Assembly (NCBI GenBank): GCA_965645245.1
Contig: OZ287082.1
Coordinates: 496,001-560,000, forward strand
DNA from: Massalongia carnosa
Lineage: Eukaryota
Direction of reading: 5' to 3'
DNA: 64,000 nucleotides
Shown here: in pieces, positions 1-64,000 of the stretch
Layout: each line of letters opens with the position of its first letter
Position numbering within the stretch: position 1 is the stretch's first letter
Made by a program: the position numbers and the translations under genes
The notes under the pieces: generated by a model
The model's input: only the letters and a program-made list of their open reading frames with translations
The model's database searches: none
Told to the model about the DNA's origin: nothing

Positions 1-1337
1 TTCCATTCCGCAAAGAAGGTGTCCCATTCTTCCTTGCTGAATTGTCTTTTGCAATTGGCGACGACATTCTTATTGATATGCCAAATGCAAAGCAGATGAT
101 TGGTACGAGGAAATTGCGCACGAAGAGCAAGCATCAGACTTCTTTCCATGTCGGTGACAATGACGGTCGGATCTGGAAGCTCCATTTGCAAATATAGAGC
201 TTTGACTTGCCTCAAAACCCAGGTGTAGTCAAATTTTGTCTCACTGGCCATGAAGCAAAAAGCCACATAGAAATTGGTATGCAATGCGGTTTGACCGCTG
301 ATGATCAGAAGAGGCATTTTGTAGCGATTGGTTTTATAAGTGCAATCCATGATCAGAACCTCATAGTTGGACTTTAAAAAAGTTCGGGAACTTCCTTTTA
401 CAAAGAATAAATGAGTTATCTGATTGCGATCCTCCTCATTCTTTTGCATTTGATACAACCAATCGTCGCTCTGATCAAGCTCTCAAATCAATGCCTGTAT
501 GGGAGTCAACGGTCCCAAAGCCTCGCGACGAAGTTGAGCCTTGAGATTGTAGATGTCTCGAGGTTTGATCATGGGATTGACGACTCGAGGATTGGCCGGA
601 TCATCCCAATTGATTCCGGTGGTAAGATCAGGTATGCGCAGACTCGAAATCACTTTCGATGGAGCAGTCTGAACAGTTAGCTGACGCGATATCTCATCTT
701 TTACCTCGGCGGTGATAGCCATCTTTCGATGCACTGGATGAGCCCCTGCCAAACTCGAGGCATGATTATGTTCCGATTTGACCACTTCCAAAAACCAGAT
801 ATCAGACTCTTTTTCCCGAATCGCAATCATTGAAAAGGGACAAGCAATGGCTCTGCTGGCAGTATGACGACGACTTTGTCCGCGAGGTTCTCTTACTCTG
901 CCTCCTCGATCGCAAATCAACCAAGCTTTGCGCGTATTTCCATCCTTATTCTTCTTCGTACGAACGAGAACAATTGCATAACCGCGCGGGCCAGCATGCT
1001 CATTGACTCGTTGAATCAAGTCTTCCAAAGACTCAAAGGATTGTCCTTCTTCCGGAGCAGTAAGAGGTGCTGAAGCTGACGAAGGGGGAGAAGCTGGCGG
1101 AGGGGGAGAAGCTGGCGGAGGGGGAGAAGCTGGCGGAGGGGGAGAAGCTGGCGGAGGGAAGGCAGATGCGACTCTTTCGAGGATGATGAGATTGGGAGCG
1201 GAAGAATTGGATTCGGTATCAAAACCATTGAACGTGTCATCGGAAGATGACATTCTGCAGGAGTAAGAAGGTTGCGGCGAAATTCCATGATGCGACGAAA
1301 TTTTGCGAAAGATGAAGCGAAATTTCAGGTGCGGCAA
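1..1337 (-). pseudogene. MULE transposase with premature TGA at 483-485
   Basis: FAR1-like motif (CDRGG...CPF...HNH) in ORF 483-1337; same frame continues past the TGA into MDCTYKTNRYKMPL...VIVTDME...LCIWHINKNV. Confidence 0.9.
1084..1160. repeat. 18-bp tandem repeat (~4 units) encoding PPPASP in the MULE transposase
   Basis: gggggagaagctggcgga repeated. Confidence 0.9.
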
Positions 1338-2187
1338 AATTTCGCGCCGCTTACCCTAATTGGGAAATGGAAGGGGGCGGAAACTTTCCCTTTTGCGGTT
1401 ACTTTTTCGGGGGTGTGAATGTATCCAAGTAGGGTGTGAAGGTAGCAAAGTAGGGTGTTAAGGTAGCTAATAGGGTGTGCCCGTATCCGCACCCATATTA
1501 TATATGAGAGACATATAAGCTGTAAGGAAGTGCGTATAAGCGGCGCCTACCGGCGCCCATACCGGCTAATCCTTATGTAGGGGTCCCCCGTTTCACGTGT
1601 GATAGGCTCACAGGGGATGGGTCATGAACTCAGTCAACGCAAAGGGGAAACCCAATGTATTGGTAGTTCTCAATACAAGAATCTCAAGCTAAGGAAGGAA
1701 AAGGGGCACGCGCCCTGAATAATTATCCGGAAACGCAAGGAACTCTAAAATAGAGAGTTTTAAAAAGTCTGCAACACTGTACAGTCAAACATTATAATCT
1801 TAATGTTCATGAGTTTCAAGGTTCAATTTGAAAGAAAAATTATAATAACTATATCTTGTGTTCCTCTATTTCATACTTTGATTTGTTAGCAGGTTTCCGG
1901 ACAAATATTCAGGACGGGTGAGGGGTCAAGGGATCTTACATGCAGGAGGCACGGCAGTAAGCGAGATGAGGTCACGTGCTAAGACTGAGATAGCGATAGA
2001 ACTTATAATGAAAGCTATAAGTTATGCGATACTCAATCGAGTGGAAGGCGACAGTGGATAATAGGGCAATAATGCCAAAAGACACAGAGTAGGATATAGT
2101 TTTAGCACCTGCCGCTTACTAGCAACACTTCCTTTAGCTACATAGATGTAGCTTTAGAAGCAGTACTATCAAGAATAGACTAGAAGC

Positions 2188-4041
2188 TCAAACTATATAT
2201 CCTTCAATGTTACTTAATGGATCCACAGCCAAGCCTAATAAGCCTGAGGAATTAGGCGTCATACTCCCTGCAATAGAGCCCACACGATGAAAAACTGGCA
2301 AGCCAGATGAATGGGGTTGTTTGAATCGAAGCACAAGATGGTAATAGTCGAGTTCACATGTCCTCGCTGAACCAGTGTTATTACCGCGGAACAGAATAAG
2401 TCTTCGATTTGGCCACGGGTATGTATTCTCCTTCCGTGAAAAGACTTGTGCATTAAATCTTCCATCAACGCCTTCTACTTGAAAGAAGATAAAATCATAG
2501 CAGCAATCAGTCAAGCGAGCAAGCTGCTTTCCGAAGCCATTTGGGTTGACATAAGGACTGTCATCTGGTTCCTTTCCAATCACTGTAACCTTCCATGATG
2601 CCCATCGTCCATGAAGGCCGTCTGGAGTGACGAACATCTGCGAGCCTGGGTTTGGCATGGCTCCAGATGTGCCGGCAATGGATAGAGGAGCCCAAGACCA
2701 CGGTTTGGGCATGATAGGCCCGTGGAGACTTGCTAATCTGCCACCTTCCTGGCCCAAATGACGCAGAAGAACTTCCTGTCCCTGCTCCATCGTAGTATCT
2801 AGGCTGGGCCATTCCGCTTTAAAGAGAGGAAAGACTGCGCGAACAAGATCCTTTGATTTGGTAGTCAACCTCTCCCTGGCGAGTGAGCGGACTCTATCTA
2901 ACATTGGCGCTGTCAGAGCCGATACCATTCCATGAAGAGTTTGTATTGCTCCGTATTGCTGCCAATGAAGATCGGGCTGAATCGCGGAGTCTATGAGTGC
3001 GGATAACAGCTCTCCCCCATTGATCTGGCAGTCCCCAAATATGAAGACAAGATCTTGACTTAGGATCGCTTCCTGCATTGTCCATACTCGAGTCATCCAG
3101 TCACACAAGCAAATAGCCATGCATCTTTCGCGGTCACTGCTACCCGCCATGGAGATAAGAAGTCGATCACAAACAACCGTCACCTTTGCGGTTGAGTACA
3201 CCAAGTTCATAGAGTTGATCGACATTACCCTAACCTCCTTCACATTGCTGATCATTGCAATATCCAACCAAACATATTCCAACCCGAATAAATTCGCAAT
3301 AGTGAGTAACATATCAAGAACCCTAGTGCAGATGCCCTTTTCACTATCTCCTTGCCACCCATGATCCCAAACGTGGCTCACTGCCACAAACTCATCTTTG
3401 CCGCACCATTTCAGCTCACCACCAGCACCAATACAGAGAACCTTGCCTGATTGTGCAATACCAGAATTCTCAGCCACACTGACGGGTAAAAAGAAGCAGC
3501 AACCATCATATGACGACCCTTGAAGTGCATAAGTGTTTGTTCCCGGCCGACACTGGTCGCAAACTTTTATATTTTTCGAAACAGTCTTAATCTTCACTGC
3601 CCCATGTAATTTGTACGCATTTATTAACGATGTTGATGTTTGGGGCTGCATCCCGTATCCTTCCATTGCGAGAACCATACGTGCGCGGAGTGGATTACAG
3701 CCAGCAGATTGCAGAGCCTGGACGAGTGGATGAGTCCCCTCAGGGTAAGTACTATCTCGGCCACTCCAGGCCTGGCAAAGTTTATTGACCTTACAGCCGT
3801 GGTCATTGTCTGATACCCATGCGCAAGGGATTGGATGATGATCGCAATCTGGTGACAAATATAGCGGATCTTTTCCAACAGCTGCACGCAAACTTGCAAC
3901 AAGTTCCGGTCCTAAGGATTCGAATAGATCAGACGCGCTCATGGTCGTTTTGAAGACGGGATTAGCTAAGTCTGCATGTTGAAAATCACGCGATGGGAAT
4001 GTAGTTGTGGGTGGTTGGGTGGGGGATGACTGGCTGTCCAA
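2188..4041 (-). CDS. HET-domain (heterokaryon incompatibility-type) protein; true start uncertain
   Basis: FVAVSHVW, YVWLDIAMI, MNLVYSTAKVTVVCD, WMTRVWTMQEAILS, PWSWAP motifs; frame uninterrupted; listed start is TTG, first in-frame ATG ~3942 or an upstream exon. Confidence 0.85.
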   Translation of the reverse strand: MDSQSSPTQPPTTTFPSRDFQHADLANPVFKTTMSASDLFESLGPELVASLRAAVGKDPLYLSPDCDHHPIPCAWVSDNDHGCKVNKLCQAWSGRDSTYPEGTHPLVQALQSAGCNPLRARMVLAMEGYGMQPQTSTSLINAYKLHGAVKIKTVSKNIKVCDQCRPGTNTYALQGSSYDGCCFFLPVSVAENSGIAQSGKVLCIGAGGELKWCGKDEFVAVSHVWDHGWQGDSEKGICTRVLDMLLTIANLFGLEYVWLDIAMISNVKEVRVMSINSMNLVYSTAKVTVVCDRLLISMAGSSDRERCMAICLCDWMTRVWTMQEAILSQDLVFIFGDCQINGGELLSALIDSAIQPDLHWQQYGAIQTLHGMVSALTAPMLDRVRSLARERLTTKSKDLVRAVFPLFKAEWPSLDTTMEQGQEVLLRHLGQEGGRLASLHGPIMPKPWSWAPLSIAGTSGAMPNPGSQMFVTPDGLHGRWASWKVTVIGKEPDDSPYVNPNGFGKQLARLTDCCYDFIFFQVEGVDGRFNAQVFSRKENTYPWPNRRLILFRGNNTGSARTCELDYYHLVLRFKQPHSSGLPVFHRVGSIAGSMTPNSSGLLGLAVDPLSNIEGYIV

Positions 4042-4270
4042 TCCTATGTCATCGTAAGTAGGTTGCTAGAAACAAACTTGCCAATGAAACCTGTGGAGGT
4101 ATGCCCTGAGTTGATTGGTTTACATTATGAGAGAGCTAGAGCCGATGGTATGATAGCAGTGTTAGAGAGAGTTAGAATGCAATTTCAGAGCCAGACTTCT
4201 AGAATTTTCTACCAAAGCCAACATAATCCTTAGGCAGAAGTTCATTTCTATCACGTGACGTAGCAGTCCC

Positions 4271-4294
4271 GATGATGATGATGATGATGATGAT
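4271..4294. repeat. (GAT)n microsatellite
   Basis: gatgatgatgatgatgatgatgat. Confidence 0.9.
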
Positions 4295-5113
4295 AATTTA
4301 CGTCCAGGGAATACCTAAGTATTCCAGACCTCCCGAAGGATATATGGACGTGCTAAGCCAAGGATTTCAAATACAATATCTTGCTCTAAAGAGTGCCAAA
4401 AACGCAGGTGGCTAAAAAGACCCCCTCCAAAGCAAGCCTGGGTCCCTGGTCCCACGGTGTTTCAGTGCTATTGTCAACCTTAGAAAGCATTTCATGCAGC
4501 AATTTGCGTGTAGCTAAAGGGCCTTGTGGCTGTGACCTTCCCCTACAGACGGGATGGACCACCAGAAAAAAGGAAAAGAGGGTGTCCCTCAGGAGTCGCT
4601 CAGATGAGCGTATAGTATGACGATCGAAAGATCAAGGGTGTCTGTGCTACAAGAGCAGTTGGTAGTCAAGGCCAAAGGCCAGCTACCAAAAAGGTATGCA
4701 TAAAGGCGCAATATCGAAAAACCTCTTGAAAAACCGAAAAACCGAGGACCCTTCCCCCTATTTCCCTTCCTCCTCCTACCTCTCTCCCTATCCCCCCCCG
4801 ACCAAGTATAAAATCACCCCCTCATCTGCCGATAGCCCCCTTTGCCTCCTCTAAAACTTGCGTCCCCGCCCTTCATCCTCCTTCGTGGTGTCTGCCAACC
4901 AGGGTATACATATCGTCGTAGGTGTAGGTAATAGAGGCCCAGCTCAGGCAAAGGTAGGTAGTATCGTGATAAGGTAATATACTGCGTAGTCGGAGTTCAT
5001 CGTTCGAGTGGTAGTTGTAGTCGTAGCAAATAGAGGAGAGAAGATTCACTCCTCAACTACCCACGCAACATCCGACACTTCATCCCCGTCACACTGTTCC
5101 TTCTAGTTCCCCC

Positions 5114-5713
5114 TTAATGGACCTCGGCTTGACTAAGCGCAAGAAGCTGGAGGTGCGTCAGCCGGGGGAACTCTCTGCTCTTGACAATCATCCTTCCAAT
5201 AGTATCTAGATCGAGAGTGTAATCCGCACGGACGGCACATGGAGGGTAAGCCAGGCCCAAGAGCGCGAAAAACATGTCTCGAGGATCGGTTGACCTTCTT
5301 TCCGATGAGTAGTCAAACAGGTTGTGAATATCTTGCCGCTCTCCCTTCTGGATATCTTTCATCCCAGCGACCTGTGAGATTCGCTCCTCGACTTTCAGCT
5401 GGTTAATGCACAACACATCTGCCCAAAGCCTCCGCGTGCCGTCGACCCTTCTCAGGCGTCTGAGCCCGTGCTATAAGTTCTCGCGGATAAGAACTTCCAC
5501 CCCGTTCAGCAGGATCGGTTTGCTTGGAGGCTCCTCCCCCCACACGTAGGAGATGCAGTCGTATAGTTCTACGCTATCGAAAGATTCGGTAACGAGGCTG
5601 CAGATAAGAGGGTCGGTGAGAGATGAAGAGGGATCGATAACGAGGAGTCGAAAGGAGAAGTGTTCCATGGGTAAGGACTTGTATTTGAATAATGTTTCTG
5701 ATGCGCTCTCCAT
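5114..5713 (-). pseudogene. HET-6-like HET-domain pseudogene (in-frame TAG at 5471-5473, internal deletion)
   Basis: FRLL...YDCISYVWG...RENL*HGLRRLR...RLWADVLCINQ...QVAGMKDI jumps directly to STDPRDMFFALLGL...ADY; the W..R.W..QE block is absent. Confidence 0.85.
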
Positions 5714-6423
5714 GCTAGGGGTTGAGATTGTGTTGTATTGAAGAGTTGTCGAAGTTGAGGTTTGAAGCTGTAATGTCGGATTATCTTTGATCCCTTTCCA
5801 TCTCGTGCACCAGGCGAAAGGCAGTAAAGCTCGTGACCCACACTCAATTCGGACTGCCCAACTTAGGTTACTAGGCCACACACTTGACCAGGCTTAAAAA
5901 TAGTGGCTGAGTTAAATTTAGCGAGCCCGGATTTATACAGTATTTTGTTACCAGGCTAATGCACATTAATAAGCACTAATTTGAAGCTAAAACGTGCGGC
6001 GTTTTATGCCCCTCACCCTCACACCGGAGTAACTCCCGGCTTGCATCATTTCCTCTTGAGCATCTTCAAAACTTAGAGCTATGTTCTTCCTTAGTAGAAC
6101 CTTTCCCCAAGTGCTCCGAATTTTGAAGAGACTTTAATAGTGCCGTGCTTGAAAAGATCGACAGCATGATCAAATACAGTCCTTTTCTTACTGCTGAGGT
6201 GGCCTCTAAAGGAGAAATAGTTAAAGAAAGTGACGTTTTAAGCACAACTTCGTAGAGCTGCTAAGAAAAAAGTTGTGATTGCTAAACTATGGATTTGTCT
6301 CGTGACGGGGTGCGTCTCGGGACGCAGGGACAGACGTTAACTTACAATGAACGTCATCTCTCCGATATCCGATTTCACGTTGACCCGAATCCTATCCCTG
6401 ACCCCTTAAACTCCACTGACCTA

Positions 6424-7761
6424 CAGTCCCGTGCCAAAAGTCTGCGGCCCAACCCGTAATTTTCGTGATTTCGCGTTTTCAACTCATCAACCCCCCATCT
6501 TCCACCTCATCATTTCATCATGCTTCGTGCTTCTTTGACCCCCATAAGTGGTAATCGGCCTCGTAACACTGAATTGACGCCATATCAACGTGGTATGATT
6601 GTTGGGGCCCAGGCGTTGGGGCACACACCGACCGAGATTGGGAAGACTCTTAATTTCACTAAATCGACCGTGCAGAGCACCATTCAGAAGCACTCAATTC
6701 GCAACGACGGCGTGTCTAAATCACGTTCTGGACGGCCTGAAGTGCTGTCAGAACGCGATCGACGTTATATCATCAAGCATGCACGAATCAATCCACGAAT
6801 CACTTATGCACAAATCAAACTAGAAGTGGGGCTCGGCTGCAGTCGTACGACTATTTATCGGGCACTCAAACTATATGGTTTAACCAACTGGGTGGCTAAA
6901 AAACAACCTTTATTGACGCCTGAGGTGGCCAAGAAACGATTGGATTGGTGCTTGCTGCGGCGTGAGTGGACTTTTGAGCAGTGGTCAAGAGTTATATGGT
7001 CAGATGAGTGCTCGGTGGAAAAGGGGTCAGGAAAACAGCGTCAGTGGGTGTTCAGATTGCCGAAAGAAAAATGGAATAAAGAGATGATACAACCTGTCCC
7101 CAAAGGCAAAGGAGTCAGTGTCATGGTCTGGGCAGCTTTTTGGGGAGATGACAGGTCAGATCTTTACAAATTGGCTCGTGATTTTGCTGCGAAGAAGATG
7201 GGGTACTCGGCGAACTCATATATGGAATTATTGAACGATAATCTGCTTGGAATTTGGCAACCGGGCCTCATTTTCACGCAGGATAACGCACCTATACATA
7301 AGGCTAAAAAGGTGATGGAATGGTTCAATGAGAACGGCATAGAGGTCATCGATTGGCCCCCCTATTCACCTGATTTAAATCCCATCGAGCACGTTTGGTA
7401 TGTGCTCAAAAAGCTCGTCTATCAAGTCAACCCGAACATAGATTTGGTGATCGGCAGTGATGAAACTGTTCGTGAGGTACTTTGGAAAGCGTTAGAAGAA
7501 GCCTGGACGTTGATAGATGTGAAAATGATGAGGAGGTTAATAGAGAGCATTAATAGGAGGATAAAAGCCTGTATAGCGTCGGAAGGATGGTATACTAAAT
7601 ATTAAAAATCAATTTTTGGGGGAATTCTTGTTTAGTATGTATGTAATCATTATGTAAAGTTTCAAGACATTTCAGCAATCGTGACGTGGTTGATTGTTGA
7701 TTGAATAGAATGATTGAAATGTTGGTGGGGTGCGGGGCCGCAGACTTTTGGCCTAGTACTG
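6424..7761 (+). mobile_element. Tc1/mariner (DD34E) transposon
   Basis: TA on both sides (6422-6423, 7762-7763); imperfect TIRs cagtcccgtgccaaaagtctgcggccc / ggggccgcagacttttggcctagtactg. Confidence 0.93.
6520..7605 (+). CDS. Tc1-family DD34E transposase, intact
   Basis: N-terminal HTH and GRP motif, WSDE, QDNAPIH, SPDLNPIEHVW; 34 residues between second D and E. Confidence 0.95.
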   Translation: MLRASLTPISGNRPRNTELTPYQRGMIVGAQALGHTPTEIGKTLNFTKSTVQSTIQKHSIRNDGVSKSRSGRPEVLSERDRRYIIKHARINPRITYAQIKLEVGLGCSRTTIYRALKLYGLTNWVAKKQPLLTPEVAKKRLDWCLLRREWTFEQWSRVIWSDECSVEKGSGKQRQWVFRLPKEKWNKEMIQPVPKGKGVSVMVWAAFWGDDRSDLYKLARDFAAKKMGYSANSYMELLNDNLLGIWQPGLIFTQDNAPIHKAKKVMEWFNENGIEVIDWPPYSPDLNPIEHVWYVLKKLVYQVNPNIDLVIGSDETVREVLWKALEEAWTLIDVKMMRRLIESINRRIKACIASEGWYTKY

Positions 7762-7763
7762 TA

Positions 7764-8116
7764 AGTGTCAACGCCTTTACCAGAGCCTCAAGGAGTCGGA
7801 CCGAAGTAAGGCCAGCATGGAACTGTTCGCCGAGAAACGTGCTAGCATGGCTCAGAGCACCCCGAGCACCTCCGCTACAATAACAACCACGACGGCCACC
7901 ACCAAGACCTACGTGCCGCCCCGCCCGACCTCTAACCCATCTACACCAAGGACCACTTACTACATGTCAGACGAGGAAAAGGAGCGACTGACAAGGGAAG
8001 GTCGTTGTTTCTTTTGCAAGGAAACGGGACATTTATCTAGGGACTGCGAAAAGAAGAAGAATCGGCCAGCGAGAATACAGGAGATCGCTGAGGAAGCCGA
8101 TTCGGGAAAAGAATGA
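7764..8116 (+). pseudogene. gag: Gypsy gag C-terminal fragment with CCHC zinc knuckle
   Basis: CFFCKETGHLSRDC; frame open back to the Tc1 end. Confidence 0.85.
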
Positions 8117-11100
8117 CCTCCACCGAAGGCGCGGATGGAGGTGAACCTTTGTTGATTTCATCTAGCTGTTTACCAGGCGATTTGTTTACGGATGAACCTC
8201 TAGTCATACAATGTAGGCTAGGTAACAGCGAAGAAATAAAAGTAATGGGACTGTTGGACACGGGTGCAACAGGACACGCTTTCATTGATGAAACGACTGC
8301 GCGTGAAGTTTGCGAAAAGCTTCAGATTTCCCCTCAGAGACTAACACGACCGAAACCGGTGAAAGGGTTCGATGCTAAAAGAGGTAAAGACATTACTCAT
8401 GCCATCTATCCTACTCTTACCGTGCAAGACCATATGGAAACGGTCGCCCCCCTGTTGATCACCCAACTCGGACAACACAAGATGATTCTCGGAAAACCAT
8501 GGATGAGGAAGCACGGGGTGATCATAGACATGGCCACCGACCAGATAGTCTTTTGGCCCGGACACTGCACGCATTCGGGTATATCGAAGCCACCATCAGA
8601 AAAGAAGATAACGAAGACGACAAAAGAACCCGCTGAACCGAAGAAGGTCATGAAAATCCTGACCAGAACGAATCAAAACGAACCTGGAAAAATCGGGCCA
8701 GAACCGGCAATTTCAACCAAGACGACGTCGAACAAGGGACTATCAGAAGGACTATCAGACTCCGGAATCAAGATTAAACCGACTACCGAGGAAAAGCCGC
8801 TAGAGATGGCGATGATAGGGGCCGCTGCGTACCGATTATTGTCCAAACAAAAGGACGTTGAATTATTTTCCATCTCATTGAAAGACATCTAGTACCAGCT
8901 GAATAAAGAAGACCGTCCCCTTACTGACCCGAAGACCGTAGTTCCCCCAGATTACCATGAATTCCTGGATGTGTTTTCAAAGGCTGCATCCGACACGCTG
9001 GCACCTCACCGCCCCCATGATCATCGAATCATTCTGGAAGGCAGAAAAGATCACGGACACAGCCCTCTCAGAAGCATGTCCCAAAAAGAGCTGGAATTCG
9101 TCAAGAAATACCTGGAAGAGAACCTCCGAAAAGGGTTCATTGAGGCTAGCCACGCAGCTTGTTCGTCCCCAATTCTTTTGGCCAGAAAACCCAATGGAGG
9201 ACTTCGCTTTTGTGTCGACTATAGAAGGCTAAACCAGCTGTCAAAGAAAGACCGCTATCCAATCCCGCTGATCGAGGAAACACTGGAACAGCTGAAGGAA
9301 GCTAAGATCATTTCAAAAATCGACATCCGACAGGCGTTCCACAAGCTCCGAATGGCCATGGAATCTGAAGACCTGACCACGTTCAACTCCCATTTTGGCT
9401 CTTATAAATACAAGGTATTACCGTTTGGACTTTCCGGAGGACCGTCGACCTGGCAGCACTTCATCAATGATGTGTTGTTCGATTATCTGGACAAATTCTG
9501 CACGGCCTACCTGGATGACATTCTAATTTATAGCAAGAACCTGAAAGAGCATCGGGAACACGTGCGGGCCGTTTTGACAAAGCTTCGAGAGGCCGGACTT
9601 CAGGCTGACGTAGACAAATGGGAATTCCATGTGACGGAAACGAAATATCTGGGACTGATCATAGGAGTTGATGGCATTCGCATAGACCCAGCCAAAATCA
9701 AAGCTATTCAGGAATGGGAGACCCCCACCTGCCTACGTGAAGTTCGGTCGTTCATTGGTTTTTGCAATTTCTATCGTCGGTTCATCAGGGTTTTTCAAAA
9801 ATTGCCAAACCATTGAACGCCCATACAAAGAAAGAACGGATATTCGAGTGGACCCCAGCACGTGAAAAGGCTTTCAGGACGTTACAGAAACGGATCGTTG
9901 AAGCCCCAATCCTCATACATTTCGACCGGAACAAGCAGTGCTACTTGGAAACGGACTCTTCGGACCATGTCAATGGAGGTGTTGTCCCAGATAGGAGACG
10001 ACGGAGAACTTCACCCGGTAGCTTTCTTTTCAAAGAACATGAGCCCAGCGGAATGCAACTACGAAATCTATGACAAGGAACTGCTAGCAATCATTCGATG
10101 CTTTGAACAATGGAAGCCGGAACTCGAAAGCACGGAGTTACCAGTGAAAATCTTCACCGACCATCATAGCCTGGAGTATTTTATGACCACGAAGAAACTA
10201 ACTAGACGGCAAGCCCGATGGGCGGAGTTCCTTTCGGAGCTCAATTTCGTCATCACCTACCGGCCTGGAAAGAAAAATGAAAAAGCAGACGCGCTAACCC
10301 GAAGGCCAAACGATAAGCCCCACGACGATGATGATGAAAGGCAGCAGCACCAATTGCAGACGCTACTGCCCCCGGAAAGATTGGAACTTCAGCCCATTGA
10401 AGAAGCGACGGAACCAGAAGAAACGACACGGAACGATGAATCCGACCCCGAACTCCCGACCCTCGACGAAAGAATCAAACAGGAAAACCTCGAAGACGAA
10501 CTCTGCACCCGAATACGAAACGCGATAAAGGAAGGAAACACTGATGACGACTCTCTACCGGACATAAAGAACTGCACCGAGAAGAACGGACTGCTATACA
10601 AACGAAAGGGCTTATGGGTGCCGGACAAGAAAGAGACCATCCTAGAGGTTATTCGGCAAATTCACGACCAAGTGGCGGTAGGGCACCCTGGAATGGCCAG
10701 AACGGTGAATATAATCGGCCGGAACTACTATTGGCCAGGCATGAACAAGGACATACGCCGCTATGTGCGAAATTGCCATGTGTGTCGACGAGCCAAGGCC
10801 CCAAGGGACAAGTATAATAGACTGCTGAAACCGCTACCCATACCAGAAAGACCATGGATGGACATCACCCTAGACTACGTTACCGGCCTCCCGAAGAGCA
10901 ATGGAAATGACGCCATCCTGATGGTAGTAGACCAACTGTCCAAAGAGAGACACTACATCCCATGCACATGTGATGAAGAAGGAACTACGTCCGAGGCCAC
11001 AGCCAAACTCCTAGTGGACAACGTATGGGGCTATCATGGACTCCCAAGCAGCATAGTATCGGACCGGGGCCCTCAATTCACATCAACAGTTTGGAAAGCC

Positions 11101-11940
11101 TGGTGTAAAATCCTTGGAATCACAGCGAAATTGTCCACAGCCTATCATCCAGAAACAGATGGACAAAGTGAAATCGCGAATCAGGAAATGGAACGTCACC
11201 TTCGGAGTTTCGTGAACTATAATCAGGACGACTGGGCGGGCCTTCTTCCAATGGCGGAATTTGCCGCAAACAGCGCACCATCGGCCACCACCGGACTGTC
11301 ACCATTCATGGCCACGAAAGGTTAAGAACCAAGGATGAGTTTCGACCCAATCGAACTGTCGTCAGAATCAACAAGGGAAAGGCTAGCCAATGGAAAAGCC
11401 CGAGCGATTACCGAGGACATGAAGAAAATCTGGGATTTCGTCAAACAAAATATGGGAAAGACCCAAGAAAGGCAAATAACAGCAGCTGACCGACACCGAA
11501 GAGACGTCTCATATGAAGTAGGCGACATGGTATGGTTATCTACTCGAAATATCAAGACAGAACGAACGTCCAATAAATTGGACCATAAGATGATTGGACC
11601 CTATCGAGTCAAGAAGTTAGTAGGGTCATCCTGTCAACTAGAATTGCCACCATCAATGAAAATTCACGATGTCTTCCATACCAGCTTGCTTCGAAAGGCC
11701 TCAGACGACCCACTCCCAGGTCAGATAAACGAGCCACCGCCACCCATAGTCGTAGAAGGTAGCGAAGAATGGGAACTTGATGACATTCTGGACTCACGAA
11801 AGCGGTACCGAAAGGTGCAATACAAGGTCAAATGGAAGGGAATTGACGAGGACCTGACATGGTATGATGCCGAAGGTTCCGAAAATGCAAAAGAAGTGAT
11901 GGAGGACTTCCATCAACGAAACCCAAATAAACCGCGATGA
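8113..11940 (+). pseudogene. pol: Gypsy pol (protease, RT, RNase H, integrase, chromodomain), disrupted
   Basis: LLDTGATG, LRFCVDYRRLN, YLDDILIYS, RNYEIYDKELLA-type RH motif, HHCC, SDRGPQF, GPY, chromodomain YKVKWKG; stops at 8890 and 11323, frameshifts near 9790 and 9975. Confidence 0.93.
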
Positions 11941-12156
11941 TCGCACTAACCGCATCGGTCACTTAATCTCATATTAAGCGGTGATAGGGACCGAAACTCC
12001 CGACGCGCTAAACCTTATCTTGGTTAGAAAGACTATCAAAAAGCGGAGATAACGCGGACATTATCGCGGTCAGGTCACTCGCGATTTAGAGCGGGGTAGT
12101 GTCACGGTTCTACTCGGCACTACTTCGGTAGACCGGAGCGCGTTAACGAGCGTTAC

Positions 12157-12289
12157 CAAAAATTTGAAAATAATTTTCGTTATATCGTTATGGAGGGTTA
12201 TTCATTATAACGAGGTTTTTACCAGAGAAATATATTCGTTATGCCGAGGTTTTCGTTATACGGGACTTCCCTATAGCGGGGTTCGACTG
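12157..12289. mobile_element. Isolated terminus of a pogo/Tigger-type DNA transposon
   Basis: Minus strand reads TA|cagtcgaaccccgctatagg...tataacgaa with repeated ttcgttat subterminal motifs; no partner end seen. Confidence 0.6.
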
Positions 12290-12464
12290 TACCCACACTC
12301 TCTTGTGTGTCATATTATTTCACACGGAAGACGAGGAGATAAAAGGCATCAAATCTTATCTTATCATGCTTCAGGCTAGTGTTGTCAAGGTCATCTCAAT
12401 CGAAACAACTCGAAATACACAAACACATATTCATTGCACTACATGACATTTCCTCGTAGCGGTC

Positions 12465-14651
12465 ATGGCGGCACGAAGAGAATCCGATTTTCAGCGTCTT
12501 GAGGAACGCTTGAGGGAGCTGGAGCGACGCAGGGAAGAAGCTGAGCAGCGCAGGGAAGAAGCCGAGCAGCGCTTACGGGCAACAACGTTCGACGAGTACC
12601 TGGAAGCCTGCCACGTGCACATTTCGAAACGACTTTCCATTCAAGTAAATAAGAGTATAACCACGACGGGCGCACTTACCAGCGTGACCGGCAAGGTATG
12701 TCCCAGCAAACTCCGGCCTTGGGAGGGCTTCAACGGAGCCCAAGCATCGTTGTTGATCGATGCGCGAAAACGCTTTCACTCGGACTGCACGCCTCATCTC
12801 CGGCGATTTGCCACGGTGCAGCATTTGCAAGAGCTTGGCGCCGACCTCTGTGACCGCAAATATGCCAGCGAATCAGATCTCGCATCCTACGAGCGACTCG
12901 CAGTGGAGGGGCCCACGGCAAAGATTATGGAGCAACTGAGCAAGATGACAGAACTCGATGGGTTAGGATTTGATAACCATGCGAATGCCCTCAATGACCA
13001 AGGAGAAGAGGCGCTGGAGCATGATATGATGGAAGACCTGCAGAATCCGAGAATTCAGGGCAACGCTGACACGCGCCATCCTTCAGAAGCGCGAAAACGC
13101 GGTCGACCGGATCAATATTGCATCTACAAGACGGCCGGAAGTCACAAACTGCTGTTGGTGGCCGAATACAAAGCGGCTCACAAACTTTCAGTGCAAGACC
13201 TGCAAACACGTCTGCGGCCCATGAACTTAGCTAACGATGTCATCAACGTGTCCATATTTGCGACGGAGCAGGAACAGAAAGATCATAAAGCGGACTGGCG
13301 CATAGGATGCGCGATCACGCAGGCTTACTCGTATATGATCGAGAACGGGTTGGAGTACAGTTACATCACGACAGGAGTTGCACTCGTCTTCCTCTGGGTG
13401 CGAGCCAAAAACCCAGCCACAGTGTATTATCACTTGGCCATCCCGAACGAGGACGTGGACAGGAATGGCTACGACTGGCAACGCACTGCTGTTGCTCAGG
13501 TGCTTGGCCTGTGTCTCATGGCGTTTCAGTCGGAGCAGTTCACCGAGAGGAACCAGGGATGGCGGAACAAAATGATGGATGAGCTGGAAAGATGGGAAAA
13601 GAATGCCGGATTTTCGAGTCAATCGGACGAAGATCGAGAACGTGTCGAAACGCCTAGTTCGCTCTTCAAGGCCAACGGTGGACTCAAGATTTCGAAGAAT
13701 TCCGATCGAACTCCGATCAAGCTTCGGCTGCGAGGAAGGAAGCGCTGCGAGCCCCCTAAGATCGATCCTGCTCCTGAAGAATCATCGTCGGATTTATCCG
13801 AGACAGAGTCCTCCATGAAGAATCCAAAAATCGGACAAGTGCGGCAGCTGTCAAATCGATCCAATGAGGAAGAGCGACAGTCTCTGTGCAAGGATCAGGA
13901 TAAAGGGAAGCACCAAAGACAACGGTACTGCAGTCAGAAGTGCTTGCTCGGGATCCGGCAGAAATCCACGCTAGACGAGCGCTGTCCAAACGTGTCCAAG
14001 CATCGGAGAATGAGCGATCGCCACACCATCAGCCTGCCAGAGTTCACGGCGTTGGTTAACAGGCAGCTGGACCGTACCCTTGACCGGAACTGCGAACCCC
14101 TAGGCCAACGAGGTGCTCGAGGGGCATTGTTCCGAATCCGATTGACCTCGCACGGCTATGTCTTCGTGGCCAAAGGCACCATTCGCGCATTCGTATCCAA
14201 CTTGCGACATGAAGGGCGAGTGTACCGCCATCTGGAACATCTTCAAGGCGCGGCCGTTCCCGTCTATCTTGGCAACATTGACCTCGCCAAACCCTACCAT
14301 CTCGACGTCGAGGTCCGAATCGTGCACATGCTCCTCATGTCCTGGGGAGGAGACGTGGCCGAATCTTACGAGACGGTCAAAACAAGACCATCCTTCCAAG
14401 CAGAACTCCGCCGCACTGTCGCCGAAGTGACACTCGCAGGAATCAATCAAGCAGACCTGCGCCCGCCCAACGTTCTCTGGAACCGCGAACTGGATCGCCT
14501 CATGCTGATCGATTTCGAGCGGGCGATGTTTCTGAATCGCGATCGTCGTTGTCCTCGTCGTGGTTTTGATTTTCGGGCTATGATAGATGAGGATAATGAT
14601 AACGGGACGTTGCGGGATATTCTATCACCGGCGAACGCGCGGCTAGAGTGA
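12465..14651 (+). CDS. Spok: Spok-family (spore-killer-like) protein: coiled coil + PD-(D/E)xK nuclease + Cys cluster + kinase-like domain
   Basis: Intronless 728-aa ORF; RREEAEQ heptad repeats; RPDQ...EYK nuclease motif; C-x3-C-x13-C-x5-H cluster; GARGALF, VAKG, DLRPPN, IDFE kinase motifs. Confidence 0.8.
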   Translation: MAARRESDFQRLEERLRELERRREEAEQRREEAEQRLRATTFDEYLEACHVHISKRLSIQVNKSITTTGALTSVTGKVCPSKLRPWEGFNGAQASLLIDARKRFHSDCTPHLRRFATVQHLQELGADLCDRKYASESDLASYERLAVEGPTAKIMEQLSKMTELDGLGFDNHANALNDQGEEALEHDMMEDLQNPRIQGNADTRHPSEARKRGRPDQYCIYKTAGSHKLLLVAEYKAAHKLSVQDLQTRLRPMNLANDVINVSIFATEQEQKDHKADWRIGCAITQAYSYMIENGLEYSYITTGVALVFLWVRAKNPATVYYHLAIPNEDVDRNGYDWQRTAVAQVLGLCLMAFQSEQFTERNQGWRNKMMDELERWEKNAGFSSQSDEDRERVETPSSLFKANGGLKISKNSDRTPIKLRLRGRKRCEPPKIDPAPEESSSDLSETESSMKNPKIGQVRQLSNRSNEEERQSLCKDQDKGKHQRQRYCSQKCLLGIRQKSTLDERCPNVSKHRRMSDRHTISLPEFTALVNRQLDRTLDRNCEPLGQRGARGALFRIRLTSHGYVFVAKGTIRAFVSNLRHEGRVYRHLEHLQGAAVPVYLGNIDLAKPYHLDVEVRIVHMLLMSWGGDVAESYETVKTRPSFQAELRRTVAEVTLAGINQADLRPPNVLWNRELDRLMLIDFERAMFLNRDRRCPRRGFDFRAMIDEDNDNGTLRDILSPANARLE

Positions 14652-15032
14652 AATGGTAGTTGAAGAATATGATGAGTTGGGGATGGGAATTAAAATAGGT
14701 TTGCGGAAACGTGAGCTGCGGAATTGACTTTAATTCTCTTTCAATAACAGTATGATATTATCTTTATGCAAAATTAAACATCGTGTTCTATATCACGAAA
14801 TATTATCTCATGCATAACATTATTCAAGACTTCTCATATCGATAATCATGAGAGATAGTTTTATAGATTCGGATTTATTATATTGGTTTATAAAGTATAA
14901 CATAAAATAAATCAAAAAAGCACTTGATATCTCATCAACACTATTTCTACTTCTCATTTCATTTAAATATTAAATAATTCATTTTCACGTAAATTACGAA
15001 AACTAAGGAAGAATTATATCGCGATAAAAGTT

Positions 15033-15445
15033 TACGTCGCGCAACGGGTCGGGTTGGGTTAGGTTTTTGTCACGGATTACAACGCTCTAACCTCAGGCAA
15101 CACATGACGTAGTGCTATTCACCTTATCTAACCGAAAACGGATTTAGCACTGCTTGTAGCGATATTATTAACACGAGTGGTATGAGCAGTTCAACGACGG
15201 TGATGAAAACCTGCATTAGGCTTAGCACGGGTATGAGTGTTTATTAACCGGCGATCTGTACATAGCTTTCTTTCTTCATCTTACTAGTTTTCGTACATAG
15301 TCCATATTAGATTTCTATCTAGGTCGACGTGCTACAGTTTTAATTAGTCGAACACGACCGGTACTGGGTTGGGAAATCTGTAGATACGACGCGCAACGGG
15401 TCGGGTTTCTCTACTGAAAACCCAACCCGTTTGTGGCGAACCCTA
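15033..15445. mobile_element. Possible hAT-type element terminus
   Basis: Minus strand begins TAGGGTTCGCCAC exactly where the Clr5 ORF stops; repeated cgcgcaacgggtcgggtt motifs at ~15038 and ~15390. Confidence 0.45.
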
Positions 15446-15833
15446 CTCCGGAGGGACAATGCGTCCTCTGACCGTGAAGATTGTAGCTTTGCCCTCCTCG
15501 GCTTTGCGTTTTCTCTCTTTCTTCAACATCATCCGCATGTCCGTTTCCTGAACATTTTTCGTCATGCCCCAGGCTTTGAATTTGTCCTTGTACTGTCTTA
15601 CACTAGGAACTCAAGGTCAGCAACTTTATCATGATAGTATATACGGAGCCATGCCAACAATACCTGGCATGAAACCCATGATCCTCATGCATGATCTTCA
15701 TTGTTTCTAGTAAGCTTTTGTCCTCTTCGATATACAGATGATGTATGATATGGTGATTTCTATTCCACTCTTGAAGGTTGATACGGCGCTGACGACGTGG
15801 AGTGGGATGGTCCGGAGATTGATGGTGCTCCAT
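15443..15833 (-). pseudogene. Clr5-domain protein, two exons (15833-15664, 15602-15443), probably truncated
   Basis: W...IHHLYIEEDKSLLETMKIMHEDHGFHA; GT..GCTGAC..TAG intron 15603-15663 joins to SVRQYKDKFKAWGMTKN. Confidence 0.8.
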
Positions 15834-17399
15834 GGTTAAGGATGCGCTAGTGACAAGTTATTGAACAAAGTTGACAGAGCTTCGTCGAGCTTCCTATTAA
15901 CAAACGTATAGAAGAAATGCAAGGTTTTGATGCTGAGATATTCATGATTCTTATATTCCGATGAAGCTCCCCAGCAAGACGTATAAAGTAGATAACCGTG
16001 TCCATCTAATCGTGTCTTAAACGGTGTGTGGCGTTCATTCTGCACCTCCATTCATCCAATGGTGTAAGAGCGCAAAGTCTTCAAAAGTCCCCAAACGTCC
16101 CCAAAAGTCCATCTGAAACATGAACGAATCAGATACCAAGGTCATTATGCGGAATGCGAGTCAATGCGAGGCTACATTACGCTATCTCGTAAGGAAATAC
16201 TTGGCATGATTGTCATTGGATAGGCAAAAGACCCGTTTCAAAGGTGACATTAAAAAACACTGATTCCGTAGGTGAACAATGCCGCTAGCCAGCTAGAGGA
16301 CAAGAAAACAGGGCAACCCAATCAATCCCACCGTTTGGATTGGACGAAACGAATCAAGCGCCTCAGTCGGGAGGCGGTTAGTTCGACGGATCAAACCTAC
16401 TTGTGCATAAAAGAGCAACTAATAACTATGGCTCGCGGCTTGTCCAATGACCATGTCTTACGCTTTCGCTCAAGTCAAACAATGCAGTCACCTTTGGAGT
16501 AATTGAAGTAACTGAAGAATTATACCAGCAACTGATTGTTCAACAGCGTTTGCCAAATCCCGTCCATAAAGGATCTTTCGTATCCATCGCACATTGCGGG
16601 GAAAATATCCGCCACGCAGCCAATCCAATAGTCTCGACACGAATACATCATGAAGCACGCAACTGCCTCAAAGATCCCAAGCGAGTGGTTTAGTGACCTT
16701 TCTTAGGGAACAAGCACGAAACTTTCGATAGCAATGTTAGACTGGGTAGAAGATCGATGGAGCGTTTGGGCTAGGAAGTTGTCTCTACGTATGCGTATTT
16801 TAATGCGATGAAGGTGTTCTCGACTAGGTATTCGGAATGCTTCAACCAAAACAACCTCAGCTTACCGCAAGGCAACCTCCAACTCCGTGCTCTGTCGATT
16901 GACAAGAAATGCGGCCTTTGCGGATATGAAACAGATTTATGTTCAACTGACGATTTTGTGCTGCATCTTGACCTCATTTGTCTATCATATCATCAGCAGA
17001 TATCGAGAAAATAAGATATAGTCGCGAGCGGTCAGGCCAGTTATGTACACGTAGCTACTGAAGATTTAGAGACAGATAATGTGATCGAAAAACGACATAA
17101 CTGTCTTCCGCCACTAAGACTTCAAAAGTAACGACCATTAGGTGTAGACCGCCTGAAGCAGATCTTCCGAGCGAACACAGAATCACGATTGATGAAAATG
17201 TTTCTGTTACACTTTCGACAAACTGGACATACCCTCGAGCAATTATTCTTAGAGACACAAGCGTTTTGAAACAGTGAACCCAGCCAACATTGAGGCAATG
17301 TGGTACCAATATCAAAGGTTAGTGGAAAACTTCGAGACATCTCATCTCGTGGAGACTTGTAGATTCCAGCGTTTGTACTGACTCGGCATAGACTAGGTC

Positions 17400-17675
17400 A
17401 TGGGCCCGCGTCGCAAAATCACGCTCCCTATGTTTGGGGATGGTATATTCACTCAAGATGGAATAGACTGGAAGCGCTCTCGAGAATTATTAAGGCCACA
17501 ATTCCATTTCAAGCATTATTCCGATTTAGGTATATTCAGAGCGGCTACTGATAACCTCATCAACAATGTACCAACAAATGAGGGGATCCTTAATCGAACA
17601 GCGTTAAGGGGGCAGATAATGAATATTTTAATTGCGGAACGAGACACTACTGCTTGTCTTTTATCTTGAACATCG
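17400..17675 (+). pseudogene. Cytochrome P450 (CYP52-like) relic with internal deletion
   Basis: FGDGIFTQDGIDWKRSRELLRPQF fused directly to I-helix NILIAERDTTACLLS*; no heme-binding region. Confidence 0.8.
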
Positions 17676-17699
17676 TAGGTTCATTCGTTACAATCTATA

Positions 17700-18146
17700 T
17701 GTCAAGGACTGGGCAGGGGATTGAACTAATGTTCCTAGGAATTGGATTGGGTGATCAAGATGTCTTTATTAATAAGGCTATAGCTAGATGATGGATTGCT
17801 ATACAAGACGTCGGACAAGGAGTCAACTATCTAATTAACTTGTCCTTTCTTTTATATTTGTCTCGAACCCCTTTGCATGAAGATTCGATCAGTGTTCATC
17901 TCCCCCTATTAGAAGACTTACGGCACGAAGGTTGACGAGGTGTTTGACGATAAAAGGTGGAGATGAGGTTCTCCTGTCGTTGGTACGCTTTGATGGTGAT
18001 GGTACAGCATTGACCTGAAGCCATTGAGAGGGGTCTAAACTCGATTTAGTTAATGAGATTCTGACTAAGCTGAATAGAGGAACGGGAGCTTAGTCAGATT
18101 CATCTGCGGGATTGATTCTGGATTGGGTTGGTTCGATTTCATGACA
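17700..18146 (-). mobile_element. LTR, same family as 31164-31604, without matching TSD
   Basis: tgtca...tgaca ends; first ~130 bp is a close reverse complement of 31472-31604; flanks ctata/gagaa differ. Confidence 0.75.
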
Positions 18147-18713
18147 GAGAACATTTGACTCAAAACGAGAAAGAAAGATAAATATAAACATTATAGAAGA
18201 ATAAATTAAGTAATGTGCGTAATTAACTATAATTGAATACATAGAAGAATAAAACAAACAAAAGATAGAATAAACAGTATGATATGATAAATGGAAAGAA
18301 TAATCAATATGTGTCTCGTGTTTCGCGATTTCAGGAGTTTTATGTGAGCTGTATGTGTATTGATAATGTTCTGTGAAAAAAATAACCTCTTAATGTATAA
18401 AATAACTTCGTCATCTGACGTCGTAATTGAGATTCTCGTCGCGATCATATTGAACAAATCTTGTTTCGATTCTTGCTTGCATTTTAAAGATTTTTAAACG
18501 ATTATCGTTTCATTTTTTTATAATAGTTCTCTTCAGTTTTAAATATCAATTCATGACATTTATTATTGTGTTGTTTTATCATTAACTACTTTATCGTTTA
18601 TTTATTTTATCATTTATTTTATTTCAGTTTTCGCAAATTTTAACTTTTCTTCGTTCAGTTCAGACTTCGAAGTAATATCAATGTCGTCAAATATATATAA
18701 CATGAACATATCA

Positions 18714-19200
18714 TGTGAAACGGGGAGACCTTCTCCCAGCAGGCATTCACTACTGGAAGATGGGATCCACAGGGGCTACACAACGTGATGGTCACAATAG
18801 AGGTACAAAATAGGTAGGGTCGGGTCAAAGGGTAGACTAAATGCTACCCTTTTGAAGTGCTTGATCATTGATCTATATAGGATAGGACAATCCATAACCT
18901 AAGCTCTTCTTCCATACATTGCCCATACTACCTGGTATTTTCGGACTCCGAAATACTTCGGAGACCGAAAGACACGGGTAGATAAGACTAGGCAGGTGAG
19001 CTAGGGGAGGTGAGGCGAGGCGAGGGGATACTTCGTGTACTACGAAAACACCTCCATAATAAGTTAAGTCCCCACACTATGCCTAACTGGGTTAGGCGGG
19101 ACCTTATTTTCTTGGTGGTTGTTTTGGCTGTACGTATCCCACATAGCCACATAGGCCAGTCTTACGTTCAACGAACGCATACTAGGCCTACCCTATTACA
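18714..19200. mobile_element. Probable LTR relic truncating the LINE 3' end
   Basis: tgt...aca ends and abrupt compositional boundaries; no TSD. Confidence 0.4.
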
Positions 19201-20581
19201 AAATCGATCAAAATTATTGATAATATTACTCCAATTCCGCATAATTGGTGCAAATGTGACTGCAGACGTTGAAAATTCGATTTTCGATCAATCCGTATAA
19301 AGTAAAACTCGGGATTTATCGGAGTTCATTGATTGGATTTTGGATAAGGTCGAATAGTAACTTGATTTTGCAGATTCTTTTGTATTTTCGATTTGAAATT
19401 CGATTTTACAAGACGATTTCCAAGTTTTAATGAAATGATTTGATTGTTCAAATTCATCAGTTTTGTGAACAATGTCGGAAACGGAATGAAGAACGCGAAT
19501 AAGCTGACTAGGATGTCGTTTATATGTTTTTTATTTTGTCTTCGTTCCATTCGGCATATTTGTTGTTCTATAAACTAGTGTCAAAACCGATATTTTCGAA
19601 TTTTTATCGAATATGTATTTGGAATTCTTTGACATATGGGGTTATTTTCGGCAATCTTCAATAACAGAATTGCGTATTTTTGATCTTTCATTGATAATCT
19701 AAGTTTGACTGGTAAAACAAGTGATTTAATTTCCATCGCCTGTATAGGTGTGGTTTTGAAATTTCCTAAAATCTTTCGAATTATTCGATTTTGTAGGTTC
19801 TGAAATAGTTTTTCATATTTCTTTTGACTATTATACCAAATTTCGGAACCGTAGTCCGAGATAGGAATAATGCATGACAAATAGAGCTGTCTGCATGCGG
19901 TCGGTTTCAGACTCCATTCGGATTTCATCAAATTCTGAATTGCAAAAAACGATCGATTCGCAGAAGAGATTCGCGTTTCGACGTGTTTTTTGAAATTTAG
20001 TTTTCGGTCTAGTCAGACGCCCAACCATTTGACTACATTTTTCGGTTCTAGTATTGTCCCGTTTGATAATTCTAATGTGTCTTTCGATACTTTTCTTGTC
20101 TTTTCGAAGTGAATCAGCTTGGATTTATCGTCATCAAAATTGACATTATTCGATGCGGCCCAATCAAAGGCTGTTTTGACTATGATTTCAATTTCTTTGC
20201 AATTCTGTTTTGCAGTATTATTTTCGACATATATTGCAACATCGTCAATAAAACTAGGAGAATGTGCATTGAATTTCATTCGTATTTTCGGAAACAAGTG
20301 ACGAATGTAAATCAGAAATAGAATAGGCGAGATTGTTGAGCGTTGTGGAATTCCTGATTCGACATAATATGTTTTACTTTTGTTTTCATCGAATATCAAA
20401 TTTATCGATCGTTTCGTCATGAAATGCTTGACCCATTGAATTATTATGCGAGATAATTTCAGCTGTTTCATGACATATAGCAGTTGATTAATCGAGACAA
20501 AGTCAAACGCGCCTTTAACATCGAGTAATAAACATGATAAGACGTTTTTATTTCGATTTGCAATTTCGATATCATGAACAA
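19201..20581 (-). pseudogene. LINE ORF2 RT C-terminal part and start of RNase H
   Basis: LLDVKGAFD, GIPQRSTISPILF, FIDDVAI, VKWLGV*, LLYTD*SK. Confidence 0.88.
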
Positions 20582-21608
20582 TGTAATGGGCTACGAGACC
20601 AGTAAGCTTATCACGAGCGACACTGATCTCGAAAGGGGAAATGCTCAGCGTGAGAGGAGGAAGATAGCTACTACGTGCTAGTCTCCGAGAGTATATGTGA
20701 TCCAAAGAACTAATGGATGTGGAAGTGCTTGGACCAAGAGATCTCGTCCGAGACCCAAACGTAGGTTGTTCATAGAATAAAGACTAATTGCTAACGAATA
20801 CTACAGGATTCGTTCTGGTATTTATCCTACTCACCCCAAGCCTATAGCCTTGGGAGCCTTGGAACCTTAGGAGCCTTGCAACCCACTTCTGACCTTATCG
20901 CCTTACATCTAACCATCCCTCAGGATCCATCTACGAACTCGGCGTTCGCTGGACCATCTAGTCAGCCTCGAGCAGCCTTCTAGACCTTCCCTTGCAAGGT
21001 AGAACACTTCTACCTCCGGCTAGATCCCTCACTACATTGCTAGCCTGCCTCTAAACATAAAGTCTAGACGCCGAGGCTATGTAGCTTCATTTCGCCGTCA
21101 CCACTACCAACGTAGCGATGGAAGGTTACCTCCGACTGAATCTCTATCTACACTGCGGACCTGCCTCTAGACACAAGGTCTAGACCACAAGGTCATGTAG
21201 GTTCACTCAGTCGACATCACTACTAACGTAGCAATAAAGGTGGAAGCTGAAGTTTACACCGGGGAGGCCGAGCTCAAGCTGCGTCCAGCTAGCCGTGCCT
21301 CCTGCTACAACTCTTGATCCATCAAGAGATCGAGTAGCTCCGAGTAGGCCAGTAGATTCCATATAGAGTTCACGGCTTCTCCACAGGAGTTCGCCTTACT
21401 CCATGGCAATCTACCACCACGGCCTCGACAGGTGTTTGATCTGTAAGCAGTCTAGAACGTAGTAACAACTAATTCGGAGTTGTGTGGCAAGGTGGCGTCG
21501 TGTCAACCTCGACGGCTGTGCGACTAAGTACTACGGCCTGGCTCATGCTAGTTAATCCCGCAACCGCCGTAGGCGATCACGTATCCTTCTAGCGCCATCC
21601 GTATTACA
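20582..21608. mobile_element. Solo LTR (1027 bp) with AACAA TSD
   Basis: tgtaat...attaca; aacaa at 20577-20581 and 21609-21613; removal restores LINE MNVVHDIE. Confidence 0.88.
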
Positions 21609-21613
21609 AACAA

Positions 21614-21849
21614 CGTTCATTACTGCGTCAATTGCAGAATGATTTTTGCGTCCGCCCATCTGTTCGATATCTAGTAAATTCGAATTTTCGCCGAAGTAGG
21701 TTAGTCGATTTGCAACGATTTTCTCAGCAATTTTACCAAGACAATTTAGTAATGTGATAATTCGATATGATTTTGGTTGGGAATAGTATGATTTATTAGG
21801 TTTTTTCAGAGCAGCACCGAGTCCTGTCCGCCAGCATAACGGGTGATAA
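21614..21849 (-). pseudogene. LINE RT N-terminal segment
   Basis: KKPNKS...PKSYRIITLLNCLGKIAEKIV...QMGGRKNHSAIDAV. Confidence 0.88.
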
Positions 21850-22273
21850 TGTCAGGGGAGGGCTGGAGAGATACAAGACTCTATCTTGCAGAACGGATAT
21901 CTAGATATGCTAAAACTAGAAGTAGAGAATAATACACAAGACGTCCGATGAAGAGCTCTAAACACCTGGGAAACCACATAGACTTTATAGCCATGGCTTT
22001 CAACTCTCCTATTCTCGACTTGCCCCGTCTCTGTTCCTGTACTAATTTCCTTAACATGATTGCTTTGACCTATCCCGACTTTATCTGTGCTGAAGCACTC
22101 TCAGTCATAAGCCTGGATAGTGGAGACGTTGAGATTGGATACGGATTGTAGGAGATTGATAGTGCGCTGAGGGCGGCAGAAGAACGCCTGAGCACGATGG
22201 ATAACAGCAATGGGCCCTGTTAAATACTAACCCGATCAGGAAAAGCGGGAGGGTGCGAAGCGATTCCGTGATA
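21850..22273. mobile_element. Solo LTR (424 bp) with GATAA TSD
   Basis: tgtca...tgata (CA end probably mutated to TA); gataa at 21845-21849 and 22274-22278; removal restores LINE IRIGYHPLCW. Confidence 0.85.
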
Positions 22274-22278
22274 GATAA

Positions 22279-22661
22279 CCTATTCGAATGAATTTCGAAT
22301 AAATCATGAAAAACGCGTTTTTCAACGACTGAAACGATTTTTGAACAATTGTAAAATTGATTGCATCAGGGCCACATGCTTTCTTCGGATTAAATAAATT
22401 CATCGCATTTTTCAACTCGTTTTCGGTCAAATCTGGCCAATTATCGTCATTTTCGCTGTCTTGATTTGACAAATCTTCGACATTATAGTCTATAAATGGG
22501 TTTTTTGTGTACATTGCTGACACAAATGTATCGCATTTGTCATCAAACTGAACATTTAGCTTGTTTACATGTAGAATCGGGGGTACTTTTTCGAATATGC
22601 GCGGTTTAGTGTATTTATACGCGGTAAATACATATTTATTTGCGGCATTTTCTAGGAAAGT
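22279..22661 (-). pseudogene. LINE ORF2 linker segment
   Basis: KKACGPDAI motif preceding the RT. Confidence 0.8.
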
Positions 22662-23338
22662 TGTTGAATGTTCAACTTCTACCAGCATTGCCTAGCCGAT
22701 AGATTAGATAATATCAGATCTAATCTAAGCGCATAGAGGCTCGGATAAACTATTATCATCTCGCTTAGCAGAGGTGACCAAGATAAAAGGAACAGATTGC
22801 TCTGCACTCCGTAGCAACTCTGCATCCTTAACATCATGGTCATACAGGCCCCTATCTTTACATAGTCATATAGCCATAGTCATAGACCTATTCAACAGGT
22901 TATGAGCCCGGAAGGGCGCTATCGATCATACAGGAATCGAAGCAATTCTTATCCGCAGCATCACGATGCACAATCATTAGCTGAGCATCATTATCCTTTC
23001 TCGAAAAGAACTAGATGGACATGTTGCAAAGACTAAATCTCTACTTGTTTACAGACCTGAATCAGGCGGGATTCGCACCCGCAAGTCTAGCTAGTTGAAC
23101 AGCTTCGTGAAAGCACATCATGACAACCTCTCAATCAGATAGAGACGTTTAACAACAACGCCACCTGATCCAGCGTTCCCTACCTACAAAGGGTTATCAG
23201 AAAGAGCATGGAAATCATCTACATTATAAGCAGAGAGGCTCTTTGCCAGACTACAAGCATCAGAAGACATTCTCTTCATATCAGACCATCAGAATGCTCT
23301 TATGCCCGAATATCTGAGAGGCACTCCGGAGGATGACG

Positions 23339-24045
23339 TTGACCCAGAGGCAGACTCCAGTGGACCAATTCCATTGTTTGACCTCTGCTGCATCACCATC
23401 CATTTGACTTTTGACCCAGAGGCAGACTCCAGTGGACTAGCTCCAAGGTTTGACCTCTGCTGCATCATCACTCATTTGACATTGACCTAGAGACAGACTC
23501 CAGTGGACCAGTTCCAATGAGTGACCTCTGCTGCATCATTATTCATTTGACTTTGACCCAGAGACAGAACTCCAGTGGACCAGTTCCAATGAGTGACCTC
23601 TGCTGCATCATCATTCATTTGACTTTGACCCAGAGACAGAACTCCAGTAGACCAGTTCCAACGATTGACCTCTGCTGCATCATCATTCATTTGACTTTGA
23701 CCCAGGAACAGACCTTTTCACTGAGTTTTGTTCAAAAACCGCGCAGCGCGGCCTTGACCACTCTTGAAACTCTGATTTCTGCTGAATCATCAATTGACTG
23801 ACGTTGACCCAAGGGCAGACTTCAATCTGACTTTTGCTGCATCACCACTCAACTTACTTTGACCCAGAGACCGACCATCTAAACTATCTTTCAGGGTCCG
23901 ATTTCTGCTGAATCATCAAATGACTGACGTTGACCCAAGGGCAGACTTCATTCTGACTTTTGCTGCATCACCACTCAACATACTTTGATCCAGAGACAGA
24001 CTTCGGAAATTCAGTTCCAAGGTTTGATCCTTGCTGCATCATTCA
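23339..24045 (+). repeat. ~72-bp tandem array plus derived units in Copia A 5' UTR
   Basis: ttgacc(c/t)aga at 23339, 23411, 23482, 23553, 23625 and a variant at 23697, then two longer variant units. Confidence 0.9.
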
Positions 24046-24484
24046 TCAACAGACTTTCTGACTAGTCTACGCGTATACAGATGGAGTAATCAGACTTCAA
24101 TTAAGCAGAACGCCTCAATCGGGAAATTCGGAATCCGGAAAAAACCTTATTCCATTTAACAGGCCCGGCCTATTAAATGGAACGGTCGGACCGTGGTTCC
24201 GACAGCCTATCTCCACACCACCAAGTGAAAGTTTCACCATCTGAAGAGAGTTCTTTCATGAGGGTACAAGCGTTGTGGCAAAGAAAGGAACATCACAGTT
24301 TGATGACAAAGGAAAGGAAATGTTTTGTCTATAACTAGATCACATATTCCCAATCTCCTCCATTCATTCCAGTGCACATCCTACTCCTGCACCAATCTCA
24401 GAAACTTAGATACCTTTCAATCTACAGAAGTTTACTAGAGACCTCTTCTTCATCTTCATCTGACTCTCTTCATCTGACTTCATC

Positions 24485-25420
24485 ATGTCTCTTCCTGACA
24501 TCAACAGTTCTACAGAGAAGCCTCACCTTCTAGAGAACTCGGAACGCTACTCAGCATGGGCTAGTTACACCAGAGGTATTCTGCTGAAGAATAACTGTGA
24601 CACAGCCATTCTGGAAATCCAACCAGAGATCTCATTGGACTCCATCAGAGAGAGCCTCATCGTATCAGGGTTTACTCCGGCCAGTCTTACTACCAGCATC
24701 CTCGTCAAAGAACTTCGGGATGATAAGAACAGACAGAAAACCGAGATGACCAAGGCTATTGGAATCATCCATGGACTGGTTGCACCATGTCACTATAACC
24801 TCATCAATAACAAGACCGCTGCCGAGATGTGGGCCATTCTGAAGAATAGATTCCAGGACGTGGCACCAATGAGCATCACGGATGTCATCTTGAGGGTTAG
24901 TACGAAAAAGATGAGAGACTTCGACACAGTCAGTCAATACTGTTCAGAGTATGACGGTGCCTTCAATCAGATCAAGGGCATGTTGATCGAAGAGGTCAAG
25001 GTGAACGTCGACTCCATAGAGTTTGTACTTCAGGGAATGCTGCTTGGTAACTGCACAGACAAGTATGACCCGCTCATTGCACAACTCCGCAGGGACTGGA
25101 CGCACGACACCACAAACCTTTCGGAAACAACAAAAATCCTCATAGCCTATGCACGAAACCTAACTGTCAAGGCTTTTCACACTGGCGCTTCCAACAGAGG
25201 TAGAGCACCTATCGGAAGTTGCACCGTTCCAGAGTGTGTAAATAGGAACAGAACACGACATTGGCCAGATGAGTGTTTCCAGAAATTCCCCCATCTAAAA
25301 CGGGCGAGAGGAGACACGGCTGAATCAGGGAGGGTCAAGAGACAAAAGAACTCCAAGCCAGAAGTCACCACGTCAACTCCAGGCACCACAGTCACTACAA
25401 CTCCCACAGTGAGCAGTTGA
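24485..25420 (+). CDS. gag: Copia A Gag
   Basis: TAAEMWAILKNRF motif, C-x4-C-x7-H-x4-C knuckle; ends in TGA in frame with pol. Confidence 0.9.
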   Translation: MSLPDINSSTEKPHLLENSERYSAWASYTRGILLKNNCDTAILEIQPEISLDSIRESLIVSGFTPASLTTSILVKELRDDKNRQKTEMTKAIGIIHGLVAPCHYNLINNKTAAEMWAILKNRFQDVAPMSITDVILRVSTKKMRDFDTVSQYCSEYDGAFNQIKGMLIEEVKVNVDSIEFVLQGMLLGNCTDKYDPLIAQLRRDWTHDTTNLSETTKILIAYARNLTVKAFHTGASNRGRAPIGSCTVPECVNRNRTRHWPDECFQKFPHLKRARGDTAESGRVKRQKNSKPEVTTSTPGTTVTTTPTVSS

Positions 25421-28400
25421 CTCACAGTGGTCATGACTACCACTCTACAGAAGGTCATGACCATCAACCATCTCAACAGAGACACCTGGCTACTAGACAG
25501 CGCAGCGGACATGCACGTATGCAATCACAGGCCGTCGTTCATCAACTACATAACACGCTCCACAGGTCTGGCAGGATCTACATCAGATGGCACGTCTCCA
25601 GGGAGGGGAATGATCCGGAAAACGTTGGCACTACAGGACGACTCACCCTCGTCAGTGTTAATACTGAACAACGTTCTTTTCATTCCACAGTGTCCAGTGA
25701 ACCTCGTCAGTCTGGCACTACTCAACCAAAACAACATCTACTATGACAATGTTAACTGGACCCTATTCAACGGGATTAGTCAGAACATCATAGGCTATGT
25801 GCCAAGAGTCAATACAAACTTTGTACTAAAGACCTTGGACGCCCCAGACGTGGCTACACATCTTATGCAGACAGATGAGAGCACCTTTCAGTGGCCGAAC
25901 ACATCAGTCTACCACACGTCAGCCATAACAGACCTGTCAACATGGCATGCGCGTCTTGGTCATTTAAACCTGATCACCTGCCGAGCTTTTCTGAAAAGAC
26001 TCGATGTGTCGTACTCAGACAACGTGAACAAAGATTGGTACTGTTCATCCTGTGAACTCGGAAAGGCTACTAAGATATACAACCGGACACCTCAGGAGAG
26101 AGCAACAGGCATCTTTCAAAAGGTTCATTCCGATCTAGTAGGACCCATCAAACCAGCAGGATTTCTTGAAGAACAGTACTTCTTTACCTTCACCTGCGAT
26201 GCCAGCAGATACACTCATGTGTATACAGGCATCAAGAAGAGCGAATGGTTTGATCATCTGTTGACATACTACAGTCTAGCTCAGAACAAGACAGGAAAAA
26301 GCAAGCCAATAAACATCTTTCGAACTGATTTCGGCAGAGAACTTCGAAGTCTGAAATCGGATGATTGGTTCCTGAAAGAAGGGATAACGTTTGAACCCTC
26401 CGCACCGTATTCACAGGAACAAAACGGTGTGTCTGAACGAACAGGCAGAACTATCATGGACATGACTAGATGTACCATCATTGCAGGAGGCATTCCGGAC
26501 TACCTATGGACAGAGGTGGTTTTAGCTATGGTTCACACAAAAAACGTCAGACCTACAAATGCTTTATCCGGAAAGACCCCATTTGAAATTTACGAGTCAA
26601 AGTCACCTCCTCTGAATCATCTGCGAGTGTTGGGATCAACCGTGTATGTCCTCATTCATGAGGAAGAACGCAAAGGCGCCAACAGCAAATCGGCCAAATT
26701 TCTACCTCGGGCCCAACGCGGAGTCTTGTGTGGGTACGATGGATGCACAATCTATCGAGTCTTTCTGGAAAAGGACTACAGGGTCATCAGGGTCAAAGAT
26801 CTGCGCATTCACGAAGACGCCATCTCCAAAGACCAGACCAACGTTCCTACATACGAGGCCATCATGACTCCCGATACAGTCACTCCATCAAAATCAACAG
26901 TCATTTCATCCCCCACAACGATTCCAAAACGTGGACGTGGCAGACCCAGGAAGCATGCTCAGATAGAACACGCATTGTCTCTTCTATCAGACACAGCTTT
27001 AGATGAACCCAATCATACTCCTACATACGATGACATAGACACAGAGGATCCACTCGTTCTTCTTGCCAGAACCTTGGAAAAGGAAGGATCATCAGGATTG
27101 GAAGACTATGACGCACTGTCTCAACTCGACATAGCTGAACCTCAGACATACCATCAAGCTATGAAAGGTCCACATTCAGAAAGCTGGAGTCGTTCCATGG
27201 ACAATGAACACAACAGTCTTCTCGAGAACGAAACATGGACTCCTGTCAGAACCGAGGATATGGAGCCCAATCATACTGCTCTCAGTGGAAAATGGGTATA
27301 CAAACTGAAACAAGACGTCAATGGAAATATCACACGGTACAAATCCAGATGGGTGGTGAAAGGCTATCTCCAGCAGTACGGAGTAGATTTCGAACAGACC
27401 TATGCCTCCGTAGTGAAACCAATGGCCTTCCGATTATTGTTTGCCATAGCAGCTCATCATGACTTGGACATCGAACAGCTTGATGTCGTCACAGCATTCT
27501 TGTATGGGGTAATAGATCAATTGATTTACGTCCAAATGCCCAAAGGATATGAAAAAGCGGGCATGATCTGCAAACTGAACAAGGCTCTCTATGGCCTGAA
27601 ACAATCTCCACGCCTATGGTATGAAAGGCTATCCGAATTTCTACTTACCAAGCTGGGTCTGTCCAAACTTCACGCAGATCATAGTATCTTCTCCTCTTCG
27701 GCAGGAATAAGAGGTCCAATTGTTACCTCCTTCGTTGATGATCTGAACATCATAGGTCCAAAGGGATCTCCTATGATATCTGAAGTCAAGAAACAACTGA
27801 ACATTGCGTTCAAGATGGTGGACATGGGCCCAATCAGTCATTATCTAGGCCTAAAGGTAGAACGAAATCGCGATAACAGAACAATCAAACTATCTCAATC
27901 TACCTACATCGAAAAGGTCCTGGAGAAGTTTCATATGCAGAACGCGAAAACTACCACCACCCCAATGAAAGAAGGCAGTCTATTCAGAAATAAATCCCAG
28001 GCCTCAGAATCAGACATTAAACAGTATCAAGCAATCGTCGGCTCCATCATGTTTGCTATGATAGAAACAAGGCCTGACATTGCCTACGCGACCTCAGTGG
28101 TCAGCCGACATGCCAAAAATCCTGGCAAATCACACATGGAGGCAGCCAAGCAGATTCTCAGATATCTCAGTGCAACCAGAGACAGAGGCATTACCTTTGG
28201 TGGCGGAGATTTGTCTATACAGGGCTATTCCGATTCTGATTGGGCCGGTGACAAGGAAGACCGCAAGTCCACCTCCGGATACGTCTTCATGCTGAACAAT
28301 GGACCAATCAGTTGGGCCTCAAAAAGACAGAAAACCGTTGCCCTCTCATCCACAGAAGCCGAATATATGGCACTCACCTTAGCTGCTAAGGAGACCATAT

Positions 28401-28723
28401 GGATACGCTTATTGATGACAGAACTCGGCCTGATGCAGGATGATGCTACTCCGACAGTGAATGTACTTGAAAGGGAAGGCGCTATAGCATTGAAAGGTGA
28501 TAATCAGAGTGCTATAGCACTGGCCAATAATCCCGTCTTACATTCAAGGACTAAGCACATCGACATTCAGCATCACTTCATACGGAATGAGGTCACAGAG
28601 GGTCGAATAGACCTTACCTATGTTTCAACAGAACACATGGTAGCGGACGGACTGACCAAACCGCTTACCCACGTCAAATTCTTCTCCTTCATCAGACAAC
28701 TTCACATGAATTCATCTAGTTGA
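25421..28723 (+). CDS. pol: Copia A Pol (PR, IN, RT, RH), in frame with gag after a single TGA
   Basis: WLLDSAADMH, WHARLGH, QNGVSER, YGLKQSPR, FVDD, YSDSDWAG, TKHIDI; no internal stops. Confidence 0.95.
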   Translation, partial: LTVVMTTTLQKVMTINHLNRDTWLLDSAADMHVCNHRPSFINYITRSTGLAGSTSDGTSPGRGMIRKTLALQDDSPSSVLILNNVLFIPQCPVNLVSLALLNQNNIYYDNVNWTLFNGISQNIIGYVPRVNTNFVLKTLDAPDVATHLMQTDESTFQWPNTSVYHTSAITDLSTWHARLGHLNLITCRAFLKRLDVSYSDNVNKDWYCSSCELGKATKIYNRTPQERATGIFQKVHSDLVGPIKPAGFLEEQYFFTFTCDASRYTHVYTGIKKSEWFDHLLTYYSLAQNKTGKSKPINIFRTDFGRELRSLKSDDWFLKEGITFEPSAPYSQEQNGVSERTGRTIMDMTRCTIIAGGIPDYLWTEVVLAMVHTKNVRPTNALSGKTPFEIYESKSPPLNHLRVLGSTVYVLIHEEERKGANSKSAKFLPRAQRGVLCGYDGCTIYRVFLEKDYRVIRVKDLRIHEDAISKDQTNVPTYEAIMTPDTVTPSKSTVISSPTTIPKRGRGRPRKHAQIEHALSLLSDTALDEPNHTPTYDDIDTEDPLVLLARTLEKEGSSGLEDYDALSQLDIAEPQTYHQAMKGPHSESWSRSMDNEHNSLLENETWTPVRTEDMEPNHTALSGKWVYKLKQDVNGNITRYKSRWVVKGYLQQYGVDFEQTYASVVKPMAFRLLFAIAAHHDLDIEQLDVVTAFLYGVIDQLIYVQMPKGYEKAGMICKLNKALYGLKQSPRLWYERLSEFLLTKLGLSKLHADHSIFSSSAGIRGPIVTSFVDDLNIIGPKGSPMISEVKKQLNIAFKMVDMGPISHYLGLKVERNRDNRTIKLSQSTYIEKVLEKFHMQNAKTTTTPMKEGSLFRNKSQASESDIKQYQAIVGSIMFAMIETRPDIAYATSVVSRHAKNPGKSHMEAAKQILRYLSATRDRGITFGGGDLSIQGYSDSDWAGDKEDRKSTSGYVFMLNNGPISWASKRQKTVALSSTEAEYMALTLAAKETIWIRLLMTELGLMQDDATPTVNVLEREGAIALKGDNQSAIALANNPVLHSRTKHIDIQHHFIRNEVTEGRIDLTYVSTEHMVADGLTKPLTHVKFFSFIRQLHMNSSS

Positions 28724-29026
28724 GTTCACACCGCGCAGCGCGGTTTTGATCATCAGAACAAGTACTGGCAGAACTTGAGGGAGGGTGTTGAATGTTCAAC
28801 TTCTACCAGCATTGCCTAGCCGATAGATTAGATAATATCAGATCTAATCTAAGCGCATAGAGGCTCGGATAAACTATTATCATCTCGCTTAGCAGAGGTG
28901 ACCAAGATAAAAGGAACAGATTGCTCTGCACTCCGTAGCAACTCTGCATCCTTAACATCATGGTCATACAGGCCCCTATCTTTACATAGTCATATAGCCA
29001 TAGTCATAGACCTATTCAACAAAAGT

Positions 29027-29260
29027 CAACCAGGTTTGTTGTTTTGCTTTTCGAATTGCATGAAAATACTCGATTCGACTATGTTTAAACGTCGGATGAC
29101 TAAAATCGGACGGATAATTCTTCCATTCTCGACTATGTCTGCACATGGTTTTTCGTAGTTCGGTTAAATCTTGCGACAACCAATTTTTCGATTTTGCACA
29201 TATTTTTGTTTTCGGAATAAACATTTCAGCCGCATTTTTCAAAATCTTTTGCAAATATAT
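29027..29260 (-). pseudogene. LINE ORF2 segment between APE and RT
   Basis: YLQKILKNAAEMFIPK...KNWLS...IRKAKQQTW joins both neighbouring LINE pieces. Confidence 0.8.
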
Positions 29261-29545
29261 TAGGGGTTTTCACGGTTGAGTTTTTTTGGCCAGGTTTTCA
29301 GGTTTTCAAGGTTTCAGGTTTTTTATGTAAGCACATTAAACCTATTTGGGTATAAATTCTCAGCCCTACTTTTCGAAAATTAAAACCTGAAAACCTGAAA
29401 TTCCGGACTCATGAGACCGGAATTTCAGGTTTTCAGGTTTTAATTTTCGAAAAGTAGGGCTGAGTCACGTTATTTAGATTATCTTAGCTGGTTTATTTTA
29501 ACTCAATTATTATCATCTCATCTTAATCATTCCTAATCATTAAAC

Positions 29546-30590
29546 ATGACGTCCATCACTCTTCCAACTCGATCTCGAGGTCCCAATATCCGTTGGAAAG
29601 ATGAAGACACTCAACTAGTCATTCAATGGCTTTGTATCAGAGACGATCAGGGTATTTCCGTCAATCTCAATCTCTATCAAAAAGGAAACAAGGTAGAAGC
29701 TTGTAGAAGAATGCTGTTGGAGTCTGGACTGAGTGCTCAACGACCCGATGTATCCAAGGAAAAAGCCAGAGATAAAGTCGCCCAAATGATTAAATCTTTC
29801 AAAGAAACCAGGGCCCTCGCGGATCAGACGGGATGGGGGGTAGATCCAACAAAACATGAGGTAGTGGCGGAAAACACGCGGGGAATAACCATCAAGGAGG
29901 TCTTGATTAAGAAATGCCCTTTCTACTACGAGTTGGAAGAGATTATGGGAGATTTTCCCACTATCACTCCACCCTATATAATGGAGTCCGAAAGACCTGG
30001 TACCGCTGAAGGAAAAGAAGATGCGCAAGATACGGAAGTTGAAAACATCGATGAGGAGGACTATGAAAAACGGGCTCGAGACGGTGATAGCGACATGAAT
30101 AGGCAGTTATCTGATGCTGGTCATTGGCTAGAAAGATGATATCTCAAAATCAAAGACTGATTTGGTTAAACGTGCCAAAGAAAAGTATGCACTCAGGAAT
30201 AAAAAAGTCACACCTGACTCTGGTACTGAACAAATTACACCTACACCTGGTCGTGGCCATCGTAAACGACCTTTGGAGATAGATTCGGACAGTGATGACA
30301 CGCGATCAAAAGTCATTACCAAACGAGGATTCAGACGGGAAAAAGTCCGATCCGTGGCAGACGCCTTGGTTGAGGTGCAGATCATGAAGTCCAATGACTT
30401 CAGTAAACACTTTGAATTCGAACAAAGTCAACTTCAAAAGCGGTTTGATGCTGAAACCAGTCAAAGAGATCAACATCATAAAGAGATTTGTCTCAAACAG
30501 GAAGAAATGATTGCCATAAGTAGAATGCAACACGAGGAAAAGATGATGAGGCTACAAATTGAGTTGGAGAAGACTCAAAAGAAGTGGTAA
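29546..30590 (+). CDS. Harbinger accessory Myb/SANT-like DNA-binding protein (frame change near 30130; intron or frameshift unresolved)
   Basis: W..EDT.LVIQWL...DQTGWG...CPFYYELEEIMG, acidic linker, C-terminal coiled coil; lies inside the TIRs. Confidence 0.7.
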
Positions 30591-30673
30591 GTTGATTTAA
30601 ACTTCGATTTTGAACTAGCTAACCTTTTTTTAAAGATGCCTACTTCTTAATCAGGAAGGAAGATAAAGAATGA

Positions 30674-30959
30674 TAAGAAAGGGGAGAGGTGAATAGAAAA
30701 GGATGACGGAGGGGGTAAATAAGAAAGGGGAGAGGTGAATAGAAAAGGATGACGGAGGGGGTAAATAAGAAAGGGGAGAGGTGAATAGAAAAGGATGACG
30801 GAGGGGGTAAATAAGAAAGGGGAGAGGTGAATAGAAAAGGATGACGGAGGGGGTAAATAAGAAAGGGGAGAGGTGAATAGAAAAGGATGACGGAGGGGGT
30901 AAATAAGAAAGGGGAGAGGTGAATAGAAAAGGATGACGGAGGGGGTAAATAAGAAAGGG
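30674..30959. repeat. 46-bp purine-rich minisatellite, 6 perfect units + partial
   Basis: taagaaaggggagaggtgaatagaaaaggatgacggagggggtaaa at 46-bp period. Confidence 0.95.
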
Positions 30960-31163
30960 TAGGATAATAAGAAGGGAATTACTATCAACACCCCCCTTTT
31001 AATACCAGTACCACCCTCTTTATACCAGTAAACCCCCCTCTTGATACCAGTATTCCTCTCTTGATATCAGAACCCCCATTTTCTCAAACAAGCTACATGC
31101 CCCCTTTCAAAGGAGTTAGCGGTGCCAGGGCCCAACCTGAGAAATGAAGCTAATGAGGTAAGT

Positions 31164-31604
31164 TGTCATGAAATAAAGTTTGAGTTAAAACCTAATTGAT
31201 TACCCCGAACCGCCAAGCGGCGATCGAGGTAAAAGCCACCTGAAAGCCTATTCAGATTCATCCTCGGTATGAGTCTGAATAAACCCCTTACTCCACTCCA
31301 CCAATCTCCTCACTCCACTATACCCTCTTATCGCTAGAACGATCACATCCACTGGCCCACTTATCGCTCTACCTTATCGCCGCCACCATCACCAAAATCT
31401 CTCATCTAGGGTGAAGGTAAAACATGAGAAAGAAGGGGCCGGCTCAGGTATAAAAAGAGGACATATCCAGTAGATAGTTGACTCCTCGTCCGACGTCTTG
31501 TATAGCAAACCACCTCCTAGCTATAGCCTCATTAATGAAGACATCTTGATCATCCAATCCAATTCCTAGGAACATTAGTTCAATTCCCAACCCAGTCCTT
31601 GACA
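31164..31604 (+). mobile_element. Solo LTR (441 bp) inside the Harbinger, TAAGT TSD
   Basis: tgtca...tgaca; taagt at 31159-31163 and 31605-31609; TATA-like tataaaa at ~31449. Confidence 0.9.
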
Positions 31605-31975
31605 TAAGTTCAATGAACCTCAGGTAAGTTCAAGGACAGGACAGAATCAGGATTCAACTTTAAAATGGGCAACTACGGATAGGACCGAGACTCCTAAAGC
31701 TAATAGGGCTAGAACTCGGTCACGGGGAAAGGGGATAAATAGCCTCCCACCCACGAAGCTTCGAAACTTCGTCTAGAAATTTTGTAGGAAAACCTAGTCA
31801 ATAGAAATTCTCAGAACCAGCCCCAACAGGAGAGGAGGGGGCGGTAATAAGAAGGGGGGGGAGCGACCAATTAAGACTAGGAAATCAGACGACATCAAAT
31901 CAAATGAATGCTAGTCTTTCAAATGGAAGAAATGAAATGACAACTAGGGTTGTATGAGACCAATCACTAGTCATC

Positions 31976-33184
31976 TTAACTGCCGATGACCAATCGTTTA
32001 ACCTGATCTCTTGTGATCAGACCTTCAGTCATTTGACTTCTGATTAGCTGTTTCAATTCTTCGTCATGTGCCTCTTCTTCTTCTGTCCACCATCCTTCTT
32101 CTTCATTCCATTCATCTCGAATGTCTTGAAGAAGGTTATGAAGCACCACACATGCAGTTATCCATTTGATGACGTAGGTATAGCTTTTCTTGTTCCTGAC
32201 TCGAATTCTCAGCCCGGTCAGACTTTTCCATCTTCTTTTCAGAATTCCAAATGCATGTTCTATGTCTATACGAATTCGCGACAGTCTTTTGTTGAATCGA
32301 CGAATATCCGGATCTCTAGTATGCGGTGCCTTGTATGGAGTCACCAGATACGTGGAATTCGTATAGGCACTGTCACCCAATAGATATTGACCGGGAGAGA
32401 AATAAAAGGCGGGATTCCGGCACAAATCACCTGCGGCGAATATACGCTGATCATGCTGAGAGTTTGGCCATCCACTGAGAAAGTAAATAAACCTTTTATT
32501 CGAGTCACATACGGCACACAAATCCATCGCGTATCTCTTTTTTCTGTTGAAGAATAGCTCGCCTTCGTATTTACCACCTGGTTTTGTATGTAGAACAACG
32601 TCGGTACCATCCACCTTGCCAACGACCCCGATAAATCCATCTTGTCTCTGATTATTGGTCAAATTTTCTCTTATCCTAGCTCTTTCACTGGGCCATTGAA
32701 CGAAGTCATTCTTTAGCCGACACAGTGCTTCTATCACCCGTTTGGTGCAGTTAAAAACATGCCCTTCTGATATCCCCCACATGGTAGCTGTAGGAAGGAA
32801 TCCACTGGCACTACCGTCATGTCCCATTCTAAAAAGAGCGTATTTTAGCTGATGTTCCACGGAGGCTTGAGGGACACGAGATTTATTGAAAAAGACGGGA
32901 TCATTTCGAATTAAGCCGAGAACATGATCAAAGGAAAAGCGATTCATGCGTAGCAGACTTCGGAATCGATCATCCGAAAGGTTGGGAAGGACAGCTGACG
33001 CCCAATTGGATTTGGGAACGAATAATCGGGGAGTTAAATAACGCTGTTCTTGAATTCCTTCTGCTAGAAGTAGGAAATTCAATGCTTCATCCGATTCATC
33101 CGATGATGATGCAGTAGCATCATGTAGAAAGTAAAGACAACGCAAATCTCTTTCCAGCTGCACTTTAAAGCTGACACGAGGCAT
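31976..33184 (-). CDS. PIF/Harbinger DDE transposase (HARBI1-like), intact
   Basis: VGKVDGT, NRKKRY, GWPNSQHD, LLGDSAY, RIDIEHAFGILKRRW, ACVVLHN. Confidence 0.93.
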   Translation of the reverse strand: MPRVSFKVQLERDLRCLYFLHDATASSSDESDEALNFLLLAEGIQEQRYLTPRLFVPKSNWASAVLPNLSDDRFRSLLRMNRFSFDHVLGLIRNDPVFFNKSRVPQASVEHQLKYALFRMGHDGSASGFLPTATMWGISEGHVFNCTKRVIEALCRLKNDFVQWPSERARIRENLTNNQRQDGFIGVVGKVDGTDVVLHTKPGGKYEGELFFNRKKRYAMDLCAVCDSNKRFIYFLSGWPNSQHDQRIFAAGDLCRNPAFYFSPGQYLLGDSAYTNSTYLVTPYKAPHTRDPDIRRFNKRLSRIRIDIEHAFGILKRRWKSLTGLRIRVRNKKSYTYVIKWITACVVLHNLLQDIRDEWNEEEGWWTEEEEAHDEELKQLIRSQMTEGLITRDQVKRLVIGS

Positions 33185-33390
33185 AACTATTTTAAATGAC
33201 AAGAATGTCCCCTCGATCGAAGATGAGAAGTTAGAAAATAGGTTGGTAACATCTGATTGAATGACTAAGCATTAGAATTAAAAATTTCTAATAATTTCGG
33301 GGCACTCATGCCTAAACGCCAAACCCTGATAACCTGAAAAATAAAACCCTGAAAACCTGAAATTTGAAAATCAACCGTGAAAACCCCTAT

Positions 33391-36300
33391 TGTTGAAATA
33401 GGTATATGACTATGGCTATATGGCTATGTAATAATAAAGGTATGTATGACCGTGATATTAAGGATGAAGAGTTGCTAGGCAGCAATCTTTTCCTATTACT
33501 GGTCACCCCCTTCTAAGCGAGGTGATCTTATCTTATCATAGGACTAAGCCTAATGCGGCATCTACGGTTTCCGTAGATGATCTGTCCATCTAGGGCAGCC
33601 GTAGGTGCTATGTTCATCGTACTGATAGGTGTTCATTGTGCTGGTAGGAATTGGATATTCAACACCCCCCCTCAAGTCCTACCAGTACTTGTTTCCCTCG
33701 TGGATTCAACCGCGGTTGAACTTCTTTACCTCTCATGTCTGTTTGTCCATGTTGAGCTGTCTGATAAAGGAGAAGAACTTGACGTGCGCGAGGGTTTTTG
33801 TCAGTCCATCTGCAATCATGTCTTCGGTCGGAACATAGGTGAGGTCGATTCTTACTTCTAGCACCTCGTTCCGTATGAAGTAGTGCTGAATGTCGATATG
33901 CTTGGTCCTGGAGTGTAATACGGGGTTATTGGCCAGTGCTATGGCGCATTGATTGTCGCCTTTCAATGCAATTGTGCCTTCTCCTCTTAACACGTTTAAT
34001 GTCGGGGATCCGTCATCAGAAGTCATCAATCCGAGTTCGGTCATCAGTAAACGTAGCCATGTTGCCTCCTTTGCTGCTAGGTGAGTGCCATATACTCTGC
34101 TTCGGTTGATGACAATGTGACGGTTGTTTGTCTTTTGGAACACCAGCTTATTGGTCCATTGTTCAGCATGAACACATAACCCCAGTTGGATTTTTGCTGC
34201 TATTTGTCGAAGGTGATGTCTCTATTCTTGGTACCGCTAAGGTATCTGAGAATGTGTTTGGCCGCTTCCATATGTGTTTTGCCTGGATTCTTTGCATTTC
34301 GACTTATTACGGACGTTGCGAAAGCTATGTCTGGCCTGGTTTCTATCATTGCGAACGTGATGGATCCGACCATGGTTTGATATTGCTTTATGTCCTTGTC
34401 GGAGTCCTGAAATTCATTGATGAAGAGACAGCCTTCTCGCATGGGAGTGCTTTATGGTTTTGTTGACTCGATCTTGTTCGACTTTAAGGCCTAGATAGTA
34501 GCTGATTGGTCCCATGTCTACCATCTTGAAAGCTAGCTTGAGCTGTTTCTTGACTTCGGTGATCATCGGGGAACCCTTTGGGCCTATGATGTTCAAATCG
34601 TCAACGAAAGAGGTAACAATGTGTCCTTTTATCCCTTGAGGTGTTACGAAAATGTTATGATCTGCGTGGAGTTTCTCCAATCCTAATTTGCTCAATAGAA
34701 AAGCTGACAGTCGTTCATACCAGGGACGCGGAGACTGTTCAAACCGTACAGGGCTTTGTTCAACCTACACACCATGCCAGCTGTGTCATATCCTTTCAGC
34801 ATGTGGACATAGATGAGTTGATAATGAGACCGTTCAGAAAAGCTGTCACTATATCCAGTCGCTCGATGTGCAGATAGTGATGAGCAGCTAACGCGAATAG
34901 CAAGCGAAAAGCCATTGTTTGACCATAGATGCAAAGGTTTGATCGAAATCTACTCAGTATTGTTGGAGATATCCTTGACAACCCATCTGGCTTTAAAGTG
35001 AACGATCTTTTCATTTACGTCCCGTTTCAGCTTGAATACTCATTTGCCACTTAAGACTATATGTCCGGGTTCCATGGACTCGGTAGGTAATGTATCCCAG
35101 GTTTTATTCTCCAGCAGACTTTTGATCTCATCCATTACCCAGACTGACTCCATTCGTTTGCGTATTTGGAGTTCATTGCTTGATGATATGTTGAGTCGTA
35201 CGTGGGTAGATCGGTCCCATCTTTGAATGTGGCGTCTTCATGAATCCGTAAGTCCTTGACCCTGATGACCTTGTAGTCTTTTTCCATAAAGACGCGATAG
35301 ATGGTGCTTCTGTCATATCCACACAGGATTCCTTTCTGAGCCCTCGGAGAAAATTTAGCAGCCTTGCTGTTTATTCCTTTTCGCTCTTCTTCGTGAATTA
35401 ATGCATAGACTGTAGATCCGAGAATTGTCAGGTGATCCAGCTTAGGTGACTTCTTCTCGAAGATCTCATACGGGTTTTTACCTGCTAAGGCGTTGGTTGG
35501 TCTGACGTTCTTGGTGTGAACCATGGCTAGAACCACTTCTGCCCACAAGTAGTCTGGAATGTCTCCGGCAATGACACTGCATCTTGTCATGTCCATGATG
35601 GTTCTGCCCATTCGTTCCGCGACTCCGTTTTCATCATGAGAGTATGGAGCAGCTGTTTCAAACGTTATGCCTTGTTCCAAGGACCAAACGTCTGACTTGT
35701 GACTGCGAAGCTCCGTGCCGAAGTCAGTGCGAAAACTGCTTATGAGTTTAGCCTTTCCGGATTTGTTTTGAGCCATGCTGTAGTATGTCAACAAGTGATC
35801 AAACCATTCGCTCTTCTTGTGTCCGGTATAGACATGAGTGTATCTGCTAGCATCACAGGTGAAAGTGAAGAGGTAAAGTTCTTCAAGAAGTCCTGATGGC
35901 TTGATTAGTCCCACTAGGTCAGAGTTTATCTTTTGAAAGAGCTCTGTGGCCTTCTCTTGCCGTGTTCGGTTGTATATCTTTTTGGCTTTTCCCATTTCGC
36001 ATGCATGGCAAAACCAACCGTGGTTGATATCGTCATCGTACGTTATGTCTAGCGTTTTCAGATATTTTCGACACGTTGCTATGTTGAGATGACCAAGCCT
36101 TCCAAGCCATGTAGTGAGTTTTGATTTGACAGATAATGACGTCCAGTCCTTGATAGGTGTCCTCGTCCACTTTGCTCAAATGCATCCTCAAATCTGGAGT
36201 GTCAATGGTCGTTGGAATATTGGTTGATTTATGAGATAAGTCCGCCTTCGTTTCTAACGAGGTAGTCTTTTGTTCCTTTGCTCTTCCGGATTCGAGCGAA

Positions 36301-39237
36301 CTTCTAAGTCTTTTTAACTGTGGAAACTTCTGCAAACAGGTATCTAGCCAATGATGAGTGTTCTTTCTCTTGACACATTAAGAGAAGGTGCAGTTCCCTG
36401 ATGGGGCTCGACCTCTCGAGTCAGGTGTGCTGATATGAAGTGCCTTGGTGATTTTCATGTTGACATAATAAGCAATAATGGTCTTCATTGCTTCCGACAG
36501 GTTTGTGGTTTCGTATGTTCAATCTCGTCGAAGTTGGGCTATCAATGGGGAATAGACGTCTGGTGTTACCCAGCATCATTCATTTAAGCATAAACTCCAC
36601 GGTATGCACATCCACTTTGGCCTTGTCGTCTAGCATTCCTTTAATCTTGTTTAAAGCGCTCTCGTAATATGCACAGTATAGACTGGTCGTCTCGAAGTCG
36701 GTCATCTTCTTGGAACTAACCTTCAGAATGATGTCGCTGATGCTCATTGGTGCTATATCTTGGAATCAATCCTTCAGGATTTTCCACATTTCTGCCACAT
36801 TCTTGTTGTCGATGAGGCTGTAATGGCACTCCGCAACTAATCCGTGAATGATTCCTATAGCCTTGGTCATCTCGGCCTTCTGTCTATTTTTCTAGTCACG
36901 CAGTTCTTTTACCAAGATGCTGACTGAAAGACCTTTGGCGTCGAAGCCTGCTTGTATTAAACCTTCCTTGATGGTTTCAGCGGTGATTTCTGATCGATTC
37001 TCCAGAATGGCTCCTTCGCAGTTGTTCTTGAGCAGAATGCCATTCGTATAGCTTGCCCATGCCGAATATCTTTCGGCTTTCTCCAAAAGATGTGACGTAT
37101 CTATGATAGACATAATGGGAGAATGGGGAGCAATTGAACAAGGCGAGAAACTTAGTAGTGACTGAAAGAATGTGGATCTGTGACCTTTCTTATAGACAAG
37201 GAAAAAACAGTCCCTCCTTAGCCAGTGTCTACTCTGATGTCTCAACAGAGAAACCTGTTTGCTTAACATGCTTGTTTGCCATGATGAGAATTTCAACTTC
37301 GGCTTTTTCAAGGGTCCAATTGACCAATAGCAAATTGAGCGCAGGGTTATTCCAATTTGATTTAACCGGCCTTAGGCCGGTTAAATAATAAGAGGCAACT
37401 GCCGCACAATCTCATCTAGTGCCTTAAGGAGGCATAATTGCCAAAAAGAAAGGTCTTTGTGCCTTCGATCAATGAGTTTACTAAGCTCTTTGATGTCCGA
37501 GGGATTTTGTATTTTTTGCGTGTCCAGAACTCAACTACGGGTGAAACTGACGCTTTGATGATTTTTGAACCAATGGGGCGCTCAGGGCCAGCAATATACT
37601 TTTTTTGCCTTCGACCATCGAGCTTAGCGAGCTCTTTTGGTGTCCGAGGACTTCGGTGCCTTCGACCATCGAGCTTAGCGAGCTCTTTGGTGTCCGAGGA
37701 CTTCGGTGCCTTCGACCATCGAGCTTAGCGGGATCTTTGGTGTCCGAGGACTTTAGCGCCTTCGACCATCGAGCTTAGCAAGCTCTTTGGTGTCCGAGGA
37801 CTTGAGCGCCTTCGACCATCGAGCTTAGCAAGCTCTTTGGTGTCCGAGGACTTGGGTGCCTTCGACCATCGAGCTTAGCAGCTCTTTGGTGTCCGAGGAC
37901 TTGGGTGCCTTCGACCATCGAGCTTAGCAGCTCTTTGGTGTCCGAGGACTTGGGTGCCTTCGACCATCGAGCGTAGCAAGCTCTTCTGGTGTCCGAGGAC
38001 TTGGGTGCCTTCGACCATCGAGCGTAGCAAGCTCTTCTGGTGTCCGAGGACTTGAGTGCCTTCGACCATCGAGCGTAGCAAGCTCTTCTGGTGTCCGAGG
38101 ACTTGAGTGCCTTCGACCATCGAGCGTAGCAAGCTCTTCTGGTGTCCGAGGACTTGAGTGCCTTCGACCATCGAGCGTAGCAAGCTCTTCTGGTGTCCGA
38201 GGACTTGGGTGCCTTCGACCATCGAGCATAGCAAGCTCTTTTGGTGTCCGAGGACTTGAGTGCCTTCGACCATCGAGCATAGCAAGCTCTTCTGGTGTCC
38301 GAGGACTTGGGTGCCTTCGACCATCGAGCATAGCAAGCTCTTTTGGTGTCCGAGGGCTTGAGTGCCTTCGACCATCGGGCTAAGCAAGCTCTTTGGTGTC
38401 CGAAGACTTGAGTGCCTTCGACCATCGAGCTTAGCAAGCTCTTTGGTGTCCGAGGACTTGAGTGCCTTCGACCATCGAGCTTAGCAAGCTCTTTGGTGTC
38501 CGAGGACTTGGGTGCCTTCGACCATCGAGCATTGCAAGCTCTTTTGGTGTCCGAGGACTTGAGTGCCTTCGACCATCGAGCTTAGCAAGCTCTTTGGTGT
38601 CCGAGGGCTTGAGTGCCTTCGACCATCGGGCTTAGCAAGCTCTTTGGTGTCCGAGGCCTTGATTGCCTTCGACCATCGAGCTTAGCAAGCTCTTTGGTGT
38701 CGGAGGGCTTCGGTGTAGTACGATCAATGTGTTCATGCTCTTTCTAACACGCAGTTTTTGTGCTTCTGACAAGAAATCGCTGTGTACAGAAGAGAGAACT
38801 GATTGATGTGATTTAAGGGATCGTTTCTAAAGACACAGAAAGATTTTAGTCATGTGTCTACGATTCATTGAATAGGAACGATGCTTAGCTGATTGCACTG
38901 CGATGCTGCGGATTAAAAGCTTCGATTCGTTTAAATCGATAGCACCCTTCCGGGCTCATAACCTGTTGAAATAGGTATATGACTATGGCTATATGGCTAT
39001 GTAATAATAAAGGTATGTATGACCGTGATGTTAAGGATGAAGAGTTGCTAGGCAGCAATCTTTTCCTATTACTGGTCACCCCCTTCTAAGCGAGGTGATC
39101 TTATCTTATCTTGGGACTAAGCCTAATGCGGCATCTACGGTTTCCGTAGATGATCTGTCCATCTAGGGCAGCCGTAGGTGCTATGTTCATCGTACTGATA
39201 GGTGTTCATTGTGCTGGTAGGAATTGGATATTCAACA
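33391..39237 (-). mobile_element. Ty1/Copia element B1, internally deleted and decayed
   Basis: 274-bp LTRs 33391-33664 and 38964-39237 (3 differences), TATAT TSD, PBS; fragmented gag/pol homologous to B2. Confidence 0.95.
37606..38712 (-). repeat. 49-51-bp tandem array (~22 units) in Copia B1 5' UTR
   Basis: ccttcgaccatcgagcttagcaagctctttggtgtccgaggacttgagtg units. Confidence 0.95.
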
Positions 39238-39242
39238 TATAT

Positions 39243-40030
39243 CGCTGATTCGTCGAATTGATTATTATTCAATAAACTTGGAACTTGTGATTCGTAGATG
39301 ATTGAATTTTCGTCTAGAAACTTCGCGAATTAATTCCAATCTGCTTTATTGCAATTATATTTATTCGATAATTCGGTAGCATGTGACGTCAAATTTTTGA
39401 AAGATGCGATTAGTTCAAATCGGATGACTTCATGATTTGAACCTGTGACTGCGTTTTCATCGATTGACCAATATTTAACTGCATTTTCGATTTTAGAATT
39501 TGCAAATGTTAAATCAATAACAGATGAAGAACTTCCAGAATGCGCATAGTATGTGCATAAATCAGGTGTGTTTATCAAACTACATCTATTTAATTTCAAC
39601 AATATGACTAGATTTTCTGATCTAATTGCTTGTTGGATTTTCGAATTCTACCAGTTATGATATGCATTGAAATCTCCACATATGACGAATTGATCTGTTG
39701 ATGTAGGTTGATATTTGATTAAAAGTCGATCGATCGTGTATGTTTCTCGATTACTTTGACTTTTTTCGTTATAGATATTGAAAATCTGCACTTTTCGAAC
39801 TTCATCAATTGTAATTTCAATAATTTGCATATCGGAATCGTGAATAAGATCCGTTCTAGGCGTGCATTGCAGTTTAGGATTGGATTTTGTGACAAATATA
39901 GCTACTATCGAGCTATAAATAGCTATTTTTGGCATAATACATTTAAATGACGGATGTGATATTGCTTTATGATCTCGGTTCGATGGTTCCTGAAACAAAA
40001 TAATATCAATTTGATTTGATAAAGCATATT
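39243..40030 (-). pseudogene. LINE ORF2 apurinic endonuclease domain
   Basis: IDIILFQEP, IFNIYN, GDFNAYH, VIDLTF, GSNH. Confidence 0.9.
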
Positions 40031-40669
40031 TGTCAAATATATAAGGGTCAAAATGCATAATCAGGAGAATTGGGTAGATGTTGGGTGTATTGTGGAGGAT
40101 GCAGAAAAGTGGGAATCTATCTAAGGGGGGAGGCAACGTGTTGAATATCCAATACCTACCAGCACAATGAACACCTATCAGTACGATGAACATAGCACCT
40201 ACGGCTGCCCTAGATGGACAGATCATCTACGGAAACCGTAGATGCCGCATTAGGCTTAGTCCTATGATAAGATAAGATCACCTCGCTTAGAAGGGGGTGA
40301 CCAGTAATAGGAAAAGATTGCTGCCTAGCAACTCTTCATCCTTAATATCACGGTCATACATACCTTTATTATTACATAGCCATATAGCCATAGTCATATA
40401 CTTATTTCAACAGGTTATGAGCCCGGAAGGGTGCTATCGATTTAAAACGAATCGAAGCTTTTAATCCGCAGCATCGCAGTGCAATTAGCTAAGCATCGTT
40501 CCTATTCAATGAATCGTAGACACATGACTAAAATCTTTCTGTGTCTTTAGAAACGATCCCTCATATCACATCAATCAGTTCTCTCTTCTGTACACAGCGA
40601 TTTCTTGTCAGAAGCACAAAAACTGCGTGTTAGAAAGAGCATGGACACATTGATCGTACTACACCCAAG

Positions 40670-40965
40670 CCCTCGGACACCAAAGAGCTTGCTAAGCTCG
40701 ATGGTCGAAGGCACCCAAGTCCTCGGACACCAAAGAGCTTGCTAAGCTTGATGGTCGAAGGCAATCAAGTCCTCGGACACCAAAGAGCTTGCTAAGCTCG
40801 ATGGTCGAAGGCAATCAAGTCCTCGGACACCAAAGAGCTTGCTAAGCTCGATGGTCGAAGGCAGTCAAGTCCTCGGACACCAAAGAGCTTGCTAAGCTCG
40901 ATGGTCGAAGGCACCCAAGTCCTCGGACACCAAAAGAGCTCGCTAAGCTCGATGGTCGATGGCAA
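40670..40965 (+). repeat. 50-bp tandem array (6 units) in Copia B2 5' UTR
   Basis: cctcggacacc at 40671, 40721, 40771, 40821, 40871, 40921. Confidence 0.95.
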
Positions 40966-41459
40966 AAAAGTATATTGCTGGGCCTGAGCGCCCCATTGGT
41001 TCAAATATCATCAAAGCGTCAGTTTCAACCGCGATTGAATTCTGGACACGCAAAAATACAAAATCCATCGGACATCAAAGAGCTTAGTAAACTCATTGAT
41101 CGAAGGCACAAAGACCTTTCTTTTTGGCAATTATGCCTCATTAAGGCACTAGGTGGGATTGTGCGGCAGTTGCCTCTTATTATTTAATCGGCCCAAGGCC
41201 GGTTAAATCAAATTGGAGGAACCCTGCGCTCAATTTCCTTTTGGTCAATTGGACCCTTGAAAAAGCCTAAGTTGAAATTCTCATCATGGCAAACAAGCAT
41301 GTTAAGCAAACAGGTTTCTCTGTTGAGACATCAGAGTGGACACTGGCTAAGGAGGGACAGTCTTTTCCTTGTCTATAAGAAAGGTTACAGATCCACATTC
41401 TTTCAGTCACTACTTATACAAGTTTCTCGCCTTGTTCAATTGCTCCCCATTCTCCCATT

Positions 41460-42377
41460 ATGTCTATCATAGATACGTCACATCTTTTGGAGGAGGCCGA
41501 AAGATATTCGGCATGGGCAAGCTATACGAAGGGCATTCTGCTCACGAATAACTGCGAAGGAGCCATTCTAGAGAATCAATCAGAAATCACCGCTGAAACC
41601 ATCAAGGAAGGTTTAATACAAGCAGGCTTCGACGCCAAAGGTCTTTCTGTCAGCATCTTGGTAAAAGAGCTGCGTGACGAGAAGAATAGACAGAAGGCCG
41701 AGATGACCAAGGCTATAGGAATCATTCACGGATTAGTTGCGGAGTGCCATTACAGCCTCATCGACAACAAGAATGTGGCAGAAATGTGGAAAATCCTGAA
41801 GGATAGATTCCAAGATATAGCACCAATGAGCATCAGCGACATCATTCTGAAGGTTAGTTCTAAGAAGATGACTGACTTCGAGACCACCAGCCTATACTGT
41901 GCAGAGTACGAGAGCGCTTTAAAAAAAATTAAAGGAATGCTGGACGACAAGGCCAAAGTGGATGTGCATACCGTGGAGTTCATGCTTCAGGGAATGATGC
42001 TTGGTAACACCACAGACGTCTATTCCCCATTGATAGCCCAACTTCGACGAGATTGGACACACGAAACCACAAACCTGTCGGAAGCAATGAAGACCATTGT
42101 TGCTTATTCTGTCAACATGAAAAACACCAAGGCACTTCATATCAGCACACCTGACTCGAGAGGTCGAGCCCCATTTGGGACCTGCACCTTCTCTGAATGT
42201 GTCGAGAGAAAGAACACTCGTCATTGGCCAGATAACTGTTGGCAGAAGTTTCCACAGCTAAAAAGACATAGAAGTTCGCTCGAATCCGGAAGAGCAAAGA
42301 AACAAAAGACTACCTCGTCAGAAACGAAGGCGGACTTACCTCATACATCACCAAACATTCCAACGGTGAGTAGTTGA
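41460..42377 (+). CDS. gag: Copia B2 Gag
   Basis: Homologous to Copia A Gag; TGA in frame with pol. Confidence 0.9.
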   Translation: MSIIDTSHLLEEAERYSAWASYTKGILLTNNCEGAILENQSEITAETIKEGLIQAGFDAKGLSVSILVKELRDEKNRQKAEMTKAIGIIHGLVAECHYSLIDNKNVAEMWKILKDRFQDIAPMSISDIILKVSSKKMTDFETTSLYCAEYESALKKIKGMLDDKAKVDVHTVEFMLQGMMLGNTTDVYSPLIAQLRRDWTHETTNLSEAMKTIVAYSVNMKNTKALHISTPDSRGRAPFGTCTFSECVERKNTRHWPDNCWQKFPQLKRHRSSLESGRAKKQKTTSSETKADLPHTSPNIPTVSS

Positions 42378-45300
42378 CTCACACAGGTCATGGCCACAAG
42401 ACTGCAAAAAGTCATGACCATGACGAATCTGAACAAGAACTCGTGGTTATTGGACAGCGCTGCAGATATGCACGTATGCAACCACAGATACTCGTTCACT
42501 GACTATACGAGCTACTCCACTGATCTAGCAGGGTCAACGTCCACAGGAACGTCGCCAGGAAGAGGAACCATTCATAAGACATTGATCTTGGAGGACGGCT
42601 TACCCACGTCGATACTGATTCTTAACAATGTTCTCTACATTCCTCAATGTCCGGTGAACCTTGTGAGTTTGGGAATGCTGAATCAACACGATATCTTCTA
42701 TGACAATTCAAACTGGAGACTGTTCATGGGATCCACTGCAAAAGTCATAGGGCACGTACCGAGAGTTGACAACAACTTCATGCTACAGACCGTTGACACC
42801 CCAGATATGAGGATGCATTTGAGCAAGGTGGACGAGGACACCTATCAAGGACTGGACGTCACTATCTGTCAAATATCTGTCAAATCAAAACTCACTACAT
42901 GGCATGCAAGGCTTGGTCATCTCAACATTACGACGTGTCGAAAATATTTGAAAACGCTAGACATAACGTACGATGACGATATCAACCACGGTTGGTTTTG
43001 CCATGCATGCGAAATGGGAAAAGCCAAAAAGATATACAACCGAACACAGCAAGAGAGGGCCACAGAGCTATTTCAAAAGATAAACTCTGACCTAGTGGGA
43101 CCAATCAAGCCAGCAGGACTTCTTGAAGAACTTTACTTCTTCACTTTCACCTGTGATGCTAGCAGATACACTCATGTCTATACCGGACACAAGAAGAGTG
43201 AATGGTTTGATCACTTGTTGACGTACTACAGCATGGCCCAAAACAAATCTGGAAAGGCTAAACCCATAAGCAGTTTTCGCACTGACTTCGGTACGGAGCT
43301 TCGCAGTCACAAGTCAGACGTTTGGTTCCTGGAACAAGGCATAACGTTTGAACCAGCTGCTCCATACTCTCATGATGAAAACGGAGTCGCGGAACGAATG
43401 GGCAGAACCATCATGGACATGACAAGATGCAGTGTCATTGCCGGAGACATTCCCGACTACTTGTGGGCAGAAGTTGTTCTAGCCATGGTTCACACCAAGA
43501 ACGTCAGACCAACCAACGCCTTGGCAGGTAAAACCCCGTATGAGATCTTCGAGAAGAAGTCACCTAAGCTGGATCACCTGAGAATTCTCGGATCCACAGT
43601 CTATGCGTTGATTCACGAAGAAGAGCGAAAAGGACTAAACAGCAAGGCTGCTAAATTTTCTCCGAGGGCTCAGAAAGGAATCCTGTGTGGATATGACGGA
43701 AGCACCATCTATCGCGTCTTTATGGAAAAAGACTACAAGGTCATCAGGGTCAAGGACTTACGGATTCATGAAGACGCCACATTCAAAGATGGGACCGATC
43801 TACCCACGTACGATTCCATAATGATTCGAAACGAGAAAGATACCACACTCGAAATCAGTCCCACTCCTTCAAAAGACCAACCAGAGTTGAATTCCAAGAT
43901 AAGTGAAATACCCAAACGTGGACGAGGTAGACCCAGAAAACACGCCCATGTCGCACAAGTGCTGAGTCTCCTGTCAAATGAGGCATTAAGTGAACCAGAA
44001 CACATCCCCACACTGGCAGATAGAGACGAAGAAGACCCACTCATACTTCTGGCCAAAGAACTGGAAATAGAGGGAGCAGCATACCTGAACGACTACGATG
44101 CGTTCATTCAGTCAGACACAGCTGAGCCGCAAACATATCATCAAGCAATGAACTCCAAATACGCAAACGAATGGAGTCTGGCAATGGATGAGGAGATCAA
44201 AAGTCTGCTGGAGAACAACACCTGGGATACATTATCCACCGAGTCCATGGAACCCGGACATATAGTCTTGAGTGGCAAATGGGTATTCAAGCTGAAACGG
44301 GACGTAAATGGAAAGATCGTTCGCTTTAAAGCCAGATGGGTTGTCAAAGGATATCTACAACAATACGGAGTAGATTTCGATCAAACCTTTGCATCTGTGG
44401 TCAAACCAATGGCTTTTCGCTTGCTATTCGCGTTAGCTGCCCATCACGATCTGGACATCGAGCAACTGGATATAGTGACAGCTTTTCTGAACGGTCTCAT
44501 CGATCAACTCATCTATGTCCACATGCCGAAAGGATATGACACAGCTGGCATGGTGTGCAGGCTGAATAAAGCCCTGTACGGTTTGAAACAGTCTCCGCGT
44601 CTCTGGTATGAACGACTATCAGCTTTTCTATTGAGCAAATTAGGACTGGAGAAACTCCACGCAGATCATAGCATCTTCGTCACATCTCAAGGGATAAAAG
44701 GACCCATTGTTACCTCTTTCGTTGACGATTTGAACATCATAGGCCCAAAGGGTTCCCCGATGATCACCGAAGTCAAGAAACAGCTCAAGCTAGCTTTCAA
44801 GATGGTAGACATGGGACCAATCAGCTACTATTTAGGCCTCAAAGTCGAACGAGATCGAGTCAACAAAACCATAAAGCTATCTCAACCAGCCTATATCGAG
44901 AAGGTATTGGAAAGATTCCATATGCAAACCGCAAAGACAACAAACACTCCCATGCGAGAAGGCTGTCTCTTCATCAATGAATCTCAGGCCTCCGACAAGG
45001 ACATAAAGCAATATCAAACCATGGTTGGATCCATCATGTTCGCAATGATAGAAACCAGGCCAGACATAGCTTTCGCAACGTCCGTAGTCAGTCGCCATGC
45101 AAAGAATCCAGGCAAAACACATATGGAAGCGGCCAAACACATTCTCAGATACCTTAGCGGTACCAAGAATAGAGGCATCACCTTCGGTGGGGGAGATTTA
45201 TGTATACAGGGATATTCTGACTCTGACTGGGCCGGAGATAAAGAACAGCGAAAATCCACCTCGGGTTATGTGTTCATGCTGAACAATGGACCAATAAGTT

Positions 45301-45713
45301 GGTGTTCCAAAAGACAAACGACCGTTGCATTGTCATCAACCGAAGCAGAGTATATGGCACTCACCTTAGCAGCAAAGGAGGCTACATGGCTACGTTTACT
45401 GATGACTGAACTCGGATTGATGACTTCTGATGACGGATCCCCGACAATAAACGTGTTAAGAGGGGAAGGCACAATTGCATTGAAAGGCGACAACCAAAGC
45501 GCCATAGCACTGGCCAATAATCCCGTATTACACTCCAGGACCAAGCATATCGACATTCAGCACCACTTCATACGAAACGAGGTGCTAGAAGGAAGAATCG
45601 ACCTCACCTATGTTCCGACCGAAGACATATTTGCAGATGGACTGACAAAACCCCTTACGCACGTCAAGTTCTTCTCCTTTATCAGACAGCTCAACATGGA
45701 CAAACAGATATGA
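42378..45713 (+). CDS. pol: Copia B2 Pol (PR, IN, RT, RH), in frame with gag after a single TGA
   Basis: WLLDSAADMH, WHARLGH, ENGVAER, YGLKQSPR, FVDD, YSDSDWAG; no internal stops. Confidence 0.95.
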   Translation, partial: LTQVMATRLQKVMTMTNLNKNSWLLDSAADMHVCNHRYSFTDYTSYSTDLAGSTSTGTSPGRGTIHKTLILEDGLPTSILILNNVLYIPQCPVNLVSLGMLNQHDIFYDNSNWRLFMGSTAKVIGHVPRVDNNFMLQTVDTPDMRMHLSKVDEDTYQGLDVTICQISVKSKLTTWHARLGHLNITTCRKYLKTLDITYDDDINHGWFCHACEMGKAKKIYNRTQQERATELFQKINSDLVGPIKPAGLLEELYFFTFTCDASRYTHVYTGHKKSEWFDHLLTYYSMAQNKSGKAKPISSFRTDFGTELRSHKSDVWFLEQGITFEPAAPYSHDENGVAERMGRTIMDMTRCSVIAGDIPDYLWAEVVLAMVHTKNVRPTNALAGKTPYEIFEKKSPKLDHLRILGSTVYALIHEEERKGLNSKAAKFSPRAQKGILCGYDGSTIYRVFMEKDYKVIRVKDLRIHEDATFKDGTDLPTYDSIMIRNEKDTTLEISPTPSKDQPELNSKISEIPKRGRGRPRKHAHVAQVLSLLSNEALSEPEHIPTLADRDEEDPLILLAKELEIEGAAYLNDYDAFIQSDTAEPQTYHQAMNSKYANEWSLAMDEEIKSLLENNTWDTLSTESMEPGHIVLSGKWVFKLKRDVNGKIVRFKARWVVKGYLQQYGVDFDQTFASVVKPMAFRLLFALAAHHDLDIEQLDIVTAFLNGLIDQLIYVHMPKGYDTAGMVCRLNKALYGLKQSPRLWYERLSAFLLSKLGLEKLHADHSIFVTSQGIKGPIVTSFVDDLNIIGPKGSPMITEVKKQLKLAFKMVDMGPISYYLGLKVERDRVNKTIKLSQPAYIEKVLERFHMQTAKTTNTPMREGCLFINESQASDKDIKQYQTMVGSIMFAMIETRPDIAFATSVVSRHAKNPGKTHMEAAKHILRYLSGTKNRGITFGGGDLCIQGYSDSDWAGDKEQRKSTSGYVFMLNNGPISWCSKRQTTVALSSTEAEYMALTLAAKEATWLRLLMTELGLMTSDDGSPTINVLRGEGTIALKGDNQSAIALANNPVLHSRTKHIDIQHHFIRNEVLEGRIDLTYVPTEDIFADGLTKPLTHVKFFSFIRQLNMDKQI

Positions 45714-46329
45714 GAGGTTAAGAAGTTCAATCACGGTTGAATCTACGATGGAAACAAGTACTGGTAGGACTTGAGGGGGGGTGTTGAATATCCAATTCCT
45801 ACCAGCACAATGAACACCTATCAGTTCAATGAACATAGCACCTACGGCTGCCCTAGATTGATAGATCATCTACGGAAACCGTAGATGCCGCATTAGGCTT
45901 AGTCCCAAGATAAGATAAGATCACCTCGCTTAGAAGGGTGACCAGTAATAGGAAAAGATTGCTGCATAGCAACTCTTCATCCTTAACATCACGGTCATAC
46001 ATACCTTTATTATTACATAGCCATATAGCCATAGTCATATACCTATTTCAACACAACGTGTCTAGTCGGGCCGGAATAACCCTTCGGATATATCATCCTG
46101 AGTTACCACTGATATTTAGGATTAGTTATCCTATAATTTGACAATATTCCAAATACGAAATCACTGCATTCGTTGACTTTGCACAATTATGTTGAATAAA
46201 TTTAACATTTTGTGTATTTTCGATTTTTGTCAACGAATGTTGTCCTGCCATTACAAAGCGGCTAGTTCGTCAGTCGATTTTCGAAAATTTAACGATATAA
46301 CCGTCCTCAGCGATCACATTCAACTATTT

Positions 46330-46619
46330 GAAAAGTCAAATTCATCAAAATACGCTAAACACACGGACAAATCAATGGCAACGATGCAGGTCAAAAAGCA
46401 AATATTACTAGAAATTCGAAATGCAACCTTGCAAATCGAGCATTTATCGTTTGTCAAACAATTGTTCGAAATTGATCTTTACTACTATTATGCAGCTGAA
46501 GTTCGGACACGGTTATTTCCGATCAGATCTAAATCGATTGAATGATTATAATTCGTCGAAATGCAAAAATCGATGCATCGAACGTCAAATACCAGAACAT
46601 CTATTGCTGAACTGCATTC
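46330..46619 (+). pseudogene. Plus-strand LINE ORF2 C-terminal (CCHC) fragment
   Basis: MQLKFGHGYFRSDL...CKNRC...PEHLLLNC. Confidence 0.7.
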
Positions 46620-46995
46620 TATCAAAAGCACATAGGTGAACGAAGCATAGGTAGTAGATTGCTTGATTCTCTAGCTAGGTGGGCCAAGCCTTCTATATAC
46701 AGTTAAGGTGCCCTAATCTTCTAAGCTAGTGATTTAGCTCCCGCAGCTTACTCGGAGCTAGCCTATTAGGCTCCTTCACTAGCCCTGCATTTACATAGGG
46801 TCACGTGATCGAGTGCAGGTAGTGCTACAAGCCAACTGACTAATCGGCTTTCGACACTCCCACTCAGGTGCTGGTTAAGCACTCCCACATCAACTGTAGG
46901 TGAGACTACTATGAGCTGAGTACTCCGCAGGCTGTGCTGCAGGCGAGTTGCACCCCCGTCGGCGAGGCTGCGGGTGATGTGAACCTGGAGGTTGA

Positions 46996-49900
46996 TCACT
47001 CCAGGCCCAATGCATTCCTAAATGCAATGAACTTGTCCTTGGATAAGGCCTTGGTAAGACCATCTGCTACTTGATCCTCAGTGGGGACGTAGCGAAATTC
47101 CACCGTTTTGTCCTCTATTTTCTCCCGTTGGTAATGCCATTGAATGTCGATATGCTTACTCCGTGCATGGGCCTGGGGATTCTTGGCCAAAGCAACTGCT
47201 CCTTGATTGTCGCAGTGAATGATGACGGCTCCAAAAGAAAACGAGGTGGGGAGACAAGCTAGGGCGATGTTGGCACTATGAGTCATTTGCTGCATGGAGT
47301 GGGTACCTGGGGCCTCTGGAGGGTTGATTTGGTCCAGAAGGCTAGATAGCCACACAGCTTCCTTGGTGGCTTGTGTCTGGCTCATGTACTCAGCCTCACA
47401 GGAGGACAGTGCTACCGTTGGTTGACGTTTTGAAGACCAACTAATTGCATTACTGCCGACGTTGAAGACATATCCAGAAGTGGATCTCCGGGTGTCGTGA
47501 TCTCCGGCCTAGTCTGCATCCGTGTACCCGTTTAAAGGCATCAAGGGACCTTTAAATGTTAGCTGTAAGGTCAGCGTACCTTTGATGTACCTAAAAATGC
47601 GCTTAACGGCCTTCCAGTGCGTCTCAGTGGGATTTGAGGAATAACGGCTGACCACCGAGACAGCGTAGGCAAGGTCTGGCCTAGTCCCAAGCATAGCGTA
47701 CATTAGGGATCCCACTGCGGACTGATACCGCAGGCGTGAGTCCTCTGTAGCTTGGTAGCCTTCTGGTGCTGCCTCAAGGCGTCCTTCCACGGGGGTGGCC
47801 ACTGGATTCGTCTCCCACATACCGTGGTCACGGAGCACCTTCTCCAGGTATGCTTGTTGGCTCAAGCGCAGGATTCGGTTGGGGCGGTCCCGAGTGATGG
47901 AGATTCCCAGATAATAGCTGATGGGTCCAAGGTCGACCATTTGAAAACGTTCGCTGAGGGCCTGTTTGATGCATCGGATTTCTGACGGGGAGGAGCCAGT
48001 GATCTTTAGACCGTCCACGTAAATAGAGACGATGACCCTTTCCTTTGCAAATATGCTGAAGTCGGCGTTGATCATGTGAAAGCCTAAGGACTTCAGGAAG
48101 ATAGTCAAAGTCTCGTACCAAATTCGTGGGGACTGCTTGAGGCCGTAGAGTGCTTTGTTTAGCTTGCACACTCGTTTGGTTCCGTTCTCGAAGCCTTCTG
48201 GCTGCTCCACGTAGATGTCTTCTTCAACGCAGTCATAGAGGAAAGCCGTTTTGACGTCCATGGCGTGAATCTCCCAGTCGTTGGCGGCGGCGATTGCGAA
48301 CAGGGCCCTATAGCTCATTGGCTTAACCACGGAGGCGAACGTTTCGTTGAAGTCGATGCCCTCTCGTTGCTCCAAGCCTCTGACCACCCATCGTGCCTTG
48401 TGCCGGAGAACCTCACCCATGGCTCCACGTTTCAGGCGGTAGACCCATTTGGCACGGAGCGCTCGTCGGTTTGGAGGGATAAACACCAGCTTGTAGGTAT
48501 TATTGGCGTTAACTGAGTCGATCTCGTCCTGCATGCCCTTTCTCCATTCCCGGTGATCTCGGCACCGTACGGCCTGCTTGTAGGTTTTCGGCTCGTAGGG
48601 CTCTATGCTTGCAGCGTGGGCGAGGAGAGCGAGCATGGCCAGGGGGTCGGGGGAGCATTCTCGTAGCTCTGGATGCCTAGCAAGCACCTCCGATTGGACT
48701 TTTTGCCGGATAGGCTTTGGAGGAGGAGGAGGTGGTGTAGGCATGGGTGATGGGACTTCGTCGGTCGGTACTTCAATAGTGTCTAGGAATTCGAGAGCGG
48801 CGGCCTCATCAGATGGGGAGGTCTTAAGCCTTTTTGTAGGGGGAGCGGCGTCTTCAATTTCGATGATTTGAGGCGGCGGGGGCGGGGCGGGGGCAGGGGG
48901 ATCTGAAGGGGCCTGAGACAGCGACGCGGGAAGGTTGTCTATCCATTTAACGTTGGAGAACCGCATCACTACTCCCTTGGGCGTGATCATTCGATAAATA
49001 TGATCGCCTTCGTAGCCAACTAATCTGCACTTGATGGCGCGATCCTGGAATTTCTTCCAACCGGTATTAGGCTTTCTCACTTGTGCGTAGCCGGTTTGCC
49101 CTACAATGCGTAAATGTCCTAGCTTGGGGGAACTGCCTTTGTGAGATCCGTAAGGGGTGATGTTTCTTCCTGCCGTGGGTTGTCGATTTCGCAGGTAATT
49201 GGCTGTTAGTACCAATTAGGCCCACCACTTTTCATCTAGCCCCGCGTCCACTCGCATTGTGCTAGCCATCTTGTGCAACATTTTACCCAGGCGCTCTGCT
49301 TTGCCGTTTTGCTCCGGGATTCCTGGCACAGTCGGCTCCCACCCGATGCCGTTTTCGAGTCGGAACTTGTCAAATTCAACGGAGTTGTACTCACCCCCGT
49401 TGTCCGATCTCAAACGTTTGATGCATTTGTCTCCGTACTCATTTTGTTTTTTGTAGTTGAGGAAAGCTTGAAACACCCCGTCCTTGGAGCGGAGCAGAGA
49501 CACGTGAGACCGTCTGTCGAAGTCACATTGAAAGGTGACCAAGTATTTGGCGCCGTTGGCTGCTTCTTTGAAGTGGCCCTGAACGTCGCTGTGGATGAGA
49601 TCCAGTGGGTGCTTACCTGGCTCCATGGGGGCCTTATGAGGTTCCGCTGTGATTTGGGCAACGGCGCAGGGGCCGCAGGAGTCTTCGGGAGGCGGCTTGC
49701 TGAGGTCCATGCCTTGCGACATGCTGGCGAGCTTGACCACGTTTTGCTCTCCTAAGTGGCCGAGACGGGCATGCCACATCTTCAATGCCTCACTGTTGAC
49801 AGCAGCCAGGGCGAGGGAGGATTGGGGAACGTTGAACAAATCTAAAATGTACAGGTTATTTGCTTGACGACGTGCCATGATGCCGTAGCTGCCGATCTCG

Positions 49901-51282
49901 ATTCCCTGAGGCACAATTTGCATGGGGCAGCCTTCTCGTTGCAGCTGACCTTGGGAGATGAGGTTGAGGCCTCCTTCGGGGACATACAGGACGTTGTAAA
50001 GGGGGAAGGTGCGGCATTTTCCTTGACCGTCCACACAGGAGAGGGAGACTGTACCGGTGCCTCGAGGGGTTAATGCACCCCCGATCCCCTGTATTGGCGC
50101 GAGGCTCCCTTCTTTTAGCTGGGTGAAGGCGGATAGGTCGTGGCAGATGTGTTGACTGTTGCCACAGTCCCATATCCAGAGCTTGGCCATTTCTTTGATT
50201 TGGGAGTCGTCAGGAGAGGGAGCCATGGCCATGAACGCGACATAGGCTGACTTGGCGGTGTCGTTGTCGCCGCTGGGCTTGGCCATGGAATTGTCACCGT
50301 CTTCGTTTTTGGTGCGCTTCCAGGTCTTGGACCGTTGACTGTCTTGCGTTGCCAAGTGCGGATGCTTGATTCGACACTCCTTCTCGGTGTGATACGGCCT
50401 TTTGCAGTGATTGCAGTACTTGACCGATTTGGTGATCACAGCCGTCTCATTGGCGGTCGGCTGCACCGATTCCTGATTTTGTTTTTCGTTTCCAGTTCTG
50501 TTTTCGCCGCCGCTACCATTTCCACGTCCACGGGCAGGGCGAAGTGCGGCCATGGAGACCACCGCACCCCCGGCAGCGGTCTTTGGGTTGGTGACCGTGT
50601 TTTGGAAGTGCTGCATTGCTTGACTGAGGGTATGCTTGGCGGTTCCATCCTCAGCAAACGGGTCGTGGTCTTGGGCATAGCGTTCGAAATAGCTGCTGTG
50701 ATCAGGGCCCAGATTGGTGTGAAAACGGTAGATCAGGTAGCTCTCGTCCAAAGCCAGCTTGGTGGAGAATGATTTGAGCTTGTTGACGATGCCTCGAAAC
50801 TGAATGACGTAGTCCGCCGAGCCGCTACAGTTGGCCAGGGCAAGATTGTCCAGCTGGCGAAAAGTGTCGTTGAGAAAACCTGCCCCTTTTGGTTTGTAGA
50901 TTTTTTCGAGGTGGCTCCAGGCTTCTGCGGCGTTTTCCATGTCCTCAATTTCCGCGTAGGCATTACCCTCGCATGCGATTCTCAACGCTGTGCAGGCTTT
51001 GTCGTGCCCGTCGGTGTACTGCTCTAAGGCTCTGGCTTGCGCCTTTGTTAGGGCAGCGTATGCACCGTCGGTAGAGACATCGTCCGTAGCTGCTTCAGTG
51101 GCAGTTGCAGAGGCATCTATCGCGGGCGCGGTTGTTTTGACTGCTATCCACGTCCACAGGTTGATCATCTTCAAACTGTCCCGCATTGACCTTTTCCATG
51201 CCGGGTACCCTTCATGATCCGAGAGCTTGGGGATCTTCTCGAGGATGGATAGGGAAGTGGAGCCGGAGACTTTGTCAATCAT
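46996..51282 (-). pseudogene. Copia C single-ORF gag-pol with two premature stops
   Basis: CNHCKRPYHTEKEC, WIWDCG, WHARLGH, RSDNGGEY, YGLKQSPR, RT YVDD mutated to YVDG; stops at 49216 and 47509 in one frame. Confidence 0.92.
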
Positions 51283-51417
51283 CACGGGCAGCGAGATGAT
51301 GCTTACTTTGCTTTGGGGGTACTTCTCTTGGGCGATCTAACTGTCAGGCCAAAAAGGTCACAGTCGCTTGGGGCTTCTAGGTCCGATTCAGATTCAGAAT
51401 GGCCTGGGGTGACTGGA

Positions 51418-54400
51418 TGTCGGACTAACGGCAGAGATTATTTAACAAGCGAGACAAGCTTATACAAAATTCTCTTCTTGTAAATTTAGGCTTAGAGGAT
51501 TGATCATAAATCCATCAATAAATCAATCATCGATTTCACTATCAAGAGATATTCTTCTGACGTAAATATAAATTCATCATAGAGCTCATTGTTATCATAC
51601 ATTCAGCTCAACAGTTATGAGCCCGGAAGCAATTCCATCGTCATATGAATAAGAATTTTCTCCTACAAAGGTAAACCGAGGAAATTTTGCTAATCGCATA
51701 TTCAATTTGCATTAGACTTCTTAAGCTCGCAAGCCAATCAAATTCACTTCAATTGAATCAACAAATCAAGCCGTCAAGATGAACCCTACTACCACAAGAA
51801 AGATTATCCTAGCCAAACCAGCGGATTGGGATACCTGGTACTCTTTCGTGCGGAATCGGGCCATCACCAATGGAATATGGGAGTTAGTCAACCCAGAAAA
51901 GCCTATCAAGCCAATTCACATTCTAAAACCAGTTGAACCCACATATACTCTCCCAACAGAGACCGCACACTTTGACAAGGCGGGGTATGAGCTACATAGG
52001 GCTCATGTTCAGGAATACAAAGGACTATTGGTCAATTATGAACGGCAACAAAAGGCCTTCATCGACTTGTTAACCTATATTCAAGAAACTCTCTCGATAG
52101 CGAATGCCACCTACATTCAAAAAGTGGAATCGCATCCATGGGACCATCTCATAGCACTAAAACGAAGACTTGCACCCAGCGATTCGGCTCGTGCGCTAGA
52201 TATTGAAACAAAGTATCATAAGCTATGCAAGGGGCCTGGAAAGCAGGACATTGAAGCATGGTTGGAAGAATGGCAATTGGTCTGTAGCGAGGCTATATCA
52301 TATGAAATCGGTGAAGCAATCGGGAATCGGCCGCTCAGAGATTTTCTTATGGCGATTCATTCAAAAGAACCAATATTTGCTGACAGTTATCTCATGGATT
52401 TGGAGGATGATAAGCCTCAGGACCTTGATCTGTTGATCGAAAAATTTCGCCGTCTTATCCGCCTGCATCAGTCACAAAAAGCAAAGGACAACAACACCCA
52501 TTCTGCATTTGCGGCTGAGAAAAAGGGGAAGGAAGGACAATCTGATGCATCTGGCGCAACATTTAATGGGCAGAAATCACCCAATAAGTGTCTATGTGGT
52601 TCTGTACATTGGTATAGCGACTGCTACTATCTGGTGCCAGAGAAAAGACCTGTCAATTGGACCCCAAAGGCTCAAACAGAGGCTATCGTGGAAGAGGCAA
52701 TGAAAAACCAACAAGTGAAAGCAAGGGTAGAAAAATCCCTTCAACGATCAAAATCATATTCAATAAAGAGTAAGACCACCACCAACGCTAATCAGGAAAA
52801 GGAGATAGGAGCGTTTACATCAATAAAAACCTCCTCATCATTCTCAGCAGATAGCTACACTATCAGAGATTCATGGATATTGGATAACGGATCAAATAGC
52901 CACGTTTGCAATAGCACCATGAAATCCAGATACACACTCCAAAAGAAAGCAGTAGGGGAATATCTTATTGCGGGCACCCAACGCCTCGCAATAGAGAGCT
53001 ATGGCACAATAAAAATCACTGTACCAACCCCTACCGGACCGCAAAGCATGACACTACTTAATGTAGCATATGTGTCCAACTTCATGACCAATCTAGTCTC
53101 TCAGGACTTGCTCTATGTTAAAGGGCTTTACTTTGATAACTGGAAACTTCACCTGCATAGGGAAGGAATGACAGTGGCAAATGTAAAGCGATATAACGGG
53201 CACTACCTGCTAGAAGACAACACCTCAGACAATCAAGTATACGCTTTTCCAGCTCAAAAGACTGAAGTAGCTAACAATAAAGTTGCAACAGCTTTCAAAG
53301 CAACAGCTTCCAAAGTTGCAACGGCCTACGAATGGCATCAAATGCTAGCACACGCATCGATTGAAGTCATTCAACATCTTGAATCATCAACTAGGGGAGT
53401 AAAAATATCCAATCAAGATAATGAAGGTAAGGTGCCCAAAACCAACGAGTGTGAGCCATGCGCGCTGTCAAAAGCCCATCGCCTAGTCTCTAGATCCTCA
53501 GACAATGCGGAGTCATCTAATGCACCATTTTATCGCATCACATATGATCTCATGCAGCTAAACCCAGCGATGAATAAAGATGAATGGATATCGCACTTCG
53601 CATGCCATGCAACAGATTTTAATATGGTATTTACCCACGGTCACAAAGGTGAGGCATCACGGATAGTGCGCGAAGCAATCAATCTTATTGAGACCCGCTT
53701 CAATGCTAAAGTAGTGTTTTTCCGATCGGATGGAGAAAGATCATTGGGAGATGATTTCAATGATCTACTGATTGATAAAGGCATAACGTACGAATCGTCC
53801 ACTCCTGATACGCCAGAGCAAAATGGCCATTCGGAAAGAAAAGGTGGAATTCTAGCAATGAAAGCAAGGACCATGAGAATCGACGCCGGCCTACCTATCT
53901 ATTTATGGCCGGAAATCGTACGCACTGCAGGCTATATCGCTAATCGCACCCCGATGAAGAAGCATCAATGGAAAACTCCATATGAGTTAGTCATCGGAAA
54001 TGCACCCGATCTAAGCCATCTTCATCAGTACGGGTGCAAGGCCTACACCTTGAACAAAAATCTACCGCGCAAAGAAAAGATGCAGGAGCGAGCCCACATA
54101 GGCCATTTGATTGGCTACGAAGCAAGAAACATCTTTCGCATATGGATTCCTAGCCAGCGCAAGGTGATTCGTACCAGAGATGTAATGTTTGATGATAGCA
54201 CCGGCTATGATGCTCGCGATATCGATTTATTGCAGGCAATCAAAGAGCCAATGCTTGAAATGACTTACGAGGCAAATAGCTTGGATCCTGTAACACTAAT
54301 CACTGAGATAGAATCGGATGAAGAGGAAGGAATAAAAGGGGGAAGTACTGACAAAATTTCCTCTTCACCAAAGGAGAAAGAGAGATCTTACTTACCAACA

Positions 54401-56399
54401 CCAGCCCCATCTGATTCTGATTCTATTTCCACCACCACAAGCAGTAGTACTATCACTAACAAAGCTCCTAAAGAAGTCAACTCCAACTTCGATATTCAAA
54501 ATATCTTACCTGAGGGGGTGGGAAGACGACGAACCCGAAATCAGCGCAAAGAAGCGTACTCAACAGCACTAACACAGGCATCTAATGGAGAATTGGACTC
54601 ATATCATGCCGCTTTCTCAGCACATATCAAGGCAAGTTCATATGCTTCTAATCATCAAGAGCTTAAAGGCGATCAACATCATCCCAAAATCAATCACTTT
54701 CATAGAGATAGCTTACCCAACGAGCCAGAACACTATCGCCAGATGCTGAAGCACCCGCATGCAGAGGGTTTCAAGCTAGCTATGGAGATAGAAATCAAGG
54801 CGCTAATTTCCAAGAAGACTTGGACAGAGGTGAGTTACGAATCAGCAGTCATAGCCGGAAAAATTCCCATACCAACTATGTGGGTATTCAAATACAAATT
54901 CGATGAAAAGGGCTATCTAGCCAAATACAAATCAAGGCTATGCGCTAGAGGTGATCTACAACGCACCGAGCAAGATACATTTGCGGCTACACTTGCAGCA
55001 AGAATCTTTAGGGCGCTGATGGCAATACTAGCCGCATTTGACCTTGAAACCCGTCAGTATGATGCAGTAAACGCCTTCGCAAATAGCCCCATAGATGAGC
55101 CAACCTATTGCAAATTACCTGATGGGTGGCCAGGTTCAAATTCGGAAAAAGGCAAATTTCTATTGCTTCTACTGCGCGCATTGTACGGCCTAAAGCAGGC
55201 ACCGGCCCTATGGTTTCGGAACTTATCAAAAGCACTAATTGGTATGGGTTTTGAACCAATCTCGGGGGTGGACTGTCTTTTTATCAGCCAAGATACCCAC
55301 ATCTTGCTGTTCTTTTTCGTTGATGATATTGTGATCCTATATGATCATAAATATACCAGGCAAGTGGATAAATTCCAAACTCTACTATTTCAAAGGTATG
55401 AGATGCGATATTTGGGTCCACTTGAATGGTTTTTAGAAATACATATCACCCGGGACAGAGCAAATAGGAAATTATGGCTATGCCAAAGCTCCTATATTGA
55501 AAAGCTAATTGCCAAATTCAACATTGGCATCAACACTGACTTCACCAAAAGAGCTATAAGTGCACCACTGCCCCAAGAAGAGCTTACTAAAAACCTTTCC
55601 ATAGCTACGCCCCAAGAAATCCATTCATACCAACAGCGAGTGGGGTCTTTGAATTTCGCCGCAGGTATTCAGCTCGCTAGTCAACTCACACACCATCTTC
55701 CTGGCCAGCAGCGATGCTTCATTCGCTGACGATACGAGCACTCGATATAGCTCTCAAGGCTATGCTTTCAAATTGTACAATGGTATGATAGACTGGAAAG
55801 CATCAAAGCAACGCACTGTGACCACTAGCTCAACTGAGGCTGAGCTGCAGGGAAAGAGTTGATATGGTGGACTCGATTTTTTCAATCCATTAACTTTCAT
55901 CTAACCCAAATAGCTAGCATTCAATGCGATAATATGCAGACCATTCGAGCGCTCACCACCAATAGACTTATTACCAAATTAAGGCACGTCGATATCCACA
56001 AACATTGGCTACGTCAAGAGATAGCTATTGGGAAAATCAAAAAGAATGGGTCTCTACTACTAATATTCTAGCTGATGGATTAACCAAGGCCCTTCCGCCC
56101 CAGCGTCACAAAGACTTCTTACGACTACTAGGCCTAGAAATGGAAAAAGTTGATGAAGATTCTATTCTCATTCAAGTGAAAGAAGACCTTCATCAAGGGG
56201 GTGTGTCGGACTAACGGCAGAGATTATATAACAAGCGAGACAAGCTTATACAAAATTCTCTTCTTGTAAATTTAGGCTTATAGGATTGATCATAAATCCA
56301 TCAATAAATCATTCATCGATTTCACTATCAAGAGATAATCTTCTGACGTAAATATAAACTCATCATAGAGCTCATTGTTATCATACATTCAGCTCAACA
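51418..56399 (+). mobile_element. Ty1/Copia element D nested in Copia C 5' UTR
   Basis: 196-bp LTRs 51418-51613 and 56204-56399 (~5 differences); TSD ctgga/ctaga; PBS gttatgagccc. Confidence 0.95.
51779..56200 (+). pseudogene. Copia D gag-pol, open for 1316 codons, RT-RH junction deleted/frameshifted
   Basis: WILDNGSNSH, WHQMLAH, QNGHSER, YGLKQAP, FVDD; RH motifs ([20 protein letters not shown]) in shifting frames. Confidence 0.9.
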
Positions 56400-56529
56400 C
56401 TAGAGGAGTTCGATATTTAGGAATCTTGGGTTACGAAATCCTTGTCTTGATCTGAGTCCTCTAACAGTTACGCTATGATAGCAGCCTCTATCGATTGGGT
56501 TGTTCGGGGGAAGTACCGCTCGAGCTTGA

Positions 56530-56850
56530 TGAGCTTTGGCCTTGATTATTCCTTGAATAACTTTGGCTTTGATTGTGCCTTGAATAGCTTTGGCTTTGGT
56601 TGTGCCTTGAATAACTTTGGCTTTGGTTGATCCTTGAATAGATTTGGCTTTGGTTATGTCTTGAATAGCTTTGGCTTTGGTTGTGCCTTGAATAACTTTG
56701 GCTTTGGTTGTGCCTTGAATAGATTTGGCTTTGGTTATGTCTTGAATAGCTTTGGCTTTGGTTGTGCCTTGAATAGCTTTGGCTTTAGTTGTGCCTTGAA
56801 TAGATTTGGCTTTGGTTATGCCTTGAATAATTTTGGCTTTGGTAGTGCCT
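56530..56850 (-). repeat. 27-bp tandem array (~11 units) in Copia C 5' UTR
   Basis: ttggctttggttgtgccttgaatagct units, reading TKAKAIQGT on the minus strand. Confidence 0.92.
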
Positions 56851-57548
56851 TTTTCGAGGCCATATTCGGCAGTCTTATGTCTGCCTTGCGCAGCAGCAGC
56901 TCGAATAGGGGGCCAATCAAAATTTGGTGGCTGGGAGATTGATCTCGCGGCCCGCGCAAACAAAATTAAAGCGGTGGCCAGGAGATTGAATTTCTCAACT
57001 GAACCACGCTTACTTCGTGTCTTTTTGGTGTTGCGTACGTAGTTAACACGTAGTTGGCATATGTGTTTCGTGTTCAACTCGTGAAATTCGGTGGCAGGGA
57101 GATTGAAAATATGTAATTAGCCTAAAGCAAAACGAAAAAAGTAAGGGATTGCCCACGGTTTAGCTCGACTTAGGGCTTCGCTTGCAGGAAAATGCCACAT
57201 GTGACACCCATGTAGTGGCAATTTGACCACCAAGGTTTGAGATCAATCTCCGACGTCCGAAGGCATGACTGAGAGAATTCCATTTGTATATACTACAGTA
57301 TAAAAAGGGGAAGCTGGACAGTCGATGGGTTTGCTTAGCCATTTGAAGGTCAACTTGATTCCTTAGAGATGTCTCGGGTAAGGGTAGAGATGAAAGTTGA
57401 CAGGTATGAATTGGATTTTCAAAAGTAATAAGCAAACACGTCGAAGATGCCCTGCAACCCGGGCTCATAACCTATCAAAAGCACATAGGTGAACGAAGCA
57501 TAGGTAGTAGATTGCTTGATTCTCTAGCTAGGTGGGCGAAGCCTTCTA

Positions 57549-59915
57549 CCGTATTATCTGGCAAATAAGACTCTAGTCTTATAGGGGGGTGGTCAACCCG
57601 AGGGTCATTTGGAACGGGGTCTTATAAGCAGGGGGGTCTTATAAACAGGTATGATCTTATGAGGGAGTAGATCTTAGTAAGCAGGGGAAAAACACGAAGA
57701 CGCGCATTAAGTTTGGCCCGCGTTGGAGGTATCCCAGTTACGTATCACTTCATCATTTTATCCACCTTTATCATCTTTTCATTGCTTTATTTCATGGCTC
57801 CCTCGCACGTCCAGAGTCCTATGCAGGCTCAAAACCAGCCTCGTCCTGGGCCTAATTCAAAGTCCACCAGTCTTCGCAGCTTGCATTCAGCCCGACTTCC
57901 CAAGAAAGCGTTTATGCAGCCTTCAATTCCTAGCATGCCCGGTTGTTCCAATGATAATGCTTCTATCATTAAACAATTTCGTCTGCATCGAGAGGTGGCC
58001 GATCATCCTACACATCGCGATATTTCTGACGACGAATATGATGCTCCTCGACATCGAGTATCCTACACCAGAGAGCAGAAACTAGCTGCTATTAGCTATG
58101 CTCATACTACCTGGAAGTCTCAGAAGGATGGAAGTATGAAGCTTATCAGTAAATATGCTGCAGCCAACAATCTTGGAATTACTACCACGATGCTTAGAAA
58201 GTAGATTGAAAGTAGTTCGAGTATCGCCGCTCAAACTAAAGGTAAACGAAAAGACAGCAAAGCTATTGGTGTATGTAAAGAGCCTGAGCTTTAAAGGCGA
58301 CTTTTTGAGTTATTCATGGAAGCCCGTAACTCTGGACGTAAAATCAAAAAACGTTGGTTTGTTCGTCAGGGTCGTCAGGTGTATGGTCAATTATATCCTC
58401 ATCGAGTGACTAAGGCATCCGGAAGAATGACTGAGTATGCCGAGTTCAAATTCTCTAATGGTTGGTTTCGTGGATTCAGACGAAGGTGTGGTATAGCTGT
58501 CAGAAATCCTACCAAAAAAGCTCAGCAGGTGAATAATCAAATGTTAATTTTTTTGATGATATTGAACTAACGGCATTCGGTTCATATCAGATTCCCGAGA
58601 ACTTTCGCGATATTATCCAGTTGTGGTTACAATTTAATCGTCGCAATTCTCAACCGCTTTTGGGTCAAATTCTATTGCATAGAGGAGGAAGATTTCGTCT
58701 TTGCGATATCGGCAATATGGATCAGACTCCTATTACTTACGAGTTCCTGCAAGGTCAATGCTACGATTTTAAAGGTGCCAAAACTGTATGGATTAAAACC
58801 CATCGGTCTGGATAAGACAAAAGACAAGCCACTTTGATGATTTATGTTTCTGCTGACGGCATTAATCGATGCAAACCTCTTCTCATATTTAAAGGCCAAG
58901 ATAGCACAAAATGCAGTCGAATCAAGAAGGAGATGACGCAGTACGACTCGGGAGTAGTAGTTCAATGGGATCTAAAGGCCTACTGCAATAGAAAAGTCAT
59001 GTGTCGATGGCTAAAACAGCAGTATAAATACGCTACTCTAGGACTTCATAACGCTAATACACGGCGTTTTCTATCATTAGATGTGTTTGCGGGACAAAAA
59101 ACCGAAGAGGTAAATAACTGAGCATTTTGTTTTCAAGCTGCTCATGTTTGCTAACAGATTTTAGGTTACACAAGCCTTTAAAGATTTAAACGTCACAGCA
59201 TCAATTATTCCTTCCGGCTGCACCGGGTTTATTCAAGTTCTAGACGTCGCCATTAATAAACCTTTGAAGAATCGAATATCGGAGCTAGCCGACATTTATT
59301 ACGATGAGCACTTCGAGAAATGGAATAAAGGCTCATACACGGTGGGTGATCGACGAATTATGCTAACAAAATGGGTGGGACAAGCTTGGAGGGAAATGCA
59401 CATGGAGCATTCTTCTTTGATTTGTCAAATCTTTCGAAAGTTAGGATTGTTTCTTGCTGTAGACGGGTCGGAGGATGATGAGTTGTCAGTTAAAGACATA
59501 CCAGGCATAACGGTAGGCGATTGGAAGCTTTCTACCGGTCAGGAGGATATACAAGAGGTAGAAGAGCCTGATACAACCGATAATAGCGAGGAGGTACAGA
59601 AGGATGACGAAACTGAAGGCGTCATTGAGGTTAGGGAGTATTTTTTGAGTGATGAATCTGGGGCCGTTTTGAATAGCGATACTGAGATGGATTTTGATGA
59701 CGATTGATTTGCAGGGGATTTTTACTGATGCTTAGAGAATTTTTACTAATGTTTTGCACAAAATTACCCTGTTGATGATTTGTCATCCCAAATCTCGAAA
59801 TTATGGTCTTATAGTGCAGGACCCCCCCTATGTTCGGAAAAAAGCAATTTGAACGGGGTCTTATATCCGAGAGGGTCTTACCCAAAAGCAGGGTCTTATT
59901 TGCCAGATAATACGG
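57549..59915 (+). mobile_element. pogo/Tigger-like DNA transposon inserted in Copia C 5' LTR
   Basis: 23-bp perfect TIR ccgtattatctggcaaataagac; TA TSD confirmed by the empty site in the other LTR (ttctatatacag). Confidence 0.95.
57794..59707 (+). pseudogene. pogo-family transposase (CENP-B HTH + DDE_1), two introns, premature stops
   Basis: FKFSNGWFRGF, GNMDQTP, KPLLIFKG, LSLDVF, IQVLDVAINKP; introns 58529-58590 and 59110-59164; stops at 58202, ~58292, 58813. Confidence 0.88.
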
Positions 59916-60078
59916 TATATACAGTTGAGGTGCCCTAATCTTCTAAGCTAGTGATTTAGCTCCCGCAGCATACTCGGAGCTAGCCTATTAGGCTCCTTCA
60001 CTAGCACTGCATTTACATAGGATCACGTGATCGAGTGCAGGTAGTGCTACCAGCCAACTGACTAATCGGCTTTCGACA

Positions 60079-60875
60079 GATTTATTCTTCAATAAATCTT
60101 CAGCAGTATTTTCAGGATTAGTAGTCAGAACGATTTTTTGACCCGTTTTGGACTTTTCGACCGTGTTAACAACGATAGTCAATCTCGCGTCTTTAAAAAG
60201 CGAATTGATTTGGTTTCAAAGCAACAGTGAATCGATATCGCCGATTTGAGCTTTGGGAGTAATTATCAACCGTCGAGATTTGATCGTCTTGTAATCGTCA
60301 GTATTATCGAATTTGTTTGCATTCGAATTGTTGTTTATGTTGTTATTATTTATTTTTTTGGATCGAGGAACGGTAATCCAATTTTCGGAATTGACAGTAG
60401 CTTTTCCGAGCATTTGGCTCCATGTTCTAGCTGTATCGTTGACCTGCGGCCCCGGGACTCCGGCGGTTTCACTCCGAATTGCTGGGTTGACGTTTTTAGT
60501 CAAATTCGAATTTCCATTTGAATTTTCGTTTGAATTTGTCTCTATAGGTCGCGCCGATTGTCTATTTGTTTCTGGAAATTGGCTAGTTTGTTCTAGCACC
60601 CTATGCAATTTCCAATCAATCATTTCTAACGTTGCTTTTGGCTTGATCGATTTTTTAGCCAGTAGAGAATTTACGTGATCGATGAGAATAGCCGTTTCGG
60701 GGTTTTGATCTAGTACGAATGACTCCAATAATGCATTTTTTGCCGTATTCAATAGTTGAATCGATTGTGATCGATTGATGACTTCTTGACTTTCAATCGA
60801 ATGTTCGTCAAATGTTCGTCTTTTGTTGCGTTTAATTGGTGGACTCAGTCGTACATCAGAATTCAATGATGGCAT
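60079..60875 (-). pseudogene. LINE ORF1 N-terminal part
   Basis: TWSQM, WITVPR, RRLII pattern of Tad-like ORF1; stop at 60216; same composition and strand as ORF2 pieces. Confidence 0.7.
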
Positions 60876-62094
60876 GAGCAGAATAGTACTGAATTCACCA
60901 GATGGCGCGACAAAAGATTTCGCTTTTGGGGTGGGTGTTGACGGTGCGGACGAAAATTCTCGTGTTTAGTCCATGGCCTCCGTGGACTCTACGGTAAGGG
61001 GGGTGCTCCCAATTATCGCTACAGAAGATGGCGCTAGGAAGTCGATTCGGGGGGGGCCCGGGGGTGTACTCGGGGGGACCCATTGATGTTGTGGAGGAGG
61101 GCCTGGGGGAGGAGTTGTTGGTATCAATCGATTTGATCTATGACCTATCAGGTTAAACCTTCGATGGAGCATAGTGTTTTTGCCTTTGCAATATCCCTTT
61201 TATCGCTACCAAATAATTTATTCTGACTTTCCCCGGACGTACTAGTCAGAATAGAATTTACACCTGTATATTGGTCAAATGACTCTTTCTTTCCTATCCC
61301 TATTTATTTGACTATCACTCGTCAAATAAATCCTAATCGGGTTAAAATAGACCGTTCCTCGCTAAGGCAGTAACTCTGATTTAACCCTTTACCAGAAACT
61401 ACAATAGGTGAAAATATTGAAAGTTTTTTTTTGCTTTTTTCAATAAAGATAGATTTTAATGCAATGTAAGACAATACGAGACTTCCTACTCTGATTAATC
61501 TGTAACAGGACCTTTGGTATAATCCTATTCCAGACGTTTTTTTCCCCTTCTTTTCAGTGATCTATTGACCGGCCGTTCAACGAAGATCGATAAAGCCGAA
61601 AATAGAATGTGCAAAAATTATACGTGAAATATGCTGTGAAAATTTTTGTTTGCGGAAGTTCCCGTAACCTTAAATGAGGAATGAACTTTAGAAGACTTTG
61701 ACGTCGCGACAGTTGTTGTACAGTACCGCGAGAGTAGATATTTTTTGTAAATTATTCTTATAGTAATAATTGAAGGTCATGCGACAACAGAACAGAAGAA
61801 AACAAGAAAAAATAGCGATTTTTGGTGATGTTGTTGGTATTTGTTGTTTTTTCCAACTTCTAGAGCGCGCTTTATCACGTCGGTCGCGTGCGACCAGTAG
61901 AAAAACTCTGCTGGAGCTTTGCTAGAGCTCTCCTACACTCAATCTGAGAGCGTTTTTGCTCTGGAGGAGCTCAAATGACTGAGAAATAGAGGCTCAATTG
62001 ACTGTCAAAGTTATAGAGTATCAAAAGTTGCGGTACATGTGTTTCGATAGGTGTGCGGTGGTTCTTGCCATCTCTTCCTTTACTCTCCACTTTC

Positions 62095-62245
62095 TTGTCA
62101 CCCCTACCCTCTCCACCCCCCTCCTCTACCTCATCCTCCACCACACCCTCCTCCTCCTCTTCCTCCTCCCCCACCTCATCCACTACACCCTTTTCCCTCC
62201 TCCTCCTCCTCCTCCTCCACCTCATCCACCACACCCTCCTCTATC
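62095..62245. repeat. Low-complexity (CCT/CCA)n tract
   Basis: Pyrimidine-rich trinucleotide runs. Confidence 0.8.
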
Positions 62246-62386
62246 ATACCCTCGTTCACCTCCTCGCTTGATGGAAGCCTACCCCTTCTTGTGCGCGTTG
62301 CAATCCTCTTATTCCTATCGCGTTGCTCGGAAATGGAGTTTCTGGTATTGTAAGTTCGTTTCTTACTTTTCTGTAGAATAATTAGC

Positions 62387-63192
62387 TCAAGAAGACACGA
62401 AAGTAAGTGACTCGATGCGTACATCTCGCGCTGAGACCTGCTCAACCTGCGATGACCCGATCTGCGTTAACTGGTCCTCGTCATTGTTATCGTCTTCTTC
62501 ATCACTAATGTAGACCTTCTGAAAAACCTGTTTTAGGTCTTCATGTCGCCTTTGTATCTCATTAGTCAAATCCTCAAGACTCATGCTTTCTTCTTCTTCT
62601 AAATCTACGTGTAAATTTGCATCTGCATTCTCCTTCTGATCGTAGAAACGAACCATCATCATCGCGGAGAATGTATCCGGATGAAAATTCTTGCGATGAT
62701 CGTTAAGTGCTCCCGCAACGCTATAAACGCGCTCACATCCAACGCCAGCGGCTGGTACAGCAAGGATGTCCCTGGCAACCATACTCATTTGTGAAAATTC
62801 CGGCTCGAGATCTTTCCACTGTTGTAGAATAGGACCCGAACGATCATGCATCGCTGTGTATTGTAAATAAGTTGAACACAATGAGAAAAGACCTGATTTA
62901 TTATATCAGTTAACCTACCTCGCTGACGATAGCAGTTGAACTCGTCATCTAGAGCGAGCGGAGTAGCATTATTCGTACTTAGAAGAAGATCCAGATTATT
63001 CAAGTCCCGAATTACTGCGACATTACGCCCGCGTACTTGTGAGGGTTGAGAATTCTCGTTGATATCTAAATCCGCTTCCAGAGATTGCCAATATTGATCT
63101 TCCCATCGACTTTCCCCATAGGGCGCATCCCAATTGGGACCCTTGAAAATTAGGTCCTTCTTATTGGGACATAGCAATGCCGCCTTTCCATA
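62387..63192 (-). pseudogene. hAT transposase C-terminal part (dimerisation domain), interrupted by Fot1-like element
   Basis: QWK...VARDILAVPAAGVGCERVYSVAG; GT-AG intron 62854-62918 joins the two ORFs. Confidence 0.85.
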
Positions 63193-63194
63193 TA

Positions 63195-64000
63195 ACGTCT
63201 AAGCCACCCATTCGGGCTAGCAACCCAATCGGGCCACCCTTCGAAATCTAGTAGCTGAATATTAATCTTTTCCTTCCAATCTACCACCATTACTCCTTTA
63301 TCGATAAACTATATATAAAATGCCTAAAAACATACCCGTACATGACTCTGCTACTAGATTACAGTTGGCTATTGACGAAATACGCAAAAACCCGGGCATT
63401 TCGCAGCGGGAGATAGCGCGCATTTACGGAGTTCCCCGATCGACCTTACAAGCCCGTCTTCGAGGCAGACGGGACGCAAAAACCTCCCATGAGGCCACTC
63501 AAAGACTATCAGTAGAAGAAGAACAGGGCTTGCTCACGTGGATAGATCGTGACTGCATGGGGTTGGCCACCTAGTATACAACACCTTGAGGGCATGACCA
63601 AAAGTCTGCTGGAAGCAAAAGGAGACACAAAACCCCTAGGACATCATTGGTATAAAAATTTCATGAATAGACATCCCCAATACAGAACTAAATTTAAAAG
63701 AAACTTGGATCAATCCATAAAAGACGCAAGTCATCCCAAAATCCTGAAGGAATGGTTTAAACTGTACATGACCGCCCGAACAAAGTGTGGAGTCGCAGAT
63801 GAAGATATTTACAATATGGATGAAAAGGATTTTGCCATAGGCATTGCGGATAGTTCTGAAGTGATAATCAAGAGGGAAACAACCCCATTCAATGTGCATC
63901 CAGGGAATAGGGACTGGGCTTCTTTAATCGAATGCATATCCTCTCGCGGAACAGTTCTCCCTGCCTATATCATTTTCCAGGATAATCAGGTTCAAAAAGA
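63195..64000 (+). mobile_element. Fot1/Pot2-type pogo transposon, left part; transposase from 63320 frameshifted
   Basis: TA|acgt terminus; psq-type HTH (SQREIARIYGVPRSTL), IYNMDE, LIECIS...LPAYIIF. Confidence 0.88.

What the first reader, a model, noticed from the sequence alone, without database searches (positions are those of the whole stretch)
12465..14651. Intact Spok-like toxin-antidote gene: candidate meiotic driver
Seen: intronless 728-aa ORF with heptad coiled-coil repeats (RREEAEQ x2), PD...ExK nuclease motif (~13107-13172), C-x3-C-x13-C-x5-H-x6-H cluster (~13929) and kinase-like C-terminus (DLRPPN, DFE). Established: Podospora SPOK proteins have this order and similar size, with the nuclease needed for killing and the Cys cluster/kinase for resistance. 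Inference: the key residues are retained while neighbours decay, so this may be an active single-gene spore killer in a new host. The catalytic-loop His is replaced (NQAD).
Basis: partly seen in the sequence, partly recalled or inferred. Interest (0 to 1): 0.78.

Follow-up and report, generated by a model that had tools for sequence, protein, structure and literature searches.

The report
Intact Spok-family toxin-antidote gene
This is an intact member of a widespread fungal family of single-gene poison-antidote genes, in a transposon-rich region of a probably self-fertile fungus; the family is known, and whether this copy kills spores is untested.

Summary
In detail: an intronless 728-aa ORF at 12465-14651 with a heptad coil, PD-(D/E)xK nuclease, Cys/His cluster and kinase-like end. 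It is a Spok-family protein (Pfam SPOK2_N; folds match type I/IIG restriction nucleases and kinases). It lies in its own subclade, 30-34% identical to proxies for the tested Podospora and Fusarium killers. The His-to-Gln change in the catalytic loop is common (42 of 195 rows) and not a defect. The genome holds 18 Spok-like loci, 9 with full-length frames. Four near-identical copies lie on this contig, and only the window copy keeps both an open frame and all motifs. All folded domains are under purifying selection (dN/dS 0.16-0.19). Against a pure meiotic-driver reading: the genome has both mating-type genes at one locus (self-fertile layout), its repeats show no RIP, and 4 of 6 Fusarium homologues with intact motifs were inactive in yeast. 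Best reading: a selfish DNA-damaging toxin-antidote gene kept mainly by addiction, driving only in rare outcrosses. Three paralogues carry one-sided lesions that look like natural antidote-only and toxin-only alleles. Killing, expression and segregation are untested. New member of a known kind.

The parts
12465..14651 (+). Spok-family ORF, 728 aa, intronless (copy A)
   Evidence: PF27653 SPOK2_N precomputed
12465..12578 (+). N-terminal coiled coil with a 21-nt heptad repeat; copy B has 63 nt more, copy E fewer
   Evidence: helix 2-37 in the model
12579..12992 (+). Domain 1 (aa 39-176), folds together with the nuclease
   Evidence: model of aa 38-382, pLDDT 89.8, pTM 0.88; dN/dS 0.18 against copy E
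13095..13604 (+). PD-(D/E)xK nuclease domain: PD 13107-13112, EYK 13164-13172 (K236), QxxxY 13320-13334
   Evidence: BpuSI Z 10.5, DrdV Z 8.3, HsdR 3h1t Z 7.8
13605..13919 (+). Disordered linker (aa 381-485)
   Evidence: pLDDT < 50; dN/dS 0.40
13929..14024 (+). Cys/His cluster C-x3-C-x13-C-x5-H-x6-H
   Evidence: 194-195 of 195 rows
14085..14534 (+). Kinase-like domain: K570, E583, catalytic loop NQADLRPPN (D664), DFE
   Evidence: Foldseek best hit Rio2 kinase, E 2.3e-6
12293..12464 (+). 5' flank, shared with copies C and D and, from 12335, with copy B
14652..14882 (+). 3' flank; homology to copies B and D ends at 14881/14882
12141..12292 (.). End of a multi-copy DNA transposon (pogo/Tigger-like label is recalled from its terminus)
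7763..12140 (+). Ty3/gypsy chromovirus-type element, split into several frames; its 3' LTR is cut off at 12140
   Evidence: loose ends at 12140
15027..15445 (.). Abundant short repeat with a solo LTR (15068-15336) inside; right edge of the 7.2-kb duplication shared with copy C
2188..3942 (-). Neighbouring HET-domain gene, 584 aa (context, not part of the Spok gene)

Best explanation
An intact Spok-family single-gene toxin-antidote element. The N-terminal half is a restriction-type nuclease that damages chromosomal DNA; the Cys cluster and kinase neutralise it in nuclei that carry the gene (domains shown here, activities inferred from SPOK1-3). It spreads as small duplications in transposon-rich DNA. 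Because the host looks self-fertile, it is kept mostly by addiction: a nucleus that loses the region, or meets it on hyphal fusion, is killed. Meiotic spore killing would be limited to rare outcrosses (inferred).
For: SPOK2_N on P0001 and on all 120 listed hits. Nuclease fold hits include V. vulnificus HsdR, the best HHpred hit for SPOK3; kinase fold. All residues equivalent to SPOK3 K240, C493/C497/C511 and D667 are kept. dN/dS is 0.16-0.19 in the folded domains against 0.40-0.45 in the linkers (A vs E), and 0.28 for A vs B, p = 0.0007. Birth and death of copies: 18 loci, 9 full-length, four copies 96-99% alike on this contig, variable coil repeat, as described for Spoks. One-sided lesions in 3 of 9 open paralogues. 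Activity is reported in separate branches: Podospora, F. poae, F. oxysporum, and a 33-34% identical homologue killed in Podospora. Vegetative killing stabilises chromosomes in F. oxysporum. MAT1-1-1 and a MAT1-2-1-like gene lie together between SLA2 and APN2; selfing hinders invasion of spore killers.
Against: No activity, expression or segregation data. Only 30-34% identical to proxies of tested killers, in a separate clade; deep branches are weak (SH-aLRT 75). 4 of 6 motif-intact Fusarium homologues were inactive in yeast, though one of these was later functional in its own host. Purifying selection fits any conserved function, and A vs E averages over a long branch. C16 was not shown to be dispensable, and no presence/absence polymorphism was seen. 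With several cross-protecting copies, addiction to one copy is weaker. A vs C is not informative (4 synonymous, 9 non-synonymous changes, p = 0.51).
Confidence: 0.5

Rival explanations
1. A classical meiotic driver like Podospora Spok1-4: its main effect is to kill non-carrier ascospores in heterozygous crosses.
For: Same domain order, size and key residues as SPOK3; recent duplication to new sites; homothallic fungi can outcross (own knowledge); copy B looks like a resistance-only allele of the kind known from Podospora strain A.
Against: Homothallic MAT layout; the model predicts that selfing hinders invasion; no RIP signature in 4 transposon pairs, which fits rare sex or absent RIP; no naive strain was identified.
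Confidence: 0.22
2. An inactive, silent or antidote-only copy, carried passively in transposon-mediated duplications; it looks intact because it is young.
For: Its edges abut transposon ends; many neighbouring transposon frames are open too, so an open frame means little where RIP is absent; 9 of 18 loci lack a full-length frame; 4 of 6 tested Fusarium homologues were inactive in yeast.
Against: The nuclease domain is as constrained as the kinase (0.16 vs 0.19), and constraint persists between the young copies A and B. A contig from another study matches A without a difference over 13110-13787.
Confidence: 0.18
3. A host-serving cell-death or non-self-recognition effector, working with neighbouring HET and NLR-type genes rather than selfishly.
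For: HET genes at 2188-3942 and just upstream of the window, and NACHT-ankyrin and dynamin-like genes, lie in the same region of C16. The authors of PMC12693581 name this alternative, though they find it unlikely.
Against: No fixed neighbour: the copies share only 2.5-7 kb with ragged ends. Spok2 deletion has no phenotype in Podospora. High pseudogene turnover.
Confidence: 0.1

Closest known systems
Podospora SPOK1-4 (Grognet 2014, PMC4022471; Vogan 2019, PMC6660238)
   Same: Size, intronless coding region, coil with variable repeat, PD-(D/E)xK + QxxxY nuclease, Cys/His cluster, kinase-like end; transposon-rich setting; intact, disarmed and broken copies side by side.
   Different: Separate clade, 30-33% identical to the Asp-Glu-type proxies (no direct comparison was possible); loop Q-x-D-L-R rather than Asp-Glu; last Cys-cluster spacer x6 rather than x7; no Starship captain found on this contig; homothallic layout, no RIP signature.
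Fusarium FuSpoks (Sandell 2025, PMC12693581; Puebla Planas 2026, bioRxiv 10.64898/2026.10.04.756499)
   Same: Many copies per genome, recent near-identical expansions, repeat-rich location, proposed action in vegetative cells; 34% identity to F. poae P0160, whose N-terminus matches the F. poae group holding FuSpok2.
   Different: Different subclade; accessory status of C16 unknown; activity untested.
Type I / IIG restriction endonuclease domains (HsdR, BpuSI, DrdV)
   Same: Fold of aa 38-382: Z 10.5, rmsd 3.6, 149 aligned for BpuSI; QxxxY motif.
   Different: No methyltransferase or helicase; protection is assigned to a fused kinase; 10-17% identity.
Bacterial post-segregational killing (type II toxin-antitoxin)
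   Same: Works-like analogy: loss of the gene exposes the cell to a DNA toxin.
   Different: One polypeptide carries both roles; no homology was tested or claimed.

Membership tests
Spok protein family | SPOK2_N domain (PF27653) | tested here: met
   Precomputed on P0001, named SPOK2_N. The session's own Pfam copy gave 0 families; I infer that it lacks this model.
Spok protein family | N-terminal coiled coil with variable repeat number | tested here: met
Spok protein family | PD-(D/E)xK nuclease with catalytic Lys and QxxxY | tested here: met
   D216, E234, K236, Q286, Y290; fold
Spok protein family | C-x3-C-x13-C-x5-H-x7-H cluster | tested here: met
   Present with x6 as the last spacer; this spacer varies among homologues
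Spok protein family | Kinase-like domain with catalytic Asp | tested here: met
   K570, E583, D664, N669, D683; Foldseek
Spok protein family | Full-length homology to SPOK1-4 themselves | tested here: inconclusive
   No Podospora sequence among the listed hits. Proxy P0265: 33% over 699 columns, E 1e-93.
Podospora-like Spok clade (Vogan clades I/II) | Asp-Glu catalytic loop and placement in that clade | tested here: not met
   The loop is Asp-Leu; P0001 lies outside the Asp-Glu clade. Assigning that clade to Podospora is an inference.
Functional toxin-antidote Spok | Nuclease-dependent toxicity relieved by the kinase/Cys region | not testable with these tools
   Needs expression assays; only indirect support from selection
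Meiotic driver (spore killer) | Biased transmission in heterozygous asci | not testable with these tools
   No crosses; homothallic layout
Starship cargo (Spok block) | DUF3435 captain and element ends around the gene | tested here: inconclusive

The most novel reading that the evidence does not exclude
In a self-fertile, RIP-free, probably lichen-associated fungus, Spok paralogues form an addiction network that needs no meiosis. Copy A is the armed member of its subfamily. Copy B (QxxxY Tyr to Asp) and the C13 copy (PD Asp to Asn) are natural antidote-only genes. The C19:1.43 Mb copy, which has lost the Cys cluster in frame but kept its nuclease, is a natural toxin-only gene that makes its 97-98% identical sisters on C1 and C5 essential. 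The genome would then hold ready-made separation-of-function alleles for the open question of how one SPOK protein is both poison and antidote.
Probability: 0.17. Interest if true: 0.62.

Novelty: new member of a known kind. Interest (0 to 1): 0.32.

Why it matters
Spok-like genes are common in filamentous ascomycetes, so one more intact copy is ordinary. Activity has been tested only in a few Podospora and Fusarium genes, all Sordariomycetes (papers read here). This copy sits in an untested subclade whose named members are lichen-forming Lecanoromycetes. A positive assay would show that toxin-antidote activity spans the family and persists where meiotic drive has little room. The paralogues with one-sided lesions give cheap tests of cross-resistance and of how poison and antidote are separated.

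Tried and rejected
Direct comparison with SPOK1-4: none among the listed hits of three searches (120 of 197, 120 of 411 and 72 of 72 listed), and the supplement alignment is cut short. Pfam scan of P0001: 0 families. PDB sequence search: only weak p38 kinase hits, E 0.17-0.4. Foldseek of the N-terminal model: nothing at E <= 0.001. Expression: no RNA holder listed; no evidence either way. Presence/absence: runs X9 and X10 lacked the whole stretch, transposons included, so they do not hold this fungus and are uninformative. Own mobile unit: A, B and D share a 3' edge at 14881/2, but D's edge is the start of a Mutator-like element, the 5' edges differ, and I saw no shared terminal repeat, target duplication or poly(A). 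A second subfamily also has ragged ends. The nearby TAGGG repeat has 109 matches genome-wide, so it is not specific. His-to-Gln as a kinase defect: rejected. The Atlas did not separate MAT1-2-1 from other HMG genes (best score 0.84), and a motif search in papers found nothing. Whether the kinase domain docks on the nuclease domain: no verdict. Literature on Spoks in lichen fungi: none seen in searches; PMC13486527 has no 'spok' and the hits in PMC13535494 are a place name. Earlier scan findings were not available.

Full report
1. Observation. The ORF at 12465-14651 (+) gives 728 aa without a stop. QxxxY (13320-13334), Lys570 and Glu583 are present too. In an alignment of 195 homologues (full-length rows of 600-1000 aa, about a quarter of those, and five own paralogues), D216 is kept in 187 rows, K236 in 189, Q286 in 195, each Cys in 194, D664 in 193 and D683 in 192. 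At the catalytic-loop His position 146 rows have His and 42 have Gln, so NQAD is a common variant. The window is mostly transposons. Some are split, but several frames are open, so an open frame here is weak evidence of function.

2. Family. P0001 and all 120 listed hits (of 197) carry PF27653, named SPOK2_N. The full-length model (mean pLDDT 70.9) has ordered N- and C-terminal halves and a disordered linker at aa 381-485. Foldseek matches the C-terminal part to kinases (Rio2, E 2.3e-6). A model of aa 38-382 (pLDDT 89.8) matches BpuSI (Z 10.5, rmsd 3.6, 149 aligned), a mitoribosomal protein (Z 9.0), DrdV (Z 8.3) and V. vulnificus HsdR (Z 7.8). That HsdR was the best HHpred hit for SPOK3 (PMC6660238). 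Foldseek alone gave nothing significant for this model.

3. Position in the family. No Podospora protein appeared among the listed hits. SPOK2 has Asp707-Glu708 in its catalytic loop (PMC4022471). Eleven Hypocreales, Verticillium and Polytolypa-type rows have H-G-D-E, one of them unnamed, and Polytolypa is in Vogan's clade II. I take them as the Podospora-like clade. This is an inference, partly guided by recall: the table gives no locus, and Polytolypa has two homologues in my set. P0001 is 30-33% identical to four of these rows and 34% to F. poae P0160, whose N-terminus matches the F. poae group that holds the toxic FuSpok2. In a 55-row tree P0001 lies in a separate 14-row clade (SH-aLRT 98); the deepest forks are weak (75). 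The 4 named members of that clade are Xylographa, Xanthocarpia, Icmadophila (Lecanoromycetes) and cf. Caloplaca; that they form lichens is my own knowledge. One of 6 runs holding the stretch or part of it is labelled lichen metagenome. The host is probably lichen-associated; I did not identify it.

4. Copies in the genome. The 29 matches group into 18 loci on 12 of 25 contigs. Nine have a full-length open frame; the other 9 are split, stopped or partial and were not all checked for introns. Four copies on C16 are 96-99% alike. A is the window copy. B (C16:310 kb, 749 aa) is open but has Asp at the QxxxY Tyr, the only such row of 195. C (C16:362 kb) is interrupted by an 890-bp LTR element with identical 119-bp LTRs and a 5-bp target duplication. 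D (C16:859 kb) has four stops, a 1-bp deletion and the same Tyr change. E (C19:164 kb) is 67-69% identical and intact. The C13 copy has Asn for the PD Asp. The C19:1.43 Mb copy lacks about 219 nt in frame, including the three Cys and the first His, and is 97-98% identical to intact copies on C1 and C5. So 3 of 9 open copies have a lesion on one side only. In SPOK3, nuclease mutants resist without killing, and Cys-cluster mutants are toxic unless wild type is present. A natural resistance-only Spok2 allele carries Tyr343Cys plus a two-residue insertion. The parallel is suggestive but untested, and the deletion could be an assembly error.

5. Selection. NG86 estimates for A vs E are 0.18 (domain 1), 0.16 (nuclease) and 0.19 (Cys + kinase), against 0.45 and 0.40 in the linkers, at dS 0.7-0.9. 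A vs B has 16 synonymous and 15 non-synonymous changes (dN/dS 0.28, Fisher p = 0.0007). A vs C (0.68, p = 0.51) and A vs D (0.58, p = 0.06) show no clear constraint. Both halves are maintained, as a toxin-antidote needs, but any conserved function would give this.

6. Spread. A and C share a 7.2-kb segment (8264-15443, about 99%). B and D share only the gene with short flanks and end at 14881/2. D's edge is the start of a Mutator-like element, and the other edges mostly abut transposon ends. I saw no shared terminal repeat, target duplication or poly(A). A second subfamily has ragged 3-5 kb units. None of 69 listed captain matches is on C16 (capped search). Transposon-mediated small duplication is the simplest account. 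Of 108 long ORFs in 330 kb of C16, I scanned 30 that did not look like plain transposon frames; they include HET, NACHT-ankyrin, dynamin-like and APH genes, typical of fast-evolving compartments (own knowledge). Of 4 runs laid, 2 held the stretch. Depth over the ORF exceeds that over the HET flank several-fold in both, which fits several copies but is not a copy number. X5, from another study than X4, has a 678-nt contig identical to A across the QxxxY codon and the site where C is interrupted. No contig spans the whole ORF.

7. Opportunity for meiotic drive. On C10, between SLA2 and an APN2-like gene, lie an alpha-box gene and, about 2 kb away, an HMG-box gene with an intron inside the box. 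The latter has two apparent introns, and its KKKH and P-x-E-K/R-K-R-R motifs start 17 residues apart, as described for Aspergillus MAT1-2-1 (PMC6231087). I read it as MAT1-2-1; the Atlas was not decisive. Both genes at one locus is the homothallic layout. A model predicts that selfing hinders invasion by spore killers (bioRxiv 10.1101/2020.04.06.026989). Four transposon pairs show transition:transversion counts of 44:36, 62:48, 46:27 and 18:18, with no general CpA excess (10 of 18 in the smallest pair); a fifth pair did not align. RIP has therefore not acted on them. Cytosine methyltransferase genes are present; I did not type them.

8. Mechanism. Shown here: domains, motifs, folds, constraint, copy turnover and MAT layout. 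From papers: killing needs the nuclease Lys and resistance needs the kinase Asp and the Cys cluster; SPOK1 disrupts DNA in E. coli and yeast (PMC9972908); 2 of 6 Fusarium homologues were toxic in yeast; FOXG_14774, negative in yeast, reduces chromosome loss and helps in competition through hyphal fusion in its own host. Inferred: copy A is a working toxin-antidote gene kept mainly by vegetative addiction (0.5). Rivals: mainly a meiotic driver (0.22), inert or antidote-only passenger (0.18), host-serving effector (0.10). How the kinase neutralises the nuclease is open.

9. Novelty. Spok-like genes occur in all major Pezizomycotina classes but two, with up to 11 per genome and many pseudogenes. 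Multi-copy genomes and antidote-only alleles are already discussed. This is a new member of a known family. I saw no paper on Spoks in lichen fungi in searches; the library lacks most subscription journals. Papers seen: PMC6660238 (outline, sections 9, 17-19, 22, 24, one supplement table), PMC12693581 (outline, parts 1-2 of section 14, section 18, supplement passages with sequences cut), PMC4022471 (passages, sections 12 and 14), PMC9972908 (first fifth), bioRxiv 2026.10.04.756499 (outline, sections 7, 9, 11), bioRxiv 2020.04.06.026989 (outline, section 34), and passages of PMC8092012, PMC6231087, PMC13535494, PMC13486527 and PMC11905480. The uncut FuSpok alignment and the bioRxiv supplements could bear on the clade assignments.

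10. Verdict. Observation confirmed; interpretation partly supported. Interest 0.32. The most novel reading, a meiosis-independent addiction network with natural antidote-only and toxin-only copies, has probability about 0.17 and interest 0.62 if true.

Noticed in passing
G000:C10:1,285,000-1,298,000 (L080, L081): MAT locus with a MAT1-2-1-like HMG gene and MAT1-1-1 side by side between SLA2 and APN2: homothallic layout. Unexpected if the host were a lecanoromycete, which I recall as heterothallic.
   Followed up: partly
G000:C19:1,429,860-1,432,120 (L018): Open Spok-like frame (753 aa) with an in-frame deletion of the Cys cluster and an intact nuclease; 97-98% identical to intact copies on C1 and C5. 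Candidate toxin-only allele, or an assembly error.
   Followed up: partly
G000:C13:417,700-420,100 (L008) and C16:310,550-312,800 (L002): Open Spok-like frames with nuclease-side changes (PD Asp to Asn; QxxxY Tyr to Asp) and intact kinase motifs: candidate antidote-only copies.
   Followed up: partly
G000:C16:363,000-363,900 (L035): 890-bp non-coding LTR element (TRIM-like) with identical 119-bp LTRs and a 5-bp target duplication inserted in copy C; very recent.
   Followed up: yes
G000, many contigs: About 20 DUF3435 Starship captain loci, some in near-identical sets (C11/C13/C19; two on C7; two on C17), suggesting recent Starship activity; none listed on C16.
   Followed up: no
window and C16 flanks: Near-identical copia, gypsy and Tc1 copies without a RIP signature, although cytosine methyltransferase genes are present.
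   Followed up: partly
window 2188-3942, about 5100-5710, and L043:4466-6427: Cluster of HET-domain genes: two open frames and one remnant with an in-frame stop (the remnant was labelled by eye, not scanned).
   Followed up: no
homologue set: Gln in place of the catalytic-loop His occurs in 42 of 195 rows; all 5 with a named organism are lichen-forming fungi, in two parts of the tree.
   Followed up: partly
window 37606-38710, 40662-40964, 23334-24042, 56525-56851: Long tandem arrays (units of 50-51, 72, 126 and 27 nt), some inside copia LTR regions.
   Followed up: no
window 29546-33184: Myb/SANT-like ORF and DDE_Tnp_4 ORF facing each other: a PIF/Harbinger-like transposon layout (label recalled).
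   Followed up: no

Follow-up and report, generated by a model that had tools for sequence, protein, structure and literature searches.

Did a Ty1/copia copy that lacks precisely one segment, bounded in an intact neighbor by a consensus splice donor and an acceptor, arise by reverse transcription of an RNA from which that segment had already been spliced? The question is raised by a defective element (hereinafter B1) in the window, i.e., the whole stretch of 64,000 nucleotides that we analyzed. Transposons abound in this window, which derives from what is probably a lichen-forming filamentous ascomycete (one public run containing the element is labeled as a lichen metagenome); besides at least five copia copies, it harbors a gypsy element, transposases of the Tc1/mariner and PIF types, and an ORF with a HET domain. 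The copia copies of interest are B1, an intact element of the same family (B2), and Copia A, which belongs to a sister family of B with a nucleotide identity of ~73% (Table 1). The LTRs of all three have the form TGTTGAA...TTCAACA, i.e., with TG...CA ends, and the 5-bp target-site duplications (TSDs) are clean in A and B2, with the flanks of B1 (CCTAT/TATAT) matching at three of five positions. In both A and B2, gag and pol are open and lie in one frame with a single UGA between them. The Gag protein of B2 has the same length as the Gag proteins P0002 and P0159, and its pol product contains the Pfam domains Pol_BBD (residues 23-104), gag_pre-integrs (155-215), SH3_retrovirus (393-469), and RVT_2 (627-860), giving the order protease - integrase - reverse transcriptase - RNase H that marks it as a Ty1/copia element.

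Table 1. Positions, within the window, of the copia elements and of the features around the gag/pol border (TSD, target-site duplication; PR, protease; IN, integrase; RT, reverse transcriptase; RH, RNase H)
Feature	Position	Strand	Details
Copia A	22662..29021	+	LTRs 236/236 identical; TSD AAAGT; gag-UGA-pol layout
Homolog in A of the inferred B2 intron	25409..25831	+	GTGAGC...AAG, 423 nt; UGA 25418-25420
B1, defective copia copy	33391..39237	-	LTRs 33391-33664 and 38964-39237 (271/274 identical)
B1 local ORF, 114 aa	36033..36377	-	Crosses the junction: ...STNIPT/TIDTPDLRMHL...
B1 exon-exon-like junction	36200..36215	-	Between 36210 and 36209; CCAACG/ACCATTGACA
B2, intact copia	40139..46053	+	LTRs 40139-40412 and 45782-46053 (95.6% identical); TSD CAACG
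B2 gag, 305 aa	41460..42377	+	Ends in UGA 42375-42377
Inferred B2 intron	42366..42788	+	GTGAGT donor; TTGAC branch-like motif 42766-42770; CAG acceptor
Predicted hairpin 1	42366..42383	+	GUGAGU(AGUUG)ACUCAC; donor is the 5' arm; UGA in loop and 3' arm
Predicted hairpin 2	42387..42424	+	8-9 nt past the UGA; candidate readthrough stimulator
B2 pol (PR-IN-RT-RH), 1111 aa	42378..45713	+	Same frame as gag

Alignment of B1 with B2 (94.9% identity over the aligned bases) reveals that exactly the 423 nt listed in Table 1 as the inferred B2 intron are absent from B1, with an ambiguity of 1 nt (G) in the placement of the gap; a comparison of contigs agrees with this, returning GT..AG ends with the cut at +1. 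Across the junction the minus strand of B1 reads ...ATATTCCAACG joined directly to ACCATTGACACTCC..., and at the corresponding edges B2 reads ...CATTCCAACG followed by the 423 nt, which open with GTGAGTAGTTGAC... and close with ...CATGCTACAG, and then by ACCGTTGACACCCC.... The missing segment starts with GTGAGT and ends with CTACAG, amounts to 141 codons, and is in phase 0 on both sides (ACG/GTG ... CAG/ACC). It comprises the last three codons of gag (VSS), the UGA, two predicted hairpins, and pol residues 1-137, i.e., the whole protease, for these residues cover the Pol_BBD barrel and the next domain, gag_pre-integrs, begins only at residue 155. The junction in B1 falls in a local ORF that stays open until an 11-nt deletion shifts the frame, and virtual splicing yields an in-frame Gag-IN-RT-RH product without the protease. 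A first-pass annotation of this DNA had reported the loss of these 423 nt with canonical ends and their content of the gag stop and the protease; the alignment confirms the exact gap, and the reading frames and Pfam domains agree on what it contains. Its further observation that Copia A keeps GT(GAGC)...AG at equal spacing is likewise confirmed, as A is collinear with B2 and gapless over this stretch, which in A ends in ...TAAAG at 25831; the acceptor codon CAG is replaced there by AAG (Q to K) with the AG kept. The branch-like motif that it pointed out fares differently in the two elements: in B2 the TTGAC of GTTGAC (42765-42770) matches YTRAY, with its A 20 nt before the exon, whereas the last 60 nt of the homologous stretch of A lack a YTRAY motif.

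An intron that removes the protease of a copia element is already known from plants. In the published accounts of the plant Ty1/copia elements, namely Arabidopsis EVD/EVADE (shGAG) and barley BARE1, a GU-AG intron starts from the end of gag; that of EVD removes the entire protease, is far longer than typical host introns, and has a donor resembling a U1 site (PMC5580714, PMC3735527), and that of BARE1 is described as shorter and placed just after gag. These elements are described as having a single ORF, in which splicing causes a frameshift and thereby produces a Gag-only mRNA, coupled to premature polyadenylation (PMC5580714, PMC3735527). As in the geometry that Oberlin et al. describe for plant Ty1/copia, the inferred intron of B2 begins near the end of gag and spans the whole protease, but gag of the B family already ends at a UGA inside the intron, the B1 junction is in frame with integrase, and the full-length spliced form evidently became DNA, whereas BARE1, as described, appears to avoid making copies of the B1 kind. 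Drosophila copia, too, is a copia-type element that splices its genomic RNA, but in the accounts cited an intron of ~3 kb removes the POL region to leave a 2-kb spliced RNA that serves as the Gag mRNA (PMC5580714, PMC3735527), and this splicing generates no in-frame fusion of Gag with integrase. The first-pass contention that splicing in the B family does the opposite of what it does in EVADE is therefore overstated, as the geometry of an intron at the gag end removing the protease is the same and only the reading-frame outcome differs from that described for EVADE (PMC5580714). The novelty lies in the fungal host, in a junction that stays in frame, and in the stop codon inside the intron; the literature that we covered, with subscription journals lying outside this coverage, describes neither a spliced genomic copy of copia nor a fungal copia that is spliced. 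Provided that the splice is real, the B family would represent a fungal copia with a plant-like protease-spanning intron that encloses the gag stop and closes in frame.

The ends of the gap could in principle have arisen through an ordinary deletion, either at the DNA level or by template switching of the reverse transcriptase, that acquired GT..AG borders by chance. In favor of this, B1 carries numerous small indels besides its four other deletions, the gap starts on its 5' side where a predicted hairpin has its base, at which pausing or jumping might occur, and the junction shows a 1-nt microhomology (G). With four further gaps in B1, one deletion in five had the opportunity to look intron-like. 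However, among 2,000,000 random deletions of 40-1000 nt simulated inside B2, a GT..AG placement was possible for 0.49% and a GTRAGT..YAG placement for a fraction of only 1.55 × 10–5, which for five tries, one for each B1 gap, comes to ~8 × 10–5. There are only two GTRAGT sites in the 5.4-kb interior of B2, one of which is used by the gap, and none of the other four gaps of B1 has clean consensus splice-site ends. We also considered a microhomology-mediated deletion at GTTGAC, a 6-nt repeat near both ends that would offer natural microhomology, and rejected it as the junction does not use the repeat. The rarity of consensus ends, their absence from the other gaps, and the unused repeat together make a chance deletion unlikely, and the gap furthermore occupies a position matching the copia introns described in plants (PMC5580714). 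The gap itself is a real and non-random observation. Given that it bears every sequence hallmark of a spliced-out intron, copying from spliced RNA is the best reading, and we assign a probability of about 0.72 to the proposition that B1 goes back to the reverse transcription of a spliced RNA of a B-family Ty1/copia element. We accordingly retain the corresponding first-pass proposal of a copy from spliced RNA with a protease-less fusion as far as the gap, its ends, and its frame are concerned, but B1 in its present form is frameshifted and carries the four other deletions.

Under the reading of B1 as a copy of spliced RNA, the host spliceosome would excise a 423-nt GU-AG intron from B RNA, extending from three codons before the gag UGA to the protease/integrase boundary. 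Spliced full-length RNA might itself have been the template, or co-packaged spliced and unspliced RNAs might have given rise to a recombinant cDNA, and proteins supplied in trans would carry out the reverse transcription and integration of a copy that itself is without protease. The full length of B1 suggests that spliced templates extended, at least in some cases, as far as the 3' LTR, or else that there was recombination. Splicing itself, movement in trans, and the use of readthrough are steps that we infer from a single lineage of fossils. A related scenario would shift the loss of the intron to a time after integration, with a resident B copy being converted by cDNA of spliced RNA, such that B1 itself never moved in spliced form. 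Recombination with cDNA is the classical model for the loss of introns from genes, and the imperfect TSD of B1 as well as LTRs that are 98-99% identical to the 5' LTR of B2 against an interior of ~95% hint at recombination or conversion. Nevertheless, this scenario still needs the same spliced RNA and changes only the last step, and the equal depth of the gap and the other B1 markers in public contigs (see below) would fit one founder under either model; of the alternatives weighed here, we consider it the most improbable.

A counterpart for B1 as a copy of spliced RNA exists among non-LTR elements: the human LINE-1 SpIREs are genomic copies lacking a precise intron-like segment and have been read as fossils of spliced RNA, and B1, with its precise loss of a segment that has a consensus donor and acceptor in an intact relative, corresponds to them as they are described there (PMC5860796). 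SpIREs differ in being non-LTR elements that are copied by target-primed reverse transcription, whereas B1, as an LTR element that has both of its LTRs, would require that the spliced RNA was packaged and underwent both strand transfers. SpIRE copies are reportedly defective. If our reading is true, the RNA of an LTR retrotransposon can still pass through packaging, reverse transcription, and integration after having been spliced, and a copy devoid of protease can give rise to a non-autonomous subfamily; were the splice only accidental, B1 would be a tidy but ordinary fossil.

The position of the gag stop within the inferred intron raises the issue of how Pol is normally made. All 142 representatives of the Gag homologs, which reach down to ~25% identity, are at most 377 aa long. 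Four proteins (P0001, P0100, P0106, and P0121) have W at the position of the UGA of B2, followed by L or Q codons, which fits UGA-to-UGG mutants and a UGA-C context, the base after the UGA being indeed C. A second predicted stem begins 8-9 nt (B2) or 6 nt (A) after the UGA, and the folding z-scores in A and B2 range from -2.8 to -3.8; an Rfam search of B2 recovered no credible family. Taken together, the conserved Gag stop, the W mutants, the UGA-C context, and the stem 6-9 nt downstream suggest that elements of this lineage most likely make Pol, as a rule, by reading through the UGA. This arrangement resembles the MuLV type of readthrough as outlined in the literature on Candida Tca2, with an in-frame stop between gag and pol, a spacer of ~8 nt, and then a stable structure (PMC2194720), but differs from it in that the stop of B2 and A is UGA rather than UAG and the hairpins here are predicted ones. 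The first-pass annotation had placed the donor inside a hairpin around the stop, and the predicted fold agrees, GUGAGU being paired with ACUCAC in a stem of 6 bp in B2 and 5 bp in A; the difference is a C.A mismatch in the stem of A, with no compensatory change. The bases encoding VSS*LT double as the context of the stop and as part of the hairpin.

The closest precedent for this layout is the Candida albicans element Tca2, a Ty1/copia element described as having an in-frame UGA between gag and pol and a short spacer followed by a predicted structure, all of which recur in A and B2 (PMC2194720). Forbes et al. reported that the region surrounding the Tca2 stop failed to promote readthrough in S. 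cerevisiae, and of the two possible explanations, one was an inefficient splicing-out of the UGA, which they judged unlikely (PMC2194720). The region of Tca2 that was tested in that account spans ~300 nt around the stop, and an acceptor situated ~410 nt past the stop, as in B2, would therefore fall outside it. With the B family there is now a specific case in which the idea of 'stop-codon splicing', raised and then set aside for Tca2, can be put to the test.

These parallels bear on a more ambitious interpretation, in which alternative splicing would be programmed and gated by the hairpin to give three products, viz., Gag through termination, Gag-PR-Pol through readthrough, and a protease-less Gag-IN-RT-RH through splicing; the donor hairpin would set their ratio, and B1 would be a by-product of a strategy under selection. 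Consistent with this, the 141-codon intron is in frame and respects domain borders, the GT and AG occur at the same places in A despite ~73% identity and the residue change from CAG to AAG, and the donor lies in a predicted stem. Selection on the introns around the protease, as described for plant copia (PMC5580714), and the insufficiency of the Tca2 stop region for readthrough in yeast, with splicing named as a possible cause (PMC2194720), would also be in line with it. Further, VSS*LT forms an island of conservation in the otherwise diverged Gag tail, with five of six codons identical between A and B2 against a synonymous baseline of 49%; however, this is not significant by itself (binomial ~0.1), and the same bases have to serve the stop context and the hairpin. 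An in-frame length has a one-in-three chance of arising fortuitously, and A and B2 are not independent with respect to length. The conservation of the splice sites, which had been put forward as a check, gives a mixed picture that tends to weigh against the programmed version: A retains the GT and AG but combines its weaker AAG acceptor with the lack of YTRAY in the last 60 nt and the C.A mismatch in the stem. Beyond A, we fetched 26 Gag relatives, 21 of which end at a C-terminus recognizable by eye; the residue at position -3, whose codon would hold the donor, is by the same inspection Val in two (the families of P0007 and P0015, ending in TVSS and TVNS), Ile in 12, and another residue in seven. 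With Val (GTN) being so restricted, the codon at this position cannot, in most of these Gag relatives, supply the GT of the donor, and no donor is present where gag meets protease in Copia C and D, which lie in the same window. Moreover, a polyprotein that is unable to cleave itself has no known role.

In view of the scarcity of the donor codon, the AAG acceptor of A, and the mismatch without compensation, we do not uphold the coupled splice/readthrough switch with three products that the first-pass annotation had envisaged. Programmed splicing appears improbable to us on the sequences at hand, if marginally less so than a chance deletion, and the splice more probably represents an isoform that is minor or accidental than a third route of expression that is programmed. 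A clade-wide version, wherein a hairpin hiding the donor sets the rate of excision as a second way past the gag stop, and Gag-IN-RT-RH is packaged via its Gag portion and cleaved in trans by the protease made through readthrough, is improbable to about the same degree as the chance deletion. Should programmed splicing nonetheless be true, it could furnish an answer to how the stop is bypassed in Tca2-like elements, and the protease-centered copia intron known from plants would have a fungal counterpart whose outcome is inverted.

Searches for other copies lacking the same segment yielded negatives that we regard as weak. The B1 junction ORF recovered three longer protein matches, none of which bridges the junction, and none of similar length. 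The ten members of the Gag cluster that were fetched end in PTVSS or break off earlier without the junction, and none of 27 long integrase homologs has Gag fused to integrase; 11 of these 27 are without a Pfam protease label, but ten of them contain protease sequence and the remaining one begins at the protease/integrase border. A metagenome scan with an alignment of the A and B2 protease-integrase region produced nothing usable, its two loci having an identity of 23%, and the donor/stop motif had ten chance matches in bacterial genome bins, none in viral contigs, and only those of A and B2 in the window. The additional precisely spliced copies that had been sought as corroboration are hence represented by no independent instance in the protein searches.

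B1 itself is a dead copy rather than the clean product of a fresh retrotransposition. It retains both LTRs, a PBS-like sequence, and the polypurine tract, but differs from B2 by many small indels and frameshifts, further gaps of 11, 315, 68, and about 51-59 nt, and a tandem repeat in the leader that adds ~800 bases. The last of these gaps, at 45186, was examined as a possible second intron of 51 nt and rejected, as 59 nt are really replaced there by 8 nt; a script can place it as GT..AG, without a consensus. ORFs of the B1 type occur on three other large contigs in the protein collection (P0146, P0152, and P0153), sharing the 11-nt frameshift of B1, evident as a frameshifted start, and/or its 105-aa deletion, with identities of 94.5-97.4% to the B1 ORF and of 93-98% among themselves. 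These ORFs begin downstream of the 423-nt junction. Their presence on three other contigs indicates that the B1 type is a multi-copy subfamily of deletion derivatives, which presumably moved in trans or was duplicated.

Public contigs from four runs (X1, X4, X5, and X6), of uncertain kind and informative on presence but not absence, were compared for the markers of this subfamily. Contigs with the 423-nt joint were not seen in X1, which contains most of the words of the element, or in X6, an outcome that with contigs cannot show absence. The joint is found in contigs of X4 and X5, which come from two studies, at depths of 732.6 and 102.3, respectively, and these contigs may simply represent the B1 locus or its duplicates. 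The 318-nt joint has depths of 771.2 (X4) and 67.9 (X5) and the 11-nt deletion 911.8 (X4) and 132.2 (X5), the similarity of these values to those of the 423-nt joint being what would fit one set of copies carrying all the markers. The intron-bearing contigs of the same runs have depths of 444.2 (X4) and 53.1 (X5).

The frameshift and/or the 105-aa deletion of B1, the defective copia copy (33391-39237, minus strand) that lacks the inferred 423-nt intron of the intact copy B2, are common to the B1-type ORFs of three entries in the protein collection (P0146, P0152, and P0153), located on three other large contigs, which indicates that the defective form is present as several diverged copies. Several B1-type markers (the 318-nt and 68-nt joints) are present among the contigs of a public run (X1) aligned to the B2 region (window 41000-45780). 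The 423-nt joint, i.e., the junction left by the absence of the inferred intron, was not seen among the 3037 short X1 contigs over this interval, which are informative on presence and not on absence. The summed depth of these contigs is very high, and they contain numerous odd short-sided joints. The inferred B2 intron itself holds another GTGAGT (42663), which with the same CAG acceptor would delimit a candidate 126-nt in-frame intron (42663-42788); the sister family A has GTCAGT at this site.

B1 and B2 are arranged head to head (38964-40412), with ~900 nt separating their 5' LTRs. B2 (40139-46053) retains open ORFs and a perfect target-site duplication, despite an identity of only 95.6% between its two LTRs (10 mismatches and a 2-nt indel). 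The B1 LTRs are 98-99% identical to the B2 5' LTR, i.e., closer than the two B2 LTRs are to each other; LTR-LTR recombination or conversion is possible. In both copies, tandem repeats with a unit of 50-51 nt are present in the leader that separates the 5' LTR from gag (B1, 37556-38745; B2, 40616-40984), and the B1 leader contains ~800 nt more of this repeat sequence.

Elsewhere in the window, the LTRs of copia A (22662-29021) are identical (236/236), its 5-bp target-site duplication has no mismatch, and both gag and pol are open; the element appears to have inserted very recently and may be active. Copia D belongs to a lineage distinct from that of A and B, and its LTR segments are 97% identical. 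The in-frame stops of the gypsy-type element (TAG 8890-92, TGA 9814-16, and TAA 11323-25) and of copia C may reflect RIP-like point-mutation decay rather than recoding.

Additional retroelement features in the window
Feature	Position	Strand	Description
Gypsy-type element	8092-11940	+	single continuous frame with three lone in-frame stops
Copia C in-frame TAA	49216-49218	-	between both long ORFs of copia C
Copia D	51418-56399		one 1334-aa gag-pol ORF, no stop inside
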